Part shown: positions 1 through 64,000 of the stretch, in pieces
Layout: every line of letters begins with the position of its first letter
How positions within the stretch are numbered: position 1 is the stretch's first letter
Assembly: GCA_904063045.1 (NCBI GenBank)
Contig: CAJFCJ010000001.1
Span: 2,542,001 to 2,606,000 of the forward strand
Reading direction: 5' to 3'
DNA length: 64,000 nt
Origin: Dimorphilus gyrociliatus
Lineage: Eukaryota > Animalia > Annelida
Position numbers and translations under genes: made by a program
Notes under the pieces: model-generated
The model's input: the letters and a program-made list of their open reading frames with translations, nothing else
What the model was told of the DNA's origin: nothing
Databases searched by the model: none

Positions 1-2937
1 AGGATCTTAATTATTTTATTAATTATAGAAGGAAATGAGTCTATTACAGCATTCACTTTCATCACTATCGTCGGGACAATGACTCACGTGATCGCAAACA
101 AGATTTACACTAATGAAATGATTAGAAGAGCATTGAAATTGATGATTATAAGAGCAATCATGTTCATCAGTTCCATCGGGACAATCCACAACTTTGTCGC
201 ATACAAATAAATAGTTAATACAAATTTTATCCAACTTACAGAAAAATGTATTTTTAGAACAAAAATTTGATTTTATTTCCATATTTGGAAAAGTAGGAAA
301 TTCTAATTTGTTAAATTCTATTTAACGAAATCATAAATATTTATATTTATAATTAGTATCACGTGATACTACCAAATTTTGTTTCGCAGACGATATTTTG
401 AAAAAAGGGTACGTTGCAGTCTATTGATTTGATTCCGTCTACGTCGAGTATACCGCATTTCGATTTACTGTTCCAAAATATTAAATCTCTTTGAGATCTC
501 TTGATAAAATTGTAGCATCCTCTCTCATATTTTAAACCTTTGCTAGAATAGAAGGGATTGTTCAAGTTGTTAATAGCTTGTACAGATATATATATATATG
601 TATATAATGTATAGATGTGCAACAAACATAACATTTCTTGTTGACCATAACCCAATAATTTCGTACGGAATATTCTCAGACGTAACTTGAATATCTCTTT
701 CATTTTTATCTTTGATAATCTTTAATTCTTAACAAATGAATCATGTTTTAATTACAAATATAAACTTGACTAATTAATTAATAACCTATTGGCTGAGGTT
801 TAATTAAGTTAGCTTTAATAAGGAAAATCTCCAAGTGTTTACATTAATTCGTTTAATTCTATATTTAATTAATAAATACTTGATACTAATTTTTCGTACG
901 GTTCAACGAAATAAACATATTCTCCATCATTCAATTCTTTATACGATGCTAATAAAACGAAAAGTTTAAACTTGAAAGTACTTGGACTAAATAGAGTAAG
1001 ATTTTTCTTCCAACAATATTCTTTAGCCTGTTGATAAGTAAGAAGAGTTTGAAAGCTTATAATCTCGAAGCATTTTTCATCAAAAGTTAATTTTCTTCCA
1101 TCAATTTTATTACAATCTAAACAAACAAACAAACAAACAAATAATGAATTGATCTTCTCCTTCTTATGGAATATTTTACCTGATAGAATTCTTTCTTTAT
1201 GGCATTGTATCATAAGTTTTGGACTAATAAATCCCTTTTTCTTTGCAATTCGGATGAACTTACATTCGATTAAATTTGTTTCATTAGATTGACAAAAAAG
1301 ACTTAACGGACTATCAAAAAATAATTGAATATCGTTAACTATTTGATACGTTCCTTGTTTGTAGCCTAGATAATTACAAACAAGCTATTTTTGATAAAAT
1401 AAAATATGTAATAATAATAAGATAAGATAACGAAAACAGACTTGAGCGTGATGATAATCCAGTAGTGGTGTTAAAATATTAACCCACATCGAATTGTAAT
1501 ACATCTGTAATCTACCAACTACAATATCCGGTTTATAAATTAAATCTTTATAAATAGTATTTAATCCAAATAATCTTAAACTATATTCTAAGTAAAATAT
1601 TAAAGATAAACTGGTAAATTCAATACAATAATGTAAACAGAATTATTAAACTGACCAGTAAAATTCTCTATTCTCTTTTGACAATATATTTGACAAGTTA
1701 AATTCCTATTTTCATAAGATGATTCTAGTCTGCATTCATTTAACGATATCGCATTAAATTTACAAACAATCGTTCTTGGTACACTTGTATAAGAAAATTC
1801 ATAACAAAATCTTGGATATTTATGAAAAACTCTTAATGAAAACTTTTTACAGATAAGATCAATAACCCGAAAAAAATTTCCATTGTCCTTAATTTGTAAT
1901 AAAAAGAGATTGGTATGATAATTTCTAGACATAATTGGTTGTATAGGAATCATGTTGCTATCATTGTCATTGTCATGTCTTTCATTGAATACATACGATT
2001 CAAGATAATGAAATTGTAATTCTTTTATTAGAATAGGGATAGGTTATGATTTATATAATACAGTTATTGAATATTTACCATTATACTGTCTACATATAAA
2101 CGTTAAGCAATTGTTTATATTCCTTTGCGAAATTGTTGCAAAATAGTTATTATTGTTTATAAGATCCCTGCTTAAATCGTCCCTAAATATAAATGCTGTT
2201 CTACATCTAATATCATTGTATTTTGTTGAACATGCTTTATAGGTTGTATGATTGTAGCTAACAAATAAAATACTATATTGATAGCTTTGTGGCGATTGAT
2301 AAATGAAATATACTGAAGAAATGAAATAATGAAAAAAGCGGAAGTTTGAGAAATTAAGAAAGCAAACACGAACGAGGAACATCAATTCTAAAACATTTGA
2401 TACATATTGATACGTCATTTATAAATGAATTTTTACAATTTCCTTTCTCTCTATAATTAATAGATTAATTTAAGAATGAAAATTACAATTTACACCTCTT
2501 ACATTCGACAATTAACATCCCAAACGGAATTTGTAAAGTAGCCGCACTTTAAATCATAGGTAGTATCTTTTCCATGATGATGATGATGATAACACTTATA
2601 GTATATAATAGTACATTATATATATAAACTTACAATTCTTATGGATACAAGGAAACGATCGAGTAATTGTTTTATGGAAACCATAATTACTGCAAGCCGA
2701 TTGAAATAAATTTTTACCCACAAAAGATGATTCTGGAGTTAGTTGAATATAAGATTTAGATAGTTTTCCTGGAATTTCTATAACTAATTCTCCAATAATA
2801 GAATTATAATTCTCTTGTAATATATTATCGAGTTTAAAGATGGCATCTTTCAATGTAAAATCAATTGTTTCCTCCTGACAATTTTGGTTGGCGCCTAAAC
2901 TATCTATTAGTATTGTAAAGTAGAGGTAAATTTTCAT
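1..2937 (-). CDS. GRL101-like LDLa/C-type-lectin receptor, paralog B (5' part; gene runs off the left edge)
   Basis: Multi-exon minus-strand ORFs: signal-peptide-like start at 2937 (MKIYLYFTILIDSLGANQNC), C-type lectin-like exons (869-1213 CFEIISFQTLLTYQQAKEYCWKKNLTL; 359-703) and two LDLa repeats (19-282 CDKVVDCPDGTDEHDC, CDHVSHCPDDSDESEC). Exon order mirrors the gene at 3838-9353. Confidence 0.7.
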
Positions 2938-3837
2938 ATTTGTATACTAAATATTGGACTATTTCTACTAATATATACATATATATATATACATATGTAT
3001 ATATGTATTCATAAGTATCATATATGCTTATTTTAAATATATAGAATTTCAATACTCTAGTCTAATAAGCTTTATAAATTACTGTATAAATATAAATTAG
3101 TATATAAAATCTCTTCAAAAACAGTTATTTTGTATTTGGCAAGAATAAATAATATATATATATATAGTTTATATTATCACTCACTATTCAATCACAAAAC
3201 TTGTACTTTCCACTAATTTAACACTAATATATCTTTTATTAGAGAAAACTTGTAATAGTTTTTTAACATAACATCCATATTCGTAAATATCCTTTTTTTC
3301 GTAAATATCAATTTGTTTTGATAAAGTTGTATTGTTAAAATTTAAAAAGCAATTTATAATATTTCTATTATTCTCTAATGTCTGTAACAAGCAAGTAGAT
3401 ATCTTATTTAATCATCAATTAAATATATCTATATATATATATATATATATAAGAGTTATACTTTAAAATATAGTCCATCTTTCTCCAAATTACCATTAAA
3501 ATAGATGTTAAATAAGTGAATTGTTATAAAAGCTTTACAAATTTGATAAGATAATCTATGTATTAATGTTAAATTAATTGGAATAGTTTTAATATGTATT
3601 TCGTCATCTTGTTGAAAAAAGTTAATAAAGTTTTCATTTAAACTTTTCAAGAAGTCAACAACTGCAAAGTTTTAATAAAGTTTGTTAAAGATTAAGCAAT
3701 TTTTTATTAGTTTTATCTTATTATTTTCTTTTTTTCTTACAATTTCTCCTAGATGAGATCATTTTATCATTTAGGATGTTCTTTCTTTTTTTGGAAGGCG
3801 AGTATCTCAATTAGTTTTTCAAGCGAATTTTACTCTA

Positions 3838-6800
3838 TTACCTTTTAATATTATCTTTTAATCGTTTATAATTGATAATTGTTAACGTTGTTATAGCAAC
3901 ATTAAAAGTAGACGAGGTAATTGATTTGAAGGGTAGAACAAAAATTATCAATACTATTATTATATAGTTGTTTATACTTAAAATTTCAAAGTAGAGTAAT
4001 ACATCTATTTATGTTAAAAAAAACAACAACTTCAATTATAAAAGAACTTTTAATATGCTATAAAAAGGCCTACTTAGGAGAAAAACAATTGAAAATATCA
4101 TATTTAATGCTATTGTTAGAGATAAAAACATCATTCTAGAATCTTTTAAAGGTTGATTAATTCTTTGACATTTCCATATAGATTGTTTTAAAGTAAATAT
4201 AATTAAAACAATAAATGGTAAACTATTCCATACAAGCATGAAAATATATAGATAAAGTACTGAATTATCATTAATTAAACTCCTTTTGACAAACAACGGA
4301 AAGCAAAATGAAGAAATAGAAAAAGATTTCTGAAAAAATCTTATTATTTCAATTGTTAGATTGTTAGTACAACAAACATTTTTAATTAAGATGTACTGTA
4401 ACCCAAATACGAAAATAATATTTATTACATAGATTAAACTATTAGAATTTATCAATTTTCCCAATATAACTAGTTCTTTTGAATAGCATTTTGATAGAAC
4501 TATACAAGTTGTTGATACACTGAAAATAACGAAGGATAATGTAATTAAAATTCCGCTTATTATGCATAATAAACTATGACGCCATTTTAATTGTTCTTCA
4601 ATAAATATTCCAGAATATTTCTTATCAATTGATAATATTATTATCATATAAATGCCTAACAATATATCAGATATTTGCAGTCCGAAATAATTCCTGTCAA
4701 AAGTTTTATTCATCCAGTATTGTTTTATACTGCAAATTACACTCAATAAATTGCTTAAATTCATGGTTATAACCATAAATAATAAGAATATTTTCAATGC
4801 CTTATTATTTATTAAATCTATACAGCTTTCAAAAGATTCCCTTTGCGGTAGACAAACTTTTAACCTTGTAAATTTTTGACTAAAACAGCAAAATTCAAAA
4901 TGCTCCGATACGAATATTTCAAGATTTTTTAATGGTTTCATTAAATTAGAAGTTAAATTCAATGGGAATTTTGTATTATTTAAATAGATTGATTTAAGAT
5001 TTAATGTACTTTGAAAGGTTTTTGAACTGACAAATAAAAGTGTACAATCAATTATTTGTATGGTTTTTAAATGATTTAATCCACCAAAAGTCTCTCTATT
5101 AAGCCTTGAAATTTTGGTTCTCGATAGGTCTAAGTATAATAGATTTTTCATTTGTATAAAAGACCAATCGGATAGCAAATCTATTGGATTATTGGTTACA
5201 GAGAGATATTGTAATTTAGGAAAGGAATTATCGGTTTTCAATGTGAATCTGTTTAATAGATTAGAGTTGAGATCAAGATATATCAGATTTCTAGTTGTTA
5301 TGATGGGTAATTCTTCAATAAAGCCAAAAGATATATTCAAAAATGTTAATTGTTGAGGGGAATGGAAAATTAGGTCATGTTTGTTTTTCATCCCTTTGAC
5401 TGTGACTCTTTTTACTTGTGAATGAAAGGATAAATTACTTTCTGGTGAATTTTCAAAATGGCAGATGAAATCGAAAGGTATTTTACAAATACACGGTAGA
5501 GGACAGTTATAATGTGTAATGTTAGAGAAGCAAAAAGATTCGTCATCCCCTTTTTTACAATCAGTAATCGTATCACAAACTTGATCCAGACGAATAAAAG
5601 TACTGATTCCTCTACATTTAAAATATCCACTTGGAGTAAATGATTCTACCATTTTAAGAATTAACTATTTAGATCAATTTTAATTAATTAATTAATTTGA
5701 AAAATACCGCAATTTATTTCATCATCACCGTACAGACAATGAGAAATTCCGTCACATAAATATTGAATAGGAACACAATATGAGTATAGATGACATTGAT
5801 ATTCACCAAAAGTACATTTATGATTATGACAATTTTCCAAATCATAAAATGGATAATGGGGTTTTGTTATCAGTTTACCTCCTTCGTAAGCTAACTTGCA
5901 TGGTAGAAAAGGCCCATCTTTACCTCTCTTTATCAAATTATCTAACTTTAGAGAGCTGTCTTTACACGTTACAAAATTTAACTGTCTTTTATCGAAATAA
6001 AACAACGTCATTCTTTAATAGTAATAGAAATGAATGTAAAGTAGAAATAATCACTCGTGTTGACTACTTAACTCGCCAATACAATCATTCCCATTCTCAT
6101 CCGATAGATCCAATCCTCGACAATCTCTTCGAAAGTCACACATATCAGTCTCCTTTAAACATGTTCCAGAACAGAAATATTTACAATTTTTCTCATTTTC
6201 TTCAATAATAATAAAGTGAGAATGAAAGGAAAACTATTTCAAAGCTATATATTTAACTAACTTGTACACTGTTCATCGCTATTATCTAAACAATTTCTCT
6301 CCTTATTACATAAGAATCTTCTGTCTAAGCATTGGCCATTTTCGCATTGGAAACTTGAACAATACATAATCTTATGTATATGATATGCTTTAGCATTATA
6401 CAGTATATCAAGTTCTTACCTTTGACTGTTATTACATTGGAATACTGCAAAAACATAATATTTCTAAGAAAATTATTGAATTTTTCAATACTACTACCGC
6501 AATCTATCTCATCGCTCCCATCTGAACAGTCGTTTGTAAAATCGCAAACAAAATTTATATTAATGCTTTCTGTATTATTACATTGAAATTCAATGATTGT
6601 TGAACAATCTTCTTCATCCGATCCATCGGGACAATCAATCATACTATCGCATACAGTCAAAATACTAATACAAATCTTTATTGAATGACATTGAAATGAA
6701 AAATTTGGGCATTTTTCAAAATTATTATCGCCGTTTATTGATTTTGTTAAATTATATAAATAAATATTTTCCATATGATAAACTTTTAATAGAGAATTAA

Positions 6801-9353
6801 AGATATTTCAAATATAAGAAAAACTGGAATTTTGTTTGCATTTATGTTTAATATTACCCATTTTTGATTCGCAAATTATAGTTGAAAATGCTGCAGTCAT
6901 ACACGAAATAGACATTAAACCGTCAACTGTACTAGTAATACAGTCGCTATCGTGGTTATAAAACTTTTTAAAGTTTTCGTATAGAATTATCATAAGGGTA
7001 AAGCAGGAGTGCAATTCTTGATTATTTCTACAATAGTTATCAAAGAGTAGTGGGATTAGATAAAATAAGAAATAGATGAATAATTAATTATCAAACACTA
7101 GATGCTGATTGGAGTATAGACCAATAATATCCAAAGGAATATTATCACTTGACAAATGAACCTTTTCTCCGAATGCGTTTCTGGTTATTTTTAAGCCAAT
7201 AGGTATTTCAGGCATTCCAAATTCTTTATATTATCAAGTTATTTACAAGTATAATGATTATGTAAATTATGAATAAAAGTAATATTAAATTACCTGATAA
7301 GTAATTTAATAGAAATTCCGTATTGGAAAATGATGCTGAATTTTTAATAATTGTTTTAAGATGTCTCATTAAAAAACTTATAATAAGTTCTTTCTCATTT
7401 GATGGACTAAATAGTACCATATTCTCTCTTTTGCATAGATTAATAGCATCTTTATAAGAAATTCTAGATTTATATTCAAAAACTTTATAACATTTACCAT
7501 CGAAAGATAACGAATCGATTGTTGAATTTGGACAATCTTTATTGAAACATAAAAGGAAAAAGATTATTTAAAAGAGTTGAACAATTGTTTTATTTTATAT
7601 AATTTACTTTGTAAATATGGTTTATTTTGGCAAAGTAGCATTATATCAAATTTACTGAATGATTGTGACGTCATACTTGTATGGCAATCGTATAAATTTG
7701 TATGATTTTTAGCGCAGAATATTTTGTATTTACTTTCGAAAAATGTAATCTTGTTACTATAGCTGAATGAACCGTATTCGTAGTTAAAATACTGACATAT
7801 CGTCTATAAAAGATAGTCTATTTATTAATAATTTAAATAATCATGATAAGGATAAAACAGTTGCTTGATCTTTCCTAAATACACTTAAAAATACATTCCA
7901 CCATGTATAGTAATTGAAATATTGAAGATTTCCAACAAATCTAGATAGATTAGTGTTGTTTAAACCATAAAGACGATATTTATTATCTATTTCAAGTATT
8001 TTAACTAATTACTTAATCTTTTAAGTAAAATTTCAATATTTCAATTACTTACTTAAACTATTCTGATTTATTTTACGGCAGAATACAACACAAATGCCAC
8101 TTCCGATCCCTCGCAATTCTGTAGATATGTTACAGTCTTTAAAGTATTCCGCTTTAGAGTTACACCATACAACTACACTTTTAAACAATACATTTAATGT
8201 ACACTGTTCAGGGAGTTTATCATCAATATACATAGAATATTCTTTACAAATCAATCCAGTAACTTTCATAATATTTGTATCATTTCTTATTGAAAAACGA
8301 TGAATATCTCCAGTTTCTAGTATTATATGTGGATTAATACGATTCGTTTTCTTATCGGAATGTTTCTTATTAAGTAGAAAATGATCCAAATCTATCACAT
8401 TGAATTCTAGAGACAAAATGACAAACAATTTTCTCTTTTAAGTATTCAAACAAGCTTTTAAATGAACATAAAAGTTTACTTGTTTTATATTCAGTACAAA
8501 AGACTTTTGTACAATTGCGGTTTGTTTTTACTTTATTTGAATATTCATATTCTTTATATGCAATTAGAAGAGATGTTTTAAAACCCATAGATTTTTCGCA
8601 TAATCCATTAATGTCTATCGTATCGTTTAAATGACAAACTGTATTTGTTTGTAGATTATGGCGGATATATAATACATGTTTCTCATAACTCATAAATTTA
8701 CTTTGAAAATGAAAGAAAACTGAAATATTCAAAATATAAATTGTTTTGTCTAATAAACAAGAAGAATTAACAAACAAGGTTTAGATATTTTAAAACATTT
8801 AAGACAAACAGCCTGAATTTTAGAATTATCGCATTTTGGCCATCTGTATTAATTAAAATAAGGTTGTTTTATGATTAATAATTAATGAATAATTATAAAT
8901 TGTTTAACTACGCATAACATATCGGTATTTTTTGTTCATTTTTATAGATAAATGAACATTCCATAACAATTCTTCTAGTATCTATATCAGTTTATAATAT
9001 AATGTTCATTTTTAAAAGAATAGCATCATACCAATTTCATTTGGACAGGAGAGTGTCGTTGCAAAAAAACTATCGTACCCTCCACTACTACATAATGTTG
9101 CAAAGGGAATATCTTTTTGAAATAAAGCCACTCCTCCTATACGTAGTGTATAAAGTGAACTATACAGAGTGTTATTTTGCAATTTTATTAATATTGTAGC
9201 AAAAATTTCCATATCATTCTCATTTAGAACTTTTCCTAATTTCAATTCAAACTGACTCGTATTTACAGCTATTGGTTCTATTAAGCAATTTGTAAAAGAT
9301 GTGAAAGCTCTTCTACAAAATAACAAGAGGAATAGGAAGATTATTATTTTCAT
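3838..9353 (-). CDS. GRL101-like (LGR type C2) GPCR, paralog A: N-terminal unknown region, C-type lectin-like domain, about 6 LDLa repeats, LRRs, divergent 7TM
   Basis: Signal peptide at 9353 (MKIIIFLFLLLFCRRAFT); lectin-like exon near 7400-7540 (CYKVLNI..ISYKDAINLCKRENMVL); LDLa repeats at 6325-6774, about 6290-6370, 6090-6210, 5688-6011 and 5652-5530; LRRs (LIYLDLNSNLL, LQYLSVTNNPI, LLYLDLSRTKI); hinge FCC...CLPQRESFESCIDLI; TM1-3 with KWRHSLLC. Last exon IFVLPFKSIT ends at TAA 3838-3840. Confidence 0.8.
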
Positions 9354-9580
9354 GATACATACACCAAACCATAAACAAGAAGAAAACTAGATATAAAAGA
9401 ATTGTTTACTAGAATGAAAGAGTGATACTCTCTAACCCCTTTGATATGGCTAATAAAAGATAATACATATTGAATTTCTATAAGTAGAGCAACTTTTTGA
9501 TTGTTTGAATAAAGTATTTCATTTCAATCGTGAGTATATTCAAAACAATGAGTCTCTGTAATACAAATAAGTATTGAACG

Positions 9581-10750
9581 ATGAGTAAACTGAAGGAAAT
9601 GGAAATTAAATTTAACAATGAAATTCTTAAAAGATACTATTCAAATGAATTGAAAAAGATATGGCCTAATCAAAAGTATCAGCAATTAGTTAAAGATTTA
9701 CTGGCAGCTGCTTCTAAGAGAGGAACGAAAACCAAATACGAAAATTATCTAATAACCAATTTTCGCTTGCGGACAGATAGTGGAAAGTGTTATCTTATTG
9801 ATAATAAGAAAGCAAATTCAAGATACGTTTCTTTGGAAGAGCTTTTTCTTATTTTAAATTCTACTCATAAAAACACTAAACATGGTGGAAAGACTAAAAT
9901 GATGTCCGAGTTATCCGCCTACTCAAACATTACGCCGTCCATTATTGATGTCTATATCAATTTTTGTGAAACGTGCTTAGAAGAAAGAAATGAAAAAGAA
10001 CCTACCGAAAATCGACCATCAACAAGTAAAAGAGAACGGGAATTTCATAAAAGAGCCGAACTGGATATAGTTGATATAAAACATTATTCAAAATATGGAT
10101 TTAAATATGTTCTTTGTTATGTTGATAACTATTCGAAATTTTCTCTTCTAAGACCGTTGAGAGATGAAAAGAAACAACTTATCTCTGAGCTGGAGAACGT
10201 TATGAGTAGTTTTGGAACACCTAAAATTTTACAACTAAACAATTCATGTAAATGCAGTATAGATGATATTTTACAGTTCAGCCAAGGATATTTTAAATTC
10301 AGTATTGTAATGGAGAATTCAGACAATTCAGAAAATACTAATGATTGTGAACGAATTAACACAGATTGGAAAGCGATACTCGAGGAAAAGGATAAAAAAG
10401 ATAATCAAACGGATTGGGAAATGTTTATACACTCTATTCAATATGAAATAAACACTAAAATTATTCGAAGAGATTGCAAAACCGCTTTCGAATTGTTTAT
10501 GGGACGTAAACCAAATTGGGGACTTTCTAGCATAGAAGGAATCCCTAAAGATGTTTTAAAAACTATTGAAACGGAAGAAGAATTAGTTGAAAATATGGCC
10601 AAATTTAAAATTAATCCTTCTATTATCTATCCTACTGGAACATCGCGATGCTTTTGTTTAACAGATTGTAAAGATGACAAATGCTTATGCAATATCAACT
10701 GTATTGAATGTACCGAAGACTGTCACGAAGGTTCTTCCTGTTTCAACTAA
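9581..10750 (+). CDS. KRBA2/SCAND3-like (Ginger2/Tdd-type) integrase-domain protein, intronless, probably domesticated or inactive
   Basis: 389-aa ORF: YVSLEELF..THKNTKHGGKTKM...YSNIT...CETC (HHCC zinc finger), RAELDIVD, YVDNYSKFSLLRPL, FGTPKILQLNN (typically QSDNG), CERIN, FELFMGRKP, and a C-terminal Cys-rich CFCLTDCKDDKCLCNINCIECTEDCH tail typical of this family. No RT, RNase H or TIR seen. Confidence 0.8.
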   Translation: MSKLKEMEIKFNNEILKRYYSNELKKIWPNQKYQQLVKDLLAAASKRGTKTKYENYLITNFRLRTDSGKCYLIDNKKANSRYVSLEELFLILNSTHKNTKHGGKTKMMSELSAYSNITPSIIDVYINFCETCLEERNEKEPTENRPSTSKREREFHKRAELDIVDIKHYSKYGFKYVLCYVDNYSKFSLLRPLRDEKKQLISELENVMSSFGTPKILQLNNSCKCSIDDILQFSQGYFKFSIVMENSDNSENTNDCERINTDWKAILEEKDKKDNQTDWEMFIHSIQYEINTKIIRRDCKTAFELFMGRKPNWGLSSIEGIPKDVLKTIETEEELVENMAKFKINPSIIYPTGTSRCFCLTDCKDDKCLCNINCIECTEDCHEGSSCFN

Positions 10751-10938
10751 TAATATATTCAATGTAAGGTTGTATTATATGTTCTTCGTACTTAATTAAT
10801 TCCAACATTGTAAACACAAAGATATATAAAGCCAAAAAAACTGCAAAATAGAAAACTATGTACTGCAATATATGTTTTTATAATCATTTCTTTTCTTTTT
10901 ATAAGTATATTCAAATAAACAGATTTTATTAGTAACAT

Positions 10939-12455
10939 CTATAGAAGTAAGTCTATTTCATGCAATACCAAATTGGAACTGGAAAAGATTCTAGCATCGA
11001 GTATTGTTCTCGCTGAAGGTCTTTCACTTTCCGTAATACTAGTCATATGGATGAGATTTGTAGAGATTTCTGAATCGGAAGGTAGTTTTTCCTGCGATTC
11101 TTGTTCATTAGTTTGTAGATTAAATAACTGCAAACCAATTACTCCTAAACCATAAATGTCACTTGAAAAGCTATAATTATTTAGCTTGGCTTCTGGAGCT
11201 CTGTAAATACTATTAACAAGATTCTTATCTTTCTCTTCGGCTTCTATGCCCATATCAAAATTTCCCATTTTCACGAGTAAGTCGTTCGAATTGTTCATAA
11301 CAAATATATTGCTCGGTTGGACGTCTTTATGCATAATCTTTTTATCATGAAGATAATCCAAAGCTGATAAGAGCATAAGCATAATTCTCTTTTCAAATTC
11401 AAAATATTCAAAATTAGATGAAGGGATACGAGATTCAATCCAATCGGATAAGGTTCCTGTACAATATTCCATTTGAATATACATATTTAAAGTGGAAAGA
11501 TGATTTAATCTCTCTAATCTCCCCTTTTCTTCATTAGACGAAAACCAATTAACTCCATCAGCTCTTTTCTCAATTTCAAACCATTTATCATAATATTTAA
11601 CGAGATTTTGATGTTTACACTGAATCAACTGATTGATTTTCTTCTATTAAAATTAATAACATCTGTTGTTGTTTTTTGAAAAAACAAAAATATCTACTAA
11701 TCTCTTACCTGACGAATACTAATTTCGTTGAATTCTTTAAAGATAATCCTTTCAAGTTTTATATTATAAACAGTATTACTTGACTTTTCCTTAGCCTATT
11801 TCAACAAGAACGTATACATCATTTTGAAAAGGTAAAACATTTAAAAGATAAATACTTTAAAACTAGTTTTGTATTGCCTTTCAACTTGAAAGTTTAACTT
11901 GAAGAAATCTTGTTGAATAGGAATATCTGCAGTATATTCTGTTAATGCTATTCCGTAGATTCTCTCCACAATATCCTTTGAAAGTTTTATCTTATCAACT
12001 GCTTTATCCGATATATTAATTTTTGGGTGATCATCTATTAAAAAATGACTTGAATTACCTTTGTTTTTTTAAATAAAATAATGATTTTAATAAGTAAAAA
12101 AATTACTATCTAATCTATAAAATTCAATATTTGCAATATCTGTCAAAGCTTTTGCCGCTGCATCTCCTTTTGCAGTTATCTCATCAATACCGTATCCCTG
12201 CATTGGTGATATTTTAATATAAAAATATCAAAAAAATTGATATATATATGATATAGTTACAATATATTTTTTATTGAAAATTGTTAATGTAACTGTTCCG
12301 CCCGAACTGCTTTTTGGACGCTGTTCAAATTTACCATAAATAACATTTTTATCAATTTCATTCAATATTAACGATGGATGAATTTTATTGGCAAAATTTT
12401 CATTTATATCCAAATTACAGTTTGGTAGACCTGTTTTTACGTTTTCTAGTGACAT
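10939..12455 (-). CDS. K1: dsRBM + eIF2-alpha-kinase-like pseudokinase
   Basis: Exon 1 HPSLILNEIDKNVIYG...VTLTIFNKKYI spliced to GYGIDEITAKGDAAAKAL (degenerate dsRBM). Kinase exon 10939-11628 has HQNLVKYYDKWFE, MYIQMEYC, HKDVQPSN, and GNFDMG in place of DFG. No GxGxxG loop in the spliced N-lobe exons. Confidence 0.8.
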
Positions 12456-13299
12456 ATTTAAAATGTCTTCTTAAACTTCAATTAAGATTTTTATACTCTT
12501 CACAAGTCCGATATCTTATGAATATCTTCTAGATATTCAATAAATCTCATATAAATTTCATAATACACTCAAAATATTCACTATCCTTTAGTCAGGCTCA
12601 GTATTTCATTGAGATCAATTATATTCTCTTACACACTTGGATTAGTTGAATATATTAAAAGTAAGAAATAAGACGCAGTTTTCTCTTATATATTAATATT
12701 ATCAGTATTTATTAGGTCTATTTGGTAAAAGGTATAATAATTAAGAATAAATGGTAAAAACAAAAGAAAAAACTACGTTTACACTTTATTTAAATTGATT
12801 ATTTAAACATTAAAAAAATAGGAATCAAGCTAATGAAGTGCTTTATAATAACGAATTATAGTATATTCATAATATTTTGTCATTATACTAGATCTTGTTT
12901 ATATTGTCTCTTAGTTATTTGTCATTAAAAAAGTATTCTTACCTTAAAATTAGGTCAGTGACTGACAACAAAACAATAATTTTCCTTTATTTTTTACTTT
13001 AATTAAATAATGTTTATCTTCCGTTAAATATTACGGTATTTATTAACTTCTTATTTAGGTTAATAAATTATAGATAAGGAATATATACCATACTTATGAA
13101 AACTTTGCACTTTACAATACAAACAGTATAATAATAGGAATAATAATGATAAACTTTAATTCAGAACAATTGCTTCTGTAGAATTCAAGTTAGTCATTTC
13201 TTTTAATATACAGACCACGAACTTTTCTAGTCTATATTCTATCTCCGTCGTAAACGTCAAATCAATCAAATTGAAAGATTTAGATAGGTTCCAAACTTT

Positions 13300-13750
13300 G
13301 CTTAACATTTATATTCTTATTGGTTTGTGGTAAATGAAACCTTGGTGTAATTACTATGATCATGAAAGTAGGAGGAACTCCTTGGAGTACTATAAATCTG
13401 ATTCTCCACCTCGCAAGAAGTGTAAAATGACTCCAACATGGGATAAATTTCTTGTAGTAGTATCCTGGGATACTCAAGGTATCATTCACCTTTAATATAC
13501 AGAATCCAAAAGAGAGAATAAACGCTGATATATATATTAGCATCTTGAAGATGAGAAGATTTAGATCAGGAAAGGGTGTTAGTTGCACAAATCGACAATC
13601 CAAGATGTTATACTACAAAAAAAAAAACACAAAAGATTCTATGGAAATCACTCTATAGTAGATGCTAATACATCCAACAGACTCGCCGGCTATGGCTCCA
13701 TCCAACTACTTGTTAGGGCATTTGAAGAACGATTGGCGCGAGTCCATTGA
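13300..13750 (+). mobile_element. Decayed mariner (Tc1/mariner) transposase relic
   Basis: Frameshifted and stop-containing translation: VCG.ET.V.YYDHESRRNSLEYYKSDSPPRKKCKMTPTWDKFLVVVSWDTQGIIHL*, then DNPRCYT and DSPAMAPSNY. These match the mariner motifs GDETW, VFWDxxGII, DNARPH and SPDLAPSDY. Confidence 0.75.
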
Positions 13751-14420
13751 TAAAAATAGCGAATTTAATGTAAAGTAATGATTGTATATCAATTAGAATT
13801 TTTTGTTTTACTTTGTTTTTCCTATACATATACTCATTACTATAGAAATTAGATAGTTTTTCCCTCGATACCTTTAGATTAACCCTTATTTCCCTTATAT
13901 TTAGATTTGTAATTTTGTATTATCAACAATTAAATTTTAAATTACATTAAAAATTTTGTTTTCAATATTAAAAGATAAGTTAAAACTACAAAGAAAACAT
14001 AAAATATACTATAAAATCATTTTCTTTTTGGAATTCATTAATTAGAATTCATGAATTAGATGTATGATTTTAAGAGTTGTTATTTTTTTAAAATTTCAAA
14101 TTTTAACGGTTTAGTTAGGTCAATGACAGTAAGCAGAGTACTTTTCACCAACACGGGGTATGGACTATTATAAATTTATATACTGCGCTTATCTTTGCGC
14201 AGTTATGAGCACTATCACGCCTACAGGAAATGGGTAGAGAATGATGTACTATTGTATAGCGTGCGACTAGCGTGCGACAGTTACACGTGACCACAGAATA
14301 AATTGTTCAAGATTTTTCTGGTATCTAATTCGTATTTATATCATTTCAAAGAGAAAATTTACTTTTTAGATTATTATATCTTGTAATAGATCAACATTTA
14401 ATTAAGAAGTTGTCTTTAAA

Positions 14421-16355
14421 ATGGAAGTAATCGAAGTTATTAAGCCTAAGAGGCCAAAAATGTATAGCGGGCCTGATGGAGCGCTGGTGAAGAAAATGTC
14501 ATACACTCTTTCAACTATTAAACGACAAATGAAAAAACAAGTATATACCATTGGTTATCTAAAGAAAAGATTATATTGGAGTGAGAAAGTATTAGACGTT
14601 ATACGAGAAAATTTAGACGAAGCGTCAATGTCGTTTATGCGTTGGCTGGAACTGAAATCAGACTGCGTAGATATGATTGAAAAAGCGGAGAATGGATTAT
14701 ATGTGGGCAGAAGAGACAAACCCTTCGGCACTGATGTAAGCGATGATATTACGCGTGACGACGTGATTATAGATACTAATAGAATAAGGCATGAGAGGGA
14801 TATTGCTTGTTACGAGGTCATGAAAACGACAGAAAATCAAAATTATTTTTCAAATTTGAACGAGCAATTGACGAGGAAAAGAAAAGCAAGGACTACTCCG
14901 ACCGAGATATCAGCAGCAACTAGTTCCGGTTTACGAAACAGACCGTTAATTTCAAATGAACGAAGACTCAGTTTATATAGGCAGCAGACTCAAAGGCCAA
15001 GTTTTGAAGGTAATCTTCAAAACTGTGAGATATTTGTAGATGGTATTAGAGTGGGCGATAGACAAAATACATCAATCGAAATTAAACGAGAAATAATCGA
15101 TAACAGTCCAATAAAGAATTTTTCAGACATTAATATTCGTCAACAGACATCTATTTACAACAACGATATGGCAAGGTTACAAAAATCATTCGGAGAGACA
15201 GCCAAAGAGAAAACGGGAGAGAGTTTTTTAACATCGAAGCCCGTAGATAATGAAATCGAGCAGCTGGTTAGTAAACATTTGAGAAATCTAACAAAGGAAT
15301 TTGAAAGTAAAACGACAAAGATGTGGCAAACTGTGGAAGAAAGAATAACTAGCAAAATTGTTGATAAGTTGGACGGAATGGAAAAGAAATTGGATAGTAA
15401 TTGCAAAGTCATGAGGGCTGTTCAGGAACTTCATTTCGATGATATTAGTAAACGAGTTGAGTCGACAGAAAGTAAACTTGAAAAGCTTGAATACCAATCC
15501 AAAGTTAACAAGTCAATAAGTAATAAAGCGAGCACATCCAACGAAGATAAACAGATAAACAGAGAGGAACGAATCAAGTACATTGAAAGTGTTAAGCCTA
15601 TATTTAATGGAGAATTTGGATCGTTTGATAAATTTCAGACTCAATTTCAGAATATTGTCAGAAAATATAATTTTAGCAATCAAGAGAAATTACAATTATT
15701 AATAGCATCAGTTGGAGATAGTGTAAAGCCCTTATTAGATAAGTATAAGGAGGATGTAAATCATGGATATAAAAAAGCCATCCTGACATTGAAGCAAAAA
15801 TTTACGTCGTTTGACGAAGAGAACTGTAAAAAATTGATGGCGGTTGGCTCAGTCAAAAATGGTGACACTGATAGTTTGGACCGTTTGGCAGATGTTCTTT
15901 GTTCCATCCAGCAGGAATATCTGCGTGAGGGAAACTATAGTAAAGAACGCTTGAAGGGACTGGTCAATATGGTTACGCTATCGCAAATGGACCATTCTTT
16001 AAACAAGAAGTGGACACAAGCTGTCGTCAAATATAACGACCCGTCATTATCGAACTTTTTACACTTTGTGTACAGAGAAGCGACCCAAGCGCGGAAACAG
16101 GAAAATACTCCTAAACCATCTTTACTTGAATCGGCAACCAAGTGTTACTATTGCCAGAAAACGCATCTGCTGAGCAATTGTCAAGACTTTTTGAAACAGC
16201 CAGAAAGAGAGAGGCTAGCTTTCGTTGTACAGGAAGACCTATGTAAAAACTGCCTGAGTAAGCTACACGATACGGTAAATTGTTTAATAGGTCCCTGTTA
16301 CAAGTGTAAAGAGATGCTGAACTCAGCAATACACTCTTGTGGGATTCATAATTGA
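14421..16355 (+). CDS. BEL/Pao-type Gag-like protein (DUF1759-like core + zinc knuckles), solo ORF without pol
   Basis: 644-aa intronless ORF with a coiled-coil middle, PIFNGEFGSFDKFQTQF...EKLQLL...YKKAILTLKQKF (BEL gag core) and knuckles CYYCQKTHLLSNC, CKNCLSKLHDTVNC and a degenerate CYKCKEMLNSAIH. The stop follows immediately; no protease, RT or LTR downstream. Confidence 0.8.
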   Translation: MEVIEVIKPKRPKMYSGPDGALVKKMSYTLSTIKRQMKKQVYTIGYLKKRLYWSEKVLDVIRENLDEASMSFMRWLELKSDCVDMIEKAENGLYVGRRDKPFGTDVSDDITRDDVIIDTNRIRHERDIACYEVMKTTENQNYFSNLNEQLTRKRKARTTPTEISAATSSGLRNRPLISNERRLSLYRQQTQRPSFEGNLQNCEIFVDGIRVGDRQNTSIEIKREIIDNSPIKNFSDINIRQQTSIYNNDMARLQKSFGETAKEKTGESFLTSKPVDNEIEQLVSKHLRNLTKEFESKTTKMWQTVEERITSKIVDKLDGMEKKLDSNCKVMRAVQELHFDDISKRVESTESKLEKLEYQSKVNKSISNKASTSNEDKQINREERIKYIESVKPIFNGEFGSFDKFQTQFQNIVRKYNFSNQEKLQLLIASVGDSVKPLLDKYKEDVNHGYKKAILTLKQKFTSFDEENCKKLMAVGSVKNGDTDSLDRLADVLCSIQQEYLREGNYSKERLKGLVNMVTLSQMDHSLNKKWTQAVVKYNDPSLSNFLHFVYREATQARKQENTPKPSLLESATKCYYCQKTHLLSNCQDFLKQPERERLAFVVQEDLCKNCLSKLHDTVNCLIGPCYKCKEMLNSAIHSCGIHN

Positions 16356-16670
16356 GAAATGTTATAAATGGTAAAATTTTGACAACATAAATCATCTTTT
16401 ACTGTTAAAAAGTTTTTCATCTTGAACATTTGATTGTAAAACATTCAATTTGTATGTAAAATCTTTCCATTTAGCGCTAACGTGTAAGCAATATCTATCC
16501 ATTGTTATTATGAATGTTCGTAAACAAAATGTAATATTATGTGAAAGACAAGTCGTGTAGTTCTAAAAACTAAAAACTGGTAATTATTGATGGTAAACAC
16601 TCTGGAAATGGAGGATAATGAAGCAATTTCTGAACTCTCTATTTGTTCCATAGATTGTCTTGAACAGTCT

Positions 16671-17687
16671 TTAATTTAAATTTACTGTCTTCAATCTTAT
16701 TACCTTTAAAAATTCATTTCTAAACTTTGTACCAGATATTAAATAAATGTAAAAGTTACCGCCATTATTCATAAATGATAATAATGAAGTATATAATAGA
16801 TATCTAGTTATTTTAAAATATTTTTGATAGTTTCGACCATACGCTTCAATTTCTGTGAATACTATTGTTTTTATGAAATTCGGTACTGTTGTTAATAGGA
16901 AGAAAAATGAAACAAAGAGCAACATTCTTGTCAATTCCGATAAATTTTCATCATCGTTTGTTGTTGACATTGTTATTTCTCTTATCATTTGATTTCTCTT
17001 TGATAGCACGTACACCATTGCAAAGTTTATGAATAGAATTCCAATACTCGGAATTAAACCTCCAGCTATATTTTGGAAATGAGCGAGAAATTTAGTCGCA
17101 TAGGTCGTATATTGGGGATTTGATTGAATGCATACAAAGATACTATTCCACTTGTCGTTTTCATCATGAATAAAACGACTTGATCCTTTCACACCAACGT
17201 AAATAGTAAAGGAAAAGATTAATACTAGAATTAGAACTGATAGTGAACAAGCCACAAACGCCTTCCTCTTTGTACATATTGTAGATGCTTTGAGTGGAAA
17301 GAAGATAAACATACTTCTATCAATAGTCATGATCAACATCAACCATCCACTTCCAGAAAATGCAACTGGATAGGCAAAGTAAGTGATTGCGCAGGTATAT
17401 ATTTTCCTCGCATTTAGACTGAGATTGATAAAACCAGACAAAGACGTAGAAAAGATGAGACTATATAGAGCAAAAAGTGAAAAGCAGTCAAATATTGCCA
17501 AAAACCTCATATATACGGATAAAGTTGTTGTCCTAAAGCTCTTTCTACTGCTGATTATATATATCATTATATTTCCAAATATACCTAACAATACAATCAA
17601 AGACGCACAAGTTGTATAACTTATTGTGAAATATTTTGTTTCTGATTTAAAATTCAAGTAGTCTCTTAAATAGGATGAGTTTGCCAT
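16671..17687 (-). CDS. Intronless class A (rhodopsin-like) peptide-receptor-type GPCR (FMRFamide-receptor-like expansion type)
   Basis: 7 hydrophobic segments; GIFGN (TM1), LAIFD (TM2), TIDRSMFIFFPLK (DRY equivalent), FLLTTVP (TM6), NNGGNFYIYLISGTKFRNEF (TM7/H8). First ATG at 17687. Confidence 0.9.
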   Translation of the reverse strand: MANSSYLRDYLNFKSETKYFTISYTTCASLIVLLGIFGNIMIYIISSRKSFRTTTLSVYMRFLAIFDCFSLFALYSLIFSTSLSGFINLSLNARKIYTCAITYFAYPVAFSGSGWLMLIMTIDRSMFIFFPLKASTICTKRKAFVACSLSVLILVLIFSFTIYVGVKGSSRFIHDENDKWNSIFVCIQSNPQYTTYATKFLAHFQNIAGGLIPSIGILFINFAMVYVLSKRNQMIREITMSTTNDDENLSELTRMLLFVSFFFLLTTVPNFIKTIVFTEIEAYGRNYQKYFKITRYLLYTSLLSFMNNGGNFYIYLISGTKFRNEFLKVIRLKTVNLN

Positions 17688-18382
17688 TTCATAGATGATG
17701 TAATAAGGACTAAGTAACAATTAATTTTTATTATTTCAAATAAAGAATATCTTACTTTATTACATTTAGTTAGTGAAAAACATCAATAGGATAATGCACA
17801 AGTTTTTCATTCATTTCGTTTTTGTATCTTATATCATTAGCTTCGTTTTGTAAGAGATTAATTAATTTTGGGCGTTAAATGTTACACTTATATTATCTTT
17901 TAGTTTAAATAAATATTACATTTTTAATTCAATTATTATTAGATAATTTATTATCCTTTGTATTATTAAGACTTCCATAGTTCTCAACTTTTTTCTTGAA
18001 TTCTCTTACCCGTATCAATTGGGATTGAAAGAGTGATTGATGAAATGAAATATCTCTCTTTTCCTCTCTGATTATATGTTATTACGTTTTTTTTCTATTC
18101 AATAGTGTATCGTAATTAAATATGGGCGTTACTTTTCGTTATATAAACAAGGTAAATGATTAGTAGATACAGTTTGTACAGAGTACTGAACGCTCAGGTA
18201 GGAAAAGTTTAGATGAAGATAATGGGATATAAGAAAACAATCTTATAAAAGCCGACATCATTATTCTTTATACAGTATATACAGTGTATAAATAAAGAGT
18301 TATAAATACTTAAATAAAAAAATTTAGGACCAAACATCTGTGACTGTATTGAACACGGTTAACATGTTGTCGAACCATCGAA

Positions 18383-21300
18383 TCAGAACACGATCTTATT
18401 TTCTGCCTCATTAAGAGTAGCTCTTGAAATCTTAAGGCGAAACTCGCGAAACTCCGATACCATATAATGATTAATACTCTTTTTCTCGAAGGGATATGAT
18501 GAATGCCTGCGATGCACCGACACCATACAATGATCAATACACTTTTTCTCGAAGGAATCTAATAGAGACTTCCCTATGCTTTTTAAATCTGTCAAGTCCT
18601 GAAATTTGTCCAAAGATGACATGTAAGGTAGAATAGAAATTTGTCCAATCTTAGCTATCTGTCTGAAGTCGTTTGTAGAAATAAAAATATTAGTTGTTCT
18701 AATATTTCCATGAACTTTAAAGTGCTTGTAGACGTAGTTCAAACCAGAAACTATATCGTCAAAGAGTTCACGCTCTATATCCTCATTTTTTTTGTCCTCT
18801 AGCCAGTTCTCTAAATTTAAACAAATATATTCCATTTGAACGTATATTTGTAATATTGGCTCTTTTGTTCTAGGACTGCTCTCTAGCCATATTTGGAAAT
18901 ATCTCAGCACATTTGAATGTTTAAATTGAAGTAGACTATAAACGTTTTTTATTGTCTGAAAGGAAAAGTGTTGCATTAACATTTTATTAGATTAAATTTA
19001 TATTCTTCATACTTGCAAATAATTACGTTTACTAATGTCTACAAATTTAATTTTCTTAGCGTCTACAATAAAAATCCCTTTGTCCAGATTCTTTTGAACC
19101 TAAAATAGAAGAAAATGAAATTTGAAAACTTAAAAAAGTTCATTTTAAAGAAAATTCAAACCTTTGCAACTAATCTAGTTTTACTTTGATGTACAATTGC
19201 GCTAATTGTGAAACTACCTTTAAAAAAATTTTTTTTAAAAGGCTTGATCTGTTCACTTACAACAAGTTGATTAATCAATGCTTGTTTTTTTTTATCAAGT
19301 TTTGAATTATCAAAGACGGAATCCCAAGGAAATCCTTCCGCCAGACATTCTGAAAAACAATCATTTTTTTTTGACTTAAGACTAAGATTTTTAATTTGTT
19401 AAAGCAATAATTTGTAATATCTTACTCTGAAAATTTCTATAAGAAAACTCATAAAGATTTTGAAGGAGTTCACTAGCAAAGATTCTCTTTTCTTTTCGAG
19501 TCTTTCCCACGACCTATATGTCAATGATTTGTTATATATTTACATTGAGATATTTAAAAGCAACCTTAATTATGTAGATTGGACCGTTAATAGTTACCTC
19601 CTGATATGCGTTTCTATGATTCTTTGAAAATTTTAAAGACTTGGAGCAGACTGAAAGAATACTGCATGGATGAACACTTTTCCTATTGAACGAATACGGC
19701 AATTCTGATTTAGTATTTATACTATCTTCTTCGATTGTTTTAAGGTTTAATGATGGAGATTTCTTAACAAGCTGATGAGGAGGAATGCGTCTCATCTTAG
19801 AATCAGGTAAAGTCATAATTTTGACGTAATAAGAAAATAAAGTGAATTCATCAGGCTGGAGATCATTGCTATGTAGTAATAAACCATTATTAGTATTGTT
19901 TAATCTTTCTATAAAATCCTGAAGAGTTTTACACTTGCTAAGCATTAGTTGAAATACTCTTCCAAGGCTATAAATATCAGATGGATAAGAATATGTTGAC
20001 CCTTTTGCCTCTGGCGCTCGGAATATTAGTGTTCCAATATTAGATGTAAATTTAGTATCTTCAGTTTGAACATCGTGAATTAATCTTGATAGTCCAAAAT
20101 CGCCTACCTTAGCCATGAACTTGTTATTCTCTTTTATCACCAAAATATTTGAAGGTTTGATGTCTCTGTGTAATACCTCCTGCGAATGCATATATTCAAG
20201 AGCGGATAATAAGTTGTGCATCATATCTATTTCTGTAGAAAAGTCATAAATGGTCCCAATTTTACGAATGCTAAACAACCAATGTTCTAGATTCGCCAAA
20301 CATAGTTCGGTTTGAATATAAGCGTACAGGCGGGGAAGACGACTCAACCTTTTGTTCATTTCGATTTCTTTCAATGATTTACTCGAATTGACACTTGACG
20401 AGTAGAATGATAGACAATTCTTATCTTGTTCTTCAATTTCAACCCACGACGTGTAATATCTAACAATATTAGGATGATGAAGTTTAGCTAGCACAGACAT
20501 TTCTCTGAAAGACTAATAATTGATCCATATTATAAATTTCCTTACAAATTCACTTAAAATACCGTTTTTAGTACTGTAGAATCTAATGTCTGAAGTGCTA
20601 TTTCCTGCTTTTTTATAGCAAAATATTGACGGTTATTCTTGCTGGCCTAAAATAAATAATTTAATAAATAATTATAAAGATTCTATTAAAAAGATTAACT
20701 TTATAAACAACTCCAAATCCTCCTTTTCCAAGAATTTCTTTTTCTATATTTCTCTTTTTAGTATAGTCAAAATCTATTGTATGAGAGTGTGTTTGTTTCA
20801 TATCGTTTTTAATTAATTGTTTTAAGAAGTAAGTGTACAACTTCGCTTTACATTTCCATTCAACCACTATATTATCAACATTTTGGCTATTCAAAAAAAA
20901 CCAAAACTTCTTCTTACCTAAATGAAACAAAGTAAGAATTTATAATTGGTTGTAATAATAAAGTGTTACTTTTTCTTCTTAGAAGAATGCTAAAACATTT
21001 TTCCAAAGCTTTTACAGCTGCTTTCAATTTTCTTTTTTTCTTACTGGCCGTCTAGAGGTTGAAATTTACAAATTTATTTCTATTAATGCATAATAATTCA
21101 ATAATTTGTTGCCTTTATGAATGTGCCATCGATGAGTAATTCGTAATCAGATAATTCCATATTATACATTATTTTTTCGTTGAATAATTCCTTATTACAT
21201 GATCTTATGATTGTAATCATTTCTAGAGGTGATACCACAATTTTCAAGTCGCCGTCACCCTGTGGCCGTAAGTCAACATAGCCATGATTTACGTCTTGTC

Positions 21301-21484
21301 CATTATTTCTGCAAGATAAATGATTAAATCATACAAAAATACATAATAATAGACATTGCTTTTATATTAATACTTTCGGATTAGCGGTTCTCTTGTATTT
21401 AGCATGATAATGTATTTTTTTTGGTTCTACAGCCAACAAACATGCATAAAGATTCTCTGTCGTCATCATAATGTTCTTGAACAT
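18383..21484 (-). CDS. K2: degenerate dsRBM - active eIF2-alpha-type kinase - degenerate dsRBM - truncated pseudokinase
   Basis: Hand-spliced exons: YELLIDGTFIK|TASKKKRKLKAAVKALEKCF; LGKGGFGVVYK|..YFAIKK; HHPNIVRYYTSWVE, YIQTELC, HRDIKPSN, DFG, GTLIFRAPE; then HPCSILSVCSKSLKF..VTINGPIYIIK|VVGKTRKEKRIFASELL; second domain HSNVLRYFQIWLE, YVQMEYIC, HGNIRTTN, GQIS. Confidence 0.75.
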
Positions 21485-22473
21485 TCTACGATTCCTAGAT
21501 CACGTGTTAAAGGCAGCAATATTTTTAGGTATTTAGGTGTATATACATGGTTAAATACGAGGTTATATAATATATATCTTAATCGCTTATGATCCAATCA
21601 ACAACCTGCTTTTATTTAAACATTGAATATTCAATATCGTTATAAACTATTTCAGTATATGAAGGTGCAACCTAACTTGTACACTTATTGCTTTGATTGG
21701 ATATCTTATAACGTACTTTCGTTTTTGATTTGTTTTAGAATTTTGATAAAATGATGAAATATTAATTAGTTTATGATAAATATGATATATAGATATTGTA
21801 ATATATTTTTTATACCCTTTCTATTTTTAGTAGCTTTCCCCAAAATGTGATTTTCCTTGAAGAATACTCTGATAACTAATTTAAATATATGAATAAGCAT
21901 ATTCTTTTATTCACATATGTTATTGGTCATCATATAACACGTTAGTCTGCTGTCTGTAAGAAGATAATAGCATTGTTTGTTAAGGTTAGAAAATGTTAAT
22001 TAGCCAGGAAATTTAGATCAGTCGTATATGTAATGTACAGTTGATGACAAGCTAGTTGTTACATTCTGTAGAATACTCTATTTGTCAAAGTCATTCAGCA
22101 TGGCCTATTGGATTATTATCTAGTGTATATCAATGTACAGCTGTGGTGAGAAAATTGAAAATTCAGTAGCAGATTACCCATCCATATTTTTCAGTGGTTG
22201 ATTTTATGTATATACAGTATATTTTATTATATATATAAATAACAGAATTGATTCTATTAACCTATGTATGTATATAATAGCTTTTTATTATACGAAATTC
22301 ACAGATGAAGAACATTAATTCGCTATATATAAGACTTAATCTTATCTTTCTAATAATTATGTTTGATATACTGTGGACAGCTAGGTTAATAGTTTCGTTT
22401 TTTCAAATAGATCAACAAGTTAGAGAAGATATTTTGAAGAAGTTATAAAACTTAACATTGAAATTTATTGAAA

Positions 22474-24328
22474 ATGGCTTCTGCAAGTTCACAGAATTAT
22501 ACGTCACTTTTAAACGAACTTTTTCCGGGTCAAATCCAGGTGAAATTTCTTTTTCTCTTGTATTCTATTGAATATTATAGTCTTTTTTTTATTTTACAGT
22601 ATACGGAAGTTAAAAGTGGTCCAGACCACGATCCTACATATAAAATTTCGCTAAAGTTACGAGGAAAATCGTTTCAAGGAATTGCAACAAATAAAAAAAC
22701 AGCTAGAAAGTTATGTGCTGAACAAGCTTATAATCACTTTAAAAGCAATAGTATTAACGAAGAGAGAAGGGATTATCAATTATCTGAAGATGTCCTAAAT
22801 CCATCAGTAATTCTAAATAAAGTTACTAAAGGTACTAGATACAGTTTAGTCGAACAAAATGGTAATAATTCTACAGTGGACGTTTCAGTAGAGGGAGCTG
22901 TGTATCGGGTATTAATTAAAGCATAATTCAAATAATGCTTTAAAGCCGTTATTTAATATATAAATTAAAATTTTAAAGGGTACAGGTAGCGACGAAGCAA
23001 TGGCTAGAGCAGATGCAGCAGCTCGAGCTCTGACAACTCGATTTCAAATTGAATTTGATAGGGAAAATAATAGTATTATTTGACGGAACACATTTTAAAA
23101 ACTATTTTAATATATTTTCTTTATTTAAAATGTAGATCAAATCCCTAAAATTGCCTTAGCAAGTATAAAAAAACTATCTGGTAAAGTAGCCCCAAAAGTA
23201 CTTGAAGAAATTTACCAGAAAAGTTTAGAAGAGTACAATAAAGATATTTCTATCGATACTGGACATTTCAAGAGACATTTTTTTGATGAAACAGAACTTG
23301 GTTCGGGATCTTTTGGATCTGTTTCAAAGGTTTTAAATAATTTTCATCGTTAAAGGTGTATAACATATGTTTCATTATTTCTTTAAAGGTAAAAAGTCGT
23401 ACAGATTCACAATTCTACGCAGTCAAGAGGGTTACTTTGCTACCTTTGAAAAAAGAAGAAATTATGAAGGTATCACATTTGTTTCTTGCTTTATACTTTC
23501 CTCATTCACTTCCCTTTTTAGACGTCAAGAGAAGTTATCCACCTATCCGTCTTGAATCATTCAAACATTATTAGATACAATCGAGCTTGGTTTGAAATTG
23601 GATACATACCAACAGGTCCAGATCATATACCCTGTTTGCACCTGTATATTCAAACAGAATTATGCAATCATGATTTATCATATTGGATCAAAAACAGAAA
23701 AAATCATCCTGAAATTATTAACAATAACACTGATGAAGTGAAAATCATGCACGATGTTTTGTCAGCATTGAGTTATCTTTGTAAACAAAAAGTTATTCAT
23801 CGAGATATCAAACCTCAAAATATATTTATTATCGAAAGGTCAGATTCGAATGAACTAGTTGTAAAATTGGGCGATTTTGGTTTATCTAGAGTTAAAGATT
23901 CGATGGCGAAGCTCACTGGTGGTATTGGAACGCCTTTTTACTTTGCTCCAGAGGTATTAACTGGCGACTACAGCTACCCAAGTGATATTTTTAGCTTTGG
24001 TTTAGTAACTCTCGAATTATTTGGACTTCACAAAAGCTCTGACGAATTACGATTAGATGTTGGTGCACTTAGAAATGAAAATACACCGCCAGCTCAACTT
24101 AACCATAAATATCCCCAAATATACGACATCGTTAAGAAAATGACAAAAACCTCACCAACAGAAAGACCCACTGCAGACGAATTACTTAACATGGGTCTTT
24201 TTGAAAACTATTCATCGAGGAGTTATCAAGATTTGGTAAAAGAAAATGAGCAATTAAAGGCTACTGTATTTCAACAGAATAAAAGAATAGAAGAGTTACA
24301 GATGATAATCGATTCTCTTCGTACTTGA
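22474..24328 (+). CDS. K3: 2x dsRBM + eIF2-alpha-type kinase + C-terminal coiled coil (PKR-like architecture)
   Basis: dsRBM1 SLLNELFPGQIQ|YTEVKSGPDHDPTY...GIATNKKTARKLCAEQAY; dsRBM2 NPSVILNKVTKGTRY...AVYR|GTGSDEAMARADAAARAL; GSGSFG, YAVK, HSNIIRYNRAWFE, LYIQTELC, HRDIKPQN, DFG, GTPFYFAPE; heptad tail LVKENEQLKATVFQQNKRIEELQMII. Canonical GT-AG introns of about 55-70 bp. Confidence 0.9.
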
Positions 24329-24947
24329 TATTGAAGAATACAGCTAGACATCTCCTCTGGAATGATATTGCCTAAACTCTCTTCGATCTTTTAATACTGT
24401 TATTTAGTGCATTAATACATAATAAACTAATAAACAGTTTTACTTGAAAACACCATAAAATCTTTACTTTTCATTTATTGGATATTTAATATTCACAAAA
24501 TCTTTACAATCGTCATTTTTATGAATATTAATATGGTAGTATGTATGTATATTTTATACATATACGATGACATTACTCGCTATTTAAACTGGAGAACAAG
24601 ATCACTTTAGGGCAGGTAGTTGATTCACTAGCTGATATGAGTAATAAGTTATATCTAAAGCCAAATATTTAGAATTCGAAAGTAACTTGGCAAAAACCAG
24701 AAATCTATATAAAGTACGACTAGAGCAACCTAAAGGAGGTCTCTTACTATACTATTTATATGAGCAGACGAACTTAGTTGCTATTTTGACTCATTCAGAA
24801 GAGTTCTTAATTTAAAACACCATTAATTAACTTAAATCTTAAAGGTAAGAATTATGATTTATTTGATGGTACATTCTTACTTACGATCGTCGTTTAATGT
24901 CAAGGATATTTTTTAAACTATGACTTTCAATTTCAGTATTTACATTC

Positions 24948-26567
24948 ATGGAGCCTGAGAATATAGATTATATCTCACTTTTAAACAGGAAATTCGGCAA
25001 ACACGTTAAAGTATGTAAAAAATAATCATAACAAAGTAATTCTATATTCATCAATGTAAATAGTACGTGGATGTTGAAAGCGACGACGATGGTAAACCTA
25101 TATCCGATTTTACAAAGAAAATTCTCATCCCGACTAAAAAAGGTGAAATATCATTCACGGCAATCGGTCGAAGTAAAAAGATAGCTAAGCAAGCTGTTGC
25201 GAAAAAGGCATATCACTCACTTTTTGAAACAAATTTCTTTTCTGAATCTAAAAAAGAAAGATGTCAAGTATATATTCAAGTTTAATAAAATATTTAAATA
25301 GATATAAGAACATTATTTCTTCTTATCTAGGATAAAAAGGAGGAGAAAATTGAAGAAGAAGAAGAAAAAGAAGAAGAAGAAGAAGAAAAGGATAATAGGA
25401 AACAAACGTCTTTTTCGGAGAAGCTAGATTATCAACTAAACTCTCCTATCTTAGACAATTATTATGAAAAAGTGTTCTCCGAAGAAAAGTTTATAGGTGA
25501 AGGAGGATTTGGCGAAGTTAAAAAGGTTGGTATCCTTAATAAATTATTAAAAAGAGTTCTATATTAATTATTATAGGCAAAACACAAAATAAACGAGCAA
25601 TGGTACGCAATAAAAGAAATAAAAGTGACGGATAGCAGCCCTGAAAGTATAGATAAGGTAATTCTCATTAAAAAATTCATATATTTTTAAAAGCTTAATA
25701 TATGTTTCTAATGAATAGAATAGAAGAGAAATATTATTATTATCAAACTGCTCACATCCAAATATTGTAAGATATTACGGTAGTTGGTACGAAACTCGTC
25801 AACACGAAACTTCATCATTCCCAAGTAATAGTAGTAACAATTTTAGTATATTTATACAAATGGAGTTATGTGATGGTAATTTGGAAGACTGGATATATGA
25901 TAAATCAACAAAATTGCTTTGTTTTAAGAGAAAAGTTATTCACGATATGTTATCAGCCGTCCATTATATTCATTCTTTAGAGATTATTCATAGAGATATA
26001 AAACCATGCAATATTTTAACTAATAAACAAAATGAGACAATTGAAGTGAAACTAGGGGACTTTGGTGTAGCAAGAACGATTGGGAAAAGGCACACAAGTA
26101 ATGTTGGTACACTGGGCTACACTGCTCCTGAAATAGATACTTGTGACTACGCTACTTCCGTTGATATATATAGCTTAGGGATTGTTGCTCTAGAGGTGTT
26201 TGGAAACTTCAAAACCAAAGCAGAGTTCTATCACTGTGGTAACTTGTTTAAGAAAACAGGAGAATTTCCGTCAATGTTATTAGAAAACCAAGTAATATGT
26301 GAAACTATCAAGAAAATGACTGATTCAAAAAATAGGCCAACAGCAGAGGAACTCCTAAATTCTGATGTATTTTCTGAAAGCAGGAATGACGATGTCGTGA
26401 GATTAATAAATAAAATCCAACTACAAGATCAAATAATACAAGATTTACGGCAATTAGCATCAGATAAAGATAAAAGATTAGAAGAATCAAAGAAATTGTT
26501 AGATATACAAAAACAACAAATTGAAGAAATGGAGAAATTATTTCAAATTAAACATTCTAATAAATGA
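24948..26567 (+). CDS. K4: 1x dsRBM + poly-Glu linker + eIF2-alpha-type kinase + C-terminal coiled coil
   Basis: MEPENIDYISLLNRKFGKHVK|YVD...AIGRSKKIAKQAVAKKAY; EEEEEKEEEEEEK; GEGGFG, YAIK, HPNIVRYYGSWYE, FIQMELC, HRDIKPCN, DFG, HTSNVGTLGYTAPE; long heptad tail. Confidence 0.9.
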
Positions 26568-26998
26568 CCTATTTATAGATAATTAATTAATATGTTAATT
26601 AATAAATATAAATTTTTTTATTTTGGATAATGAATTACATTATAGGATTAATTTAAGAATTTAAGTTTGTTTGACTCTTTAATAACAATTAGTCGTCTAA
26701 TATAAACATTCAATTATAAAATATTCAATAATATTTCGTTTTGCAAAAAGCTTCTAAATGAATATTTATCTTTTTGATAATAATAATATTATAGGCCTAA
26801 TATATCCTTATCAACCGCATTCATTTATTCCAGAATTTGCCTCCATCAAAATGATTAGTTATGAATCTACCGTGAATATTGAGAGTATGAATTATCTTAC
26901 TTTTATGAACACATCATTCAATTCATTTTTATTTTATTGTCTCTTTTTTCAATTGAAGAATAAAATAGCACAAAGTTAATTATTAAGAATAAGATGAA

Positions 26999-28970
26999 CT
27001 ACTTTTGAAAAGGGTTTTCCAAGATATTTGAAGCTTTTAATCGATATTTGGCTAATTCAAATTTCAGGTTGTGAATTTCCTCATTTTTCAATTCGATCGT
27101 TTTGTTTAACTGTCGAATTTCTTCATAACATTGCGACAGCGTAAATTGGTTGGCTGATTCAACGTCTTCAAATAGAAATCTACTGTTAAGTAATGTAGCA
27201 GCAGTAGGTCTTCGACTTGGATCGCTATCTGTCATCTCTTTAATTGTGTCAGATAAATATAGAGATTTAGACGTTAAATCATACGGTAAATTTCTATTCT
27301 TTGTTAAATCTCTGACGGCTTCGGCGAACTTTTCAGTTGAATCAGCAATATCTGAAAATAACTCCAACGTGACTATACCAAGGCTATATATATCGCTTGA
27401 AAAATTGTAGCTAAAAGAGTAAATTTCGGGAGCAGCGTAAAAGATGGTTCCAACTCCACCGGTTAGATTTGCAGCGGAAGAGCAAGGATTATTCACTTCC
27501 CTTGCCAAACCAAAATCACTTAATTTAATCACCATGTTACCTAGTTCATCAGCAATTAAGATGTTAGAAGGTTTAATGTCTCTATGAATAACACGTTCAT
27601 TATGAAGATAGTTTAGAGCCTTCAATATATCTCTTAACATAATCTTCTCCATCGAATAAGAGTAACTGTTTGTAACTTTTCTTCTTGACAGCCATTTCTG
27701 TAGATTTTCTACACACAACTCGGTTTGCAAATACATATTGAGACAAGGAATGTCATCAACAGTTGAATATTCTATAGCATTTGAAGTTGGATTTTCAATT
27801 TCAAACCAAGATGTATAATATCTAACAATATTTCGATGTTGATATCTAGCCAATTCAATTATTTCTCTACTTTTCTGTTAAAGTTAATACTTACTGTTTT
27901 TAATTGTTTAGAATAATTAAAAAAAAAAAGTCTACTTTACCTTCTTTAGTTTATTTTCCATTAATTCAGAAAATCGAATTTTTACCTTTTTTACGGCGTA
28001 GACTGTTCGTTCAAGTTTGTTTTCAACCTAATTTAGTAACTTGAATATATATTTAACAAGAATTGATGAAAGAGTAAGCATTACCTCATAAACTTCTCCG
28101 TAGCATCCTGAACCTATTGATTTATTTATATTAAACTCCTTTTTAAATCTTAGTTCTCTAGCATTTAAATCCTTTGTATACTCTTTGACAATGAACTTGA
28201 ATACTTGAAGTTTTTCTTTTGGAGGCAATGTTACTTCATCCAGAGCATTGCCAGATAAAACTACCTTTGGTTGGCCATCTTTTTGTTCAAGAATCAACAA
28301 TTAAATGATTTTTCATAAATTTTCAATTTGGCAATAGATAAAACCTGTTTGATATTGGAATCTAAAATTCCATAGAGTTTCCATAGTCTCAACAATTGCT
28401 CGAATTTTGGCTACTTGTTGTTTTGGGCCGAATCCCTATGAAACAATATATACTGTATTTGTAAACATTGACAGTGAATAAAAAGGAGAAAAGTCTTTCT
28501 CTCACCTCAAAAATTTGATCGTCGATACTAAGAGTAACTCTAACATTCTCATCAATATTTAATCGACCAATACCTGTCTCGTAAGCAATATTTTTATTAA
28601 TTTCATTTAATATTGAAGGGAGAGGAATTGAGATGCTAGATTCTTCATATCTTTGAAAAATATCAGGCCTCCGATTGTAATCTGCTAAAGCCATAGCTGC
28701 GCACAATTTTTGAGCATCTCTTTTGTTTTTTCCCTTCGCCTCGTATGATATACGATTTATAGTAACTTTACAAGTATATATTGGCGAATGATCCGGCCCA
28801 TCTCGATCAATAAATTCAAACTATTAAAGCTTTTATTAATTAACTTTTCCAGAAAACATCAACAATCAACAAACCTGTCTACAATGTGGAAAAGTGTCGT
28901 TGAATTTAGACATAGTATCGGGAGTAATTACCACATCGGATTCATTTGTGTCTGTTGATGACATCATCAT
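26999..28970 (-). CDS. K5: 2x dsRBM + eIF2-alpha-type kinase + C-terminal coiled coil
   Basis: PHCRQ|FEFIDRDGPDHSPIYTCKV...GKNKKDAQKLCAAMAL; PSILNEINKNIAY...QIFE|GFGPKQQVAKIRAI; GSGCYG, YAVKK, HRNIVRYYTSWFE, YLQTELC, HRDIKPSN, DFG, GTIFYAAPE; heptad tail IRQLNKTIELKNEEIHNLKFEL. Confidence 0.9.
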
Positions 28971-29059
28971 GTAAGAGCACAATTAAGTATTAAAATGTTT
29001 TATTTCTCTAGATCAACTCGTATCTTTCTTTCTCCGAGAAATATGAAAACTGGTATTTT

Positions 29060-29072
29060 GGTTTCGGTTTCG
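29060..29072. promoter_or_regulatory. Candidate IRF/ISRE-like element (GGTTTCGGTTTCG = CGAAACCGAAACC) in the K5/TKFC bidirectional promoter
   Basis: Exact TTTC-NN-TTTC double core, located between divergent ATGs at 28970 and 29163. Motif match only. Confidence 0.4.
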
Positions 29073-29162
29073 AAGATGTACACACGAAATCTATTCACAG
29101 CAGGACAGTGCATTCAATTTGAAACGATTTTGATTTAATCAAGTTGAACATTTAATTGTAAA

Positions 29163-31190
29163 ATGAATGATAAAAAATTATACAATAATCCAGCAGAAAT
29201 TGTTGACGATGCTCTCGAGGGTTTAGCTAAATCTAATAAAGGGATTAAAGTGGTGAAATCCCACCGAGTTGTCGTTAGATCAGATGTTAATCAAGTAATT
29301 CAAAAGGGTTTAGTAACTTTGGTTAGTGGAGGAGGTGTGTACAAGTGTAAATTTATAAAGAATCATTACGAAATTTGCATAAAATAACAAATTACCAACT
29401 ATTAAAAATACTTTCAAAATCATGTTACTAATTAAGGTTCAGGACACGAGCCAGCACACGCCAATTACGTTGGTGAAGGCATGTTAACAGCTGCTGTTTG
29501 CGGGTCAGTATTCGCGTCACCCCCGCCTTCGAATATAGAATGTGCACTGAGATTTGCAAAATCTCCTGCCGGCTGCTTAGTTATAGTAAAGAATTACACA
29601 GGAGATAGAATCAATTTTGGTTTAGCAGTCGAAAAATTAAAAAATGAAGGTTTTAAATTAAAAATGATTGTTGTTGGTAAGCAAAAAAAACTTGGTCATT
29701 TATTTAACTTATTAATTATATCAAGTACAATTTCAAAGGTGAAGATTGCGCAAATCACTCTGCATCAATGACAGCAACCGGTAGAAGAGGTTTAGCTGGT
29801 GTTGTCTTTGTTCATAAAATTGCAGGTGCTATGGCATCAAGAGGTTGTACTTTGGAGGAGATTGTTGATCATTTAAAAATCGTCTGCTCATCTCTCGGTA
29901 CTGTTGGTGTAAGCTTCTCTGCTATAAGTTTGCCAGGAAGTGATAAACTACTCTTCAACCTGGATAACGACGTTTATTCGCTAGGTTTAGGCATACACGG
30001 AGAGATGGGTGCTTTTAAGGAGAAAATGTCATCGGCAAGAAATATAGTAGCCACTATGTTTGATCACATGACTGGAGAAAAGAATCCAGTAAGAATTGAC
30101 ATAAATAATTCTCGATTAGCAGTCTTAATCAATAATCTAGGAGGATTATCAAATCTTGAATTAACTTTATTCGCAAACGAAGTACTGGAATACTTTCGCA
30201 ATTATCCTGAAATTCAAATTGAAAGAATATATATTGGAACTTTTATGACTTCTCTAAATATGAATGGAGCATCTATAACAGTTTTAAAAATAACTACAAA
30301 TTCACAATTAACAGATTTAGATTCAAAAACAACGGCTAACGGCTGGAAAAATCAGGATTCTTTTGGTATAAACAACGATTTTGAATTAAATTACAAAGAA
30401 GAAGAGAAAGAATATACAAAAGAAGATAGTACAATTTCAAAGAAAATGGAAAATGCATTAAAGTAACTCTATAGTCTTAAACATTTAAAAACTTAATTAA
30501 TAATCTAATGAAGCTCTATACTTTTCAACAATTGCTTATTAAAATCGATTGGTGAAGAGAACATCAATCCTATAGAGTTACTTTACTAAAAGGGAAGCCT
30601 TACAACATGTAATTGACGAGTTAATAGAGAATGAAGAATACTTGAATCTATTAGACTCAATTGTTGGTGATGGAGATTGCGGATCTACCTTTAAGAGAGT
30701 ACTTTTAATATTAAAAGAAAAATTAAACATGAATAAGCTACGAACAGATTCACCATTCGCTCTTCTTATGCAACTATCTGAATTAGCTCAGAAAGATATG
30801 GGTGGTACTTCGGGTGGGTTGTATAGTGTTTTTTTCGCAGCAGCTGCTTCTAAAATTAATAAAGAATGCTCCATTACAACTATTGGAGAATCTTTACGAG
30901 CTGGAGTAGAAGCCATTCAATATTATGGAGGAGCTAAACAAGGGGACAGAACTATGTTGGACGCTCTTTTACCTTGTTTAGAATGCTTTAAGAGTGAAGT
31001 TTCGTCTAAAGAAATTTCTAAATTAATCAAGGAGAAAGTAGAAGAAGGTGTAAATGAGACAACTCATTTAAAAGCAAGAGCGGGTAGAGCAGCATACACT
31101 GATACTGTTCATCACAACAAACCAGATGCTGGCGCCTATGCTGTTGGCTTATGGATGAAATCTTTATGCAACAAATTACTTATTGAATAA
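29163..31190 (+). CDS. TKFC: Triokinase/FMN cyclase (dihydroxyacetone kinase, DAK1+DAK2)
   Basis: KKLYNNPAEIVDDALEG, LVSGGG|SGHEPAH, MLTAAVCGSVFASPP, VKNYTGDRINFGLAVE, GRRGLAG, LGLGIHGE, INNLGGLS, DSIVGDGDCG, MGGTSGGLY, GDRTMLDAL, ARAGRAAY, PDAGA. Confidence 0.97.
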
Positions 31191-31495
31191 AATGCATTCC
31201 TACTATCAGCGATTATATCCTTCGTACGTTGATAATAACTCATATTATAAGTAAAGGTTGATTGATAAAATTTGTCAGTGAAAATTTAAAGACAGATTAA
31301 ATGTTTGGAACATAATAAAAAATGGATTGACTTTACTAGTTTTCTTATATTCGAATTCTATATCAATGAAATTTATTGATAATTCAATCGAACGTACCTG
31401 GATGTTATACATTCTATATTTTCGTTATAGTTTATATCCACTAGAGGGCCATACATATACGTTGTCATTCGTCAGTGTTAACTGGTAAATATAAG

Positions 31496-33875
31496 ATGTT
31501 CAAATTGAATAATATCACTAAATTTGTCATTAAAACTCAACGTTTACAACTAAGTAGAAGTTTAACTACTTCATTATTCACAGAGGAACACAATCAACTT
31601 CGTGAAAGTTTGAGAAAAGTGAGTTTATCCAAAATTCATCGTGTTCTATATTTTGAACTAAATAAAATCTATCTTTTTTTCAAAAAGCTTGATATTATAC
31701 AGTAATCCAATTGTCCAAAAATTAATATGCAGGGTTGGATCAATAACATTCAGGTCATTTGTGCCAATATCCCCAAAAAAACAATAGTACATATATATAA
31801 TTTTAAACTGATACACTGTATATTACTTACTCTCTCACCAATTTAATTATAAAATTTGAATTAGATTGTTGAATGTCAAGCATGACTACACTCTGTAAAA
31901 TGCATCAGACAGAAGCTTAAAGTTGGTGAACACATAAAGTAGTAATGGTCTTTAAATGGATCAAATACTTTAAAAGTGGATTGGACAGGCACGTCAGGAA
32001 TAGGAATTTCAGTTTTTGACAAGACGGTACTATTTCAGGCTGAAGAGGAGAAGATAATGCTAAATAGGACTATATCTTGAAGTGAAATTTCAGTCACATA
32101 CTTGTGTAGGAGATGGATCATATATTTCTTTAGGATAGGAAAGGAATGATACTTTAAGAATGTAAGGATAAGAGATAATAACGTAAACAGTTAGAAGTAT
32201 TTTCGAACTTGCTAGTTGTGGATGAAAAGAAGAGACATATTATATAATATGATAGGGCAGGCCCCATAAAGCAGAATATATCAAGGAAAACTTTTCAAAG
32301 CTAAAATTTAAGCTTTTGCCTCACTCAGCTTGTAATCCTGATTTTATCCTAAGTAACTTTCACCTCCTAAACCCGCTAAAGGGGAACATGATGGAAATTG
32401 GTGTTTTAAAACATGACAATACTACGAGTTTTACATAAAACTGGTTAAAACATCAATGAAAAAAGCACTTTATACTTTGAGAGGCATTGCAGACTTTGGC
32501 AAATTCTGCAATTTGTGTATTAAAAGGGGAGAAAATTACTTTGTAAACTGATCCAAATTTGATAAACATAAATATGCAGGTTTTCCATAAGCTAAAACTT
32601 ATTAATACCCTTATGTATTTATAATTAAACACAGAAATTGTATATCCTCGCCCTTGCTATTTTGACCTTGACATAATTACACTTAAAGCTTAATACAATT
32701 AATTAATTTTACAGATCATAGACAAGGATATAAACCCATATGTTGACGAATGGGAAAAAGCGAAAATATTCCCTGCAAAGAAAGTCTTTAAAAAATTGGG
32801 CGATGCTGGTCTGTTAGGAGTGACAAAGTCCCCTGAATATGGAGGCCTTGGACTTGATTTTTCTTTTGCTGCAGCAGTAGCGGAAGAACTTGGAAATATC
32901 AACTGTGGTGCAATTCCAATGGCGATTGGAGTTCAGAGCGATATGGCAACGCCAGCTCTAAATACATTCGGAAGCGACTACTTAAAGAGAAATTTCCTTG
33001 CACCTAGTATAGCAGGTGATATGGTAGCATGTCTAGGTGTTAGCGAACCAACAGCTGGATCGGACGTCGCTGCTATAAAAACAAGGGCGGAAAGAAAAGG
33101 AGACGATTTTATTATTAATGGGTCTAAAATGTGGATTACCAATGCATTCCAAGCAGATTGGATCTGTTTATTAGCAAACACAGGAAGTAGCTCAAAGGTT
33201 TGAGATAAACGACTTACTCTTACTCCTCTATATTCATTATTTTCCCTCCCTTAGTTGCATCAAAACAAAAGTTTAATCGTTGTTCCTATGGATACCCCTG
33301 GAATTGAACTTATTCAAAAAATTGACAAAATTGGTATGCATTCATCCGACACTGCTCAAATAAACTTCGAAAATGTCCGAGTTCCAGCCAGTCACGTAAT
33401 AGGCGAAGAAGGTAGTGGCTTTATGTATCAGATGGTACAATTCCAACAAGAAAGACTATACGGAGCACTCGCCTGTTTACGTCCGTTAGAAAAGACTATT
33501 GAAGAAACTCGAGAGTATTGTCGCATGAGGAAAATCTTTGGCAAAAGTCTTCTCGACATGCAAACTGTTCACTTTCGATTAGCCGAATTGGAAACAGAGA
33601 TTGAAGCCCTACGAGCTCTTTGCTATACAGCTACCGAGAAATACTTATATAATGAAGATGTTACAAAATTAGCGTCCATGTGTAAGTTAAAAGCTGGTCG
33701 TTTGGCCAGAGAATGCACCGATTCTTGCCTACAATACTGGGGTGGAATGGGCTATACAAGTGACGTTCTTATTAGCCGGTTCTACAGAGATTTTAGACTT
33801 ATCTCTATTGGAGGTGGAGCTGACGAGGTAATGCTTTCGATTATATGCAAATACAATAATAGTTTACCAAAATAA
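31496..33875 (+). CDS. Mitochondrial acyl-CoA dehydrogenase, LCAD-like (invertebrate 'acdh-6'-type)
   Basis: Targeting-peptide-like exon 1 (MFKLNNITKF...FTEEHNQLRESLRK), 1.1 kb intron, then PEYGGLG, AIGVQSDM, CLGVSEPTAGSDVA, INGSKMWITN, KIGMHSSDTA, FQQERL, LQYWGGMGY, IGGGADEVM (Glu in helix G, LCAD-type). Confidence 0.93.
31725..32617 (+). mobile_element. Decayed mariner relic in intron 1 of the ACAD gene
   Basis: Fragments VFKWIKYFKSG (HTH), GRPHKA (DNARPHxA), KLLPHSACNPDFILSNFHLL (LPHPPYSPDLAPSDFHL) and RGIADFGKFCNLCIKRGENYFVN* (C-terminus). Weak ITR-like ends near 31725 (gcagggttggatcaataa) and 32598-32617 (cttattaatacccttatgta). Confidence 0.6.
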
Positions 33876-34253
33876 TGAAAGGTACACATATTTTTCTTAA
33901 TAATTTTATAATTCTAAAAACGATTTCTCTGATTACAAATTGACTTAAATAAATATAATAAAAAAATAAATATAATATTAGTGAAAAGTAAACTCTTCAT
34001 TAAATAAAATTTACAAAACAAAATAATGTATTTAAAATATATTTTAGTTGTAACCGTACGCAGAAAAAGAATTTCTGGCGTTATATGAATTGTAAGCATT
34101 GTACGAATCGTACTCTTTCTTTTCTGGGACCCAATTGAATGATGCGTATGACTTCTCACCCTTGTCATTCGAAAAACCTAATCCATGCCTCTGAAAGAAA
34201 AATTTAGATTGCCAGAAATTTTATAGTTGCAGATTCCGTTGTTTAAATATATT

Positions 34254-37200
34254 TCATTCGAACCCGGCCTTTAAAGCAGACATTAACCGTTCAGTTGGAT
34301 TATCATTATTTTCCGTTTCTAAATGAATGGCCATATTTGCTCGTATCATATTCTTTGGTAGTTCCATGCCTATTTTCATCATTGCTATTTCGCTGGCAAC
34401 ATTTTTTGCTTCTTTTCGACTTTTTCCCCTTCCAATAAATTCTCCCGAGCATAAAAATAAAACTACTTCGTGAACTTTAGAGGTAATCGAGGTTTTGAAT
34501 TGAAAATCCAATTCGTTTCGAAATTTTTCATTCAAAATTCCCGTAGCATTCTGCGGTTGGGCTACGGTGCCTTTTGCTGCCCTTTTAAGTTTCAGTTTTT
34601 GATTAAGTCGCTTGTAATAACCGGGTTCGTTTGAAATCTGAAAAAGAGCAAGTGAAAGCAGAACCTACCTTTAACTTTTTATATTTATATAGATATACTC
34701 ATTAGTTGTCAAAAAAAAGCTTACAATCAGTTTGATTAACTCTTTTTAATGAAAACTTAAGAGTAATACTTGTTTCGTCATTCTCATTTCTGACATTAAT
34801 TCAGAAAGAAAGGGCAGATAATTACCTTTTGGTCATTATAGCGAAAGGATTTCTTCCAAATCAGTAAAAAAAAAGAATGACGAAACAGAAAATTGTTTCC
34901 ACTACACGTTTTTTAGTAATTTTGGCTGATTTCACTCGCGAAAATAAAAAAAAGGGGGATATTGAAGAAAGTCTACTTACACTTTTTGTGTTACATTTAG
35001 AAATCATTTTCTTTCTGGCCTTTTCTTTCCTCATTTTCCTATCTTCTCGAACTTTATGCGCTCTTCTAAACCACTCTCCACTTTGTTTAAGAGATTCTAT
35101 AGTGCATTGTAGAGCTTTCTTTTTTGCTTCTGGCTTAGTAGCTCCAGCTCCCTCGTATTTTTTCCCTTCAACAGTAACTACACATACAGTAGCTTTTCCA
35201 CAATTTTTGCCAGAACCAGATACTGATTGATATATTATATCGATAGGATGTCCGTAGGCAGGACCAAAATGCTCATAGAGAATTTGAACTTCATTCTTAC
35301 TCTCACCTAATACAGTTGAAACAGGAGTAAAATTTCCAGTTTGTAAAGTTTCACTCTGACTGTTTCGGACTATTGGTTGTCGAATACGTTTTATAATTTC
35401 AGGAGCTAGCTTCACTTCTTCGAAAGCTTCATCAGTAACAATCAACTCTGGGCAAGACATTTCATCTGTTTAAAAAAATACGGTCAAGGATTTAGCAAGG
35501 AATTTAATAAAGTTAAAAAACAGTTCCTTTGAATTTTCTAAAGTAATTCTTTTTAAAATACAACGTTCTTGAGGGGAAAAAAACACATTAAGGAATCACA
35601 AGAATAATCATTAACATAACTTCTAATAATAGAAACATAAATTAATCACGAAAGCACTCACATTTTGGATAATAAATAAATACAACTGACTGTTATCAAC
35701 GCGAAGAAAGATAAATCATTCTTAATTTACTAGTAATAAACAAAATTTTCGGTGTTTCCTTTCGGTACGAGAAGGGATCACATGCAGATTCTATCAAAAT
35801 AATGTGTCAAGTCCTTTGAATATCTTTTTTATGCCATATAAAATCAATGAAAAAAGGTGACTTATTAAATTTCTTTTAGTAATCGCATTATTATTTAAAA
35901 AAACTCATTACACGTTCTTATTTTACTACTTAATATTAAAGAGTTTCCAATTAGATCATAGTTTCAAAAGCATAAAAATTCTATAAAATCAATAGTCCTA
36001 ATTAGATTATTTATTGCATTAAATCAAACTTTAAAGTAAGAGAGCGAAGAACGAGTTATTCTGAATAGTTTTGATAGATCCTTTTGGAAACGTAATAATA
36101 AGAAAGAAATAAAAATAGACAGAATAATTTCCTTTTCTTTATATATATAGTATTGACTAGCCTATTGATGTAATTTATGCTCCTTTCAAGGATGAAAACT
36201 TAAAATTTTAACGTTTTTACATTATGCTTAAATAAACCAAAAGATAATTCTATAATTATTACAAGCTGATTTAGATTGTTTTTTTTTAATTAACAAAAAA
36301 AGTTACCTGCTGGTTGATTAAATTTTAAATTCCATATACTAGTTAGAGCATTTTGAGCTGCCCTTGCCTTTGCCAATTTTTTATTTCTTCCAACACCCTT
36401 TGGAAGAGTTTTCATATAGTTTTACACTGAAAATATGTAAAATATATAAAAATTACCTCATAAACGGTTCCATCTACAACAACTGTGACTTTAAAAGTTC
36501 TATTCGGTGGGAGTCCAATCTCGACAGCTTGGCTATACTCTAGATCCTTACGTATTTCATTAAGAATTGAGGCTGGATTCTTCACCTCTGTAGTTTTATT
36601 TGGTAATAGTAAGTCTGCAGAATTGAACTGTTTCGAAGATTCTGGTATTGGAACATTAATGCCTCCGCTATTAGATTCAGAGGAGCTTGTATTTGTTGTT
36701 GGAGCAGTCGATGATGATGTTAATGTTACAACAGGCGACGCTAAAGGGCTTCCATACTGGTTTTGCGTTGACTGATTATCGAAGCGTCTTATATTTATAC
36801 CTTGCTTTGATAATTCTACAAGGGTGTTTAAAGCATTTTGAGCGCATTGCATTTTCGCTGCTTTTTTATTATGTCCAACTCCCTCGTACGTCTTTCCATC
36901 AATGGTAACTTGCATTGTAAAAATTGGTGCGTGGATCGGTCCTGTTTGACTAGCAATGATATACTGTCAGGGAAAAGAAATATAATTATCTTAAATTTTC
37001 TATCATTGATTGAATTTGCTAACCTGTAGACCATGACGAATTTCATTAAGTTGTTGAATTGGGCTTTTATTAGGATTAATAGTCAAAACTGAAGATCCAC
37101 CAGTCGCTCCTACTTTCTTCTTCTTATTACCAGTGATATTAGGGCATGTTGAAGCGGGTCTTTTAAAGGACTGTTGAAATGGTTGAGGTGCAGTTGAGGA

Positions 37201-37335
37201 GAAATTTTGGCTACTATCGAAGCGATTATAACTAGGAGGTTGTAGATTTTCTTCATTAAAAGCAGCAACCGGAACGTCGTCTGGAGAACAAAAAGAAGCA
37301 TTATTGTTTAAGTAATGGACAACCGATCGTGCCAT
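34254..37335 (-). CDS. ADAR2-like dsRNA-binding protein with four dsRBMs and no deaminase domain
   Basis: Phase-consistent splicing: SPIQQLNEIRHGLQ|YIIASQTGPIHAPIFTMQVTIDGKTYEGVGHNKKAAKMQCAQNAL; KNPASILNEIRKDLEY...VDGTVYE|GVGRNKKLAKARAAQNAL..IWNL; dsRBM3 (EGAGATKPEAKKKAL); dsRBM4 (GRGKSRKEAKNVASE); stop at 34254. No HAE/PCG deaminase motifs before the convergent ACAD gene. Confidence 0.85.
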
Positions 37336-38387
37336 TTTATATGATTAACAACAACACGTTTATAATTCTCATCGTATATCATTCATTAATAGAGTTTATG
37401 GCATACACGTGACATGCATTAGGTTACATTTATTATTTGAATCAATATCTACCGAATGGAAATGATTTCTTTAAAATTACCTATTAGTAATACTGTACAT
37501 CTCAATAAAGATACAAACCTTATATGAGAATGACAAACAGAAACTATTTCCTCATTATTATACAACTGTAATAACAATCTCAATAATAAAGCTCAGATAC
37601 TTTAATGATAAAAAACGATAATGAGCTTACTAATAATTCTAAATGTAATTTAATTATTTAAAAATTAAAATAAAATGTAATAAAAACAATTTCCTGGAAT
37701 TCATTCCATCTAACATTTGCTCCGACAATGTCATTTATTTTACAGACTCTGGGTTTCGTCTAGAGAGATAAGGAATTTTAAAAATTTGTTTTCATTACTA
37801 AGATTTTCCCTATTAGCCTAAAGCGTTCTCTATTACATCGTTATGTGTTTTAACCGCGTAATTTATAAAAGAAACTTTTAACAATATTCTAGAATAATAC
37901 ATATACTGTAAATATATGTAAAAACATATATTGATGTTATTTCTCTGCAGGAATCTAATCAGTTTCATAAATACGGAACATTTTCATCTCTCGACTTCGT
38001 AAACACTACACACACACATCTGTAAAGAATCAAGTTCCTAGATTTGTATAAAAAAATTCTTTTTCAGCACAGGATTTAAAAAAACAAAACTCTCTATACA
38101 TATTTTTCCTTTGCATTCATTCCTATCGTATACTATGCATGAATTATTATATGACTTGAACTATTCGATTAATAAACGATGGATAAATCACTTTTTTATA
38201 TGTCTTACATTTAATGATCATTGATTAGTAAATCAGAATAAATCATACCTGAGGTAAATTCAACGTCCATTTTGTTCAATAGCCGGTAAGTTTGCCAACA
38301 GGCTAAATGAATCAAATAAGAACCTGAATGAACGTCTATCTTCGAATTTCGATCAAAAACAAAATGGGGATCTGAAATTTTCATTAG

Positions 38388-38399
38388 TGCGCATGCGCA
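38388..38399. promoter_or_regulatory. NRF1-type palindrome TGCGCATGCGCA, probable promoter of the dsRBM gene
   Basis: Perfect NRF1/EWG consensus in an otherwise AT-rich intergenic region upstream of the minus-strand dsRBM gene. Confidence 0.55.
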
Positions 38400-38831
38400 A
38401 TAATGTTATGCAGACGACGACGCTATCCGGACTGGATTCGACAAGAATCATAAAAACAAAATTAAATAAAAGAATACTTAAAAATTACTACAGATTAATT
38501 AAAGAAGCATAAAACAAAGACAATTAAATTTCTTCTTAATAAACAAAAATATTCCTTTAACTTTTATTATAAAAAAGAACGTCTTGAGAAATAGATCTGA
38601 ATAAAAAGAAACTTTTTTATTCTCTTCTTATCAGTTTCTGAATAAAATCACCAAAAAAAACTTAAAATAGTAATAATTATAAAAAATATAGTCAGTTAAA
38701 AATGGTCATTGTTCTTTTTTTAATATTCCACAATATTTACACTGTACTGGTTAAAGATGTTTTCTTAAAACATTCTCTAAATTACCGGGAAAACCAATTG
38801 GATAACTCAGGTGAACCTCCAATATTATCAA

Positions 38832-39610
38832 TCAGAAATCTTCGGTATAAGGGTCAGATGTAGTAGTTGTTGCTGTTGTTGGGTTTCTAGCTATTTTAGG
38901 GGTTGTACTAACGGCGGGGGAACTGGTTAATCTTTTCTTCGTATTTTTTTTATTCTTATTCATTATTTCATCCAGTCTTGCAACCCTAGGCTGATTTACT
39001 CTTGGAAGGGGTGCTTTTATCTTTAGCTTTGGAGTGTCTTCTTCTTCGTCAAAGGCAAATGATGAATTCGATGTGGATGACGCCGGGGTTTTAGCAACAG
39101 TTCTATCACAAGATAAAAACATATTAAATCCTATCATTAACTAAGAGTATTCAAGGGTATGGGGTGGGAGAATAAAAAGGAAAAATTCACGTTTCGTTTC
39201 AGTTCTCAATTGCGAATAAAACCGTGAAAATTCGGTAGAAAATTATATTATTTATTTATTTAAAATCACTTACTTTCCATTTTCTTGTTTAATACCAATA
39301 TTTTGATCAGAACTTAATTTTGTGGCAGAATTCAGTTGGCTTTTCGATTCCTCTTCTTTAACATTTTTTAATTTTTCTTTTACGTTTTTTCGAAATTCTT
39401 CTAAAGCCGAAAAATCATTTTTCATCGATGGTTCAAACTCAAACCCAGCATTCTGCTCCCAAAAATCACAATACCAATCTAAAAGCTCTAAACGACGATC
39501 TGAATTTGGCTTATTTAAAATAGACTGATCTGCATCGACAGATTCTGCAATTCGAATAGATAAAATGAAGATTTTAACATACTTAGATTATTTATACCTT
39601 TATTTTCCAT
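38832..39610 (-). CDS. Small 3-exon protein of unknown function (about 190 aa)
   Basis: MENK|ESVDADQSILNKPNSDRRLELLDWYCDFWEQNAGFEFEPSMK...QENGK|TVAKTPASS...PYTEDF*; both introns are GT-AG and phase-consistent. Confidence 0.65.
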
Positions 39611-40319
39611 TAATGAGATCATTCGAAAAAATTAAAAATAGTTCGATAGCTTTTTTATTCAAAATTAATAATGAGTGATAATATAAAGACTCATGACCAA
39701 TAGTATTATCTTACGATTTACGGTTTCGGCCCAGATAAATGGGTCTTGTCGAACGGTGATCGATTAAATTGCAGTGTCCCTATGAACGCGCACGCGCGTT
39801 GTGAATGATTTCAACAGTTTTAGTTGAAAATTCACTACCGAATCGTGTTAAATATTAACGGAGAACTCAAGACATTTATCTATAATTTCCAAGTTTAGAA
39901 ATTAACACTTCAAAGCGAAAAAATATTTAGATTAGTACAACTCAAATAGCAAAATCTTTCCCTAATATAAATAAGGAAATACGAAAAGTCGTCTTTTGCT
40001 TATGAGAGACTAATAAAAGTAACGAAATAGCGGGTTTTTTATTATTTTAATCTAATGCCTTGATTAAATAACCTGAACCTTGTTTCTTTTTTCATTAAGT
40101 AGATAAAGTAACAAGAAATTATAAAAAAAAAACGAAAAAATAAAGTGTATTATTTATCTCAACATTTCTATATAATAATTTGGTATCTTACAATCAATAT
40201 TTTTACAATCCAAATTTAAATATTGTTTTTATAAAAAAAAAATACTTTTTTCGTCTTATACAACTTAATTATATAATTTTTTTACAAGCCTTGATTCTTG
40301 TGTAGCAGACGACAAGTTA

Positions 40320-42930
<2,611 letters not shown>

Positions 42931-43069
42931 CATTTCGTTACTGAGAGATACTTACAAATGATTGTATTCCTATTCTTCACAAGATTAAAAATATAATAGA
43001 ACGCTTAACAAAACCTTTTGTTATAAATAAAATAGATAATTTTAGACGACTTAAGATTATATAATCTTC

Positions 43070-44032
43070 CTAGTCTGGAAAACCTTTTCCGGGTTCGCAA
43101 ACTTGACGTATATTCATATTAATTCTTGAATCTTCTAAGTATTCTTTCGAATAAGCTCCTAATTCTTGATATCTTATGGAAGTTTCTTTGTTGTAAAATA
43201 CTTTTGGTACTGCATGATAAGCCTGCCTGCAATCATCTTGCGTTATCAGAATGTCTCCACTTCTGAGAAAAATTCCTATAGGCTTGATCTTTTTCGTTGT
43301 TCCACCAAGGAGGAAAATTGCAGGTTGACCAAAGCTTATAGAGATGAGAGGAGCTTTTTTATCGTACTCGGAATGATCTATATGAGCAGCAAGGGTTGAA
43401 TCTAAATGATAGTAGTTAACAATCGCTGCTTCAGCTTGATAGCTGCTTAAAAAGAATCATGAAATAAGCGATAAATTGTATTTGTTTAGAATCTTTGAAC
43501 TCTACCTAGATTTATATTCTATCGCTGAAATTATTACTTTTGTTAGATCATCCATGATTTTTGGGATGGGAGTATACGATTCTTTTATATAGACTTTTGT
43601 ATCCCAGTCGTGATGATAACCTAGAGTGGCCCATCTCAATTTTCTAAAAAGTTCAGTTTTGTAAATCATGGAGGGTACAGCATAATGGGCATCTAAATTG
43701 GTTTTATTTGGTTTTTCTGGGAAATCTTGTATGCATCGAGTGATCCATTCACTTTGTCCAATAGATGTAAAAGGATTATTTATAAATATCAGGCCTGGAA
43801 TCGATTGATTTTTCCATGCAACCCAGTTTGAGGATTGAAATCCTAAATAACTTATATTATCGCTCCCACAAAGATGAATTTTCTCCCATTCTTCAATATT
43901 ACACTCATTGTCAAAGTCTAAAACATCCTTTAAGCTAGGTTTAGGTTTTTTCATTTTATAATATTTGAAAACAGGCTTAAAGTTATCATCCCTTTCATTT
44001 GTTTCTGCTTCTTCCACGTGAGCTACAGCCAT
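43070..44032 (-). CDS. ALKBH1: AlkB homolog 1 dioxygenase
   Basis: PGLIFINNPF, KLRWATLGYHHDW, exon 2 YQAEAAIVNYYHLDSTLAAHIDHSE, LRSGDILI, AYHAVP, RINMNIRQV. Confidence 0.95.
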
Positions 44033-44263
44033 CTGTCGGACTCGATTAGATTTGCTAATAAAAGTTTATTTTAAGGTATGGAAACCTATGAAAAAACTTT
44101 TTTTTAGCAACTAAAGTTAAATTTTATATAATATTATAAACAGATAGCGAATTATTAATTTGATACTCCGTGTTTTGGTTCCGGTCTGGTCGAACCGAAA
44201 GATCATCACTAAAACAATAGCTAATTTCGAGACTTTCTTGTAAAATTAAGAAAATTTCTAATC

Positions 44264-44892
44264 ATGGAAAGACAAGGAGTAGTTCGAGATGAAAAAACAG
44301 GTATTACTCAGAAAAAAATTAGATCTATTTTATTTAAATTTATCGTTATTGGTAACATTTTCGTAAGGTACTTTACTTTCGTTTAGGAGAACTGTATATA
44401 CCGGCCACGCAAAGACCCAATGGAACTTGGAGAAAGCCAATTCGAGTAAAAGAAGGGTATATACCTCCAGACGAAATGCCAGTATACCAAAACAGGGGAG
44501 TAAGATTTAGGAAAGAGCAAGAAAGTGCTCTGCCTCCAGGCCTCCATCTCGACAAACCAAGCTCAAACGAAAATAAAACGAAAAAGCCTAAGAAGAAAAA
44601 GAAGCAGCGAGAGGAGGAACCTTCCAAACCTAGTAGTAATGAACCGAAGAAAAAATCAACCGAAGATCCCAAACCTGAAGACGGATCTGAGGCAGCAGTA
44701 CAAGTTATTTCAGATGAGAAAAAATTAAGAAATTTAAAGAAAAAGCTAAAACAAACAGAAGAATTAGAGAATAAAATAAAGAGTGGAAATTTAGAAAAAC
44801 CAGATCCTGATCAAATAAAAAAGATTGAAAGAAAAGCTGATCTATTGTTGGAAATAGAAAAATTAGAAAAACTTCTAAATTCTACACTATAA
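44264..44892 (+). CDS. PYM1: Partner of Y14 and mago
   Basis: [34 protein letters not shown] and C-terminal [17 protein letters not shown]...QIKKIERK. Confidence 0.95.
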
Positions 44893-45243
44893 CTATCTAA
44901 AATAAAGGTTTTTAAGATATTTGTATAAGATTTCAAATAAAATTTTTAATAGTTCTGTTGAATCAATTTATCAATAAATGTTTCTGCCAGTTAGTCTAAT
45001 GTATTATCAGATGTTACTTGATATGTTTAATAATGTAAATAATTAACTATATCTAATAATTTATTGAACGATAACTAAATGATACTTATTATTTATATAA
45101 TTATTTGCTATATTAATACAAGGCATTGAATTGAATTATCGCGCCATCAAATTAAAGTACATGGTGTTTTTACGCCATCTTGTGTCATTTGACGAAATAC
45201 TTCTTAACCAGTTTATTTAAGTATCGGTCTCACAACTTTTACC

Positions 45244-47606
45244 ATGACTTTATCGCTCATAAATATACCTTCAGCGGACGATTATTCAGCCCGAGAAATT
45301 AGAGAATGGGCACCAGGTAATATTAATTACTCAATATACATCTCTTTGAATCGTTAGTTCTTCTTAGGAACCACCGAAGTTGTAGTAGAACCTGTGGGAA
45401 AATGGTTTGAAACATATAACAACAGGCGTGCGAAATCTTCGCTATCTTTTGCTTCTGTAAAATCAACTACTTCTGAAGAAGAAGATAATGAAGAGGATAT
45501 AGAACTTTGTCCAGAGGATGACGATTATGTATTCAACAGAGATCCTGCCGAATGGAAGAAACAAGATCATTATAAAATATTAGGCCTAAGCAGACTGCGA
45601 TACAAGGCAACCGACAAGCATATTAAGTTAGCTTGTAAGTAGGCCTATTTGCACTTCAATACAAAATAGTAACCCAAAATACATTCCAGACAAGAAAAAA
45701 GTATTGCAACATCATCCGGATAAGCGGAAGGCTAGAGGAATACCAACAGAAAAAGCTGATGCAGATTTTAGTTGTATAACTAAAGGTTTGTTAATTATAT
45801 TCATTTTATTTTATATTTCTCCTCATACTTTGTTCTGTCAAACAGCGTATGAGATTCTAGGAAATCCAATTAAAAGAAGATCTTACGATAGTGTCGATCC
45901 AGCTTTCGACGATAGTGTACCCAATAGTAAAACAGTCACAAAAGAAACCTTTTATGAAACATACAGTCCTGTATTTGAGAGAAATGCAAGGTATATCGAT
46001 CTAAACATCCCTTATTCCCAATTCATTCGTTTGGATTTTAGGTGGTCTATTCGCAAAAAGGTGCCTTTAATTGGAGATGATAGCACACCTTACGAAGATG
46101 TTTGTGAATTTTATAACTTTTGGTTTGAGTTCAATTCTTGGAGAGAATTTTCGTATTTAGACGAGGAAGATGTCGATAAAGGAGAAAAGTAAGATTATCA
46201 AGCTTTTGTCAGCTATATCTATTAAATATTTCAACAAAATAGTCGAGATGAAAGGAGGTGGATAGAGAAGCAAAACAAGTCCGCTAGAAAGGAGAAAAGA
46301 AAAGAGGAGATGATGAGAATAAGATCACTTGTAGAAAGTGCGTACAACTTAGATCCTAGGGTTTTAAAACAGAAGGAAGAAGAAAAACAAAAGAAACTGG
46401 CTATAAAACAAGCTCGAAAGGAAGAGGTTAGAAAGCGCATAGAGGAAGAAAATAGGGTAAATAGTCTAAAATGTTGTAATGAACTAATAATTTAATAATA
46501 TCATTTAATGTGTAGAAAAAAAGGGAAGAAGAAGAACGGTTAGCCAAAATTAAAGAGGAAGAGGAGAAAAAAGTAAAAGCTGAAGAAGATAGATTGAAAA
46601 AAGAACGTGAAGCTATTCGTAACAAAACTAAGAAAGAAAGAAAAGCTCTTAGAAATATGGCAAAGGTAGGATTTCTGTTTTAAAAAAATTATAAATTGTG
46701 ATTATTGCTTTTTCACTTAGAATTTTGATTATTTCACTACGGAAGAATCACAAAGAGTTCACAATATGGCCGAAGTTGACAAATTAGCCGAATTGTTAGA
46801 ATTAACAAAATTACAAGAATTAAATACCGCTCTTTCATCCAAAAAAGAAAAAGATTTAGCCGCTGCTGAATTCTTCAAGTTTTCGAAAGAATTAAATGCA
46901 CGTCTAGACGAGGAAAAACGAAAACAAATTGAAGACTCTCAAAAGTCAGCTGACTACAGTTCTGAGTCTAAATCTAATCGAAACTGGTCTCCAGAAGATT
47001 GTACAGCATTGGTAAAGGCTGTGAATCTATTTCCAGCAGGCACAAATAAAAGGTAAGGTTTTTTTTTTGCTCAAATATAGACACCGAATATAAATTTAGT
47101 ACTTCTTAAAAAATAGGTGGGAAGTCGTTGCCCAATATGTTAATGAACATGGAAAAGGAAAGTTTAATGCAAAAGAAGTATTGGCTAAAGCCAAATCCAT
47201 GCAAAAACTAGGTAAGGGTAATTTTTATTAATATATATGTAGTATACGTTAATTTTTGTTTCTTGAAGATCCTAACCAAAAGAAAGAAGTCAACGCTAGA
47301 GCTTACGAAAATTTCGATAAAACTGTTAAAGATGTTAATTCAAAGCCTGGTGGTGGTATCAGTCAGAGATACGAAACTGTTGCAGAGCAACAAATTGCCG
47401 AAAGGGGTACAAATCCCTCTCCATGGTCAGCTAGTGAACAGAAACTATTGGAACATGCTTTGAAAACATATCCTGCTTCTACACCAAATCGTTGGGATGC
47501 AATTGCTTCAACAATACCCAACAGAAGTAAGAAAGATTGCATACAGAGATGTAAAGAATTAGCCGAAATGGTAAGAGCTAAGAAAGCAGCAACCAGCAAA
47601 TCATAA
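45244..47606 (+). CDS. DNAJC2: DnaJ homolog subfamily C member 2 (zuotin/MPP11)
   Basis: [57 protein letters not shown], two SANT domains ([20 protein letters not shown]; [23 protein letters not shown]). Confidence 0.97.
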
Positions 47607-48006
47607 TTTCCTTGAAGAAGTTTAAATTAGGATGTTTGTTATCTCTTTTGAAGAGCTTTATATATAAATCATTTTATATGATATAAATAAATCCTTTATA
47701 ATAAATCAGTCTTTCTGTAATAAATTATTATTCACATTATTTGTCCTGAAGTGAATTGAACCTTTGCTTCCAATTAAATAGCAAAAATTTCGTCCATCTT
47801 ATTTTTATTTTGGACCTAAACACGAGCATAAATTACTTTCTTTTGGTGAATCATAATTAAAAATTGCTGTATTTTTTATAATATTCGCTGTGTTAGTTAA
47901 AATATAATGCTTATATAAAAAGTAGATCAATCAGTTTTATTAAGATTCCTTTTTTTTTGACGTTTTTTTAAAGTGTTAGTTATATCTTGCTAGCACTTTT
48001 TTAAAC

Positions 48007-50745
48007 CTATTTCGTTCTCATCATATTCTTATGACTTTCAACAAGTTGGGAAACTGATTCAGGATCGGCTAGAGTTGATATATCACCCAATTCATCTTCT
48101 TTATTGGCTGCAATTTTTCTCAGAATTCGTCTCATAATCTTCCCAGATCTTGTTTTTGGCAGTGCTGACGTAATCTTAAAAGAGTGAAAAAAGTTTTCAT
48201 AGTATCTAATAAGACAATGTAACAATTTTTAATACCAGTATAAAATCAGGGACAGCGTAAGAAGCAATTTTAGTTTTTACAACTTTCTTTAAATCATCTA
48301 TAATTTCTTCTGGGGTTTCTTTTATTGACTCCTTCAAGCTTACAAATGCGTAGATTCCTTCGCCTTTAAGTTCGTGTGGGAATCCAACAACTGCTGTCTC
48401 GCTTACATCCTTGTGTTCATCCATGGCATCTTCAATTTCGGCGGTACCCAATCTATGGCCTGAAACGTTTATAACATCATCCATTCTACCGGTTATTTGA
48501 TAATAGCCATTAGAGTGTCTGTGAGCACCATCTCCCGAAAAGTATACACCATCCGATAATCTAAAGTAAGTTTCAACAAATCTCTTTGAATCGCCATAAA
48601 TTGTTCTAGCCATCCCTGGCCAGGGAGTAGCCAAACATAAAGCACCTTCAACGTCATTTCCCGATTGTATTTTACCATCATTTCCCACGATACATGGTTG
48701 TTGTCCCAAAAATGGACGCATTGGCATACCACCTTCGATATGAGCACCAGGAGCAGATGGCCGAGGAGTTATTGATATACCTCCCGTTTCAGTTTGCCAC
48801 CATGTATCGACAACATCGCATCTCTTTTCTCCAACAACTGTATGGAACCATGACCATGCTTCGTGATTTAGGGGTTCACCAACACAGCCAAGAGTTTTTA
48901 ATGAACTTCTGTCGTACTTTGTAACGAAAGAATCATCGTATCTATAAAACGCACAAAGAATTTTAGAATACTAACAATTCTTTCCTATCCTACGTGTTCA
49001 ACTAACCTTAAAAGAAGACGTAAAGCAGTTGGTGAACCATAAAATTGATTAATTTTCAATCTCTCAACCATTTCCCAATATCTTCCAGGGTCCGGATAAG
49101 TCGGAACACTCTCAAAGATTACAGTAGTTGCTCCATTACAGAGAGGACCATATACAACGTACGAATGACCCGTAATCCAACCGATATCCGCTACACAGCC
49201 AAATATATCACCAGGTTGATAATTAAAAACAGTTTGTTGGGTGAACGAAGCATAAAGAAGATAGCCACCAATTGAATGAGCAATTCCTTTTGGCTTGCCC
49301 GTAGAACCGGAAGTATAAAGGATAAACAATAGATCTTCGCTGTCGAGGATAGCTGCCTTGTGAACCGGACTGGCCTTAGACATTTGCTAAAGAATTATAT
49401 ATATAGATATATATATATATATTAATTGAATATCTCAATTCTTATGATAATTCAAATATAAAAAAGATATTTCTAACCTCTTCTAAGCAAATATCGAGTG
49501 AACTTTTTGATACTTCGTTACCGGTTCTTTTGTAAACAAATACTCGTTTTACACAATGACTGTTCTTTACAGCTTCATCAACGGTTTTTTTTAAACTGAT
49601 AAGTTTTCCTCCTCTAACACCTTCATCAGCGGTTATAACCGTTTCAGCATTAGCTATTAAAGGGATTAGAATAAAGTAGTTGAATAAAGAAATTCGTATT
49701 ATTGTCAATTTATACCATCGACTATTCTCGAAGCTAAAGCTTCGGCGCTAAATCCAGCAAAGACCACAGAGTGTACAGCTCCTATTCTTGCGCATGCCAT
49801 CATAGCTTCAATTGCCATTGGAGAAACTGGCATGTAAATAACAACCCTATCGCCTTTCTTAATACCATGACTTTCAAGAGTATTGGCCATTTTACAAGTT
49901 TGTTCGTGTAACTCTTTATAAGTGATGTTAACTTGGGTACCGGGTTCATCTTTCTCCCAAATAAGGGCAATTCTATCTGGATTTTCTTGAGCATGTCTTT
50001 CTACGCAATTAACTGTAGATTAAAGAATAGGCGGAAAGTTAAAAGGTGTTTATTTACTAAAGAGATTTATTTATCTATCGAAAAGTAATAAGAATAATAA
50101 GAAAAGCTTCGGAGAAGTGTTTATCAACAATGTATAGACAATAGAATTTGTACTGAACTACATTCGAATGGATAAGAGATTTATTTTCAAGATAAAGAGA
50201 TTATGTTTGCTTAAATGAAATGAAACAGATTCTATTCAAAGAATGCCAATTTTTCAAACAAATGTTAACAATTTCCTTTTTAGTTTTTAGCAAATATTTA
50301 AAAATTTCTTTTATGCGAATTTTCTCATTGAATTGCCAAATATTCAATTTGCGAAAGATAAGCTTTAAAGTTTTATTAATTATATAGATGGCGCTGTATT
50401 CATTAAATAAACGCGAAAGTAAAAAGCTAATTAAGTTAAAATTAATAACTTACCAGCTGCATTTAATTGTCCGCCATCAAACCAACGTGCTTGACCTTCT
50501 GATAGGTTGCAATCGCTGACGGTTTCAAAAGGTTTTTGCCAACTTAATCTTGATTTAGCTAAAGTTCCCCAAAATTCATCTGTATTTTTCAAACTAAAGG
50601 CATATAAATCATCGTAGGATGAAATTTCTGGATGATTTTCGAATTCTGGAATGAAAGTAGAGCATATATTAGATGCTCTTCGCTGAACTGTTCTTAAAAC
50701 TCTATGTTCTTTTGCAAATTTGGTAATTATTCTTATTAAAGCCAT
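48007..50745 (-). CDS. ACSS1: Acetyl-CoA synthetase, mitochondrial type
   Basis: [120 protein letters not shown] and MPVSP are ACSS1-type as recalled. Confidence 0.9.
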
Positions 50746-50802
50746 GGGCGGGACGTAACCTTCACCTTTATTGCACCAGTGGTGACATCTGAATGTGGCC
50801 TT

Positions 50803-50833
50803 GTTACCATCGCGACAACAGAGTTGTAGCAAC
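50803..50833. promoter_or_regulatory. Possible RFX X-box-like sites upstream of CFAP77
   Basis: GTTACCATCGCGAC (2 mismatches to the X-box consensus) and GTTGTAGCAAC in the 170-bp ACSS1/CFAP77 divergent gap. Ciliary genes are typically RFX targets. Confidence 0.3.
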
Positions 50834-50914
50834 CGAGTAGATTTACAGCGGGGTTTCTTAATTCCGGTTTAAGAGTTAATATAGAGCTGCATTTTCAATA
50901 ACTCACCGTAAAAA

Positions 50915-52680
50915 ATGGCTGCAACAACTTTTGAGCATACAGCAACAGGATTATTGGGTGATAAGCGGGATACGATGTTATTCAATCAACTTCACTTGAG
51001 AGTAAGTTCTTAATTTTGACCAAACTTTCATTTCGTTCATGAAAAGTAAAATTTAGGATGAAGTGGGTAAAGCAACTCGTCACGGTTATAGTCATAACCC
51101 TCCAGAGAACTATAGATATGGTATTTGTATGAATGTTAAAGAAGGAGGAGTAAGGGACTGTAAGTATATCGATATTTATTTATATGTTAGCAATAAACAT
51201 TCTCTATTATTAATCAATATATTTCAAATATACGTTTATTGTGATCTAAGAATATGAAAAGTTATCTTTATCACTGTTTATAATTTCTTTTAGTTCAATT
51301 TTTTTGATTGTCAAATGGCTCTCTTTTCGCCATTAATATCTAAAAGATTATAGGCTGTTCAATGACCCTTCTACCACTCTGACTTTAGCATTAATCCGCT
51401 TTTGTATCATTAAAAATTTATTATGGTATTTATCCTCCTGATTATATGATTTTTCCATCAACGTATAATAATTGAATGTCTCTTTTACTAATCCTAAGGT
51501 TTCTTCTATAACTTTCTTATTTATATATATTCTATAAATAGCTGCTTAAGTATATCATCTATTTCTATAAGTTTGGTTTATATATACTGTATATATATAT
51601 ATAAATATATATATTATTTTACAGCTTTGACTTGGTCAAGCCACCTTCCAAGTTTAACAGGAAGTGGAAAGAACAAAAAATCAAGGACTAGAAGAGACTT
51701 TGAATCTTTAAACAAAGGAGCAGTTTCTGCTGGATTAGTTAGCGAGAAGGGTCAATACGCTTATAGAGCCACTCACGATGCTAGAAGACCTATTGATGAT
51801 GACGTAACTGCGAATAGAAAAGCAGGCAAACCAAAAATTCCTGATATGACTTTTGGTATGCCAGTTAGGCCTAGCACTCCCATTTATGAGGTAATGTTTT
51901 TATGCTTTAAAATAGTAATCTTTAATTTTAATATATTTAAATAGGTAATAGAACATAAATTTCAAGACCTTTGGATTAGAGATCAAATGAGTCAAACTAA
52001 AGCTAAGAAAGTTGCAGAAAGAGCAGCAGTAAGTTTGAATAACACACCTTATTTTTAACTAGAACAACTTGTTTTTAAACAATCCTTATTCCGAAATTAG
52101 TTAGGTCTATATTCAGAAGATCAGGTAAACATTTTAAATGGAAAGGATTGACGCAAAATAACGCTTGTTTTACAAATACGTATTTTAATAATTATATCTA
52201 ATCTTGGTTATTTTGTTTGTTTGTTTAAACTTCTAACATGAAAAGAATTGGAAAAGTTTTTATGAGAGAAAATAACATATGAAGACATAAACTATATATT
52301 TATTGTTTATTTTTTTTTTGTCGTTTCTTAATGCTTATCTTTCTTTAATTATATTTTATCTCTATAAATAGAAACTTAAACCTGGACAAATCAATGATAC
52401 AAGAACTTCAATGCTGAGACAACATCAAGTTGCCGTTGATCCTGCTCCATTATGGCAAATGAAGAAATTCAGCAAAAGTGCTAAACCTCATTTGAATACA
52501 TTTAGGTGTGTAATAGAAAACTCTTAGTGTATTAATTTTCAATATATTATTTCTGTTAAACATAGAAATGAAAGAGCAAAGCAAAATGCGTTTAAGCATC
52601 AAACCTACGATGGAGTACCAAGAAAAGGTTTGACTCATCAAGGTGTATACGAAACTGGAGGTGATTATATGAAAGAATAG
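50915..52680 (+). CDS. CFAP77: Cilia- and flagella-associated protein 77 (DUF4483)
   Basis: GKATRHGYSHNPPENYRYG, RDFESLNKGAVSAGLVS, MTFGMPVRPSTPIYEVIEHKFQDLW, DTRTSMLR, PLWQMKKF...HLNTFR. Confidence 0.88.
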
Positions 52681-52844
52681 AAAGAAAAGGCACTGGTATA
52701 CATAAAAAAAAGTCCTCAATGCTTTTGGCTGGAAATTTTTTTCTCACATTTTAAGATTTTTGATTAAATGTATTATAAACACGAAAATAATATAAAATTT
52801 TAGTTATTTTATATTTATATATATATATGGATATATACATATAT

Positions 52845-52850
<6 letters not shown>

Positions 52851-52884
<34 letters not shown>
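52851..52884. repeat. (TA)n microsatellite
   Basis: Pure TA run within a longer degenerate AT tract (52811-52884). Similar tracts at about 2970-3005, 3150-3166 and 3429-3451. Confidence 0.9.
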
Positions 52885-52886
<2 letters not shown>

Positions 52887-53338
52887 AATTGTTTAAACAT
52901 ACTTCACAATAGTTATAGCAATAATTTTATCCCTTATCTTTTCTTTATCTCTCTGCAGTTACGCGTTTGCCCTGATACTGATTTTTTTTCTATCATTAGA
53001 CTGATTGGTTCTTTGATAAACCAATCAAATAGCTTTATTATAGCGTTTTGTATACAAAAGTAACGAAAGAAAAAAAATATTATCATTTCTGTTTGTCGAA
53101 TAATCGTCCTTCCTTTGTTTTATATCTTGAAAAGTGCCAGAGAAACAGTTTGCGTTTCCAACTATTCAGTATTGTAAATACGTTTTTTTCAGTTAGCTAT
53201 ACTGAAAAGAAAAACTTACTAAGTATTCTAATAAATACAGCTTTTAATTTTCATATCCATTGAAATAAATCAATAATCTATTCATTACTATGCTTTACAG
53301 TAGATTGATTAATCAATAATATATTAATTTCAATTATT

Positions 53339-55062
53339 TTATATAGTTTTATCTTCTCCTTCTTCTGATTTAGAATTATTTAATTTTTCTAGATCGGCCC
53401 AAAATGGAAGATCCGTTGAGTATTTCCAATTGGGTCCCTTTTTAATTAAAAATATGATTATTATAAAAAAAAAGCCTTATTTAAATATTAGCCAAATAAA
53501 CAAACCTCATAAGATAAGGCATGTAAATACATTATCAATTCGTCTGGTAGTGGATCTCGTGAAGGATGAAGGCACTCTTGACAGTTTTCATCAAATTTTC
53601 CTGAAGTTTCAATTCTTTTTCGTTTTGTTTGAGCCTCATCACTATCGGTCATCAGAAATCTTCTACTACTATGCTCTTTTTCAAGACGTTCTAATAATAA
53701 TTCATTTGACTGTCCAAAATTCCCATTACGACCTTTTTCAGGTCCCCAATTCGGTGTATTGTATAATTTATCATTAGTAATAGGATATCCTAAATATTGA
53801 AGATGCACTCGGATTTGATGGGTCCGTCCGGTTTTTGGCCAGCCTAAATTTGATAATATTAAAAATAAACATTATTATAATTCGAATAAATCGATTAAAA
53901 CTTACATTTGACTATACTTAACTTCCCATTAGTAGCAATTCGCTCAAAAACCGTAAAAGCTTCTTTACCTTCTTTCGTTGCATACTGAAGGCCTAATTTA
54001 TACGAGAGAACTCCTAAGGGCTCTTTACACTCAACTTTGCCAGTTGGAAATTCTCCATCCACACAACAAATATACTCTTTTTTAACCTTGCGCTCTTGAA
54101 TAGCTGTTATAATTTCTCTCGTTTTAATATCGTTCTTACAAAAGATATAGATACCAGACGTTAATCTATCTAGACGGTAGACGGCTAAATCAAAAATAAA
54201 TAAGCTAATGCTGTATTTCATAATTAAAAATACTGTTGAAACTACTTACTTCTCAAATTTTTATAGCCGTTGAGTTTCCTCATCATGAATGTTAAACTGT
54301 TGTGACGATATCGACCGCAAGGATGAACTGGAATAGAAGAAGGCTTATCTATCACAACAACTTCGTCGTCTTCGAAAACAATGTTTAGGTCTCCTCCTCG
54401 TACGGGAACTTCGTGACGATGAATTGTATTTTCAACATAATCCCCTTGTCTAAGAACATAATCAGCTGCAACAGGTTCACCATTTACTCTCACCCTTCCT
54501 TGCTCAAGTGCTTTAATCTAATTTAATTTCAAATTTTTATTGAACAGTTATGATTTGCTAATAATGTGATTGTTTTTACTTTATCATGAGGGTTATCTTG
54601 CCGAAATTCAGTTTCAAAAACATCCATTAAAGTTCTACCGAACCATCTACCTTTAGCATAAGCTGCAAATGTAAAATAGTACGGGTGAACTTTTCTTAAA
54701 CCATTTTCTTCGAAATATTCTGATTCTTCTAACCAATCGTCATTAAAATCGACGTCTTTTCCTATCTTTTCTTGACGACGTTTTTCTAATCGTATCTTTT
54801 TTTTCTCTTCTTTTAATAAGAGCTAAAGTTGAATATAACGTTAAATTTATCCACCTTTAAAACTTGACAAAAAGTTTTATACCTTACGTTGAGACCTTTT
54901 TGTCATATTATTATCTTTAGTATTGTCTGCATCTTTAGTCTCTGGTTCAGACATAATTTTTGTTGAAAATTTGAACGTAATTAGTAAATTTGGAGTGAAA
55001 GGAATTCTAAACTGTTTATTAAAATTTGAAAAACGTGTTATTTGTGCAATACATCTTATCAT
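53339..55062 (-). CDS. RPUSD2: RluA-family pseudouridine synthase
   Basis: PYYFTFAAYAKGRWFG, IHRHEVPV, VIDKPSSIPVHPCGRYRHNS, YRLDRLTSG, KEYICCVDGEFP, PKTGRTHQIRVHLQYLGYPITNDKLY, MYLHALSY. Confidence 0.92.
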
Positions 55063-55583
55063 CGCTCAAATTGCGAAACATTCTTAAATAACCAGTTTTT
55101 ATTTTATTAGCACTTATTGCCTCTACTTGACCCCAATCCTGTCCCAAGAGGCAGTAAAAGTTTTTGACAACATTTAAAATCTAAAACAAAACTTATTTAC
55201 TTGATTATCAATAAAATGCATTTACTTAACTAATCAAATCTTATTGCAAATTATATTAATTGCATTTACTCATATTTTTATCTGTAACATTAATACTACA
55301 ATTATAGCGATTGATTAATCAGCATAGTAATCATTTTTATTATAATCTCTACTTAAATATCTAAAACAAAAACTATATATCTAAAATTGTTCCTCATAAA
55401 ATGACAATATCCTTTTCTTACTGACTTGTGACTCTATAAATGACACTTTATAGATTGAACATTTTGTTTTTTAGTACTGAGGGATGGGGCAGGGGGGATG
55501 AATTATATTCATTTAACATTAATCTTTCTCTCAATCAGAGACATTTAGAAACAAAAATTAAATAAGTAATTCAGTATTTATTC

Positions 55584-56469
55584 TTAGAGATGGAGATCTT
55601 CGTGGATTGGCTTCAGTAGGAGCATGCACGTATCTTTCGGAATCCAAAACCATTTAGCTACTAGATTTTCTATAATTCCTATCCCGAAACCGCATATAAT
55701 ATCCGTAACGTAGTGCCTTCCTAATATTACCCTTGATGAGCTAACAACTACTGCCCAACTCCAAACAATTCCTAAAATCGGATTCTGGAGCCTTATGTTG
55801 GACGTTGTAAAGGCTGCAATAAGTGCAGCTCTAGTTGTATGCCCTGAAGGAAAGCTGTACTTTTTGTCAATAGAGATAGTCGCAATTAAATCATCTTCAT
55901 TATGTGCTGGTCTATCACGTCTAACCAGGGCTTTAACGCTTCCAACAATCATTAAATCCAAAACAAGAGCTGTAATAATAAAGATAAGCCCAAAATTATT
56001 GCATAAGTGGAGTCAATATGTAGAATTAATGAAAGATAATATAATATCGTTGAAAAAATTATATATGCATCGTAGTTTAAGACCGATCTACAATAAAATA
56101 TATCAGAAATAATTATAACATACCTAGAAAAAAATTGAGCAAAATTTCTTGTCTCTCTAAATCATGACTTATTAGAATACCAGCAATGTTTGCAATAATC
56201 CAAGGAGCTCCGTGACATGACAACTCTAGAAATTTCATTACAAATCGAAATCTTGAAAATTTTCCATCTGTCTTAGAGCAAATTGCTAAGTAATTTGTAG
56301 CTCGATTATCCCATTTATAGATGGTTTGGAGTAAACTTGAAGTCGGTGCACTATCTCTTTTCGACGAAATAGAAGCGGAGGAACGCTTTCTTGTTAAAGA
56401 TTTTTTCTGAGTATTTACAGAACTTCTCCTTTGTATAGTTGACCTTTCTTTAGCTACCTTCTCTTGCAT
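55584..56469 (-). CDS. PLPP6: PAP2-family polyisoprenoid diphosphate phosphatase (PLPP6/7-like)
   Basis: ELSCHGAPW, VKALVRRDRP, DKYSFPSGHTTRA, SRVILGRHYVTD (catalytic motifs intact); two exons. Confidence 0.85.
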
Positions 56470-56665
56470 CCTCTTTTAGGTTTTAAAAATAATTTTGAGA
56501 TTTCGAATGTTTGGTGACTAAGTTGTCATTGAATTTCCGTTTCCGGTGAATTTTTCTACTTCCGGAAACTGGTTATTTAGTAAACGTTCCTAAACAGATG
56601 AAATTTGATAAGATATTTGAAAACATTGATATAGGAAACTAAAATAATAACTATTCTTAGAAAAA

Positions 56666-59600
56666 ATGATGTCTAAAGCTTCAATTGAAACACAGCTTCA
56701 AAAAGTTCGTCAGTCGTTATGAAATTTCTTGAGTTTTTTTACATATTTTTCGAAAAAGAGATAACCGCCCTTTATATTTTTCATCTGTAAAAATAATTTT
56801 TATAATTACAGGAATCAAATCGATTAGCTAGTTTAGAAGAGACGCTAATTCGTAGTGATGCTGCCACGGATACTATGCTCAAAATGCTGAAAGGGTTTGA
56901 TGGTAGATTAGAAAGATTGAACGCTACAATTAAACCTGTTCATGAGGAAACGCAAAGACTACATAGACGGCAAGAAAGTATGATATATAATAATATTTTA
57001 CTAAACCTTCGACGACTTATATCTTATACCTATTTGTTTAGATACACTCTCAGTGCTGGGAGAATTAGACCTTATTCTAGCTCATTACAAGATTGCTGAA
57101 GAAGCCGAGAGTGTTGTTTCGCAATCGTAAGTTTGTTGCTTCTATAAAGACTTTTTTTGGTTTTTCCATACAATAATATATTCTGTATATTACAGCCCGT
57201 CAAACCAAATTGAGCAGTATTTAAAGAAAATGAATGACATAAAGTCAGCCAAAGATTATTTCGAAATGATAGCCAAGTCTGAAGGTCACGAAAAAGCCGA
57301 TGATGTCGTTTATAAAGTATCTTTTACACAGTTAATTCAGAAGCTCGAGTAGTAATCACGTGTAATATTATTTTCTAAATAGCTAACTTGCCCTTTCGAT
57401 AAAGGTGTAAGTCTACTCGATGAAGAATTCAAATATGTTCTTCAAAGAAATTCCCAACCTTATAATGCAAAATTGATATTAGAGAATCTTCATGCAATAG
57501 GTCTTTATATTCTATAATATACTTTATATTCTATAATACTAACTGGGAAAATACTTAATATTTTATAGCATCCGGTAAAGAGCCGTTGAGTTTGGCTTAC
57601 GATAGTAAAACAGCACCATTGTGGGGAAAAGTTGTTAAATTACCTAGTCAATCTGTGCAAACAGAATTAGGAATGATGGCTTCCTGGCTTCTTAAACTTT
57701 CAACAAACACTGTTACAAATACAACGGAGAATTTTGCAGAACACAGGGTTCGCGGAATGAGAAAATGCCTTGATTCGTAAGCAATTATTTCTTAAACACA
57801 TTTATACATAATCCTTTAATCTAAAAAATTTACCTAATAGGGTTAGAAATTTGATTAATGAAGAAAAATTTGACTTACCTTTTGCATCACCATCGGCAGC
57901 AAAAGGAAAATATGCTGATTCCCAACGAAGAGAATCTAATATGTAAGATAACAATCACCGTCTTTACCGTAATTAATTATGATTTATTAATATATTTTCT
58001 ATTAAACAGTTTCGGAAGCATATCAAGCAAAATTAAAAATCAATTTACAACTGCTGATAGATCTCCTGGTATAACTTTATTTTATGATTTCTTTTATCAA
58101 AGCTACAATAATAATCTTCTCTTTTGAGATTAGCCCCAACAAAGAAACGCGAATCTTACTCTAATAGGGAAAATATAAAAGATGACAATAATGATGGAGA
58201 TATTGATTTCTTTTTGTATATGTTTCCAGTTGTGTTTAGAATGACAGAGGTTGTTGTTATATTTAAAAATTATTTAATAATTGACATTCATAATATGCTC
58301 AATAGCTGGAAGTAGCTTTGGCGAATAGTATATTTTCAAAGAAGACTTATGTATCCTATATAATGAGCACTGTCTTTCAAGGTGTCTTTAAGACAATTCA
58401 CGAGGAAGCCGATGTAATTATAAAATACTATATATTACCTGTCAATTGAGATCTAATTGCAATTTATGCCAATTTTTATAATCTTCCAGCGAGTTAATAC
58501 TATTTGTAGAAAAGGAGTTATCCGTCATGACACCAGCGTCATTTTATATGTTTTTCAAGTATTGAATCATCTTAGAACAGCTGAACCTCACTTTAACAAT
58601 ATACTACAAGTATAAATTTCTTATTTAAAGTAACAAAATATAACAATATAAATTGATTCTGACAGAAGCTAGATTGCAAAAAGCGATATTTGGATTCACT
58701 TATTCATAGCTTCAGCGAAACAGTAAGTTTTTCAAATGTATAAATTCAATTGTATTAGAAATACTTAATTTTCTTTGTATTATAAACACAAAGGCTTTAC
58801 AAGGTTTAACTGAGTTGAATGATTTCATTAAATCTAATCAAGATAGACACGCATTAATGCCGCCTGACGGTACCGTCCACCAGATGACAAGCAATGTAAG
58901 TTAGCGGTTTTTAGGCAAAAGCTTTATATGTAGAAATAATTTTCCATAGATTATGATTTTCCTTGAAAATCTTTTGATCAATAAAGAATCTCTGCTAGAA
59001 TTGTTTGCTTCAAAGCCATCAAAAGAGAGAGAAGCTGCTCACTACTTGAGTAATTATAACTTTTTATTTAACGTTTCTTAAATATAGAAAAATTTATGAA
59101 TTACAGAATATTTAATACCATAATTTTTTTTATTAGGAAACCTTATATCATCTCTTGGTTTATATTTAACGAATAAATCGCAAACTTACACCGATCCTGT
59201 GCTAGTAATAATATTTTTGTTGAACAATTATAATTACATGTCAAAAGCTTTACAAAAGTAAGTTATTTAGATTATTATGTTTTTCTGTAAATAACTTAAC
59301 AATTTTTTTACAGAAAAAACTCGAAACTTCAGTTTATTTGTCAATTCGATTCGGATATTACACAAAGCTTCGTTCAAAAATGTATCAGCTATAGGCAGAC
59401 TTACGCCAGAAGTTGGGATCCTGTTATACAACAGATTAGCTCTGATGCAAATAGGAGTTTTTCTCCAGAAAAGCTTAAAGATCGAGATAGGCAACTGATA
59501 AAAGATAAATTTTCCGTAAGCTTTCTATTTTTTATTGGATGCTGCTAGTTTCGTATATATGTATATGCATTTCAGAATTTCAATAAAGCGTTTGAAGATA

Positions 59601-59806
59601 TTTACCGAATTCAAAAAGCTTATTCGGTTCCTGATCCAGAATTGAAAGATTTGTTAAGGACCGAAAATCAAAATCGAATACTTCCTTTATACGAGTCATT
59701 CTTAAGAAAGTACGAAGACTGTGGATTTACCAAGAATAAGGAAAAATATGTAAAATATCGTGTAGAGGATATAAAAAGATCAATGTCACAATTCTTTTCC
59801 GCTTAG
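56666..59806 (+). CDS. EXOC7: Exocyst complex component 7 (Exo70)
   Basis: MLKGFDGRLERL, LMPPDGTVHQMTSN, IFLLNNYNYM, RQLIKDKF..FNKAFEDI..IQKAYSVPDPEL, FTKNKEKYVKY. Confidence 0.95.
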
Positions 59807-60557
59807 ATATAATTTATATTATAAATAACACTTAAAAAATGCTTTTCTATTCAAGTAGCCAAGATGGGAAACTGCTAACATTCAATGTAATTGTTTTCTT
59901 GTATAGACCTATAATGGCGGCCATAGCTTTTTCAAATATTTATAATAAATATATTGAGTTATATAATAAATACGTTTACTTTTCTTAAAATTTCAACCTT
60001 CTGTCACCTAATTCAATATCTAGTTCACTTATAAAAAATAACTGTCTAATAGAATTGTAGTCTGGGAGGGATTAAGAGCAATCATAGGGCTATTAAAATG
60101 TTGTATATAACTCATTTAGAGCTTTATCCTAAGTATTTACAAAGTAAACTTGAATGATATATATATGAACTATTCATAAATGGCCATTTGAATTTACCCG
60201 GCAAATATTTCCTATTAAAAAAATCTTGCTTTTCGTATAAATTAACAGAACTCAATTATGATTTTATTTAGATTCTACATTATGAATTATCGAATGAAAA
60301 TTTCTACGAAACTCGTACTCAATTCGAGAATATTTGTTATATATTTAGTCTTCTTTCAACATAGGCTGTGGGAAAAGCAAAGATACATTTTATATGTATA
60401 AAAATAATTGATCTTCATATTGCTACATTCTCTTTTAAAAAATTAATTTCCTGCTATTACGAAGTTTTAGAGAATATATATGTCTAAGAAAATATATACA
60501 AGGAGTGAGCGTTAGCGATAATAAGGGAAATTGGGTTATTTGTTGCGCACGTTCAAG

Positions 60558-62721
60558 ATGTCCAGCAATGAAGTTAAAAAGGATGAATCGAAATTTGATA
60601 GGCTCAAGAAATTGTTTAAAGGGAATTCAAAAACATCTTCTCCTTCTAACCTGCCTCATGTCCCATTACAAACCTCTCCCCAGAACCCGTTTCAACTAAC
60701 TCAAGCATGTGTAAACGTGAGTGCACAATACAATGTAAACAACAAAATGTATTTTACCGCTTGCGTTCTCTATAAATATATAGAGCATAGGTTGTGGACA
60801 TCCTGAAAGCTATAGAATAAAAAACATTAAAGACCTTACCGAAATCATTCAGACAAAGATGATAAAAAAGGTAAACTAATAATATTAAATGCCATTTTTG
60901 ATAATATGTTATATAATTGTTGTGTTTATGTATTTCTCCATAAAAGGAACATATAGTTACACTTTGGAATTGTGTAAGGGATTTGAAAACATCTGATAAT
61001 TCCATTGCAAGACAGACGTGTTTTAGATTTTTTTATAGTTTAATTCAAGGCCAGGTAGTAAACATGTTGCAATGCTATTTACTTAAAATATAGCATATCA
61101 ATTTCTATTTTTACAGCATGAAAGATTAGAAACAATGAAATCGGTCATCTTTGACGATTTAAATTCAGTTAAATATGTAGAAGATTTCGATTATAAAATT
61201 CTCTGCTTTCAATCTTTAACGCAAAATGGTAAAAATCTTTCGAAAATAGAAGAAGAAACTGGTCCTGCTGTTGCAGCTTGGGAAAAAGAATTAGTTAATG
61301 ATTATGAAAAGTTAAAGGGGAAAATTGTTATAGAATTTTTACGTTTAATTGTTAATATTATTAAGTATAATGCTGCTCATTTAGATGAAGAAAATTTGAG
61401 TGAACTTGTTAGGTAATACTATATTATTGTTTTATTTATTATGTGTATGCTTTCTTATACTTTACAACTATTAATTCTATTAATATTTACTTTTGAAGGG
61501 AAACATGCAATCTTGCTCAAGTTACAGACAATTTGGAAGAAATGAAAGTTAGTATATTTCTATTATTAAACATGTTTTGTTACATATCTTTAATTGTTAA
61601 TATTAATTATTGGAAAAACTTTATTCATTAACAACAGAGCTGTTTGGCTTTACTCATGTGCATAGTCAGTTACAGTTACTTACCCACGGACTGTCTATAT
61701 GCTGTAGTTGTTTGTTTATGCAAGGTGCTAAATGTTCATACTGATTGTGTTTCATCAGTTTGGAAGGTAAGGATGATGATTGTCGAATACGTACAGAGAT
61801 GTATAGATGTTTATATTTTCATATTAGCTTATGAGAGCAATATTTCAAGACCATTTGGGTCATGCCGCATTACTTGTGACTTGTCGCATTTTAGAGGATA
61901 AGTAAGAATAATAAATACTTTTATTATCAAATAATACGAGATATAATAATCTCATTTATAGAGAAAACGCAAAAGATACTATTCTTTTGCGTGGTGCTGT
62001 ATATTTCGTTGGAGCTGCCCTTTGGGGAAGAGAAAGAGTTGAGACTATTAAATGTCCAGCTAGTGTTGTATTACCTTGTATGATACAAGTAAATATTAAT
62101 ATTATATCATTTTTCGTTACTTTTTTGCATTTAATAATTTAATTTTTTCAAAGGCTTTAGTTAACAGCGATCATCCACTTGTTGCCTATGAAATAGCAAG
62201 ATCTGTTAGAAGGTTAATTGAAAAATATGGAACAGATTGTGAAATGATGACATGGAGTGGAGTTTTAGATGTAATCCAAACACTTCTTGATTTTACAAAT
62301 TCAAATGTATTTGCTGTAATTATCCAATTTATTCAATTATTTAGCAAAGTGAACTTTTTATACTTAAAATAATTTCCAGGCTTCGTCAGCACTTTCCCCA
62401 CATATACTTACCGAATTTCATCGAATAATAAGTGATGTAGAGGACGCCTATGAGAAAGAAAGTAATTTTAGTTCACTAGCCGATCGATTTTTCGATATTG
62501 TTGAAGAATGTGCCAATGATAGACCGGTAAATAATGATTCATTTTAAAGACTATCACTTTTATTGAAAATTTAAAACGCAGCTACAAATATAACATGTTT
62601 TTATTTAATCACAACAGGAAAAATCATTACTACTTTTAATACAACATCGTGTATTATTAGTGCATCCCAACCTCCCAGGATGGACCATTCAACTTAAAGA
62701 ATTAGTTGACAAATACTTTAG
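60558..62721 (+). CDS. TSC2: Tuberin, 5' exons (gene continues beyond the window; the intron starting at 62722 does not close in-window)
   Basis: KFDRLKKLFK, RIKNIKDL, IVTLWNCVRDL..ARQTCF..IQGQ, LTQNGKNL, FLRLIVNIIKYNAAHLDE, YSYLP, LLRGAVYFVGAALWG, VAYEI, LVHPNLPGWTIQLKELVDKYF; resembles the TSC2 N-terminal HEAT region. Confidence 0.9.
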
Positions 62722-62747
62722 GTAAGTAAAGTTAATACTTTTCAATT

Positions 62748-64000
62748 TTAATTCTTTATTGAGTATAATTTCCAACCCGCGATCTTTAAAGTATTTAAGT
62801 TAGTATTATCTTTTAAAATTGAGCATTTTCCTTGAAATAAAGCTATTCCAATGCAACTATTTGAATTCATACACTTTGTACTGCAGTGACCTTTATTTCT
62901 ATATATCTCCACTTTATCAGCCGAACCTGATGGTGTTGGAAAGACCTCGCCTTTCAGTCTTGTTAAATGAATACATCGAACTGTCAAGACAAAGAGAGAT
63001 TTATATTGAACGATTTATTAATAATCTTGAATTAATCACTGTAGATCAATCATTTAACTTAAAACCTTTATGGAAAATTTCCTATAGCTCACCTAATCCA
63101 TCAGAATAATAGCTATTACTGCAATTCCACTTTTGAATATCTGGTGTTGCTTGAGTTGTTGGGAGTTCTAGTGAAATTTTATTTATATATAATATTAAAA
63201 CGCATTAAAATACTCGTCCTTACCAGTTGTAAATATAGGCGTTTCAGAATTGCTACATCTACCACTTATACAAACTACACTAGGAAAACCGTTGCAAACA
63301 TCTCCTTCGTCACACGAAGACCCAAATGTTTTATCTGTAACGGTGTTTTTGAGAGTTAAATTTGTTTTTATACTTGAATATACGAGCATATATTCTATGT
63401 ACATGAGCATGAACCAGACCAATCAATTTCCTGACTTTGATTACAAATCCAAGTTCCATTATTTAATACCCTTTCAAAACCGGTCAGGCAGACACATACA
63501 CCAAAAGAGCATTTCATTGCTTTTGGATTACCCTTACAACTCGAACTCGATGAACAAGAATCATCAACAGCACTCAAAAACGCTAAATTGTTTTTGATAA
63601 AGGAGATAACTATTATAAATGTATTCACTAATTTTAAAACTATACCATTAGCTGATACAGTAATTACAGTACTGCCCAAATCCATTTTAGTAGTCAAAGT
63701 ATAAGCATCATTTTTATCAAGACCAGCAACAGGTATTATAATATCATTATCTCGAACACAAGAATTTGCAGCCATCGTTTTTGTTGCGAAAAAACCACTA
63801 AAAGCGCCAATACTCCCAGGATTAAGGTTATCTATTTAAAAACATTTTAGTATTAGATTACCTGTAATGAAAGTTTTCAATTTAAAACTGAAAAATAAAA
63901 ATTACCTAAGATAACAACAGCAATAGCCCCCGATAATTGCGCAAAAAGAGCCTTTGAAGAAAAAAAGCAACCACCCCTTCGGACGATTGCTACGTTTCCT
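62748..64000 (-). CDS. PA domain + EB-like Cys modules + PAN/apple-like domain protein (3' part), nested antisense in a TSC2 intron
   Basis: Phase-1 spliced exons: GNVAIVRRGGCFFSSKALFAQLSGAIAVVIL|DN..IIPVAGL (PA domain); CSSSSSCKGNPKAMKCSFGVCVCLTGF and FGSSCDEGDVCNGFPSVVCISGRC (EB-like); last exon CSTKCMNSNSCIGIALFQGKCSIL (PAN-like), stop at 62748. Confidence 0.7.

What the first reader, a model, noticed from the sequence alone, without database searches (positions are those of the whole stretch)
10939..28970. Array of five dsRBM + eIF2-alpha kinase genes: a PKR-like dsRNA-sensing system in an invertebrate
Seen in sequence: five intron-containing genes (K1-, K2-, K3+, K4+, K5-) join N-terminal dsRBMs to kinase domains with eIF2-alpha-kinase hallmarks (HxNIVRYyxxWxE, variable insert, YIQxELC, HRDIKPxN). 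Established knowledge: dsRBM + eIF2-alpha kinase defines PKR, the antiviral translation-shutoff sensor, usually treated as vertebrate, though PKR-like annotations exist in some invertebrates. Inference: this is an expanded, diversified antiviral module with active sensors (K3, K4, K5), a kinase-pseudokinase fusion (K2) and a catalytically dead member (K1), resembling sensor/helper/decoy immune clusters.
Basis: partly seen in the sequence, partly recalled or inferred. Interest (0 to 1): 0.9.

Follow-up and report, generated by a model that had tools for sequence, protein, structure and literature searches.

The report
Annelid cluster of PKR-like kinases
A tiny marine worm (Dimorphilus gyrociliatus) has a fast-evolving row of expressed genes that join double-stranded-RNA-binding modules to an eIF2-alpha-type kinase, the design of the vertebrate antiviral sensor PKR, which was probably assembled independently here.

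Summary
Window 10939-28970 of the annelid Dimorphilus gyrociliatus carries five intron-bearing genes with eIF2-alpha-kinase-family domains.

- **Gene models:** public RNA contigs join the N-terminal and kinase exons of K2 and K3. My K5 model is identical to DgyrCDS664.
- **Kinase family:** a profile of the clade scores PERK 221, HRI 216, GCN2 211 and PKR 199 bits. The best other kinase scores 148.
- **Catalytic state:** K2a, K3, K4 and K5 keep all catalytic motifs. K1 and the second half of K2 are pseudokinases.
- **dsRBMs:** they are certain only in K3 and K5 (two each). K4 has one marginal dsRBM. K1 and K2 have only degenerate remnants.
- **Relation to PKR and HRI:** the kinases form their own clade (100/99), inside neither vertebrate PKR nor canonical HRI. 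The dsRBM pair is ADAR2-type and shares both intron positions with a neighbouring ADAR2-like gene. This favours an independent, convergent origin of the PKR architecture.
- **Conservation:** the cluster is syntenic in a second, unidentified species. Orthologues there are 33-46% identical, against 69-88% for the flanking genes.

dsRNA sensing and eIF2-alpha phosphorylation are inferred, not shown. Other first-reader notes of this scan cover the same genes and an upstream pair. I rate it a new variant of a known kind, interest 0.65.

The parts
10939..12455 (-). K1, 426 aa, 5 predicted exons (12455-12261, 12197-12107, 12058-11856, 11795-11709, 11643-10939). Divergent dsRBM2-type domain at 12120-12371 and pseudokinase at 10969-11927.
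   Evidence: The GT-AG model gives a clean ORF. Pkinase scores 79.7 bits on the last exon. The G-loop, alphaC Glu, catalytic-loop Lys, DFG Asp and activation-loop Thr residues are all lost. The N-terminus matches K5 dsRBM2 at domain E 1e-5. There is no RNA or annotation support for this model.
18383..21405 (-). K2, 831 aa in one ORF of 10 coding exons. Parts: dsRBM-like stretch (20980-21238), active-type kinase (19757-20765), second dsRBM-like stretch (19318-19642), pseudokinase (18509-19239).
   Evidence: Single spliced RNA contigs of 2.9-3.3 kb in 4 runs show all 9 introns. These include the 51-nt intron 19512-19562, which removes the stop codon of the first kinase. K2 is 98.7% identical to stored protein P0041. 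Pfam finds two kinase stretches and no dsrm. The kinase-then-pseudokinase order is conserved in locus L001.
21955..24328 (+). K3, 516 aa. 5'UTR exon 21955-22144; CDS 22474-24328 in 6 exons. Parts: dsRBM1 (22489-22749), dsRBM2 (22795-23053), kinase (23264-24223), C-terminal heptad-rich helix (24224-24325).
   Evidence: RNA contigs in 4 runs join all exons. Contig word depth is about 6-8 times that of K2, which is a poor measure of expression. Pfam dsrm 59 bits and Pkinase. All catalytic motifs are intact. Annotation DgyrCDS663 fuses K3 to K4, but the RNA contigs run through the K3 stop codon and end about 125 nt later.
24948..26567 (+). K4, 463 aa, 5 exons. Parts: one dsRBM with a KKxAK motif (24966-25222), acidic linker, kinase (25460-26390), C-terminal heptad-rich helix (26418-26555).
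   Evidence: Residues 22-463 are identical to DgyrCDS663 residues 497-938. Exon 1 is my prediction. The dsRBM scores about 20 bits in Pfam and 22.8 bits end to end against a PKR-derived dsRBM HMM. Catalytic motifs are intact.
26999..28967 (-). K5, 551 aa, 6 exons. Parts: dsRBM1 (28668-28925), dsRBM2 (28364-28631), kinase (27164-28150), long C-terminal helix (27017-27163).
   Evidence: 100% identical to DgyrCDS664. The AlphaFold2 model has pLDDT 87 and shows two alpha-beta-beta-beta-alpha domains, a kinase and helix 498-546. Foldseek's best hits are PERK, GCN2 and PKR kinase domains. Pfam dsrm 46.8 bits.
34254..37335 (-). Neighbouring multi-dsRBM gene, ADAR2-like, with no room for a deaminase domain. 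It is the likely relative or source of the kinases' tandem dsRBM module.
   Evidence: Its best solved-structure hit is ADAR2 dsRBM1+2. tblastn of K3 and K5 dsRBM1 hits 36760-37023 at 32-39% identity. Both introns of its first two dsRBMs lie at the same positions and in phase 0 as in K3, K5 and K1.

Best explanation
This is a tandem family of cytoplasmic kinases so far seen only in Dimorphilus and a few unidentified relatives. An ADAR2-type pair of dsRNA-binding motifs was joined to a kinase domain of the eIF2-alpha-kinase family. That reproduces the design of vertebrate PKR, most likely by convergence.

Proposed mechanism for K3, K4 and K5:
1. dsRBM1 keeps the GPxH loop (K3, K5) and the KKxAK-type helix (K3, K4, K5), and binds long dsRNA.
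2. Binding, helped by a C-terminal helix that may form a coiled coil, brings kinase domains together.
3. The two conserved activation-loop threonines are autophosphorylated.
4. The kinase docks eIF2-alpha through a (T/S)xxE alphaG helix and phosphorylates Ser51, shutting down translation.

K1 is a pseudokinase with only a non-canonical dsRBM. The pseudokinase half of K2 is similar. I take both to be regulators or decoys of the active members.

Shown: the gene structures, transcription of K2 and K3, kinase family membership, catalytic integrity or loss, the dsRBM folds, conservation in a second species, and fast divergence. Inferred: dsRNA binding, activation by dimerisation, the eIF2-alpha substrate, an antiviral role, and the roles of the pseudokinases.
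For: - **Organism and proteins:** the genes are DgyrCDS663 and DgyrCDS664 of D. gyrociliatus.
- **Transcription:** spliced RNA contigs in 4 runs link the N-terminal and kinase exons of K2 and K3.
- **Kinase family:**
  - The clade profile scores 172-221 bits on all 19 solved PERK, HRI, GCN2 and PKR sequences. The next kinase scores 148.
  - K5 alone gives the same order.
  - Foldseek on the K5 model gives PERK, GCN2 and PKR at target-normalised TM-scores of 0.8-0.88.
- **Motifs:** catalytic residues, two activation-loop Thr residues and the alphaG (T/S)xxE are present in K2a-K5 and absent in K1 and K2b.
- **dsRBMs:**
  - Pfam dsrm scores 59 and 47 bits in K3 and K5.
  - Two dsRBM folds appear in the K5 model.
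- **Independent origin:**
  - The clade has 100/99 support and lies outside the PKR clade (100/96) and the canonical HRI clade.
  - dsRBM1 of K3 scores 50 bits on ADAR2 and 20.6 on human PKR; K5 scores 38.5 on ADAR2 and PKR is not listed.
  - Both dsRBM introns match the ADAR2-like neighbour in position and phase.
- **Conservation and speed:**
  - A syntenic cluster lies beside the DAK gene in another species.
  - Orthologues are 33-46% identical, against 69% for DAK and 88% for ACAD.
  - The pseudokinase after the K2 orthologue is retained there.
- **More paralogues:** DgyrCDS653, with two units, lies just upstream of the window.
- **Literature:** papers state that PKR is absent from invertebrates (PMC5025754, PMC5851622).
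Against: - No functional data of any kind exist for these genes.
- No PERK or GCN2 sequences could be fetched for the tree, so placement within the family is unresolved. The backbone is a polytomy.
- An AU test does not reject a clade of these kinases with vertebrate PKR (p = 0.105).
- The PKR N-lobe dimer salt bridge (R262/D266 equivalents, numbering from my own knowledge) is kept only in K5. Activation may therefore differ from PKR.
- The alphaG Thr is Ser in K3 and K5, and the Glu is shifted by one position in K5.
- K3 is well represented in RNA of what look like ordinary culture or developmental samples, so it is not obviously inducible.
- dsRBMs also serve localisation and protein-protein contacts.
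- The family has been found only in Dimorphilus and a few unidentified assemblies.
Confidence: 0.6

Rival explanations
1. These are true PKR (EIF2AK2) orthologues. They were inherited from a bilaterian ancestor, kept in dinophilid annelids and lost or unrecognised elsewhere. Their distance from vertebrate PKR is the result of very fast evolution.
For: The domain order is the same as in PKR. The AU test does not reject a clade with vertebrate PKR (p = 0.105). Vertebrate PKR-type proteins are among the best hits of the K3 kinase in the 1.84-billion-protein library. The nearest ESM Atlas clusters by features are chordate dsrm+kinase clusters. PKR is known to evolve fast.
Against: - In the best tree the clade is separate from PKR, and forcing them together costs 28 log-likelihood units.
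- The dsRBMs match ADAR2 far better than PKR and share exon structure with a local ADAR2-like gene.
- Apart from the Pomacea proteins, which have the reverse domain order, no other invertebrate dsrm+kinase protein turned up in three word-indexed searches and one exhaustive search. In the exhaustive search only some hits were checked for domains.
Confidence: 0.13
2. These are dsRBM-bearing kinases with a role other than antiviral translation shut-off. Possibilities are surveillance of endogenous dsRNA or transposon transcripts, developmental or germline translational control, or a substrate other than eIF2-alpha. In that case the dsRBMs would serve localisation or dimerisation.
For: K2 and K3 are transcribed in all four runs examined, with no sign that infection is needed. 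Most paralogues lack the PKR dimer salt bridge and carry a C-terminal helix unknown in PKR. The second dsRBM lacks the KKxAK motif. Retroelement remnants lie inside the cluster.
Against: The kinase domain belongs clearly to the eIF2-alpha-kinase family, whose known members all target eIF2-alpha Ser51. The alphaG (T/S)xxE docking motif is kept. Tandem expansion, pseudokinase derivatives and divergence about twice that of flanking genes are typical of host-pathogen conflict.
Confidence: 0.24
3. The cluster is an artefact or is decaying. The N-terminal and kinase exons would belong to different genes, the K2 fusion would come from assembly or annotation error, or the copies would be pseudogenes.
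For: The public annotation does wrongly merge K3 and K4 into one protein, DgyrCDS663. K1 has no RNA or annotation support.
Against: Independent RNA contigs in 4 runs from 2 studies carry the exact splice joints of K2 and K3. All five models are open reading frames with canonical introns in conserved positions. The same cluster, including the pseudokinase after K2, exists in another species.
Confidence: 0.03

Closest known systems
Vertebrate PKR (EIF2AK2), including the tandem PKR/PKZ paralogues of fishes and amphibians
   Same: One or two N-terminal dsRBMs are followed by an eIF2-alpha-kinase-family domain. There are two activation-loop threonines and a (T/S)xxE alphaG helix. The first dsRBM is canonical and the second more divergent. 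The genes show lineage-specific tandem duplication and fast evolution.
   Different: [quoted passage not shown]
- The dsRBMs are ADAR2-type.
- The beta4-beta5 insert is short in K3 and K5.
- The PKR dimer salt bridge is kept only in K5.
- K3, K4 and K5 carry an extra long C-terminal helix.
- Some members are pseudokinases or a kinase-pseudokinase fusion.
- There is no interferon system in the host.
HRI (EIF2AK1) of invertebrates
   Same: HRI proteins are the best named hits of full-length K5 in the sequence search, at 30-36% identity over the kinase. The clade profile scores solved HRI at 216 bits.
   Different: There is no HRI2_3H domain (PF22949) and no HRI N-terminal region. The clade is not nested in the canonical HRI clade, which includes the annelid Lamellibrachia. 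Dimorphilus has a separate kinase, DgyrCDS6497, that groups weakly with arthropod HRIs but also lacks PF22949. 'HRI-derived' is therefore not established; PERK scores slightly higher.
GCN2 (EIF2AK4) kinase plus pseudokinase tandem
   Same: K2 has an active eIF2-alpha-type kinase and a degenerate kinase domain in one polypeptide. This arrangement is conserved between species.
   Different: The order is kinase then pseudokinase, whereas GCN2 has the pseudokinase first. The K2 pseudokinase is a decayed copy of a whole N-terminal-stretch-plus-kinase unit. There are no RWD or HisRS-like domains.
Pomacea canaliculata 'EIF2AK1-like' kinase-dsRBM proteins (P0206, P0286)
   Same: This is the only other invertebrate protein found that combines an eIF2-alpha-family kinase with Pfam dsrm domains.
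   Different: The order is reversed: the kinase is N-terminal and one or two dsRBMs are C-terminal. It sits on its own long branch, not sister to the annelid clade. It probably represents another independent fusion.
ADAR2 tandem dsRBMs
   Same: The dsRBM1-linker-dsRBM2 module of K3 and K5 has ADAR2 dsRBM1+2 as its best solved match. It has the same two phase-0 intron positions as the ADAR2-like gene 8 kb away.
   Different: It is attached to a kinase instead of a deaminase. The second dsRBM has lost the KKxAK motif.

Membership tests
eIF2-alpha kinase (PEK) family | Kinase domain is closer in sequence and fold to HRI, PKR, PERK and GCN2 than to any other kinase | tested here: met
   The clade profile scores 172-221 bits on all solved eIF2-alpha kinases, against 148 for the next kinase. 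K5 alone gives the same order. Foldseek's best hits are PERK, GCN2 and PKR.
eIF2-alpha kinase (PEK) family | Insert between beta4 and beta5, and the (Y)IQMELC / HxNIVRY..W.E motifs | tested here: met
   Alignment with PKR and HRI shows a variable insert, about 10 aa in K3 and about 45 aa in K2a. I309, Q310, L313 and C314 are nearly invariant; Y279 and W283 are invariant.
eIF2-alpha kinase (PEK) family | AlphaG helix substrate-docking motif (PKR T487/E490 equivalents) and activation-loop Thr (PKR T446/T451 equivalents). The residue numbering is from my own knowledge of PKR. | tested here: met
   T/S-x-x-E/D is present in K2a, K3, K4 and both DgyrCDS653 units. K5 has Ser, with the Glu shifted by one position. 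Both Thr residues are present in K2a-K5 and absent in K1 and K2b.
eIF2-alpha kinase (PEK) family | Phosphorylates eIF2-alpha Ser51 | not testable with these tools
   Needs a kinase assay or a yeast toxicity test.
PKR (EIF2AK2) orthology group | N-terminal dsRBM(s) followed by the kinase domain | tested here: met
   K3 and K5 have two dsRBMs and K4 has one. K1 and K2 have only degenerate remnants.
PKR (EIF2AK2) orthology group | Kinase domain groups with vertebrate PKR/PKZ in a phylogeny | tested here: inconclusive
   The best tree keeps the clade apart from PKR. Forcing them together costs 28 lnL, but AU p = 0.105. No PERK or GCN2 rows were available.
PKR (EIF2AK2) orthology group | dsRBMs homologous to PKR's own dsRBMs rather than to those of another family | tested here: not met
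   K3 dsRBM1 scores 50 bits on ADAR2 and 20.6 on human PKR. K5 scores 38.5 on ADAR2, and PKR is not listed. Intron positions match the ADAR2-like neighbour.
PKR (EIF2AK2) orthology group | Activation by dsRNA | not testable with these tools
   Needs binding and autophosphorylation assays.
HRI (EIF2AK1) | HRI-specific regions (Pfam HRI2_3H, PF22949; heme-binding N-terminus) | tested here: not met
   PF22949 is absent from K2, K3, K4, K5 and DgyrCDS653, and present in nearly all named HRI hits.
HRI (EIF2AK1) | Kinase nested in the HRI clade | tested here: inconclusive
   It is not inside the canonical HRI clade (85/93), and the backbone is unresolved.
dsRBM (Pfam PF00035) | Score above the Pfam gathering cut-off (23 bits) | tested here: met
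   Met for K3 (59.4) and K5 (46.8). K4 scores 20.2-20.7, below the cut-off. K1, K2 and the second dsRBMs of K3 and K5 give no hit.

The most novel reading that the evidence does not exclude
Annelids independently invented a PKR. An ADAR2-type tandem dsRBM cassette was exon-shuffled onto an eIF2-alpha kinase, giving a dsRNA-activated translation shut-off sensor. That sensor then expanded into a fast-evolving cluster with pseudokinase regulators or decoys. This would mean PKR-style antiviral immunity exists outside vertebrates and arose more than once.
Probability: 0.4. Interest if true: 0.85.

Novelty: new variant of a known kind. Interest (0 to 1): 0.65.

Why it matters
Papers on eIF2-alpha kinase evolution state that PKR is confined to vertebrates (PMC5025754; PMC5851622 finds only chordates). 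Invertebrate antiviral defence is usually described as RNAi plus PERK or GCN2.

A transcribed, conserved and rapidly diverging family with the PKR design in a lophotrochozoan would show that coupling dsRNA recognition directly to eIF2-alpha phosphorylation is a recurrent solution. It would also give a second, independent system for asking which features of PKR are essential: dimer interface, number of dsRBMs, and pseudosubstrate or decoy regulation.

Dimorphilus has a very small genome and short introns. That makes the cluster easy to clone and test.

Tried and rejected
- **Looking for PERK and GCN2 sequences among exhaustive-search hits.** I ran Pfam on 16 long hits. They were fused vertebrate PKR tandems or protist multi-kinase proteins, so the tree has no PERK or GCN2 rows.
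- **Third homologue search.** I used the K3 kinase region inside DgyrCDS663. K3 shares few 5-residue words with anything, so the search returned mostly unrelated kinases.
- **Single-sequence AlphaFold2 of K2 (P0041).** It failed at pLDDT 32. The K2 dsRBM-like stretches and pseudokinase fold remain unmodelled.
- **Identifying the species behind the syntenic locus.** The runs are SRR23372228, SRR23372229 and SRR23372216. No paper cites them. The contig of a second relative (ERR14224706) could not be read.
- **P0267/P0106.** This Logan transcript is a kinase without dsrm on a separate long branch. It is not part of this family.
- **The 'HRI-derived' idea.** It comes from other first-reader notes of this scan. 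HRI proteins top the named hits of K5, but the profile scores PERK slightly higher and the tree does not nest the clade in HRI. I consider it not established.
- **The fused K3-K4 protein of the annotation.** I rejected it as one gene. K3 RNA contigs read through its stop codon and end about 125 nt later, and there is no loose end at the proposed fusion point.

Full report
**Source and setting.** The window comes from the miniature annelid Dimorphilus gyrociliatus. My K5 model is letter for letter DgyrCDS664, and K3 and K4 match DgyrCDS663. The DNA is about 30% G+C and has introns of 50-76 nt.

**Gene models.** Six-frame reading and GT-AG joining gave five clean ORFs:
- K1(-) 10939-12455, 426 aa
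- K2(-) 18383-21405, 831 aa
- K3(+) 22474-24328, 516 aa
- K4(+) 24948-26567, 463 aa
- K5(-) 26999-28967, 551 aa

I laid Logan contigs of four public runs from two studies on 18340-24335. All behave as RNA: they skip every predicted intron of K2 and K3 with canonical ends, one of them GC-AG.
- One contig of 1.6-1.9 kb per run joins the K3 exons present in it. The 1.93-kb contig runs from the 5'UTR exon through both dsRBM exons into the kinase exon.
- A single contig of 2.9-3.3 kb covers K2 in each run. It includes a 51-nt intron (19512-19562) that removes the stop codon after the first kinase and continues in frame into a second, degenerate unit.

K5 and most of K4 rest on the public annotation. 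K1 rests on my model only. The annotation fuses K3 to K4, but the K3 RNA contigs read through its stop codon and end about 125 nt later. I treat them as two genes.

**Kinase domain.** Pfam finds Pkinase in all five genes.
- A profile of ten kinase domains of this clade scores all solved eIF2-alpha kinases first: PERK 221, HRI 216, GCN2 211 and PKR 199 bits. The best other kinase, a CDPK, scores 148. K5 alone gives the same ranking.
- The AlphaFold2 model of K5 (pLDDT 87, pTM 0.75) has PERK, GCN2 and PKR kinase domains as its best Foldseek matches, with target-normalised TM-scores of 0.8-0.88.

In an alignment with PKR and HRI:
- K2a, K3, K4 and K5 keep GxGxxG, the VAIK lysine, the alphaC glutamate, HRDIKPxN, DFG and two activation-loop threonines. 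They also keep a (T/S)xxE/D motif where PKR has T487/E490 in helix alphaG (residue numbers from my own knowledge). In K5 the motif is offset: Ser at the Thr position and the Glu one residue early.
- K1 lacks the G-loop, the alphaC Glu, the catalytic-loop Lys (DVQPSN), the DFG Asp (NFD) and both threonines.
- K2b has HGNIRTTN and GQIS at the corresponding places.

**dsRBMs.**
- Pfam dsrm passes its threshold only for the first motif of K3 (59 bits) and K5 (47 bits). Both keep the GPxH loop and a KKxAK-type helix.
- K4 has one motif with SKKIAKQ. It scores 20 bits in Pfam and matches a PKR-derived HMM end to end at 22.8 bits.
- The second motif of K3 and K5 is invisible to Pfam, but the K5 model folds it as alpha-beta-beta-beta-alpha with pLDDT 86-92. 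It lacks the lysines.
- K1 starts with only this second-type motif (phmmer domain E 1e-5 against K5).
- The two K2 stretches give no significant score, and the single-sequence model of K2 failed.

The claim that five genes join N-terminal dsRBMs to kinases is therefore firm for three genes and weak for two.

**Relation to PKR and HRI.** I built a maximum-likelihood tree of 71 kinase domains.
- K1-K5, both units of DgyrCDS653 and four unnamed Logan proteins form one clade (100/99).
- That clade lies outside the vertebrate PKR clade (100/96) and outside the canonical HRI clade, which includes an annelid HRI.
- The backbone is unresolved.
- An AU test of a clade with PKR gives p = 0.105, at a cost of 28 log-likelihood units.
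- I could not obtain PERK or GCN2 sequences, so the position within the family stays open. 'HRI-derived' is not established either.

The dsRBMs give a second line of evidence.
- K3 and K5 dsRBM1 match ADAR2 dsRBM1+2 best, at 50 and 38.5 bits. Human PKR scores 20.6 bits for K3 and is not listed for K5.
- A gene 8 kb away (34254-37335, minus strand) encodes four dsRBMs, is also ADAR2-like, and has no room for a deaminase domain.
- Its first two dsRBMs are interrupted at exactly the same two places, both in phase 0, as in the kinases. The first is after helix 1..GLQ|YII..GPIH against ..QIQ|YTE..GPDH. The second is between strand 3 and the GxG of helix 2..TVYE|GVGRNKK against ..AVYR|GTGSDEA.

Together these points favour assembly of the PKR design from an ADAR2-type dsRBM cassette and an eIF2-alpha-family kinase, independently of vertebrates. 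Shared dsRBM introns could still be ancient, so this is suggestive rather than proof.

**Conservation and tempo.** One Logan relative of K4 (P0152) lies on a genomic contig from another, unidentified species (locus L001). That contig has the same neighbourhood:
- a K2 orthologue (46% identity) followed by a pseudokinase with HTIVAAKN and GGF at the catalytic positions
- a K3/K4-like gene on the plus strand with a Pfam dsrm
- a K5 orthologue (33-35% identity), including its dsRBM region and the C-terminal helix
- then the DAK and acyl-CoA dehydrogenase genes

The flanking proteins are 69% and 88% identical. The kinases therefore diverge about twice as fast, while keeping their order and even the pseudokinase. 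More paralogues exist: DgyrCDS653, with two units, lies just upstream of the window.

**Distribution and literature.**
- Pomacea canaliculata has eIF2-alpha-family kinases with C-terminal dsRBMs, the reverse order, on a separate branch. No other invertebrate dsrm+kinase protein turned up.
- The nearest large ESM Atlas clusters with dsrm+kinase are all chordate.
- The papers I could search say PKR is absent from invertebrates (PMC5025754) or found only in chordates (PMC5851622). A survey of Aplysia found none (PMC9334734).
- I found no paper on these annelid genes. From memory only, some mollusc reviews list 'PKR-like' genes. I could not check that.

**Mechanism and verdict.** The most likely reading, at about 0.6, has three parts.
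1. K3, K4 and K5 are dsRNA-binding eIF2-alpha kinases that work like PKR.
2. K1 and K2b act as regulators or decoys.
3. The C-terminal helix gives an extra oligomerisation device that PKR lacks.

Every functional step is inference. The finding is real, and the cluster is expressed (K2, K3) and conserved in a second species. I rate it a new variant of a known kind rather than a member of the PKR orthology group.

Other first-reader notes of this scan describe the same genes, the upstream pair and the ADAR2-like neighbour.

Noticed in passing
window 34254-37335 (-): A gene encoding four dsRBMs whose best solved match is ADAR2 dsRBM1+2. No deaminase domain can fit before the next gene, which ends at 33875. 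It may be a deaminase-less ADAR2 derivative acting as a dsRNA-binding regulator next to the kinase cluster.
   Followed up: partly
window 22474-26567 (+): The public annotation DgyrCDS663 (938 aa) merges K3 residues 1-496 with K4 residues 22-463. RNA contigs end about 125 nt after the K3 stop codon, so this looks like an annotation fusion of two genes.
   Followed up: yes
window 9581-10750 (+) and 14421-16355 (+): Two long intronless ORFs lie between and beside the kinase genes. One has a weak integrase-core match (rve, 22 bits). The other is a 644-aa protein with a Cys/His-rich tail and no Pfam hit. They are probably retroelement remnants inside the cluster.
   Followed up: no
window 16671-17720 (-): An intronless rhodopsin-family GPCR (7tm_1, 65 bits) sits between K1 and K2 inside the kinase cluster.
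   Followed up: no
window 19-6774 (-): ORFs with LDLa-like cysteine modules, leucine-rich repeats and a 7TM region. They suggest one or two LGR-type (relaxin/glycoprotein-hormone-like) receptor genes upstream of the cluster. This is judged by eye only.
   Followed up: no
window 21052-21112 (-): One K2 intron has GC-AG ends instead of GT-AG and is supported by RNA contigs in three of the four runs.
   Followed up: yes
proteins P0308 and P0349 (aphids Metopolophium and Myzus, named 'EIF2AK3-like'): Short kinase-only aphid proteins of 367-417 aa group as sister to the vertebrate PKR kinase clade with 100/96 support. That placement is unexpected for an insect.
   Followed up: no
proteins P0206 and P0286 (Pomacea canaliculata): A gastropod eIF2-alpha-family kinase with one or two dsRBMs at the C-terminus, the reverse of the PKR order, on its own long branch. 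It may be another independent dsRBM-kinase fusion.
   Followed up: partly
L001 1844-4062 (-): In the second species the K2 orthologue is again followed by a kinase-like region with dead catalytic motifs (HTIVAAKN, GGF). The pseudokinase is therefore old and retained, not a recent decay product.
   Followed up: partly

What the first reader, a model, noticed from the sequence alone, without database searches (positions are those of the whole stretch)
22474..37335. Kinase dsRBMs share intron positions with the nearby ADAR2-like dsRBM gene, suggesting a local domain-shuffling origin
Seen directly: a phase-0 intron just before the first beta-1 aromatic of dsRBM1 occurs in the dsRBM gene (GLQ|YII, 37023), K3 (QIQ|YTE, 22540), K4 (HVK|YVD, 25011) and K5 (CRQ|FEF). 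A phase-0 intron just before the GxG of dsRBM2 occurs in the dsRBM gene (VYE|GVG), K3 (VYR|GTG, 22909), K5 (IFE|GFG), K1 (KYI|GYG) and at the equivalent place in K2. All also share the short ADAR2/ILF3-type helix-1 spacing (ILNEIRKDLEY vs ILNEINKNIAY, ILNEIDKNVIY, ILNKVTKGTRY). Inference: the sensor module was copied from this ADAR2-like gene or its ancestor onto a kinase, which would make it PKR-like by convergence.
Basis: partly seen in the sequence, partly recalled or inferred. Interest (0 to 1): 0.8.

Follow-up and report, generated by a model that had tools for sequence, protein, structure and literature searches.

The report
Kinase RNA sensors copied from ADAR2
In this small worm genome, a cluster of stress-kinase genes took its double-stranded-RNA-binding front end from a relative of the RNA-editing enzyme ADAR2 that lies about 8 kb away, as three shared intron positions show, so the genes resemble the vertebrate antiviral kinase PKR by convergence and not by descent.

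Summary
Transcript contigs show the two K3 junctions and the K4 junction spliced.

- Intron A lies before the beta-1 aromatic of dsRBM1. Intron B lies before GxG of dsRBM2. In this genome both occur only in the three ADAR2-like genes (the true ADAR on contig C5, a two-dsRBM gene on C7, and the neighbour D) and in the kinases.
- A and B are absent from ADAR2 orthologues of an annelid, a nemertean, a fish, an isopod and a beetle.
- They are also absent from fish PKR and fish ADAR1. Those two share a different intron, phase 2 after GPxHxx.
- A third intron, E, is phase 1 and lies four codons after the dsRBM2 tail motif. The kinases share it with D, C5, C7 and with annelid and nemertean ADAR2. It marks the likely shuffling joint.
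- In a dsRBM tree the five kinase dsRBM2s form a clade that is sister to D's dsRBM2. Uniting them with PKR is rejected (AU p = 0.0025). dsRBM1 is unresolved by sequence alone.

Other notes of this scan already describe the kinase array. This report settles where its sensor module came from. dsRNA sensing itself is untested.

The parts
22474..22539 (+). K3 exon 1: start codon and helix alpha-1 of dsRBM1, ending QIQ
22540..22599 (+). K3 intron A: phase 0, 60 nt, in frame and stop-free, yet spliced
   Evidence: transcript-contig joint
22600..22908 (+). K3 exon 2: dsRBM1 beta1-alpha2, linker, dsRBM2 alpha1-beta3
22909..22978 (+). K3 intron B: phase 0, before GTG
22979..23072 (+). K3 exon 3: GxG, alpha-2 and the tail FQIEF of dsRBM2
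23073..23135 (+). K3 intron E: phase 1, five codons after the tail motif
23522..24325 (+). K3 main kinase exon
   Evidence: Pfam Pkinase 8e-35
24948..25010 (+). K4 first coding exon: alpha-1 of its single dsRBM
25011..25063 (+). K4 intron A: phase 0
25064..25268 (+). K4 exon: rest of the degenerate dsRBM1
28875..28970 (-). K5 exon 1: alpha-1 of dsRBM1, ending CRQ. The exact start Met was not settled.
28821..28874 (-). K5 intron A: phase 0
28506..28820 (-). K5 exon 2: dsRBM1 beta1-alpha2, linker, dsRBM2 alpha1-beta3
28436..28505 (-). K5 intron B: phase 0, before GFG
28345..28435 (-). K5 exon 3: GxG, alpha-2 and the tail WNFRF
28279..28344 (-). K5 intron E: phase 1, four codons after the tail motif
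27002..27877 (-). K5 main kinase exon; nearest solved kinases are GCN2, PERK and HRI, then PKR
12198..12260 (-). K1 intron B: phase 0, KYI|GYG. K1 has only a dsRBM2-type domain.
12107..12197 (-). K1 exon with GxG, alpha-2 and the tail ANIEF. A GT follows at the phase-1 E position (12106).
21052..21112 (-). K2 intron at the B-equivalent place, FIK|TAS, with a GC donor. The domain is degenerate.
37024..37335 (-). D (ADAR2-like, no deaminase) exon 1: N-terminus and alpha-1 of dsRBM1
36964..37023 (-). D intron A: phase 0
36457..36963 (-). D exon 2: dsRBM1 beta1-alpha2, linker, dsRBM2 alpha1-beta3. E = 9e-24 to the rat ADAR2 dsRBM1-2 fragment.
36398..36456 (-). D intron B: phase 0
36307..36397 (-). 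D exon 3: GxG, alpha-2 and the tail WNLKF of dsRBM2
35466..36306 (-). D putative intron E: phase 1, four codons after the tail, the same place as in Owenia and Tubulanus ADAR2. The 841-nt span to the exon with dsRBM3 is inferred and not checked with RNA.
34257..35465 (-). D downstream exons with two divergent dsRBM-like domains (R3, R4). Linkage to exons 1-3 is not verified.

Best explanation
The N-terminal dsRNA-binding module of the kinase array was taken as a unit from an ADAR2-type gene of this worm's own lineage. The array comprises K1-K5 in the window and two more kinases just upstream. The transfer was by exon shuffling.

The module is made of three exons: alpha-1 of dsRBM1; the rest of dsRBM1 plus most of dsRBM2; and the end of dsRBM2.

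Proposed order of events:
1. An ADAR2 paralogue gained two introns, A and B, inside its dsRBM pair.
2. It kept the old spiralian ADAR2 phase-1 intron E, which lies right after dsRBM2.
3. A copy of its 5' exons was joined through intron E to an eIF2alpha-kinase-family gene, most likely by local duplication next to the ancestor of gene D.
4. Tandem duplication then produced the array. Some copies lost dsRBM1 (K1 and the two upstream kinases). K4 lost dsRBM2.

The products are built like PKR (dsRBMs plus an eIF2alpha-type kinase) but are not PKR orthologues.

Inferred, not shown: dsRNA bound by the better-kept domains (K3 and K5 dsRBM1, and the dsRBM of one upstream kinase, keep GPxH and KKxAK-like motifs) would bring kinase domains together, trigger autophosphorylation, and lead to phosphorylation of eIF2alpha.
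For: Shown:
- Introns A, B and E sit at the same codon and phase in the kinases and in D, C5 ADAR and C7. RNA contigs confirm them for K3, K4 and K5.
- A and B are absent from every other dsRBM gene of this genome. They are absent from ADAR2 of Owenia, Tubulanus, a fish and an isopod, and from fish PKR and ADAR1, which share a phase-2 intron after GPxHxx.
- E is at the identical place in Owenia and Tubulanus ADAR2: four codons after FNVEF or FNMEF, phase 1.
- Position-specific similarity: kinase dsRBM1 scores best with ADAR2-type dsRBM1, and kinase dsRBM2 with ADAR2-type dsRBM2. D's dsRBM2 is the top hit for K5 (37 bits) and for one upstream kinase (40 bits), with the next hits near 25.
- Tree: the five kinase dsRBM2s form a clade (95/81). 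It is sister to D dsRBM2 (93/84), inside this genome's ADAR2-like dsRBM2s (89/71).
- AU tests reject kinase dsRBM2 + PKR (p = 0.0025) and all kinase dsRBMs + PKR (p = 0.005).
- Shared characters: the short alpha1-beta1 spacing and the tail W/F-N-x-x-F after dsRBM2.
- Solved-structure ranking: ADAR2 4e-6 and 5e-7, against PKR 0.1-0.8.
- D lies 8.4 kb from K5. All cluster kinases lie within about 36 kb on contig C1.
- Among the 150 best representatives out of 1.84 billion proteins, the only dsRBM-kinases that are not of the vertebrate PKR family are this genome's own.
Against: - dsRBM1 is unresolved. Holding kinase dsRBM1 with ADAR2-type dsRBM1 (p = 0.28) or with PKR (p = 0.31) is equally acceptable.
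- K4 dsRBM1 sits with PKR dsRBD1 (95/88), but on a branch of length 2.66.
- Helix 1 of K3 and K4 reads NY-T/I-SLLN, which recalls the PKR pattern NYI-x-x-LN.
- Many vertebrate PKRs rank high in the profile search, although their scores are summed over several domains.
- Only five ADAR2 orthologues were mapped for introns, and none is a close relative of this worm. A and B could therefore be older than assumed.
- The alternative that the kinases join C5 and C7 rather than D is not formally rejected (p = 0.073).
- A further family member on the unplaced contig C157 seems to have its single dsRBM in one open frame, without A or B.
- D's transcript structure was not checked with RNA.
- No functional data exist.
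Confidence: 0.72

Rival explanations
1. The module does come from an ADAR2-type gene of this lineage, but not from the neighbour D or its direct ancestor. The donor was another paralogue (C5-like or lost), and D's closeness to the array is coincidence.
For: C5 ADAR and C7 carry the same introns A, B and E. The AU test does not reject kinase dsRBM2 grouping with C5 and C7 to the exclusion of D (p = 0.073). K3 dsRBM1 scores about equally with c7, D and C5 (34, 34 and 32 bits).
Against: The best tree puts D dsRBM2 as sister to the kinases (93/84). D dsRBM2 is the clear best hit of two kinase dsRBM2s. C5 and C7 share a third intron in alpha-2 of dsRBM1 that D and the kinases lack. By my estimate, the chance that one of three ADAR2-like genes falls within 10 kb of a 36-kb cluster in a 78-Mb genome is about 0.002.
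Confidence: 0.15
2. The direction is reversed. D arose from the 5' part of a dsRBM-kinase gene that lost its kinase, so D is a derivative and not the donor lineage.
For: D and the kinase modules are sister lineages, and a tree does not give direction. D has no deaminase and carries odd extra domains R3 and R4.
Against: D's dsRBM1-2 is very close to ADAR2 (9e-24 to rat ADAR2) and sits on short branches (0.37 and 0.18). The kinase domains sit on branches of 0.6-2.7. A copy taken from a fast-evolving kinase gene would have to have stopped diverging.
Confidence: 0.06
3. The kinases are true orthologues of vertebrate PKR, an old bilaterian gene kept in this worm. The likeness to ADAR2 reflects the general relatedness of dsRBMs.
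For: The architecture is the same. Vertebrate PKRs are among the best profile hits. K4 dsRBM1 groups with PKR dsRBD1. PKR + kinase dsRBM1 is not rejected (p = 0.31).
Against: All PKR dsRBDs mapped have the phase-2 intron after GPxHxx, which ADAR1 shares and the worm kinases lack. The PKR-type long helix-1 spacing is absent. Kinase dsRBM2 + PKR is rejected (p = 0.0025). Introns E, A and B are ADAR2-lineage characters. The K5 kinase domain scores higher with GCN2, PERK and HRI than with PKR.
Confidence: 0.04
4. The shared intron positions are parallel gains at favoured insertion sites, or errors in the gene models, and say nothing about ancestry.
For: Several junctions have AG|G-like exon ends, which are proto-splice sites. 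K2 needs a GC donor.
Against: Three positions match in codon and phase across up to nine kinase domains and three ADAR2-like genes. No other dsRBM gene of the genome has them. Five junctions are confirmed by transcript contigs. Sequence, spacing and tail motif point the same way independently.
Confidence: 0.03

Closest known systems
PKR (EIF2AK2) of vertebrates
   Same: N-terminal tandem dsRBMs followed by an eIF2alpha-kinase-family catalytic domain. Genes occur as tandem arrays and vary in dsRBM number, as in fish and amphibian PKR (PMC2291453).
   Different: The dsRBM introns are at other places: A and B in phase 0, against phase 2 after GPxHxx in PKR. The helix-1 spacing is short. dsRBM2 is rejected as PKR kin. 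The kinase domain is no closer to PKR than to GCN2, PERK or HRI. PKR is regarded as vertebrate-specific (my own knowledge).
ADAR2 (ADARB1) dsRBM1-dsRBM2 module
   Same: Short alpha1-beta1 spacing. One-to-one correspondence of dsRBM1 and dsRBM2. The tail F/W-N-x-x-F after dsRBM2. A phase-1 intron four codons after that tail, as in Owenia and Tubulanus ADAR2.
   Different: No deaminase domain follows; a kinase does. Introns A and B are absent from the ADAR2 orthologues examined. The kinase copies are highly diverged, and several have lost the RNA-contact lysines in dsRBM2.
PKZ of cyprinid and salmonid fishes
   Same: A precedent for swapping the nucleic-acid sensor module of an eIF2alpha kinase: Z-alpha domains replace the dsRBDs, probably acquired from another cellular gene (PMC2291453).
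   Different: In PKZ a PKR kinase received a new sensor. Here a non-PKR kinase received ADAR2-type dsRBMs.
Deaminase-less ADAR relatives and dsRBM-only partners of PKR (PACT, TRBP)
   Same: D and the C7 gene are dsRBM-only proteins of ADAR2 type. D sits beside the kinase array.
   Different: No evidence that they regulate the kinases. By sequence they are ADAR2-derived, not of the TRBP/PACT family; the genome has a separate TRBP-like gene on C14.

Membership tests
PKR (EIF2AK2) | dsRBM(s) at the N-terminus plus an eIF2alpha-kinase-type catalytic domain in one protein | tested here: met
   Pfam Pkinase on the main exons and dsrm on the front exons. The annotated K5 product P0001 (551 aa) carries both. 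Transcript contigs join the exons.
PKR (EIF2AK2) | Each dsRBD split by the PKR/ADAR1-type intron (phase 2, after GPxHxx) | tested here: not met
   Fish PKR 4 of 4 and fish ADAR1 3 of 3 domains have it. None of the worm kinase dsRBMs does.
PKR (EIF2AK2) | dsRBDs group with PKR dsRBDs in a phylogeny | tested here: not met
   dsRBM2 + PKR is rejected (AU p = 0.0025) and all kinase dsRBMs + PKR is rejected (p = 0.005). dsRBM1 alone is inconclusive (p = 0.31).
PKR (EIF2AK2) | Kinase domain orthologous to PKR | tested here: inconclusive
   K5 kinase exon against solved structures: GCN2 7.5e-28, PERK 2e-27, HRI 7e-23, PKR 8e-21. No kinase tree was made here.
PKR (EIF2AK2) | Activation by dsRNA and phosphorylation of eIF2alpha Ser51 | not testable with these tools
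   Needs biochemistry or a yeast assay.
ADAR2-type dsRBM pair (as a module, not the ADAR enzyme family) | Short helix-1 to beta-1 spacing | tested here: met
   Alignment: 3-4 residues in the kinases and ADAR2, against 6-7 in PKR, ADAR1, TRBP, Staufen and DGCR8.
ADAR2-type dsRBM pair (as a module, not the ADAR enzyme family) | dsRBM1 and dsRBM2 each most similar to the ADAR2 domain at the same position | tested here: met
   Per-domain phmmer. Tree for dsRBM2. dsRBM1 is supported by best hits only.
ADAR2-type dsRBM pair (as a module, not the ADAR enzyme family) | Phase-1 intron four codons after the dsRBM2 tail motif (spiralian ADAR2) | tested here: met
   Owenia and Tubulanus ADAR2. D, C5, C7, K1, K2, K5 and both upstream kinases have a GT at the same offset; K3 is one codon later. 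K3 and K5 are confirmed by RNA contigs.
ADAR enzyme family | A_deamin catalytic domain | tested here: not met
   A PF02137 search of the whole genome hits C5, C21, C8 and C19 only, and nothing in the window.
Exon shuffling event | The transferred module ends at a pre-existing intron of the donor gene, with phase kept | tested here: met
   The module ends at intron E, phase 1, in both donor-type genes and kinases.

The most novel reading that the evidence does not exclude
This annelid lineage assembled a complete PKR-like dsRNA alarm of its own. ADAR2-derived dsRBMs were shuffled onto an HRI- or GCN2-like eIF2alpha kinase. The fusion then expanded into an array of eight or more genes, including likely decoys with degenerate dsRBMs or dead kinases. 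The deaminase-less ADAR2-like proteins (D beside the array, and the C7 gene) act as dsRNA-binding regulators of it, much as PACT and TRBP do for PKR. That would be a second, independent invention of translation shut-off as antiviral defence in animals, with its evolutionary steps still readable in the introns.
Probability: 0.3. Interest if true: 0.85.

Novelty: new variant of a known kind. Interest (0 to 1): 0.7.

Why it matters
PKR is treated as a vertebrate invention. Here an invertebrate has the same architecture, and the intron record shows how it was built: a dsRBM pair lifted from an ADAR2 paralogue at a conserved phase-1 intron and joined to a different eIF2alpha-type kinase.

- It is a clean, datable case of convergent innate-immune architecture by exon shuffling.
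- It shows that intron positions can separate dsRBM lineages (ADAR2-type against PKR/ADAR1-type) where 70-residue domain trees cannot.
- It makes a testable prediction: dsRNA-triggered eIF2alpha phosphorylation exists in a spiralian.
- It flags the neighbouring deaminase-less ADAR2-like genes as candidate partners.

Tried and rejected
- Literature search for exact dsRBM intron positions in PKR, ADAR1 or ADAR2. [quoted passage not shown] I therefore mapped the introns myself.
- Searches for earlier reports of invertebrate dsRBM-kinases found none. This is not proof of absence.
- Look-ups of Asterias, Lingula and Mizuhopecten ADAR2 loci failed because the products were not on record. The Ylistrum gene was too long to fetch. 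No mollusc, brachiopod or echinoderm ADAR2 was therefore mapped, and ILF3/STRBP introns were not mapped at all.
- Whole-protein threading failed for the fish PKR and the fish ADAR2. Only the dsRBM segments were threaded.
- The Asterias 'editase-like' protein was left out of the tree because its domains are not ADAR2-type. K2 dsRBM2 was left out as too degenerate.
- Only one public run holds the stretch, and it is kept as contigs.
- Rejected: the idea that C7 is an ILF3/STRBP homologue. It has no room for a DZF domain upstream, and its dsRBM2 is ADAR2-like.
- Not sent out: no joined (spliced) protein went to any database or folding tool. Searches used single exons by reference. Joined domain sequences were built and used only inside local scripts.

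Full report
SETTING. The window is AT-rich animal DNA (about 30% GC) with introns of about 60 nt. It is part of a 77.9-Mb assembly in 349 contigs. That size fits the miniature annelid Dimorphilus gyrociliatus (73.8 Mb in PMC7854359). This identification is my inference; the run's organism name is coded.

The window holds five genes with dsRBM front ends and protein-kinase exons, K1 to K5 (Pfam Pkinase). Their kinase domains are nearest to GCN2, PERK, HRI and PKR among solved structures. Gene D lies on the minus strand at 37335-34257. Its first two dsRBMs match the rat ADAR2 dsRBM1-2 fragment at 9e-24. D has no deaminase: a whole-genome PF02137 search hits contigs C5, C21, C8 and C19 only. Two more kinases of the family lie just upstream of the window. 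A further one lies on the unplaced contig C157.

I located each junction from the flanking peptides and read the splice sites.
- Intron A (phase 0, just before the beta-1 aromatic of dsRBM1) is in D, K3, K4 and K5.
- Intron B (phase 0, just before GxG of dsRBM2) is in D, K3, K5, K1 and both upstream kinases. It is at the equivalent place in K2, with a GC donor.
- All others are GT..AG and 53-70 nt long.

The one public run that holds this stretch is kept as contigs. These behave as transcripts: they skip exactly 22540-22599, 22909-22978, 23073-23135, 25011-25063 and 28279-28344, among other introns. This mattered for K3 intron A, which is 60 nt long, in frame and without a stop.

THE POSITIONS ARE NOT GENERIC. 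A PF00035 search of the whole genome, followed by reading the loci, gave these results.
- Staufen (four dsRBDs in one 610-codon frame), a TRBP-like gene, DHX9, Dicer, DGCR8 dsRBD2 and kanadaptin have no intron in the domain.
- Drosha is split after the beta-1 aromatic in phase 2. An ADAR-like gene on C21 is split between beta-1 and beta-2 in phase 2.
- Only three other loci have A and B, and all are ADAR2-type:
  - the true ADAR on C5, with a deaminase (TIK|YAL and TFT|GEA);
  - a two-dsRBM gene on C7 without a deaminase hit (NAQ|FSV and TFQ|GGG);
  - gene D.
- C5 and C7 share one more intron, in alpha-2 of dsRBM1. D and the kinases lack it.

OUTSIDE THIS GENOME. A profile of the K5 and K3 second exons was searched against 1.84 billion representative proteins. 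It returned this genome's own products, then vertebrate PKRs, ADARs and unnamed dsRBM proteins. A word search seeded with the nemertean ADAR2 added named ADAR2 orthologues.

I threaded annotated proteins exactly onto their genomic loci.
- Fish PKR: all four dsRBDs are split after GPxHxx in phase 2.
- Fish ADAR1: all three dsRBMs are split at the same place and phase. This is the junction shared by PKR and ADAR1, and the worm's C21 gene seems to have it too.
- ADAR2 of Owenia (annelid) and Tubulanus (nemertean): both dsRBMs lie in one exon.
- A fish ADAR2: no intron in either dsRBM.
- The isopod ADAR2 gene is intronless.
- Tribolium Adar: only a phase-1 intron inside GxG of its last dsRBM.

So A and B are best read as introns gained in this worm's ADAR2 paralogues. 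Shared derived introns are strong markers of common descent.

A THIRD SHARED INTRON MARKS THE JOINT. The tail of dsRBM2 has the form W/F/Y-N-x-x-F. Exactly 28 nt after its start (four more codons plus one base, phase 1) there is a GT in D, C5, C7, K1, K2, K5 and both upstream kinases. In K3 it lies one codon later. RNA contigs confirm it for K3 and K5. Owenia and Tubulanus ADAR2 have their first post-dsRBM intron at this same codon and phase (FNVEFQSAP|G and FNMEFPAIP|S). The kinase sensor module therefore ends at an old ADAR2 intron. This is what exon shuffling through intron recombination predicts.

SEQUENCE EVIDENCE.
- Against solved structures, the K5 and K3 front exons score best with ADAR2 (4e-6 and 5e-7), ILF3, STRBP and ADAR1. 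PKR is at 0.1-0.8.
- Domain by domain, kinase dsRBM1 hits ADAR2-type first domains and kinase dsRBM2 hits second domains. D dsRBM2 is the clear top hit of K5 and of one upstream kinase.
- A careful maximum-likelihood tree of 64 dsRBMs over 70 columns is mostly unresolved. It does recover the five kinase dsRBM2s as a clade (95/81), sister to D dsRBM2 (93/84), inside this genome's ADAR2-like dsRBM2s.
- AU tests:
  - reject kinase dsRBM2 + PKR (p = 0.0025);
  - reject all kinase dsRBMs + PKR (p = 0.005);
  - do not reject kinase dsRBM1 with ADAR2-type dsRBM1 (p = 0.28);
  - do not reject kinase dsRBM1 with PKR (p = 0.31);
  - disfavour, but do not reject, the kinases joining C5 and C7 without D (p = 0.073).
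- The short helix-1 spacing is confirmed in the alignment.

LOCAL ORIGIN. D starts 8.4 kb from K5, with two unrelated-looking genes between them (read by eye). All family kinases except the C157 copy lie within about 36 kb on C1. By my estimate, the chance that one of three ADAR2-like genes lies this close is about 0.002. Together with the sister position of D dsRBM2 and the lack of the C5/C7 alpha-2 intron, I put the local scenario at about 0.55-0.6. I put the broader claim (ADAR2-type origin within this lineage, not PKR descent) at about 0.85.

LINEAGE RESTRICTION. Every other dsRBM-kinase among the 150 best representatives aligns nearly end to end with named vertebrate PKRs (273-684 bits). 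They align only weakly with the worm kinases (57-124 bits). This suggests, but does not prove, that the fusion is confined to this lineage.

HOW IT LIKELY WORKS (inferred). K3 and K5 dsRBM1, and the dsRBM of one upstream kinase, keep GPxH and K-K-x-A-K-like RNA-contact motifs. dsRBM2 of K3 and K1 has lost the lysines. By analogy with PKR, dsRNA would bind the competent domain, bring two kinase domains together, and trigger autophosphorylation and phosphorylation of eIF2alpha. Copies with degenerate domains may act as regulators. None of this is tested.

Noticed in passing
G000:C7:about 24,500-26,600 (-), locus L028 6548-8590: A second deaminase-less ADAR2-like gene with two well-kept dsRBMs and introns A, B and E, plus the alpha-2 intron shared with the true ADAR on C5. 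Its intron A is 1,093 nt, long for this genome. No A_deamin hit lies nearby.
   Followed up: partly
G000:C21:906,589-907,977 (-), locus L031: An ADAR-like gene (one dsRBM plus a deaminase) whose dsRBM is split between beta-1 and beta-2 in phase 2. This looks like the PKR/ADAR1-type junction seen in fish PKR and ADAR1, so the worm may keep an ADAR1-like lineage as well.
   Followed up: partly
G000:C157:1190-2664 (-), locus L042: A further member of the kinase family (41% identical to K5 in the kinase exon) on a 26-kb unplaced contig. Its single dsRBM-like domain seems to lie in one open frame, without intron A or B.
   Followed up: partly
window 22474-26564 (+): The database protein P0002 (938 aa) seems to fuse K3 and K4 into one product. 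The transcript contigs are separate and differ about tenfold in depth figure, and K4 has its own 5' intron (24843-24934). They are probably two genes.
   Followed up: partly
window 22483-22510 and 24957-24980 (+): Helix alpha-1 of K3 and K4 dsRBM1 reads NY-T/I-SLLN, close to the NYI-x-x-LN of fish PKR dsRBDs. K4 dsRBM1 groups with PKR dsRBD1 on a very long branch. This may be convergence at an RNA-contact helix, or a long-branch artefact.
   Followed up: partly
window 34257-35465 (-): D's downstream dsRBM-like domains R3 and R4 are very divergent (Pfam dsrm 1e-4 and no hit) and have no intron inside. It is unverified whether they belong to the same mRNA as dsRBM1-2, across an 841-nt intron. 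If that intron is not spliced, the frame ends nine codons after exon 3.
   Followed up: no
G000:C7:3,545,600-3,547,100 (+), locus L043: An HRI-like eIF2alpha-kinase paralogue without dsRBMs (35% identical to K5). It is a candidate relative of the recipient kinase.
   Followed up: no
proteins P0003 and P0005 (Oreochromis), P0004 (Protopterus): Fish and lungfish proteins with 5-8 tandem dsRBM-like repeats, some with a kinase domain, annotated as uncharacterised or PAK5-like. They appear to be expanded PKR-related genes.
   Followed up: no

What the first reader, a model, noticed from the sequence alone, without database searches (positions are those of the whole stretch)
23552..27853. The kinase domains look HRI-derived (EIF2AK1), not PKR-derived
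Compared with human sequences recalled from memory: (i) K3-K5 end in RPTAxxLLxxxxF followed by a heptad coiled coil, as in HRI (RPSAIQLLQSELF...LQMKIIEQEKEIAELKKQL), whereas PKR has no such tail. (ii) All five have C-x3-L-x2-W after the hinge (LCNHDLSYW, LCDGNLEDW, LCVENLQKW), the HRI spacing; PKR and PERK have C-x4-L. (iii) The K4 activation loop HTSNVGT resembles HRI HTSRVGT, and DIYSLGIVALEVF resembles HRI DMYSLGVVLLELF. The large HRI heme-binding kinase insert is reduced. This suggests an HRI duplicate replaced its sensor with dsRBMs and kept the dimerising coiled coil.
Basis: partly seen in the sequence, partly recalled or inferred. Interest (0 to 1): 0.8.

Follow-up and report, generated by a model that had tools for sequence, protein, structure and literature searches.

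The report
Worm dsRNA-sensor kinases descend from HRI
In the tiny annelid Dimorphilus gyrociliatus, a cluster of genes that join dsRNA-binding motifs to an eIF2-alpha kinase (the build of the vertebrate antiviral sensor PKR) most likely arose from the stress kinase HRI rather than from PKR, so a PKR-like architecture seems to have evolved twice.

Summary

**What it is.** The window is Dimorphilus gyrociliatus (annelid). K5 is the public protein DgyrCDS664. K3, K4 and K5 are expressed or annotated dsRBM + eIF2-alpha-kinase genes.

**Discrete characters shared with HRI:**
- The C-x3-L hinge spacing occurs in 11/11 K-family kinase domains and 71/71 HRIs. PKR (141/145) and PERK (3/3) have C-x4-L.
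- A heptad tail follows directly after the kinase domain. It matches an HRI-tail profile better than shuffled or reversed controls, and AlphaFold2 models it as one 49-residue helix. PKR and PERK have no such tail.
- Two N-lobe introns sit at the same site and phase as in annelid, mollusc and fish HRI. PKR of two species differs.

**Trees.** With 46 clear eIF2-alpha kinases, HRI + K is a clade (97/95). Forcing K with PKR or PERK gives p-AU 0.024 and 0.019. Forcing K with GCN2 or PKR+PERK gives about 0.08. With 71 rows the backbone is unresolved, but the best tree still joins K to HRI.

**Weak points.** PERK and GCN2 are thinly sampled, branches are long, and similarity to solved structures does not discriminate.

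Function (dsRNA sensing, eIF2-alpha phosphorylation, dimerisation) is inferred only.

Earlier scan notes on neighbouring DNA raised the same idea.

The parts
22474..24328 (+). K3 gene: dsRBM exons plus eIF2-alpha-kinase exons, with its own stop at 24326-24328
   Evidence: Exon map of DgyrCDS663 on the window. Pfam dsrm and Pkinase. An RNA-derived contig spans 22623-24442 with GT..AG joints and reads through the stop.
23522..24328 (+). K3 last exon: helix C to the C-terminus (HRD 23798-23821, DFG 23873-23881, activation loop LTGGIGTPFYFAPE 23912-23953)
   Evidence: Pkinase 3.5e-33.
23663..23686 (+). K3 hinge motif CNHDLSYW (C-x3-L-x2-W, the HRI-type spacing)
24203..24325 (+). K3 C-terminal heptad tail (41 residues)
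   Evidence: Heptad scan. Scores 14.5 bits against the HRI-tail HMM, versus a shuffle mean of 2.0 and 1.7 when reversed.
23330..23388 (+). K3 intron A (after the G-loop, ..VSK|V, phase 0)
   Evidence: RNA joint skipping 59 nt. Same site in HRI of Dimorphilus, Lottia and Polyodon.
23470..23521 (+). K3 intron B (two residues before REV of helix C, phase 0)
   Evidence: RNA joint skipping 52 nt. Same site in the three HRIs.
24949..26567 (+). K4 gene: own ATG, a weak dsRBM match (below Pfam's cut-off), acidic linker, kinase
   Evidence: RNA joints at 24842/24935 and 25010/25064. Sub-threshold dsrm match (20.7 bits against a 23-bit cut-off, E 0.00063) plus Pkinase.
25719..26567 (+). K4 last exon (hinge CDGNLEDW 25869-25892; activation loop HTSNVGTLGYTAPE 26091-26132)
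26373..26564 (+). K4 C-terminal heptad tail (64 residues)
   Evidence: Scores 10.6 bits against the HRI-tail HMM, versus a shuffle mean of -1.0.
25526..25576 (+). K4 intron A
   Evidence: RNA joint skipping 51 nt.
25658..25718 (+). K4 intron B
   Evidence: RNA joint skipping 61 nt.
26999..28967 (-). K5 gene = DgyrCDS664 (CAD5111348.1, 551 aa): two dsRBM-type exons plus kinase
   Evidence: Precomputed Pfam dsrm + Pkinase.
26999..27874 (-). K5 last exon (hinge CVENLQKW 27692-27715; HRD 27563-27586; activation loop 27425-27466)
   Evidence: AlphaFold2 kinase fold, mean pLDDT 86.5.
27002..27169 (-). K5 C-terminal heptad tail (56 residues)
   Evidence: Modelled as one helix of about 49 residues. 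Scores 23.2 bits against the HRI-tail HMM, versus a shuffle mean of 1.7 and 2.9 when reversed.
28028..28084 (-). K5 intron A
27875..27940 (-). K5 intron B
19427..20512 (-). K2 large kinase exon; hinge CLANLEHW is also C-x3-L; introns A and B at the same sites
10939..11628 (-). K1 kinase exon; hinge CTGTLSDW is also C-x3-L; degenerate catalytic motifs and no heptad tail

Best explanation
K3, K4 and K5, together with their paralogues K1, K2, DgyrCDS653 and relatives in another worm, are eIF2-alpha kinases. Their kinase domain plus C-terminal coiled coil most likely descend from the HRI (EIF2AK1) lineage, not from vertebrate PKR.

Proposed history (inferred):
- An HRI copy lost the N-terminal haem-sensing helical domain and most of the kinase insert.
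- It gained N-terminal dsRBMs by exon shuffling.
- It kept the HRI tail.
- It then multiplied in tandem.

Likely mechanism (inferred, not shown):
- The coiled coil holds the protein as a dimer, as proposed for HRI.
- The dsRBMs bind dsRNA.
- Binding relieves autoinhibition or clusters dimers, which allows trans-autophosphorylation of the two conserved activation-loop threonines.
- The active kinase phosphorylates eIF2-alpha Ser51 and shuts down translation.

This would make it a PKR analogue reached by convergence.

Shown here: sequence features, gene structure, expression of K3 and K4, and phylogenetic placement.
For: **Identity.** K5 is 100% identical to DgyrCDS664 of Dimorphilus gyrociliatus.

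**Family.** Pfam finds dsrm and Pkinase. The best solved-structure matches are the four eIF2-alpha kinases.

**Named hits.** In the 303-964 aa range, the top named hits after the paralogues are nearly all EIF2AK1 proteins carrying Pfam HRI2_3H.

**Trees.**
- 46 rows: HRI + K 97/95, K family 100/99, PKR + PERK 98/82.
- AU on that set: K+PKR -27.7 lnL, p 0.024. K+PERK -28.7, p 0.019.
- 71 rows: K + all HRI held together is 1.8 lnL better than the free tree. K + Dimorphilus HRI alone is -5.0, p 0.41.

**Discrete characters.**
- Hinge C-x3-L in 71/71 HRI and 11/11 K domains, against C-x4-L in PKR and PERK.
- YAAPE in 76/78 HRI and 6/11 K domains, against YM[AS]PE in 138/145 PKR domains.
- Tail: HRI median 49 aa with heptad score 0.6, K 67 aa with 0.5, PKR 11 aa with 0, PERK 0.09.
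- K tails score 7-38 bits against an HMM of 68 HRI tails. For most, 0-1 of 200 shuffles reach them and the reversed sequence scores low (exceptions under evidence against).

**Introns.** Introns A and B have identical site and phase in K2-K5 and in HRI of Dimorphilus, Lottia and Polyodon. PKR of Lacerta and Xenopus lacks intron A, and its intron near helix C has a different offset or phase.

**Other points.**
- Dimorphilus HRI and the K genes alone lack all C-lobe introns.
- The species has its own HRI, which scores 180 bits to human HRI against 152 to PERK.
- K3 and K4 are transcribed, and K3 ends at its own stop.
- The tail is modelled as one long helix.
Against: - In the 71-row tree the backbone is unresolved and HRI itself is not one clade.
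- In that set K+PKR is not rejected (p 0.141), nor is K+PERK (p 0.086).
- In the 46-row set K+GCN2 (p 0.084) and K+PKR+PERK (p 0.082) are not rejected.
- The 46-row set was chosen after seeing the first tree.
- PERK is represented by only 2-4 rows and GCN2 by 2 fungal rows. No PKR-sis sequence and no Dimorphilus PERK or GCN2 could be included.
- K and HRI rows both have long branches, so attraction between them is possible.
- Similarity to solved structures does not favour HRI. K5 scores GCN2 97.8, PERK 94.4, HRI 80.5, PKR 72.4 bits. The K-family profile scores PERK 223, HRI 217.5, GCN2 217, PKR 210.
- The K proteins have no HRI2_3H domain, and their insert is as short as that of PKR.
- The hinge deletion also appears in a few non-HRI kinases, so it can arise more than once.
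- In the tail test, one shuffle of the K3 tail beat the real score (17.0 against 14.5 bits), and the reversed controls were not low for Ku2 (5.1 against 6.9) or P0164 (10.9 against 14.3).
- Intron positions in PERK and GCN2 were not examined.
- No biochemical evidence exists for any function.
Confidence: 0.75

Rival explanations
1. The K family is an old, separate eIF2-alpha-kinase lineage, for example sister to PKR+PERK or to GCN2. On this view it is neither HRI-derived nor PKR-orthologous. The hinge deletion, the heptad tail and YAAPE would then be convergent or ancestral features.
For: The backbone is unresolved in the 71-row tree. K+PKR+PERK has p-AU 0.082 and K+GCN2 0.084. Scores against solved structures do not discriminate. 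The hinge deletion recurs in a few unrelated kinases. Fungal GCN2 also has YAAPE.
Against: The best trees in both data sets join K with HRI. Three independent discrete characters agree: the indel, the tail with directional sequence similarity, and two intron sites with phase.
Confidence: 0.16
2. The K genes are orthologues of vertebrate PKR. On this view an ancient dsRBM-kinase was present in the bilaterian ancestor and lost in most invertebrates.
For: They share the domain order (N-terminal dsRBMs, C-terminal eIF2-alpha kinase) and a short kinase insert like that of PKR. K+PKR is not rejected in the 71-row set (p 0.141).
Against: - The PKR clade excludes K at 99/95.
- K+PKR has p 0.024 in the cleaner set.
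- PKR has C-x4-L, YM[AS]PE, an 11-aa tail without heptads, no intron A, and a differently placed intron near helix C.
- A survey of 154 metazoans found PKR-group proteins only in jawed vertebrates (PMC11305385).
Confidence: 0.04
3. The K kinase domains derive from PERK (EIF2AK3), having lost the luminal and transmembrane parts.
For: PERK is the top or near-top solved-structure hit for K3, K5 and the K-family profile. The H-T-x-x-V-G-T activation loop is shared with PERK.
Against: The PERK clade (98/94 and 100/96) excludes K, and PERK groups with PKR. K+PERK has p 0.019 and 0.086. PERK has C-x4-L, YMSPE and no heptad tail.
Confidence: 0.04

Closest known systems
HRI / EIF2AK1 (haem-regulated eIF2-alpha kinase), including the species' own copy DgyrCDS6497
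   Same: - Clade HRI + K in the best trees.
- One-residue hinge deletion (C-x3-L).
- YAAPE motif.
- Coiled-coil tail directly after RP[ST]A..LL...F, with directional sequence similarity.
- Two N-lobe introns at the same site and phase.
- Like Dimorphilus HRI, no introns in the C-lobe.
   Different: - No HRI2_3H / haem-sensing N-terminal domain; dsRBMs sit there instead.
- The kinase insert is cut to about 30-50 residues, against a median of 180.
- The genes form a tandem array with pseudokinase members.
- The sequences are much more divergent than HRI orthologues.
PKR / EIF2AK2 of jawed vertebrates (and PKZ)
   Same: - Architecture: N-terminal dsRBMs, linker, eIF2-alpha kinase domain.
- Short kinase insert.
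- Both activation-loop threonines conserved.
- Lineage-specific tandem duplication is also known for fish and amphibian PKR.
   Different: - A separate clade.
- C-x4-L hinge and YM[AS]PE.
- No coiled-coil tail.
- Different intron pattern.
- PKR dimerises through dsRNA binding and its kinase N-lobe rather than through a C-terminal coiled coil (established knowledge of PKR).
Pomacea canaliculata 'EIF2AK1-like isoform X2' (P0308)
   Same: An HRI-like kinase (C-x3-L, YAAPE) fused to a dsRBM in another lophotrochozoan.
   Different: The dsRBM is C-terminal and takes the place of the coiled coil. This protein groups with a Littorina HRI-like protein, not with the K family. It is probably a separate fusion.

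Membership tests
eIF2-alpha kinase (PEK) family | Intact protein-kinase catalytic motifs (VAIK Lys, helix-C Glu, HRD, DFG, APE) | tested here: met
   K3, K4 and K5 carry YAVK/YAIK, REV/REI, HRDIKP, DFG and APE. Pkinase E-values range from 1e-29 to 1e-37.
eIF2-alpha kinase (PEK) family | Closest relatives are HRI, PKR, PERK and GCN2; insert between beta4 and beta5; two activation-loop threonines | tested here: met
   The top solved-structure hits are the four eIF2-alpha kinases. An insert of 28-51 residues is present. T-x4-T is conserved in LTGGIGT, HTSNVGT and LTGGVGT.
eIF2-alpha kinase (PEK) family | Phosphorylates eIF2-alpha on Ser51 | not testable with these tools
   Needs an enzyme assay or a yeast growth-inhibition assay.
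HRI / EIF2AK1 | Kinase domain groups with HRI in phylogeny | tested here: met
   97/95 for HRI + K in the 46-row tree. Best tree in the 71-row set. Not every alternative is rejected at 5%.
HRI / EIF2AK1 | N-terminal haem-sensing helical domain (Pfam HRI2_3H, PF22949) | tested here: not met
   K5 and DgyrCDS663 carry dsrm instead. Dimorphilus' own HRI also gives no HRI2_3H hit.
HRI / EIF2AK1 | Large kinase insert | tested here: not met
   28-51 residues, against an HRI median of 180.
HRI / EIF2AK1 | C-terminal coiled coil after the kinase domain | tested here: met
   The human HRI coiled coil at 586-630 is described in PMC13181343.
HRI / EIF2AK1 | Hinge spacing C-x3-L-x2-W (one residue shorter than in other eIF2-alpha kinases) | tested here: met
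PKR / EIF2AK2 | N-terminal dsRBMs joined to an eIF2-alpha kinase domain | tested here: met
   Pfam dsrm passes its cut-off in the K3 exon, and dsrm is on record for K5 (DgyrCDS664). The K4 exon match is sub-threshold (20.7 bits against 23). The K5 dsRBM exon scanned alone gave no hit.
PKR / EIF2AK2 | Kinase domain inside or sister to the jawed-vertebrate PKR clade | tested here: not met
   The PKR clade at 99/95 excludes K. AU for K+PKR gives p 0.024, but p 0.141 in the wider set.
PKR / EIF2AK2 | Activation by dsRNA | not testable with these tools
   Needs binding and activation assays.

The most novel reading that the evidence does not exclude
An annelid built its own dsRNA-sensing eIF2-alpha kinases from HRI, independently of jawed-vertebrate PKR, and expanded them into a fast-evolving tandem array with decoy-like pseudokinases. 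Because the HRI coiled coil is kept, these sensors would be constitutive dimers. Activation would then work by relief of inhibition or by clustering on dsRNA, not by dsRNA-induced dimerisation as in PKR. A second, differently built HRI-like + dsRBM fusion in a snail hints that HRI is a recurrent scaffold for such sensors in Lophotrochozoa.
Probability: 0.5. Interest if true: 0.75.

Novelty: new variant of a known kind. Interest (0 to 1): 0.66.

Why it matters
PKR is treated in the literature as an invention of jawed vertebrates (PMC11305385, PMC5025754, PMC5851622). A dsRBM + eIF2-alpha kinase family in an annelid, built on an HRI scaffold, would be a clean case of convergent assembly of an antiviral-type nucleic-acid sensor.

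It would show that translational shut-off by dsRNA sensing may exist in invertebrates alongside RNAi. It would also give a natural experiment on how sensor domains can be swapped on eIF2-alpha kinases, and on whether a pre-formed coiled-coil dimer changes the logic of activation. It is directly testable in yeast or in vitro.

Tried and rejected
- **First word search.** K5's last exon alone could only see proteins of 156-497 aa. It found no close kin and was uninformative.
- **Protein atlas look-up**. It returned only generic kinase clusters.
- **Big HMMER search**. Its top list was dominated by multi-kinase-domain proteins whose scores add up. It did yield the public K proteins and the Logan relatives.
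- **Guessing PERK by length**. This failed: those proteins were fish PKRs, an ankyrin kinase and oomycete kinases. PERK was finally recognised in the tree and confirmed against solved structures (P0328 scores 319 bits to PERK).
- **Similarity to solved human and mouse kinases**, with a single sequence or a profile. It does not discriminate among the four subfamilies, so I dropped it as evidence.
- **FastTree of all 317 domains**. It placed K outside HRI+GCN2+PKR with weak support. I judged it unreliable because of long branches and replaced it with curated LG+C20 trees.
- **Joining exons.** For whole kinase domains I used the public models DgyrCDS664, 663, 656 and 653 returned by the tools. 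K1 and the pseudokinase unit were left out of the trees because they are partial and degenerate.
- **Missing gene records.** The X. tropicalis PKR and the Pomacea protein were not on record for gene structure.


Full report
**What the region is**

The window is AT-rich (about 30% G+C) eukaryotic DNA with introns of about 50-65 nt. A search of 1.84 billion representative proteins with K5's last exon returned a 551-aa protein that is 100% identical. That protein is DgyrCDS664 (CAD5111348.1) of the annelid Dimorphilus gyrociliatus.

Mapping the public proteins onto the window gave these assignments:
- K5 = DgyrCDS664, 28967-27002 on the minus strand.
- K3 and K4 are merged in the model DgyrCDS663.
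- K2, together with a pseudokinase unit, = DgyrCDS656-662.
- DgyrCDS653 (two units) lies outside the window.

Pfam finds Pkinase in every kinase exon. Its dsrm model passes the cut-off in the K3 exon and is on record for K5. The K4 exon match is below the cut-off.

**Check of the observation**

- The last exons of K3, K4 and K5 all begin at the same codon, two residues before R-E-V/I of helix C.
- They carry HRDIKPxN, DFG and a T-x4-T activation loop.
- They read RPTA..LL....F and then continue with 41, 64 and 56 residues. These tails hold the strongest heptad pattern of each exon.
- An AlphaFold2 model of K5 residues 196-551 has mean pLDDT 86.5 and pTM 0.80. It shows a kinase fold followed by one uninterrupted helix of about 49 residues.
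- C-x3-L-x2-W is present in K1 to K5.
- The kinase insert is short, 28-51 residues from NIVRY to the hinge Cys. The HRI median is 180 and the PKR median 36.
H-T-x-x-V/I-G-T is also found in PERK, so it does not mark HRI.

**Expression and gene limits**

The one public run that holds this DNA behaves like a transcriptome, because its contigs skip GT..AG introns.
- A 1576-nt contig covers K3 from 22623 to 24442. All K3 introns are removed, and the contig reads straight through K3's own stop (24326-24328) into the 3' end.
- Depth then falls, and separate contigs start K4 with their own 5' exons (joints at 24842/24935 and 25010/25064; ATG at 24949).
- K3 therefore really ends in its heptad tail. 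The merged model DgyrCDS663 is not supported by these contigs.
- Introns A and B of K3 and K4 are confirmed by the joints.

**Relatives**

The word search with DgyrCDS664 (hits of 303-964 aa) listed the Dimorphilus paralogues first. After them came almost only proteins named eIF2-alpha kinase 1. They came from insects, ticks, crustaceans, molluscs, a cnidarian, a tunicate, a fish and fungi. Most carry Pfam PF22949, which is 'HRI2_3H, haem-regulated eIF-2-alpha kinase helical domain'.

The species' own HRI is DgyrCDS6497 (P0231). Its best solved-structure match is human HRI at 180 bits, against 152 for PERK.

PKRs of amphibians, reptiles, mammals and fish came from a third search. GCN2 was recognised by its RWD and HisRS-like domains. 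PERK was recognised in the tree and confirmed (P0328 scores 319 bits to PERK structures).

Five unnamed proteins from Logan assemblies belong to the K family. One of them is 65% identical to DgyrCDS653b. It lies in a tandem kinase array in contigs of runs SRR23372216 and SRR23372228, which come from a related worm.

**Similarity to solved structures is not informative**

K5, K3 and an 11-sequence K-family profile score about equally against PERK, GCN2, HRI and PKR.

**Trees**

I used kinase domains only. The tail was cut off so that it stays independent evidence. Alignment was by MAFFT E-INS-i, and the trees used LG+C20+F+G4 (PMSF) with ultrafast bootstrap and SH-aLRT support.

With 71 rows (K family 11; HRI and HRI-like 32; PKR 12; PERK 4; GCN2 2; protist kinases and outgroups):
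- PKR (99/95), PERK (98/94) and GCN2 (96/89, together with a tapeworm fragment) are clades that exclude the K family.
- The backbone is unresolved, and HRI is not one clade.
- Holding K with all HRI gives a tree 1.8 lnL better than the free search found (p-AU 0.53).
- K with Dimorphilus HRI alone costs 5.0 lnL (p 0.41).
- K+PKR costs 22.1 lnL (p 0.141).
- K+PERK costs 29.2 lnL (p 0.086).

With 46 rows of clear identity (K 11, metazoan HRI 19, PKR 12, PERK 2, GCN2 2):
- HRI + K is a clade at 97/95.
- The K family is supported at 100/99.
- PKR + PERK is supported at 98/82.

| Constraint (46 rows) | lnL cost | p-AU |
|---|---|---|
| K+PKR | -27.7 | 0.024 |
| K+PERK | -28.7 | 0.019 |
| K+GCN2 | -21.5 | 0.084 |
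| K+PKR+PERK | -18.4 | 0.082 |

The sequence phylogeny therefore prefers HRI in both data sets. It does not exclude every alternative at 5%. The smaller set was chosen after the first tree had been seen. K and HRI rows both have long branches.

**Discrete characters that do not depend on the tree**

1. Hinge. The spacing between the hinge Cys and the Leu is three residues in 71/71 matched HRI domains, in Dimorphilus HRI and in 11/11 K-family domains. It is four residues in 141/145 PKR domains and 3/3 PERK domains. In the 71-row alignment, GCN2 and most protist eIF2-alpha kinases and outgroup kinases also show the longer form.
2. Y-A-A-P-E. It occurs in 76/78 HRI domains and 6/11 K domains, with the rest reading Y-x-A-P-E. 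PKR has Y-M-A/S-P-E in 138/145 domains. Fungal GCN2 also has YAAPE, so this character is weaker.
3. Tail.
   - HRI has a median of 49 residues with heptad score 0.6. K has 67 residues with 0.5, PKR 11 residues with none, and PERK a tail without heptads.
   - Against an HMM of 68 HRI tails, scores are K5 23.2, DgyrCDS653a 38.3, K3 14.5 and K4 10.6 bits. Composition-matched shuffles average about 1-2 bits, and 0-1 of 200 reach the real score.
   - Reversed tails keep the heptad period, and most score low, so the likeness is more than generic coiled-coil character. There are exceptions: one K3 shuffle scored 17.0, and the reversed control was close to the real score for DgyrCDS653b and for P0164.
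4. Introns.
   - K2 to K5 have intron A right after the G-loop (..V-Y/S/K-K/E | V/A, phase 0).
   - They have intron B two residues before R-E-V/I/M (phase 0).
   - HRI of Dimorphilus (L001), Lottia (L005) and Polyodon (L007) has both introns at the same site and phase.
   - PKR of Lacerta (L006) and Xenopus laevis (L008) has no intron A. Its intron before helix C lies six or three residues before K-E-V, with a split codon in Xenopus.
   - Lottia and Polyodon HRI and both PKRs have several C-lobe introns, for example HRDLK|P. Dimorphilus HRI and the K genes have none.
   - PERK and GCN2 could not be scored for these introns, because the one PERK gene fetched is nearly intron-less.

**Interpretation**

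A copy of the HRI gene in the lineage of this worm kept the kinase domain and the coiled-coil tail. It lost the N-terminal haem-sensing region and most of the insert, including the intron that lies in it. It then gained dsRBM exons and multiplied in tandem.

A recent origin from the worm's own HRI is compatible with the data but is not shown. The array exists in at least one related species.

Function is inferred from the parts. All catalytic motifs and both activation-loop threonines are intact in K3 to K5. These genes are therefore probably active eIF2-alpha kinases controlled by dsRNA.

HRI is described as an obligate dimer with a likely coiled coil at its C-terminus (PMC13181343). A K protein that keeps that tail would be a pre-formed dimer. 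dsRNA would then have to act by relieving inhibition or by clustering dimers, not by inducing dimerisation as in PKR. This is a hypothesis, not a result.

**Comparison with what is known**

Published surveys place PKR only in vertebrates (PMC5025754, PMC5851622). One survey of 154 metazoans found dsRBD-bearing eIF2-alpha kinases only in jawed vertebrates (PMC11305385). My paper searches found nothing on such kinases in Dimorphilus or in other invertebrates.

The K genes are not HRI in the functional sense, because they have no haem-sensing domain and no large insert. They are not PKR by descent either. They are best called HRI-derived, PKR-like kinases.

A snail protein (Pomacea, P0308) joins an HRI-like kinase to a C-terminal dsRBM. 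It groups elsewhere in the tree, which suggests a second, separate fusion.

**Limits and omissions**

Whole kinase domains came from public protein models returned by the tools. K1 and the pseudokinase unit were left out of the trees.
- Earlier scan notes on DNA just upstream (s1-084503, s1-080346) had raised the same idea. I tested it here independently, and the upstream pair (DgyrCDS653) was included in the trees.

Noticed in passing
window 24265-25064: The public model DgyrCDS663 splices K3 (from 24265) onto K4 (at 25064) and drops K3's last 21 codons. RNA-derived contigs instead run through K3's stop to 24442, and they start K4 separately (ATG 24949). K3 and K4 therefore look like two genes.
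   Followed up: partly
P0308 (Pomacea canaliculata, not in the window): A 422-aa 'EIF2AK1-like isoform X2' has an HRI-like kinase (C-x3-L, YAAPE) followed by a C-terminal dsRBM (Pfam dsrm 1e-8). This is a second, differently arranged dsRBM + HRI-like fusion in Lophotrochozoa. It groups with a Littorina HRI-like protein, not with the K family.
   Followed up: partly
L002:2233-8552 and L003:1106-2260 (Logan contigs of SRR23372216 and SRR23372228): A related worm carries a tandem array of at least four K-like kinase ORFs. One is 65% identical to DgyrCDS653b, with an in-frame intron at the intron-B site. In L003 a methyltransferase gene follows, matching an earlier scan note that places one upstream of this window. 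The species was not identified.
   Followed up: partly
L001:3001-5055 (Dimorphilus HRI, DgyrCDS6497): The worm's own HRI is streamlined. It is 517 aa long, gives no Pfam HRI2_3H hit, has an insert of only about 80 residues, and has no introns in the C-lobe. Its tail ends in N-C-K-C-G. A C-x-C also closes the tail of K-like P0164 (R-C-T-C-S), and cysteines occur in the Hydractinia HRI tail.
   Followed up: partly
P0158 (Halotydeus destructor), P0225 and P0152 (Pristionchus): PERK-clade proteins of a mite and of nematodes carry two kinase domains in one predicted protein.
   Followed up: no
window 25331-25400: K4 has a strongly acidic Glu/Lys-rich low-complexity linker between its dsRBM exon and the kinase. 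The reads tool skipped 25345-25398 as a repeat.
   Followed up: no
window 9581-10750 and 14421-16355: Two long intron-less ORFs lie between K1 and the K2 unit. From their translations they look like mobile-element proteins: one integrase-like, one gag-like with a C-x2-C-x4-H-x4-C knuckle. They may have helped rearrange the array.
   Followed up: no
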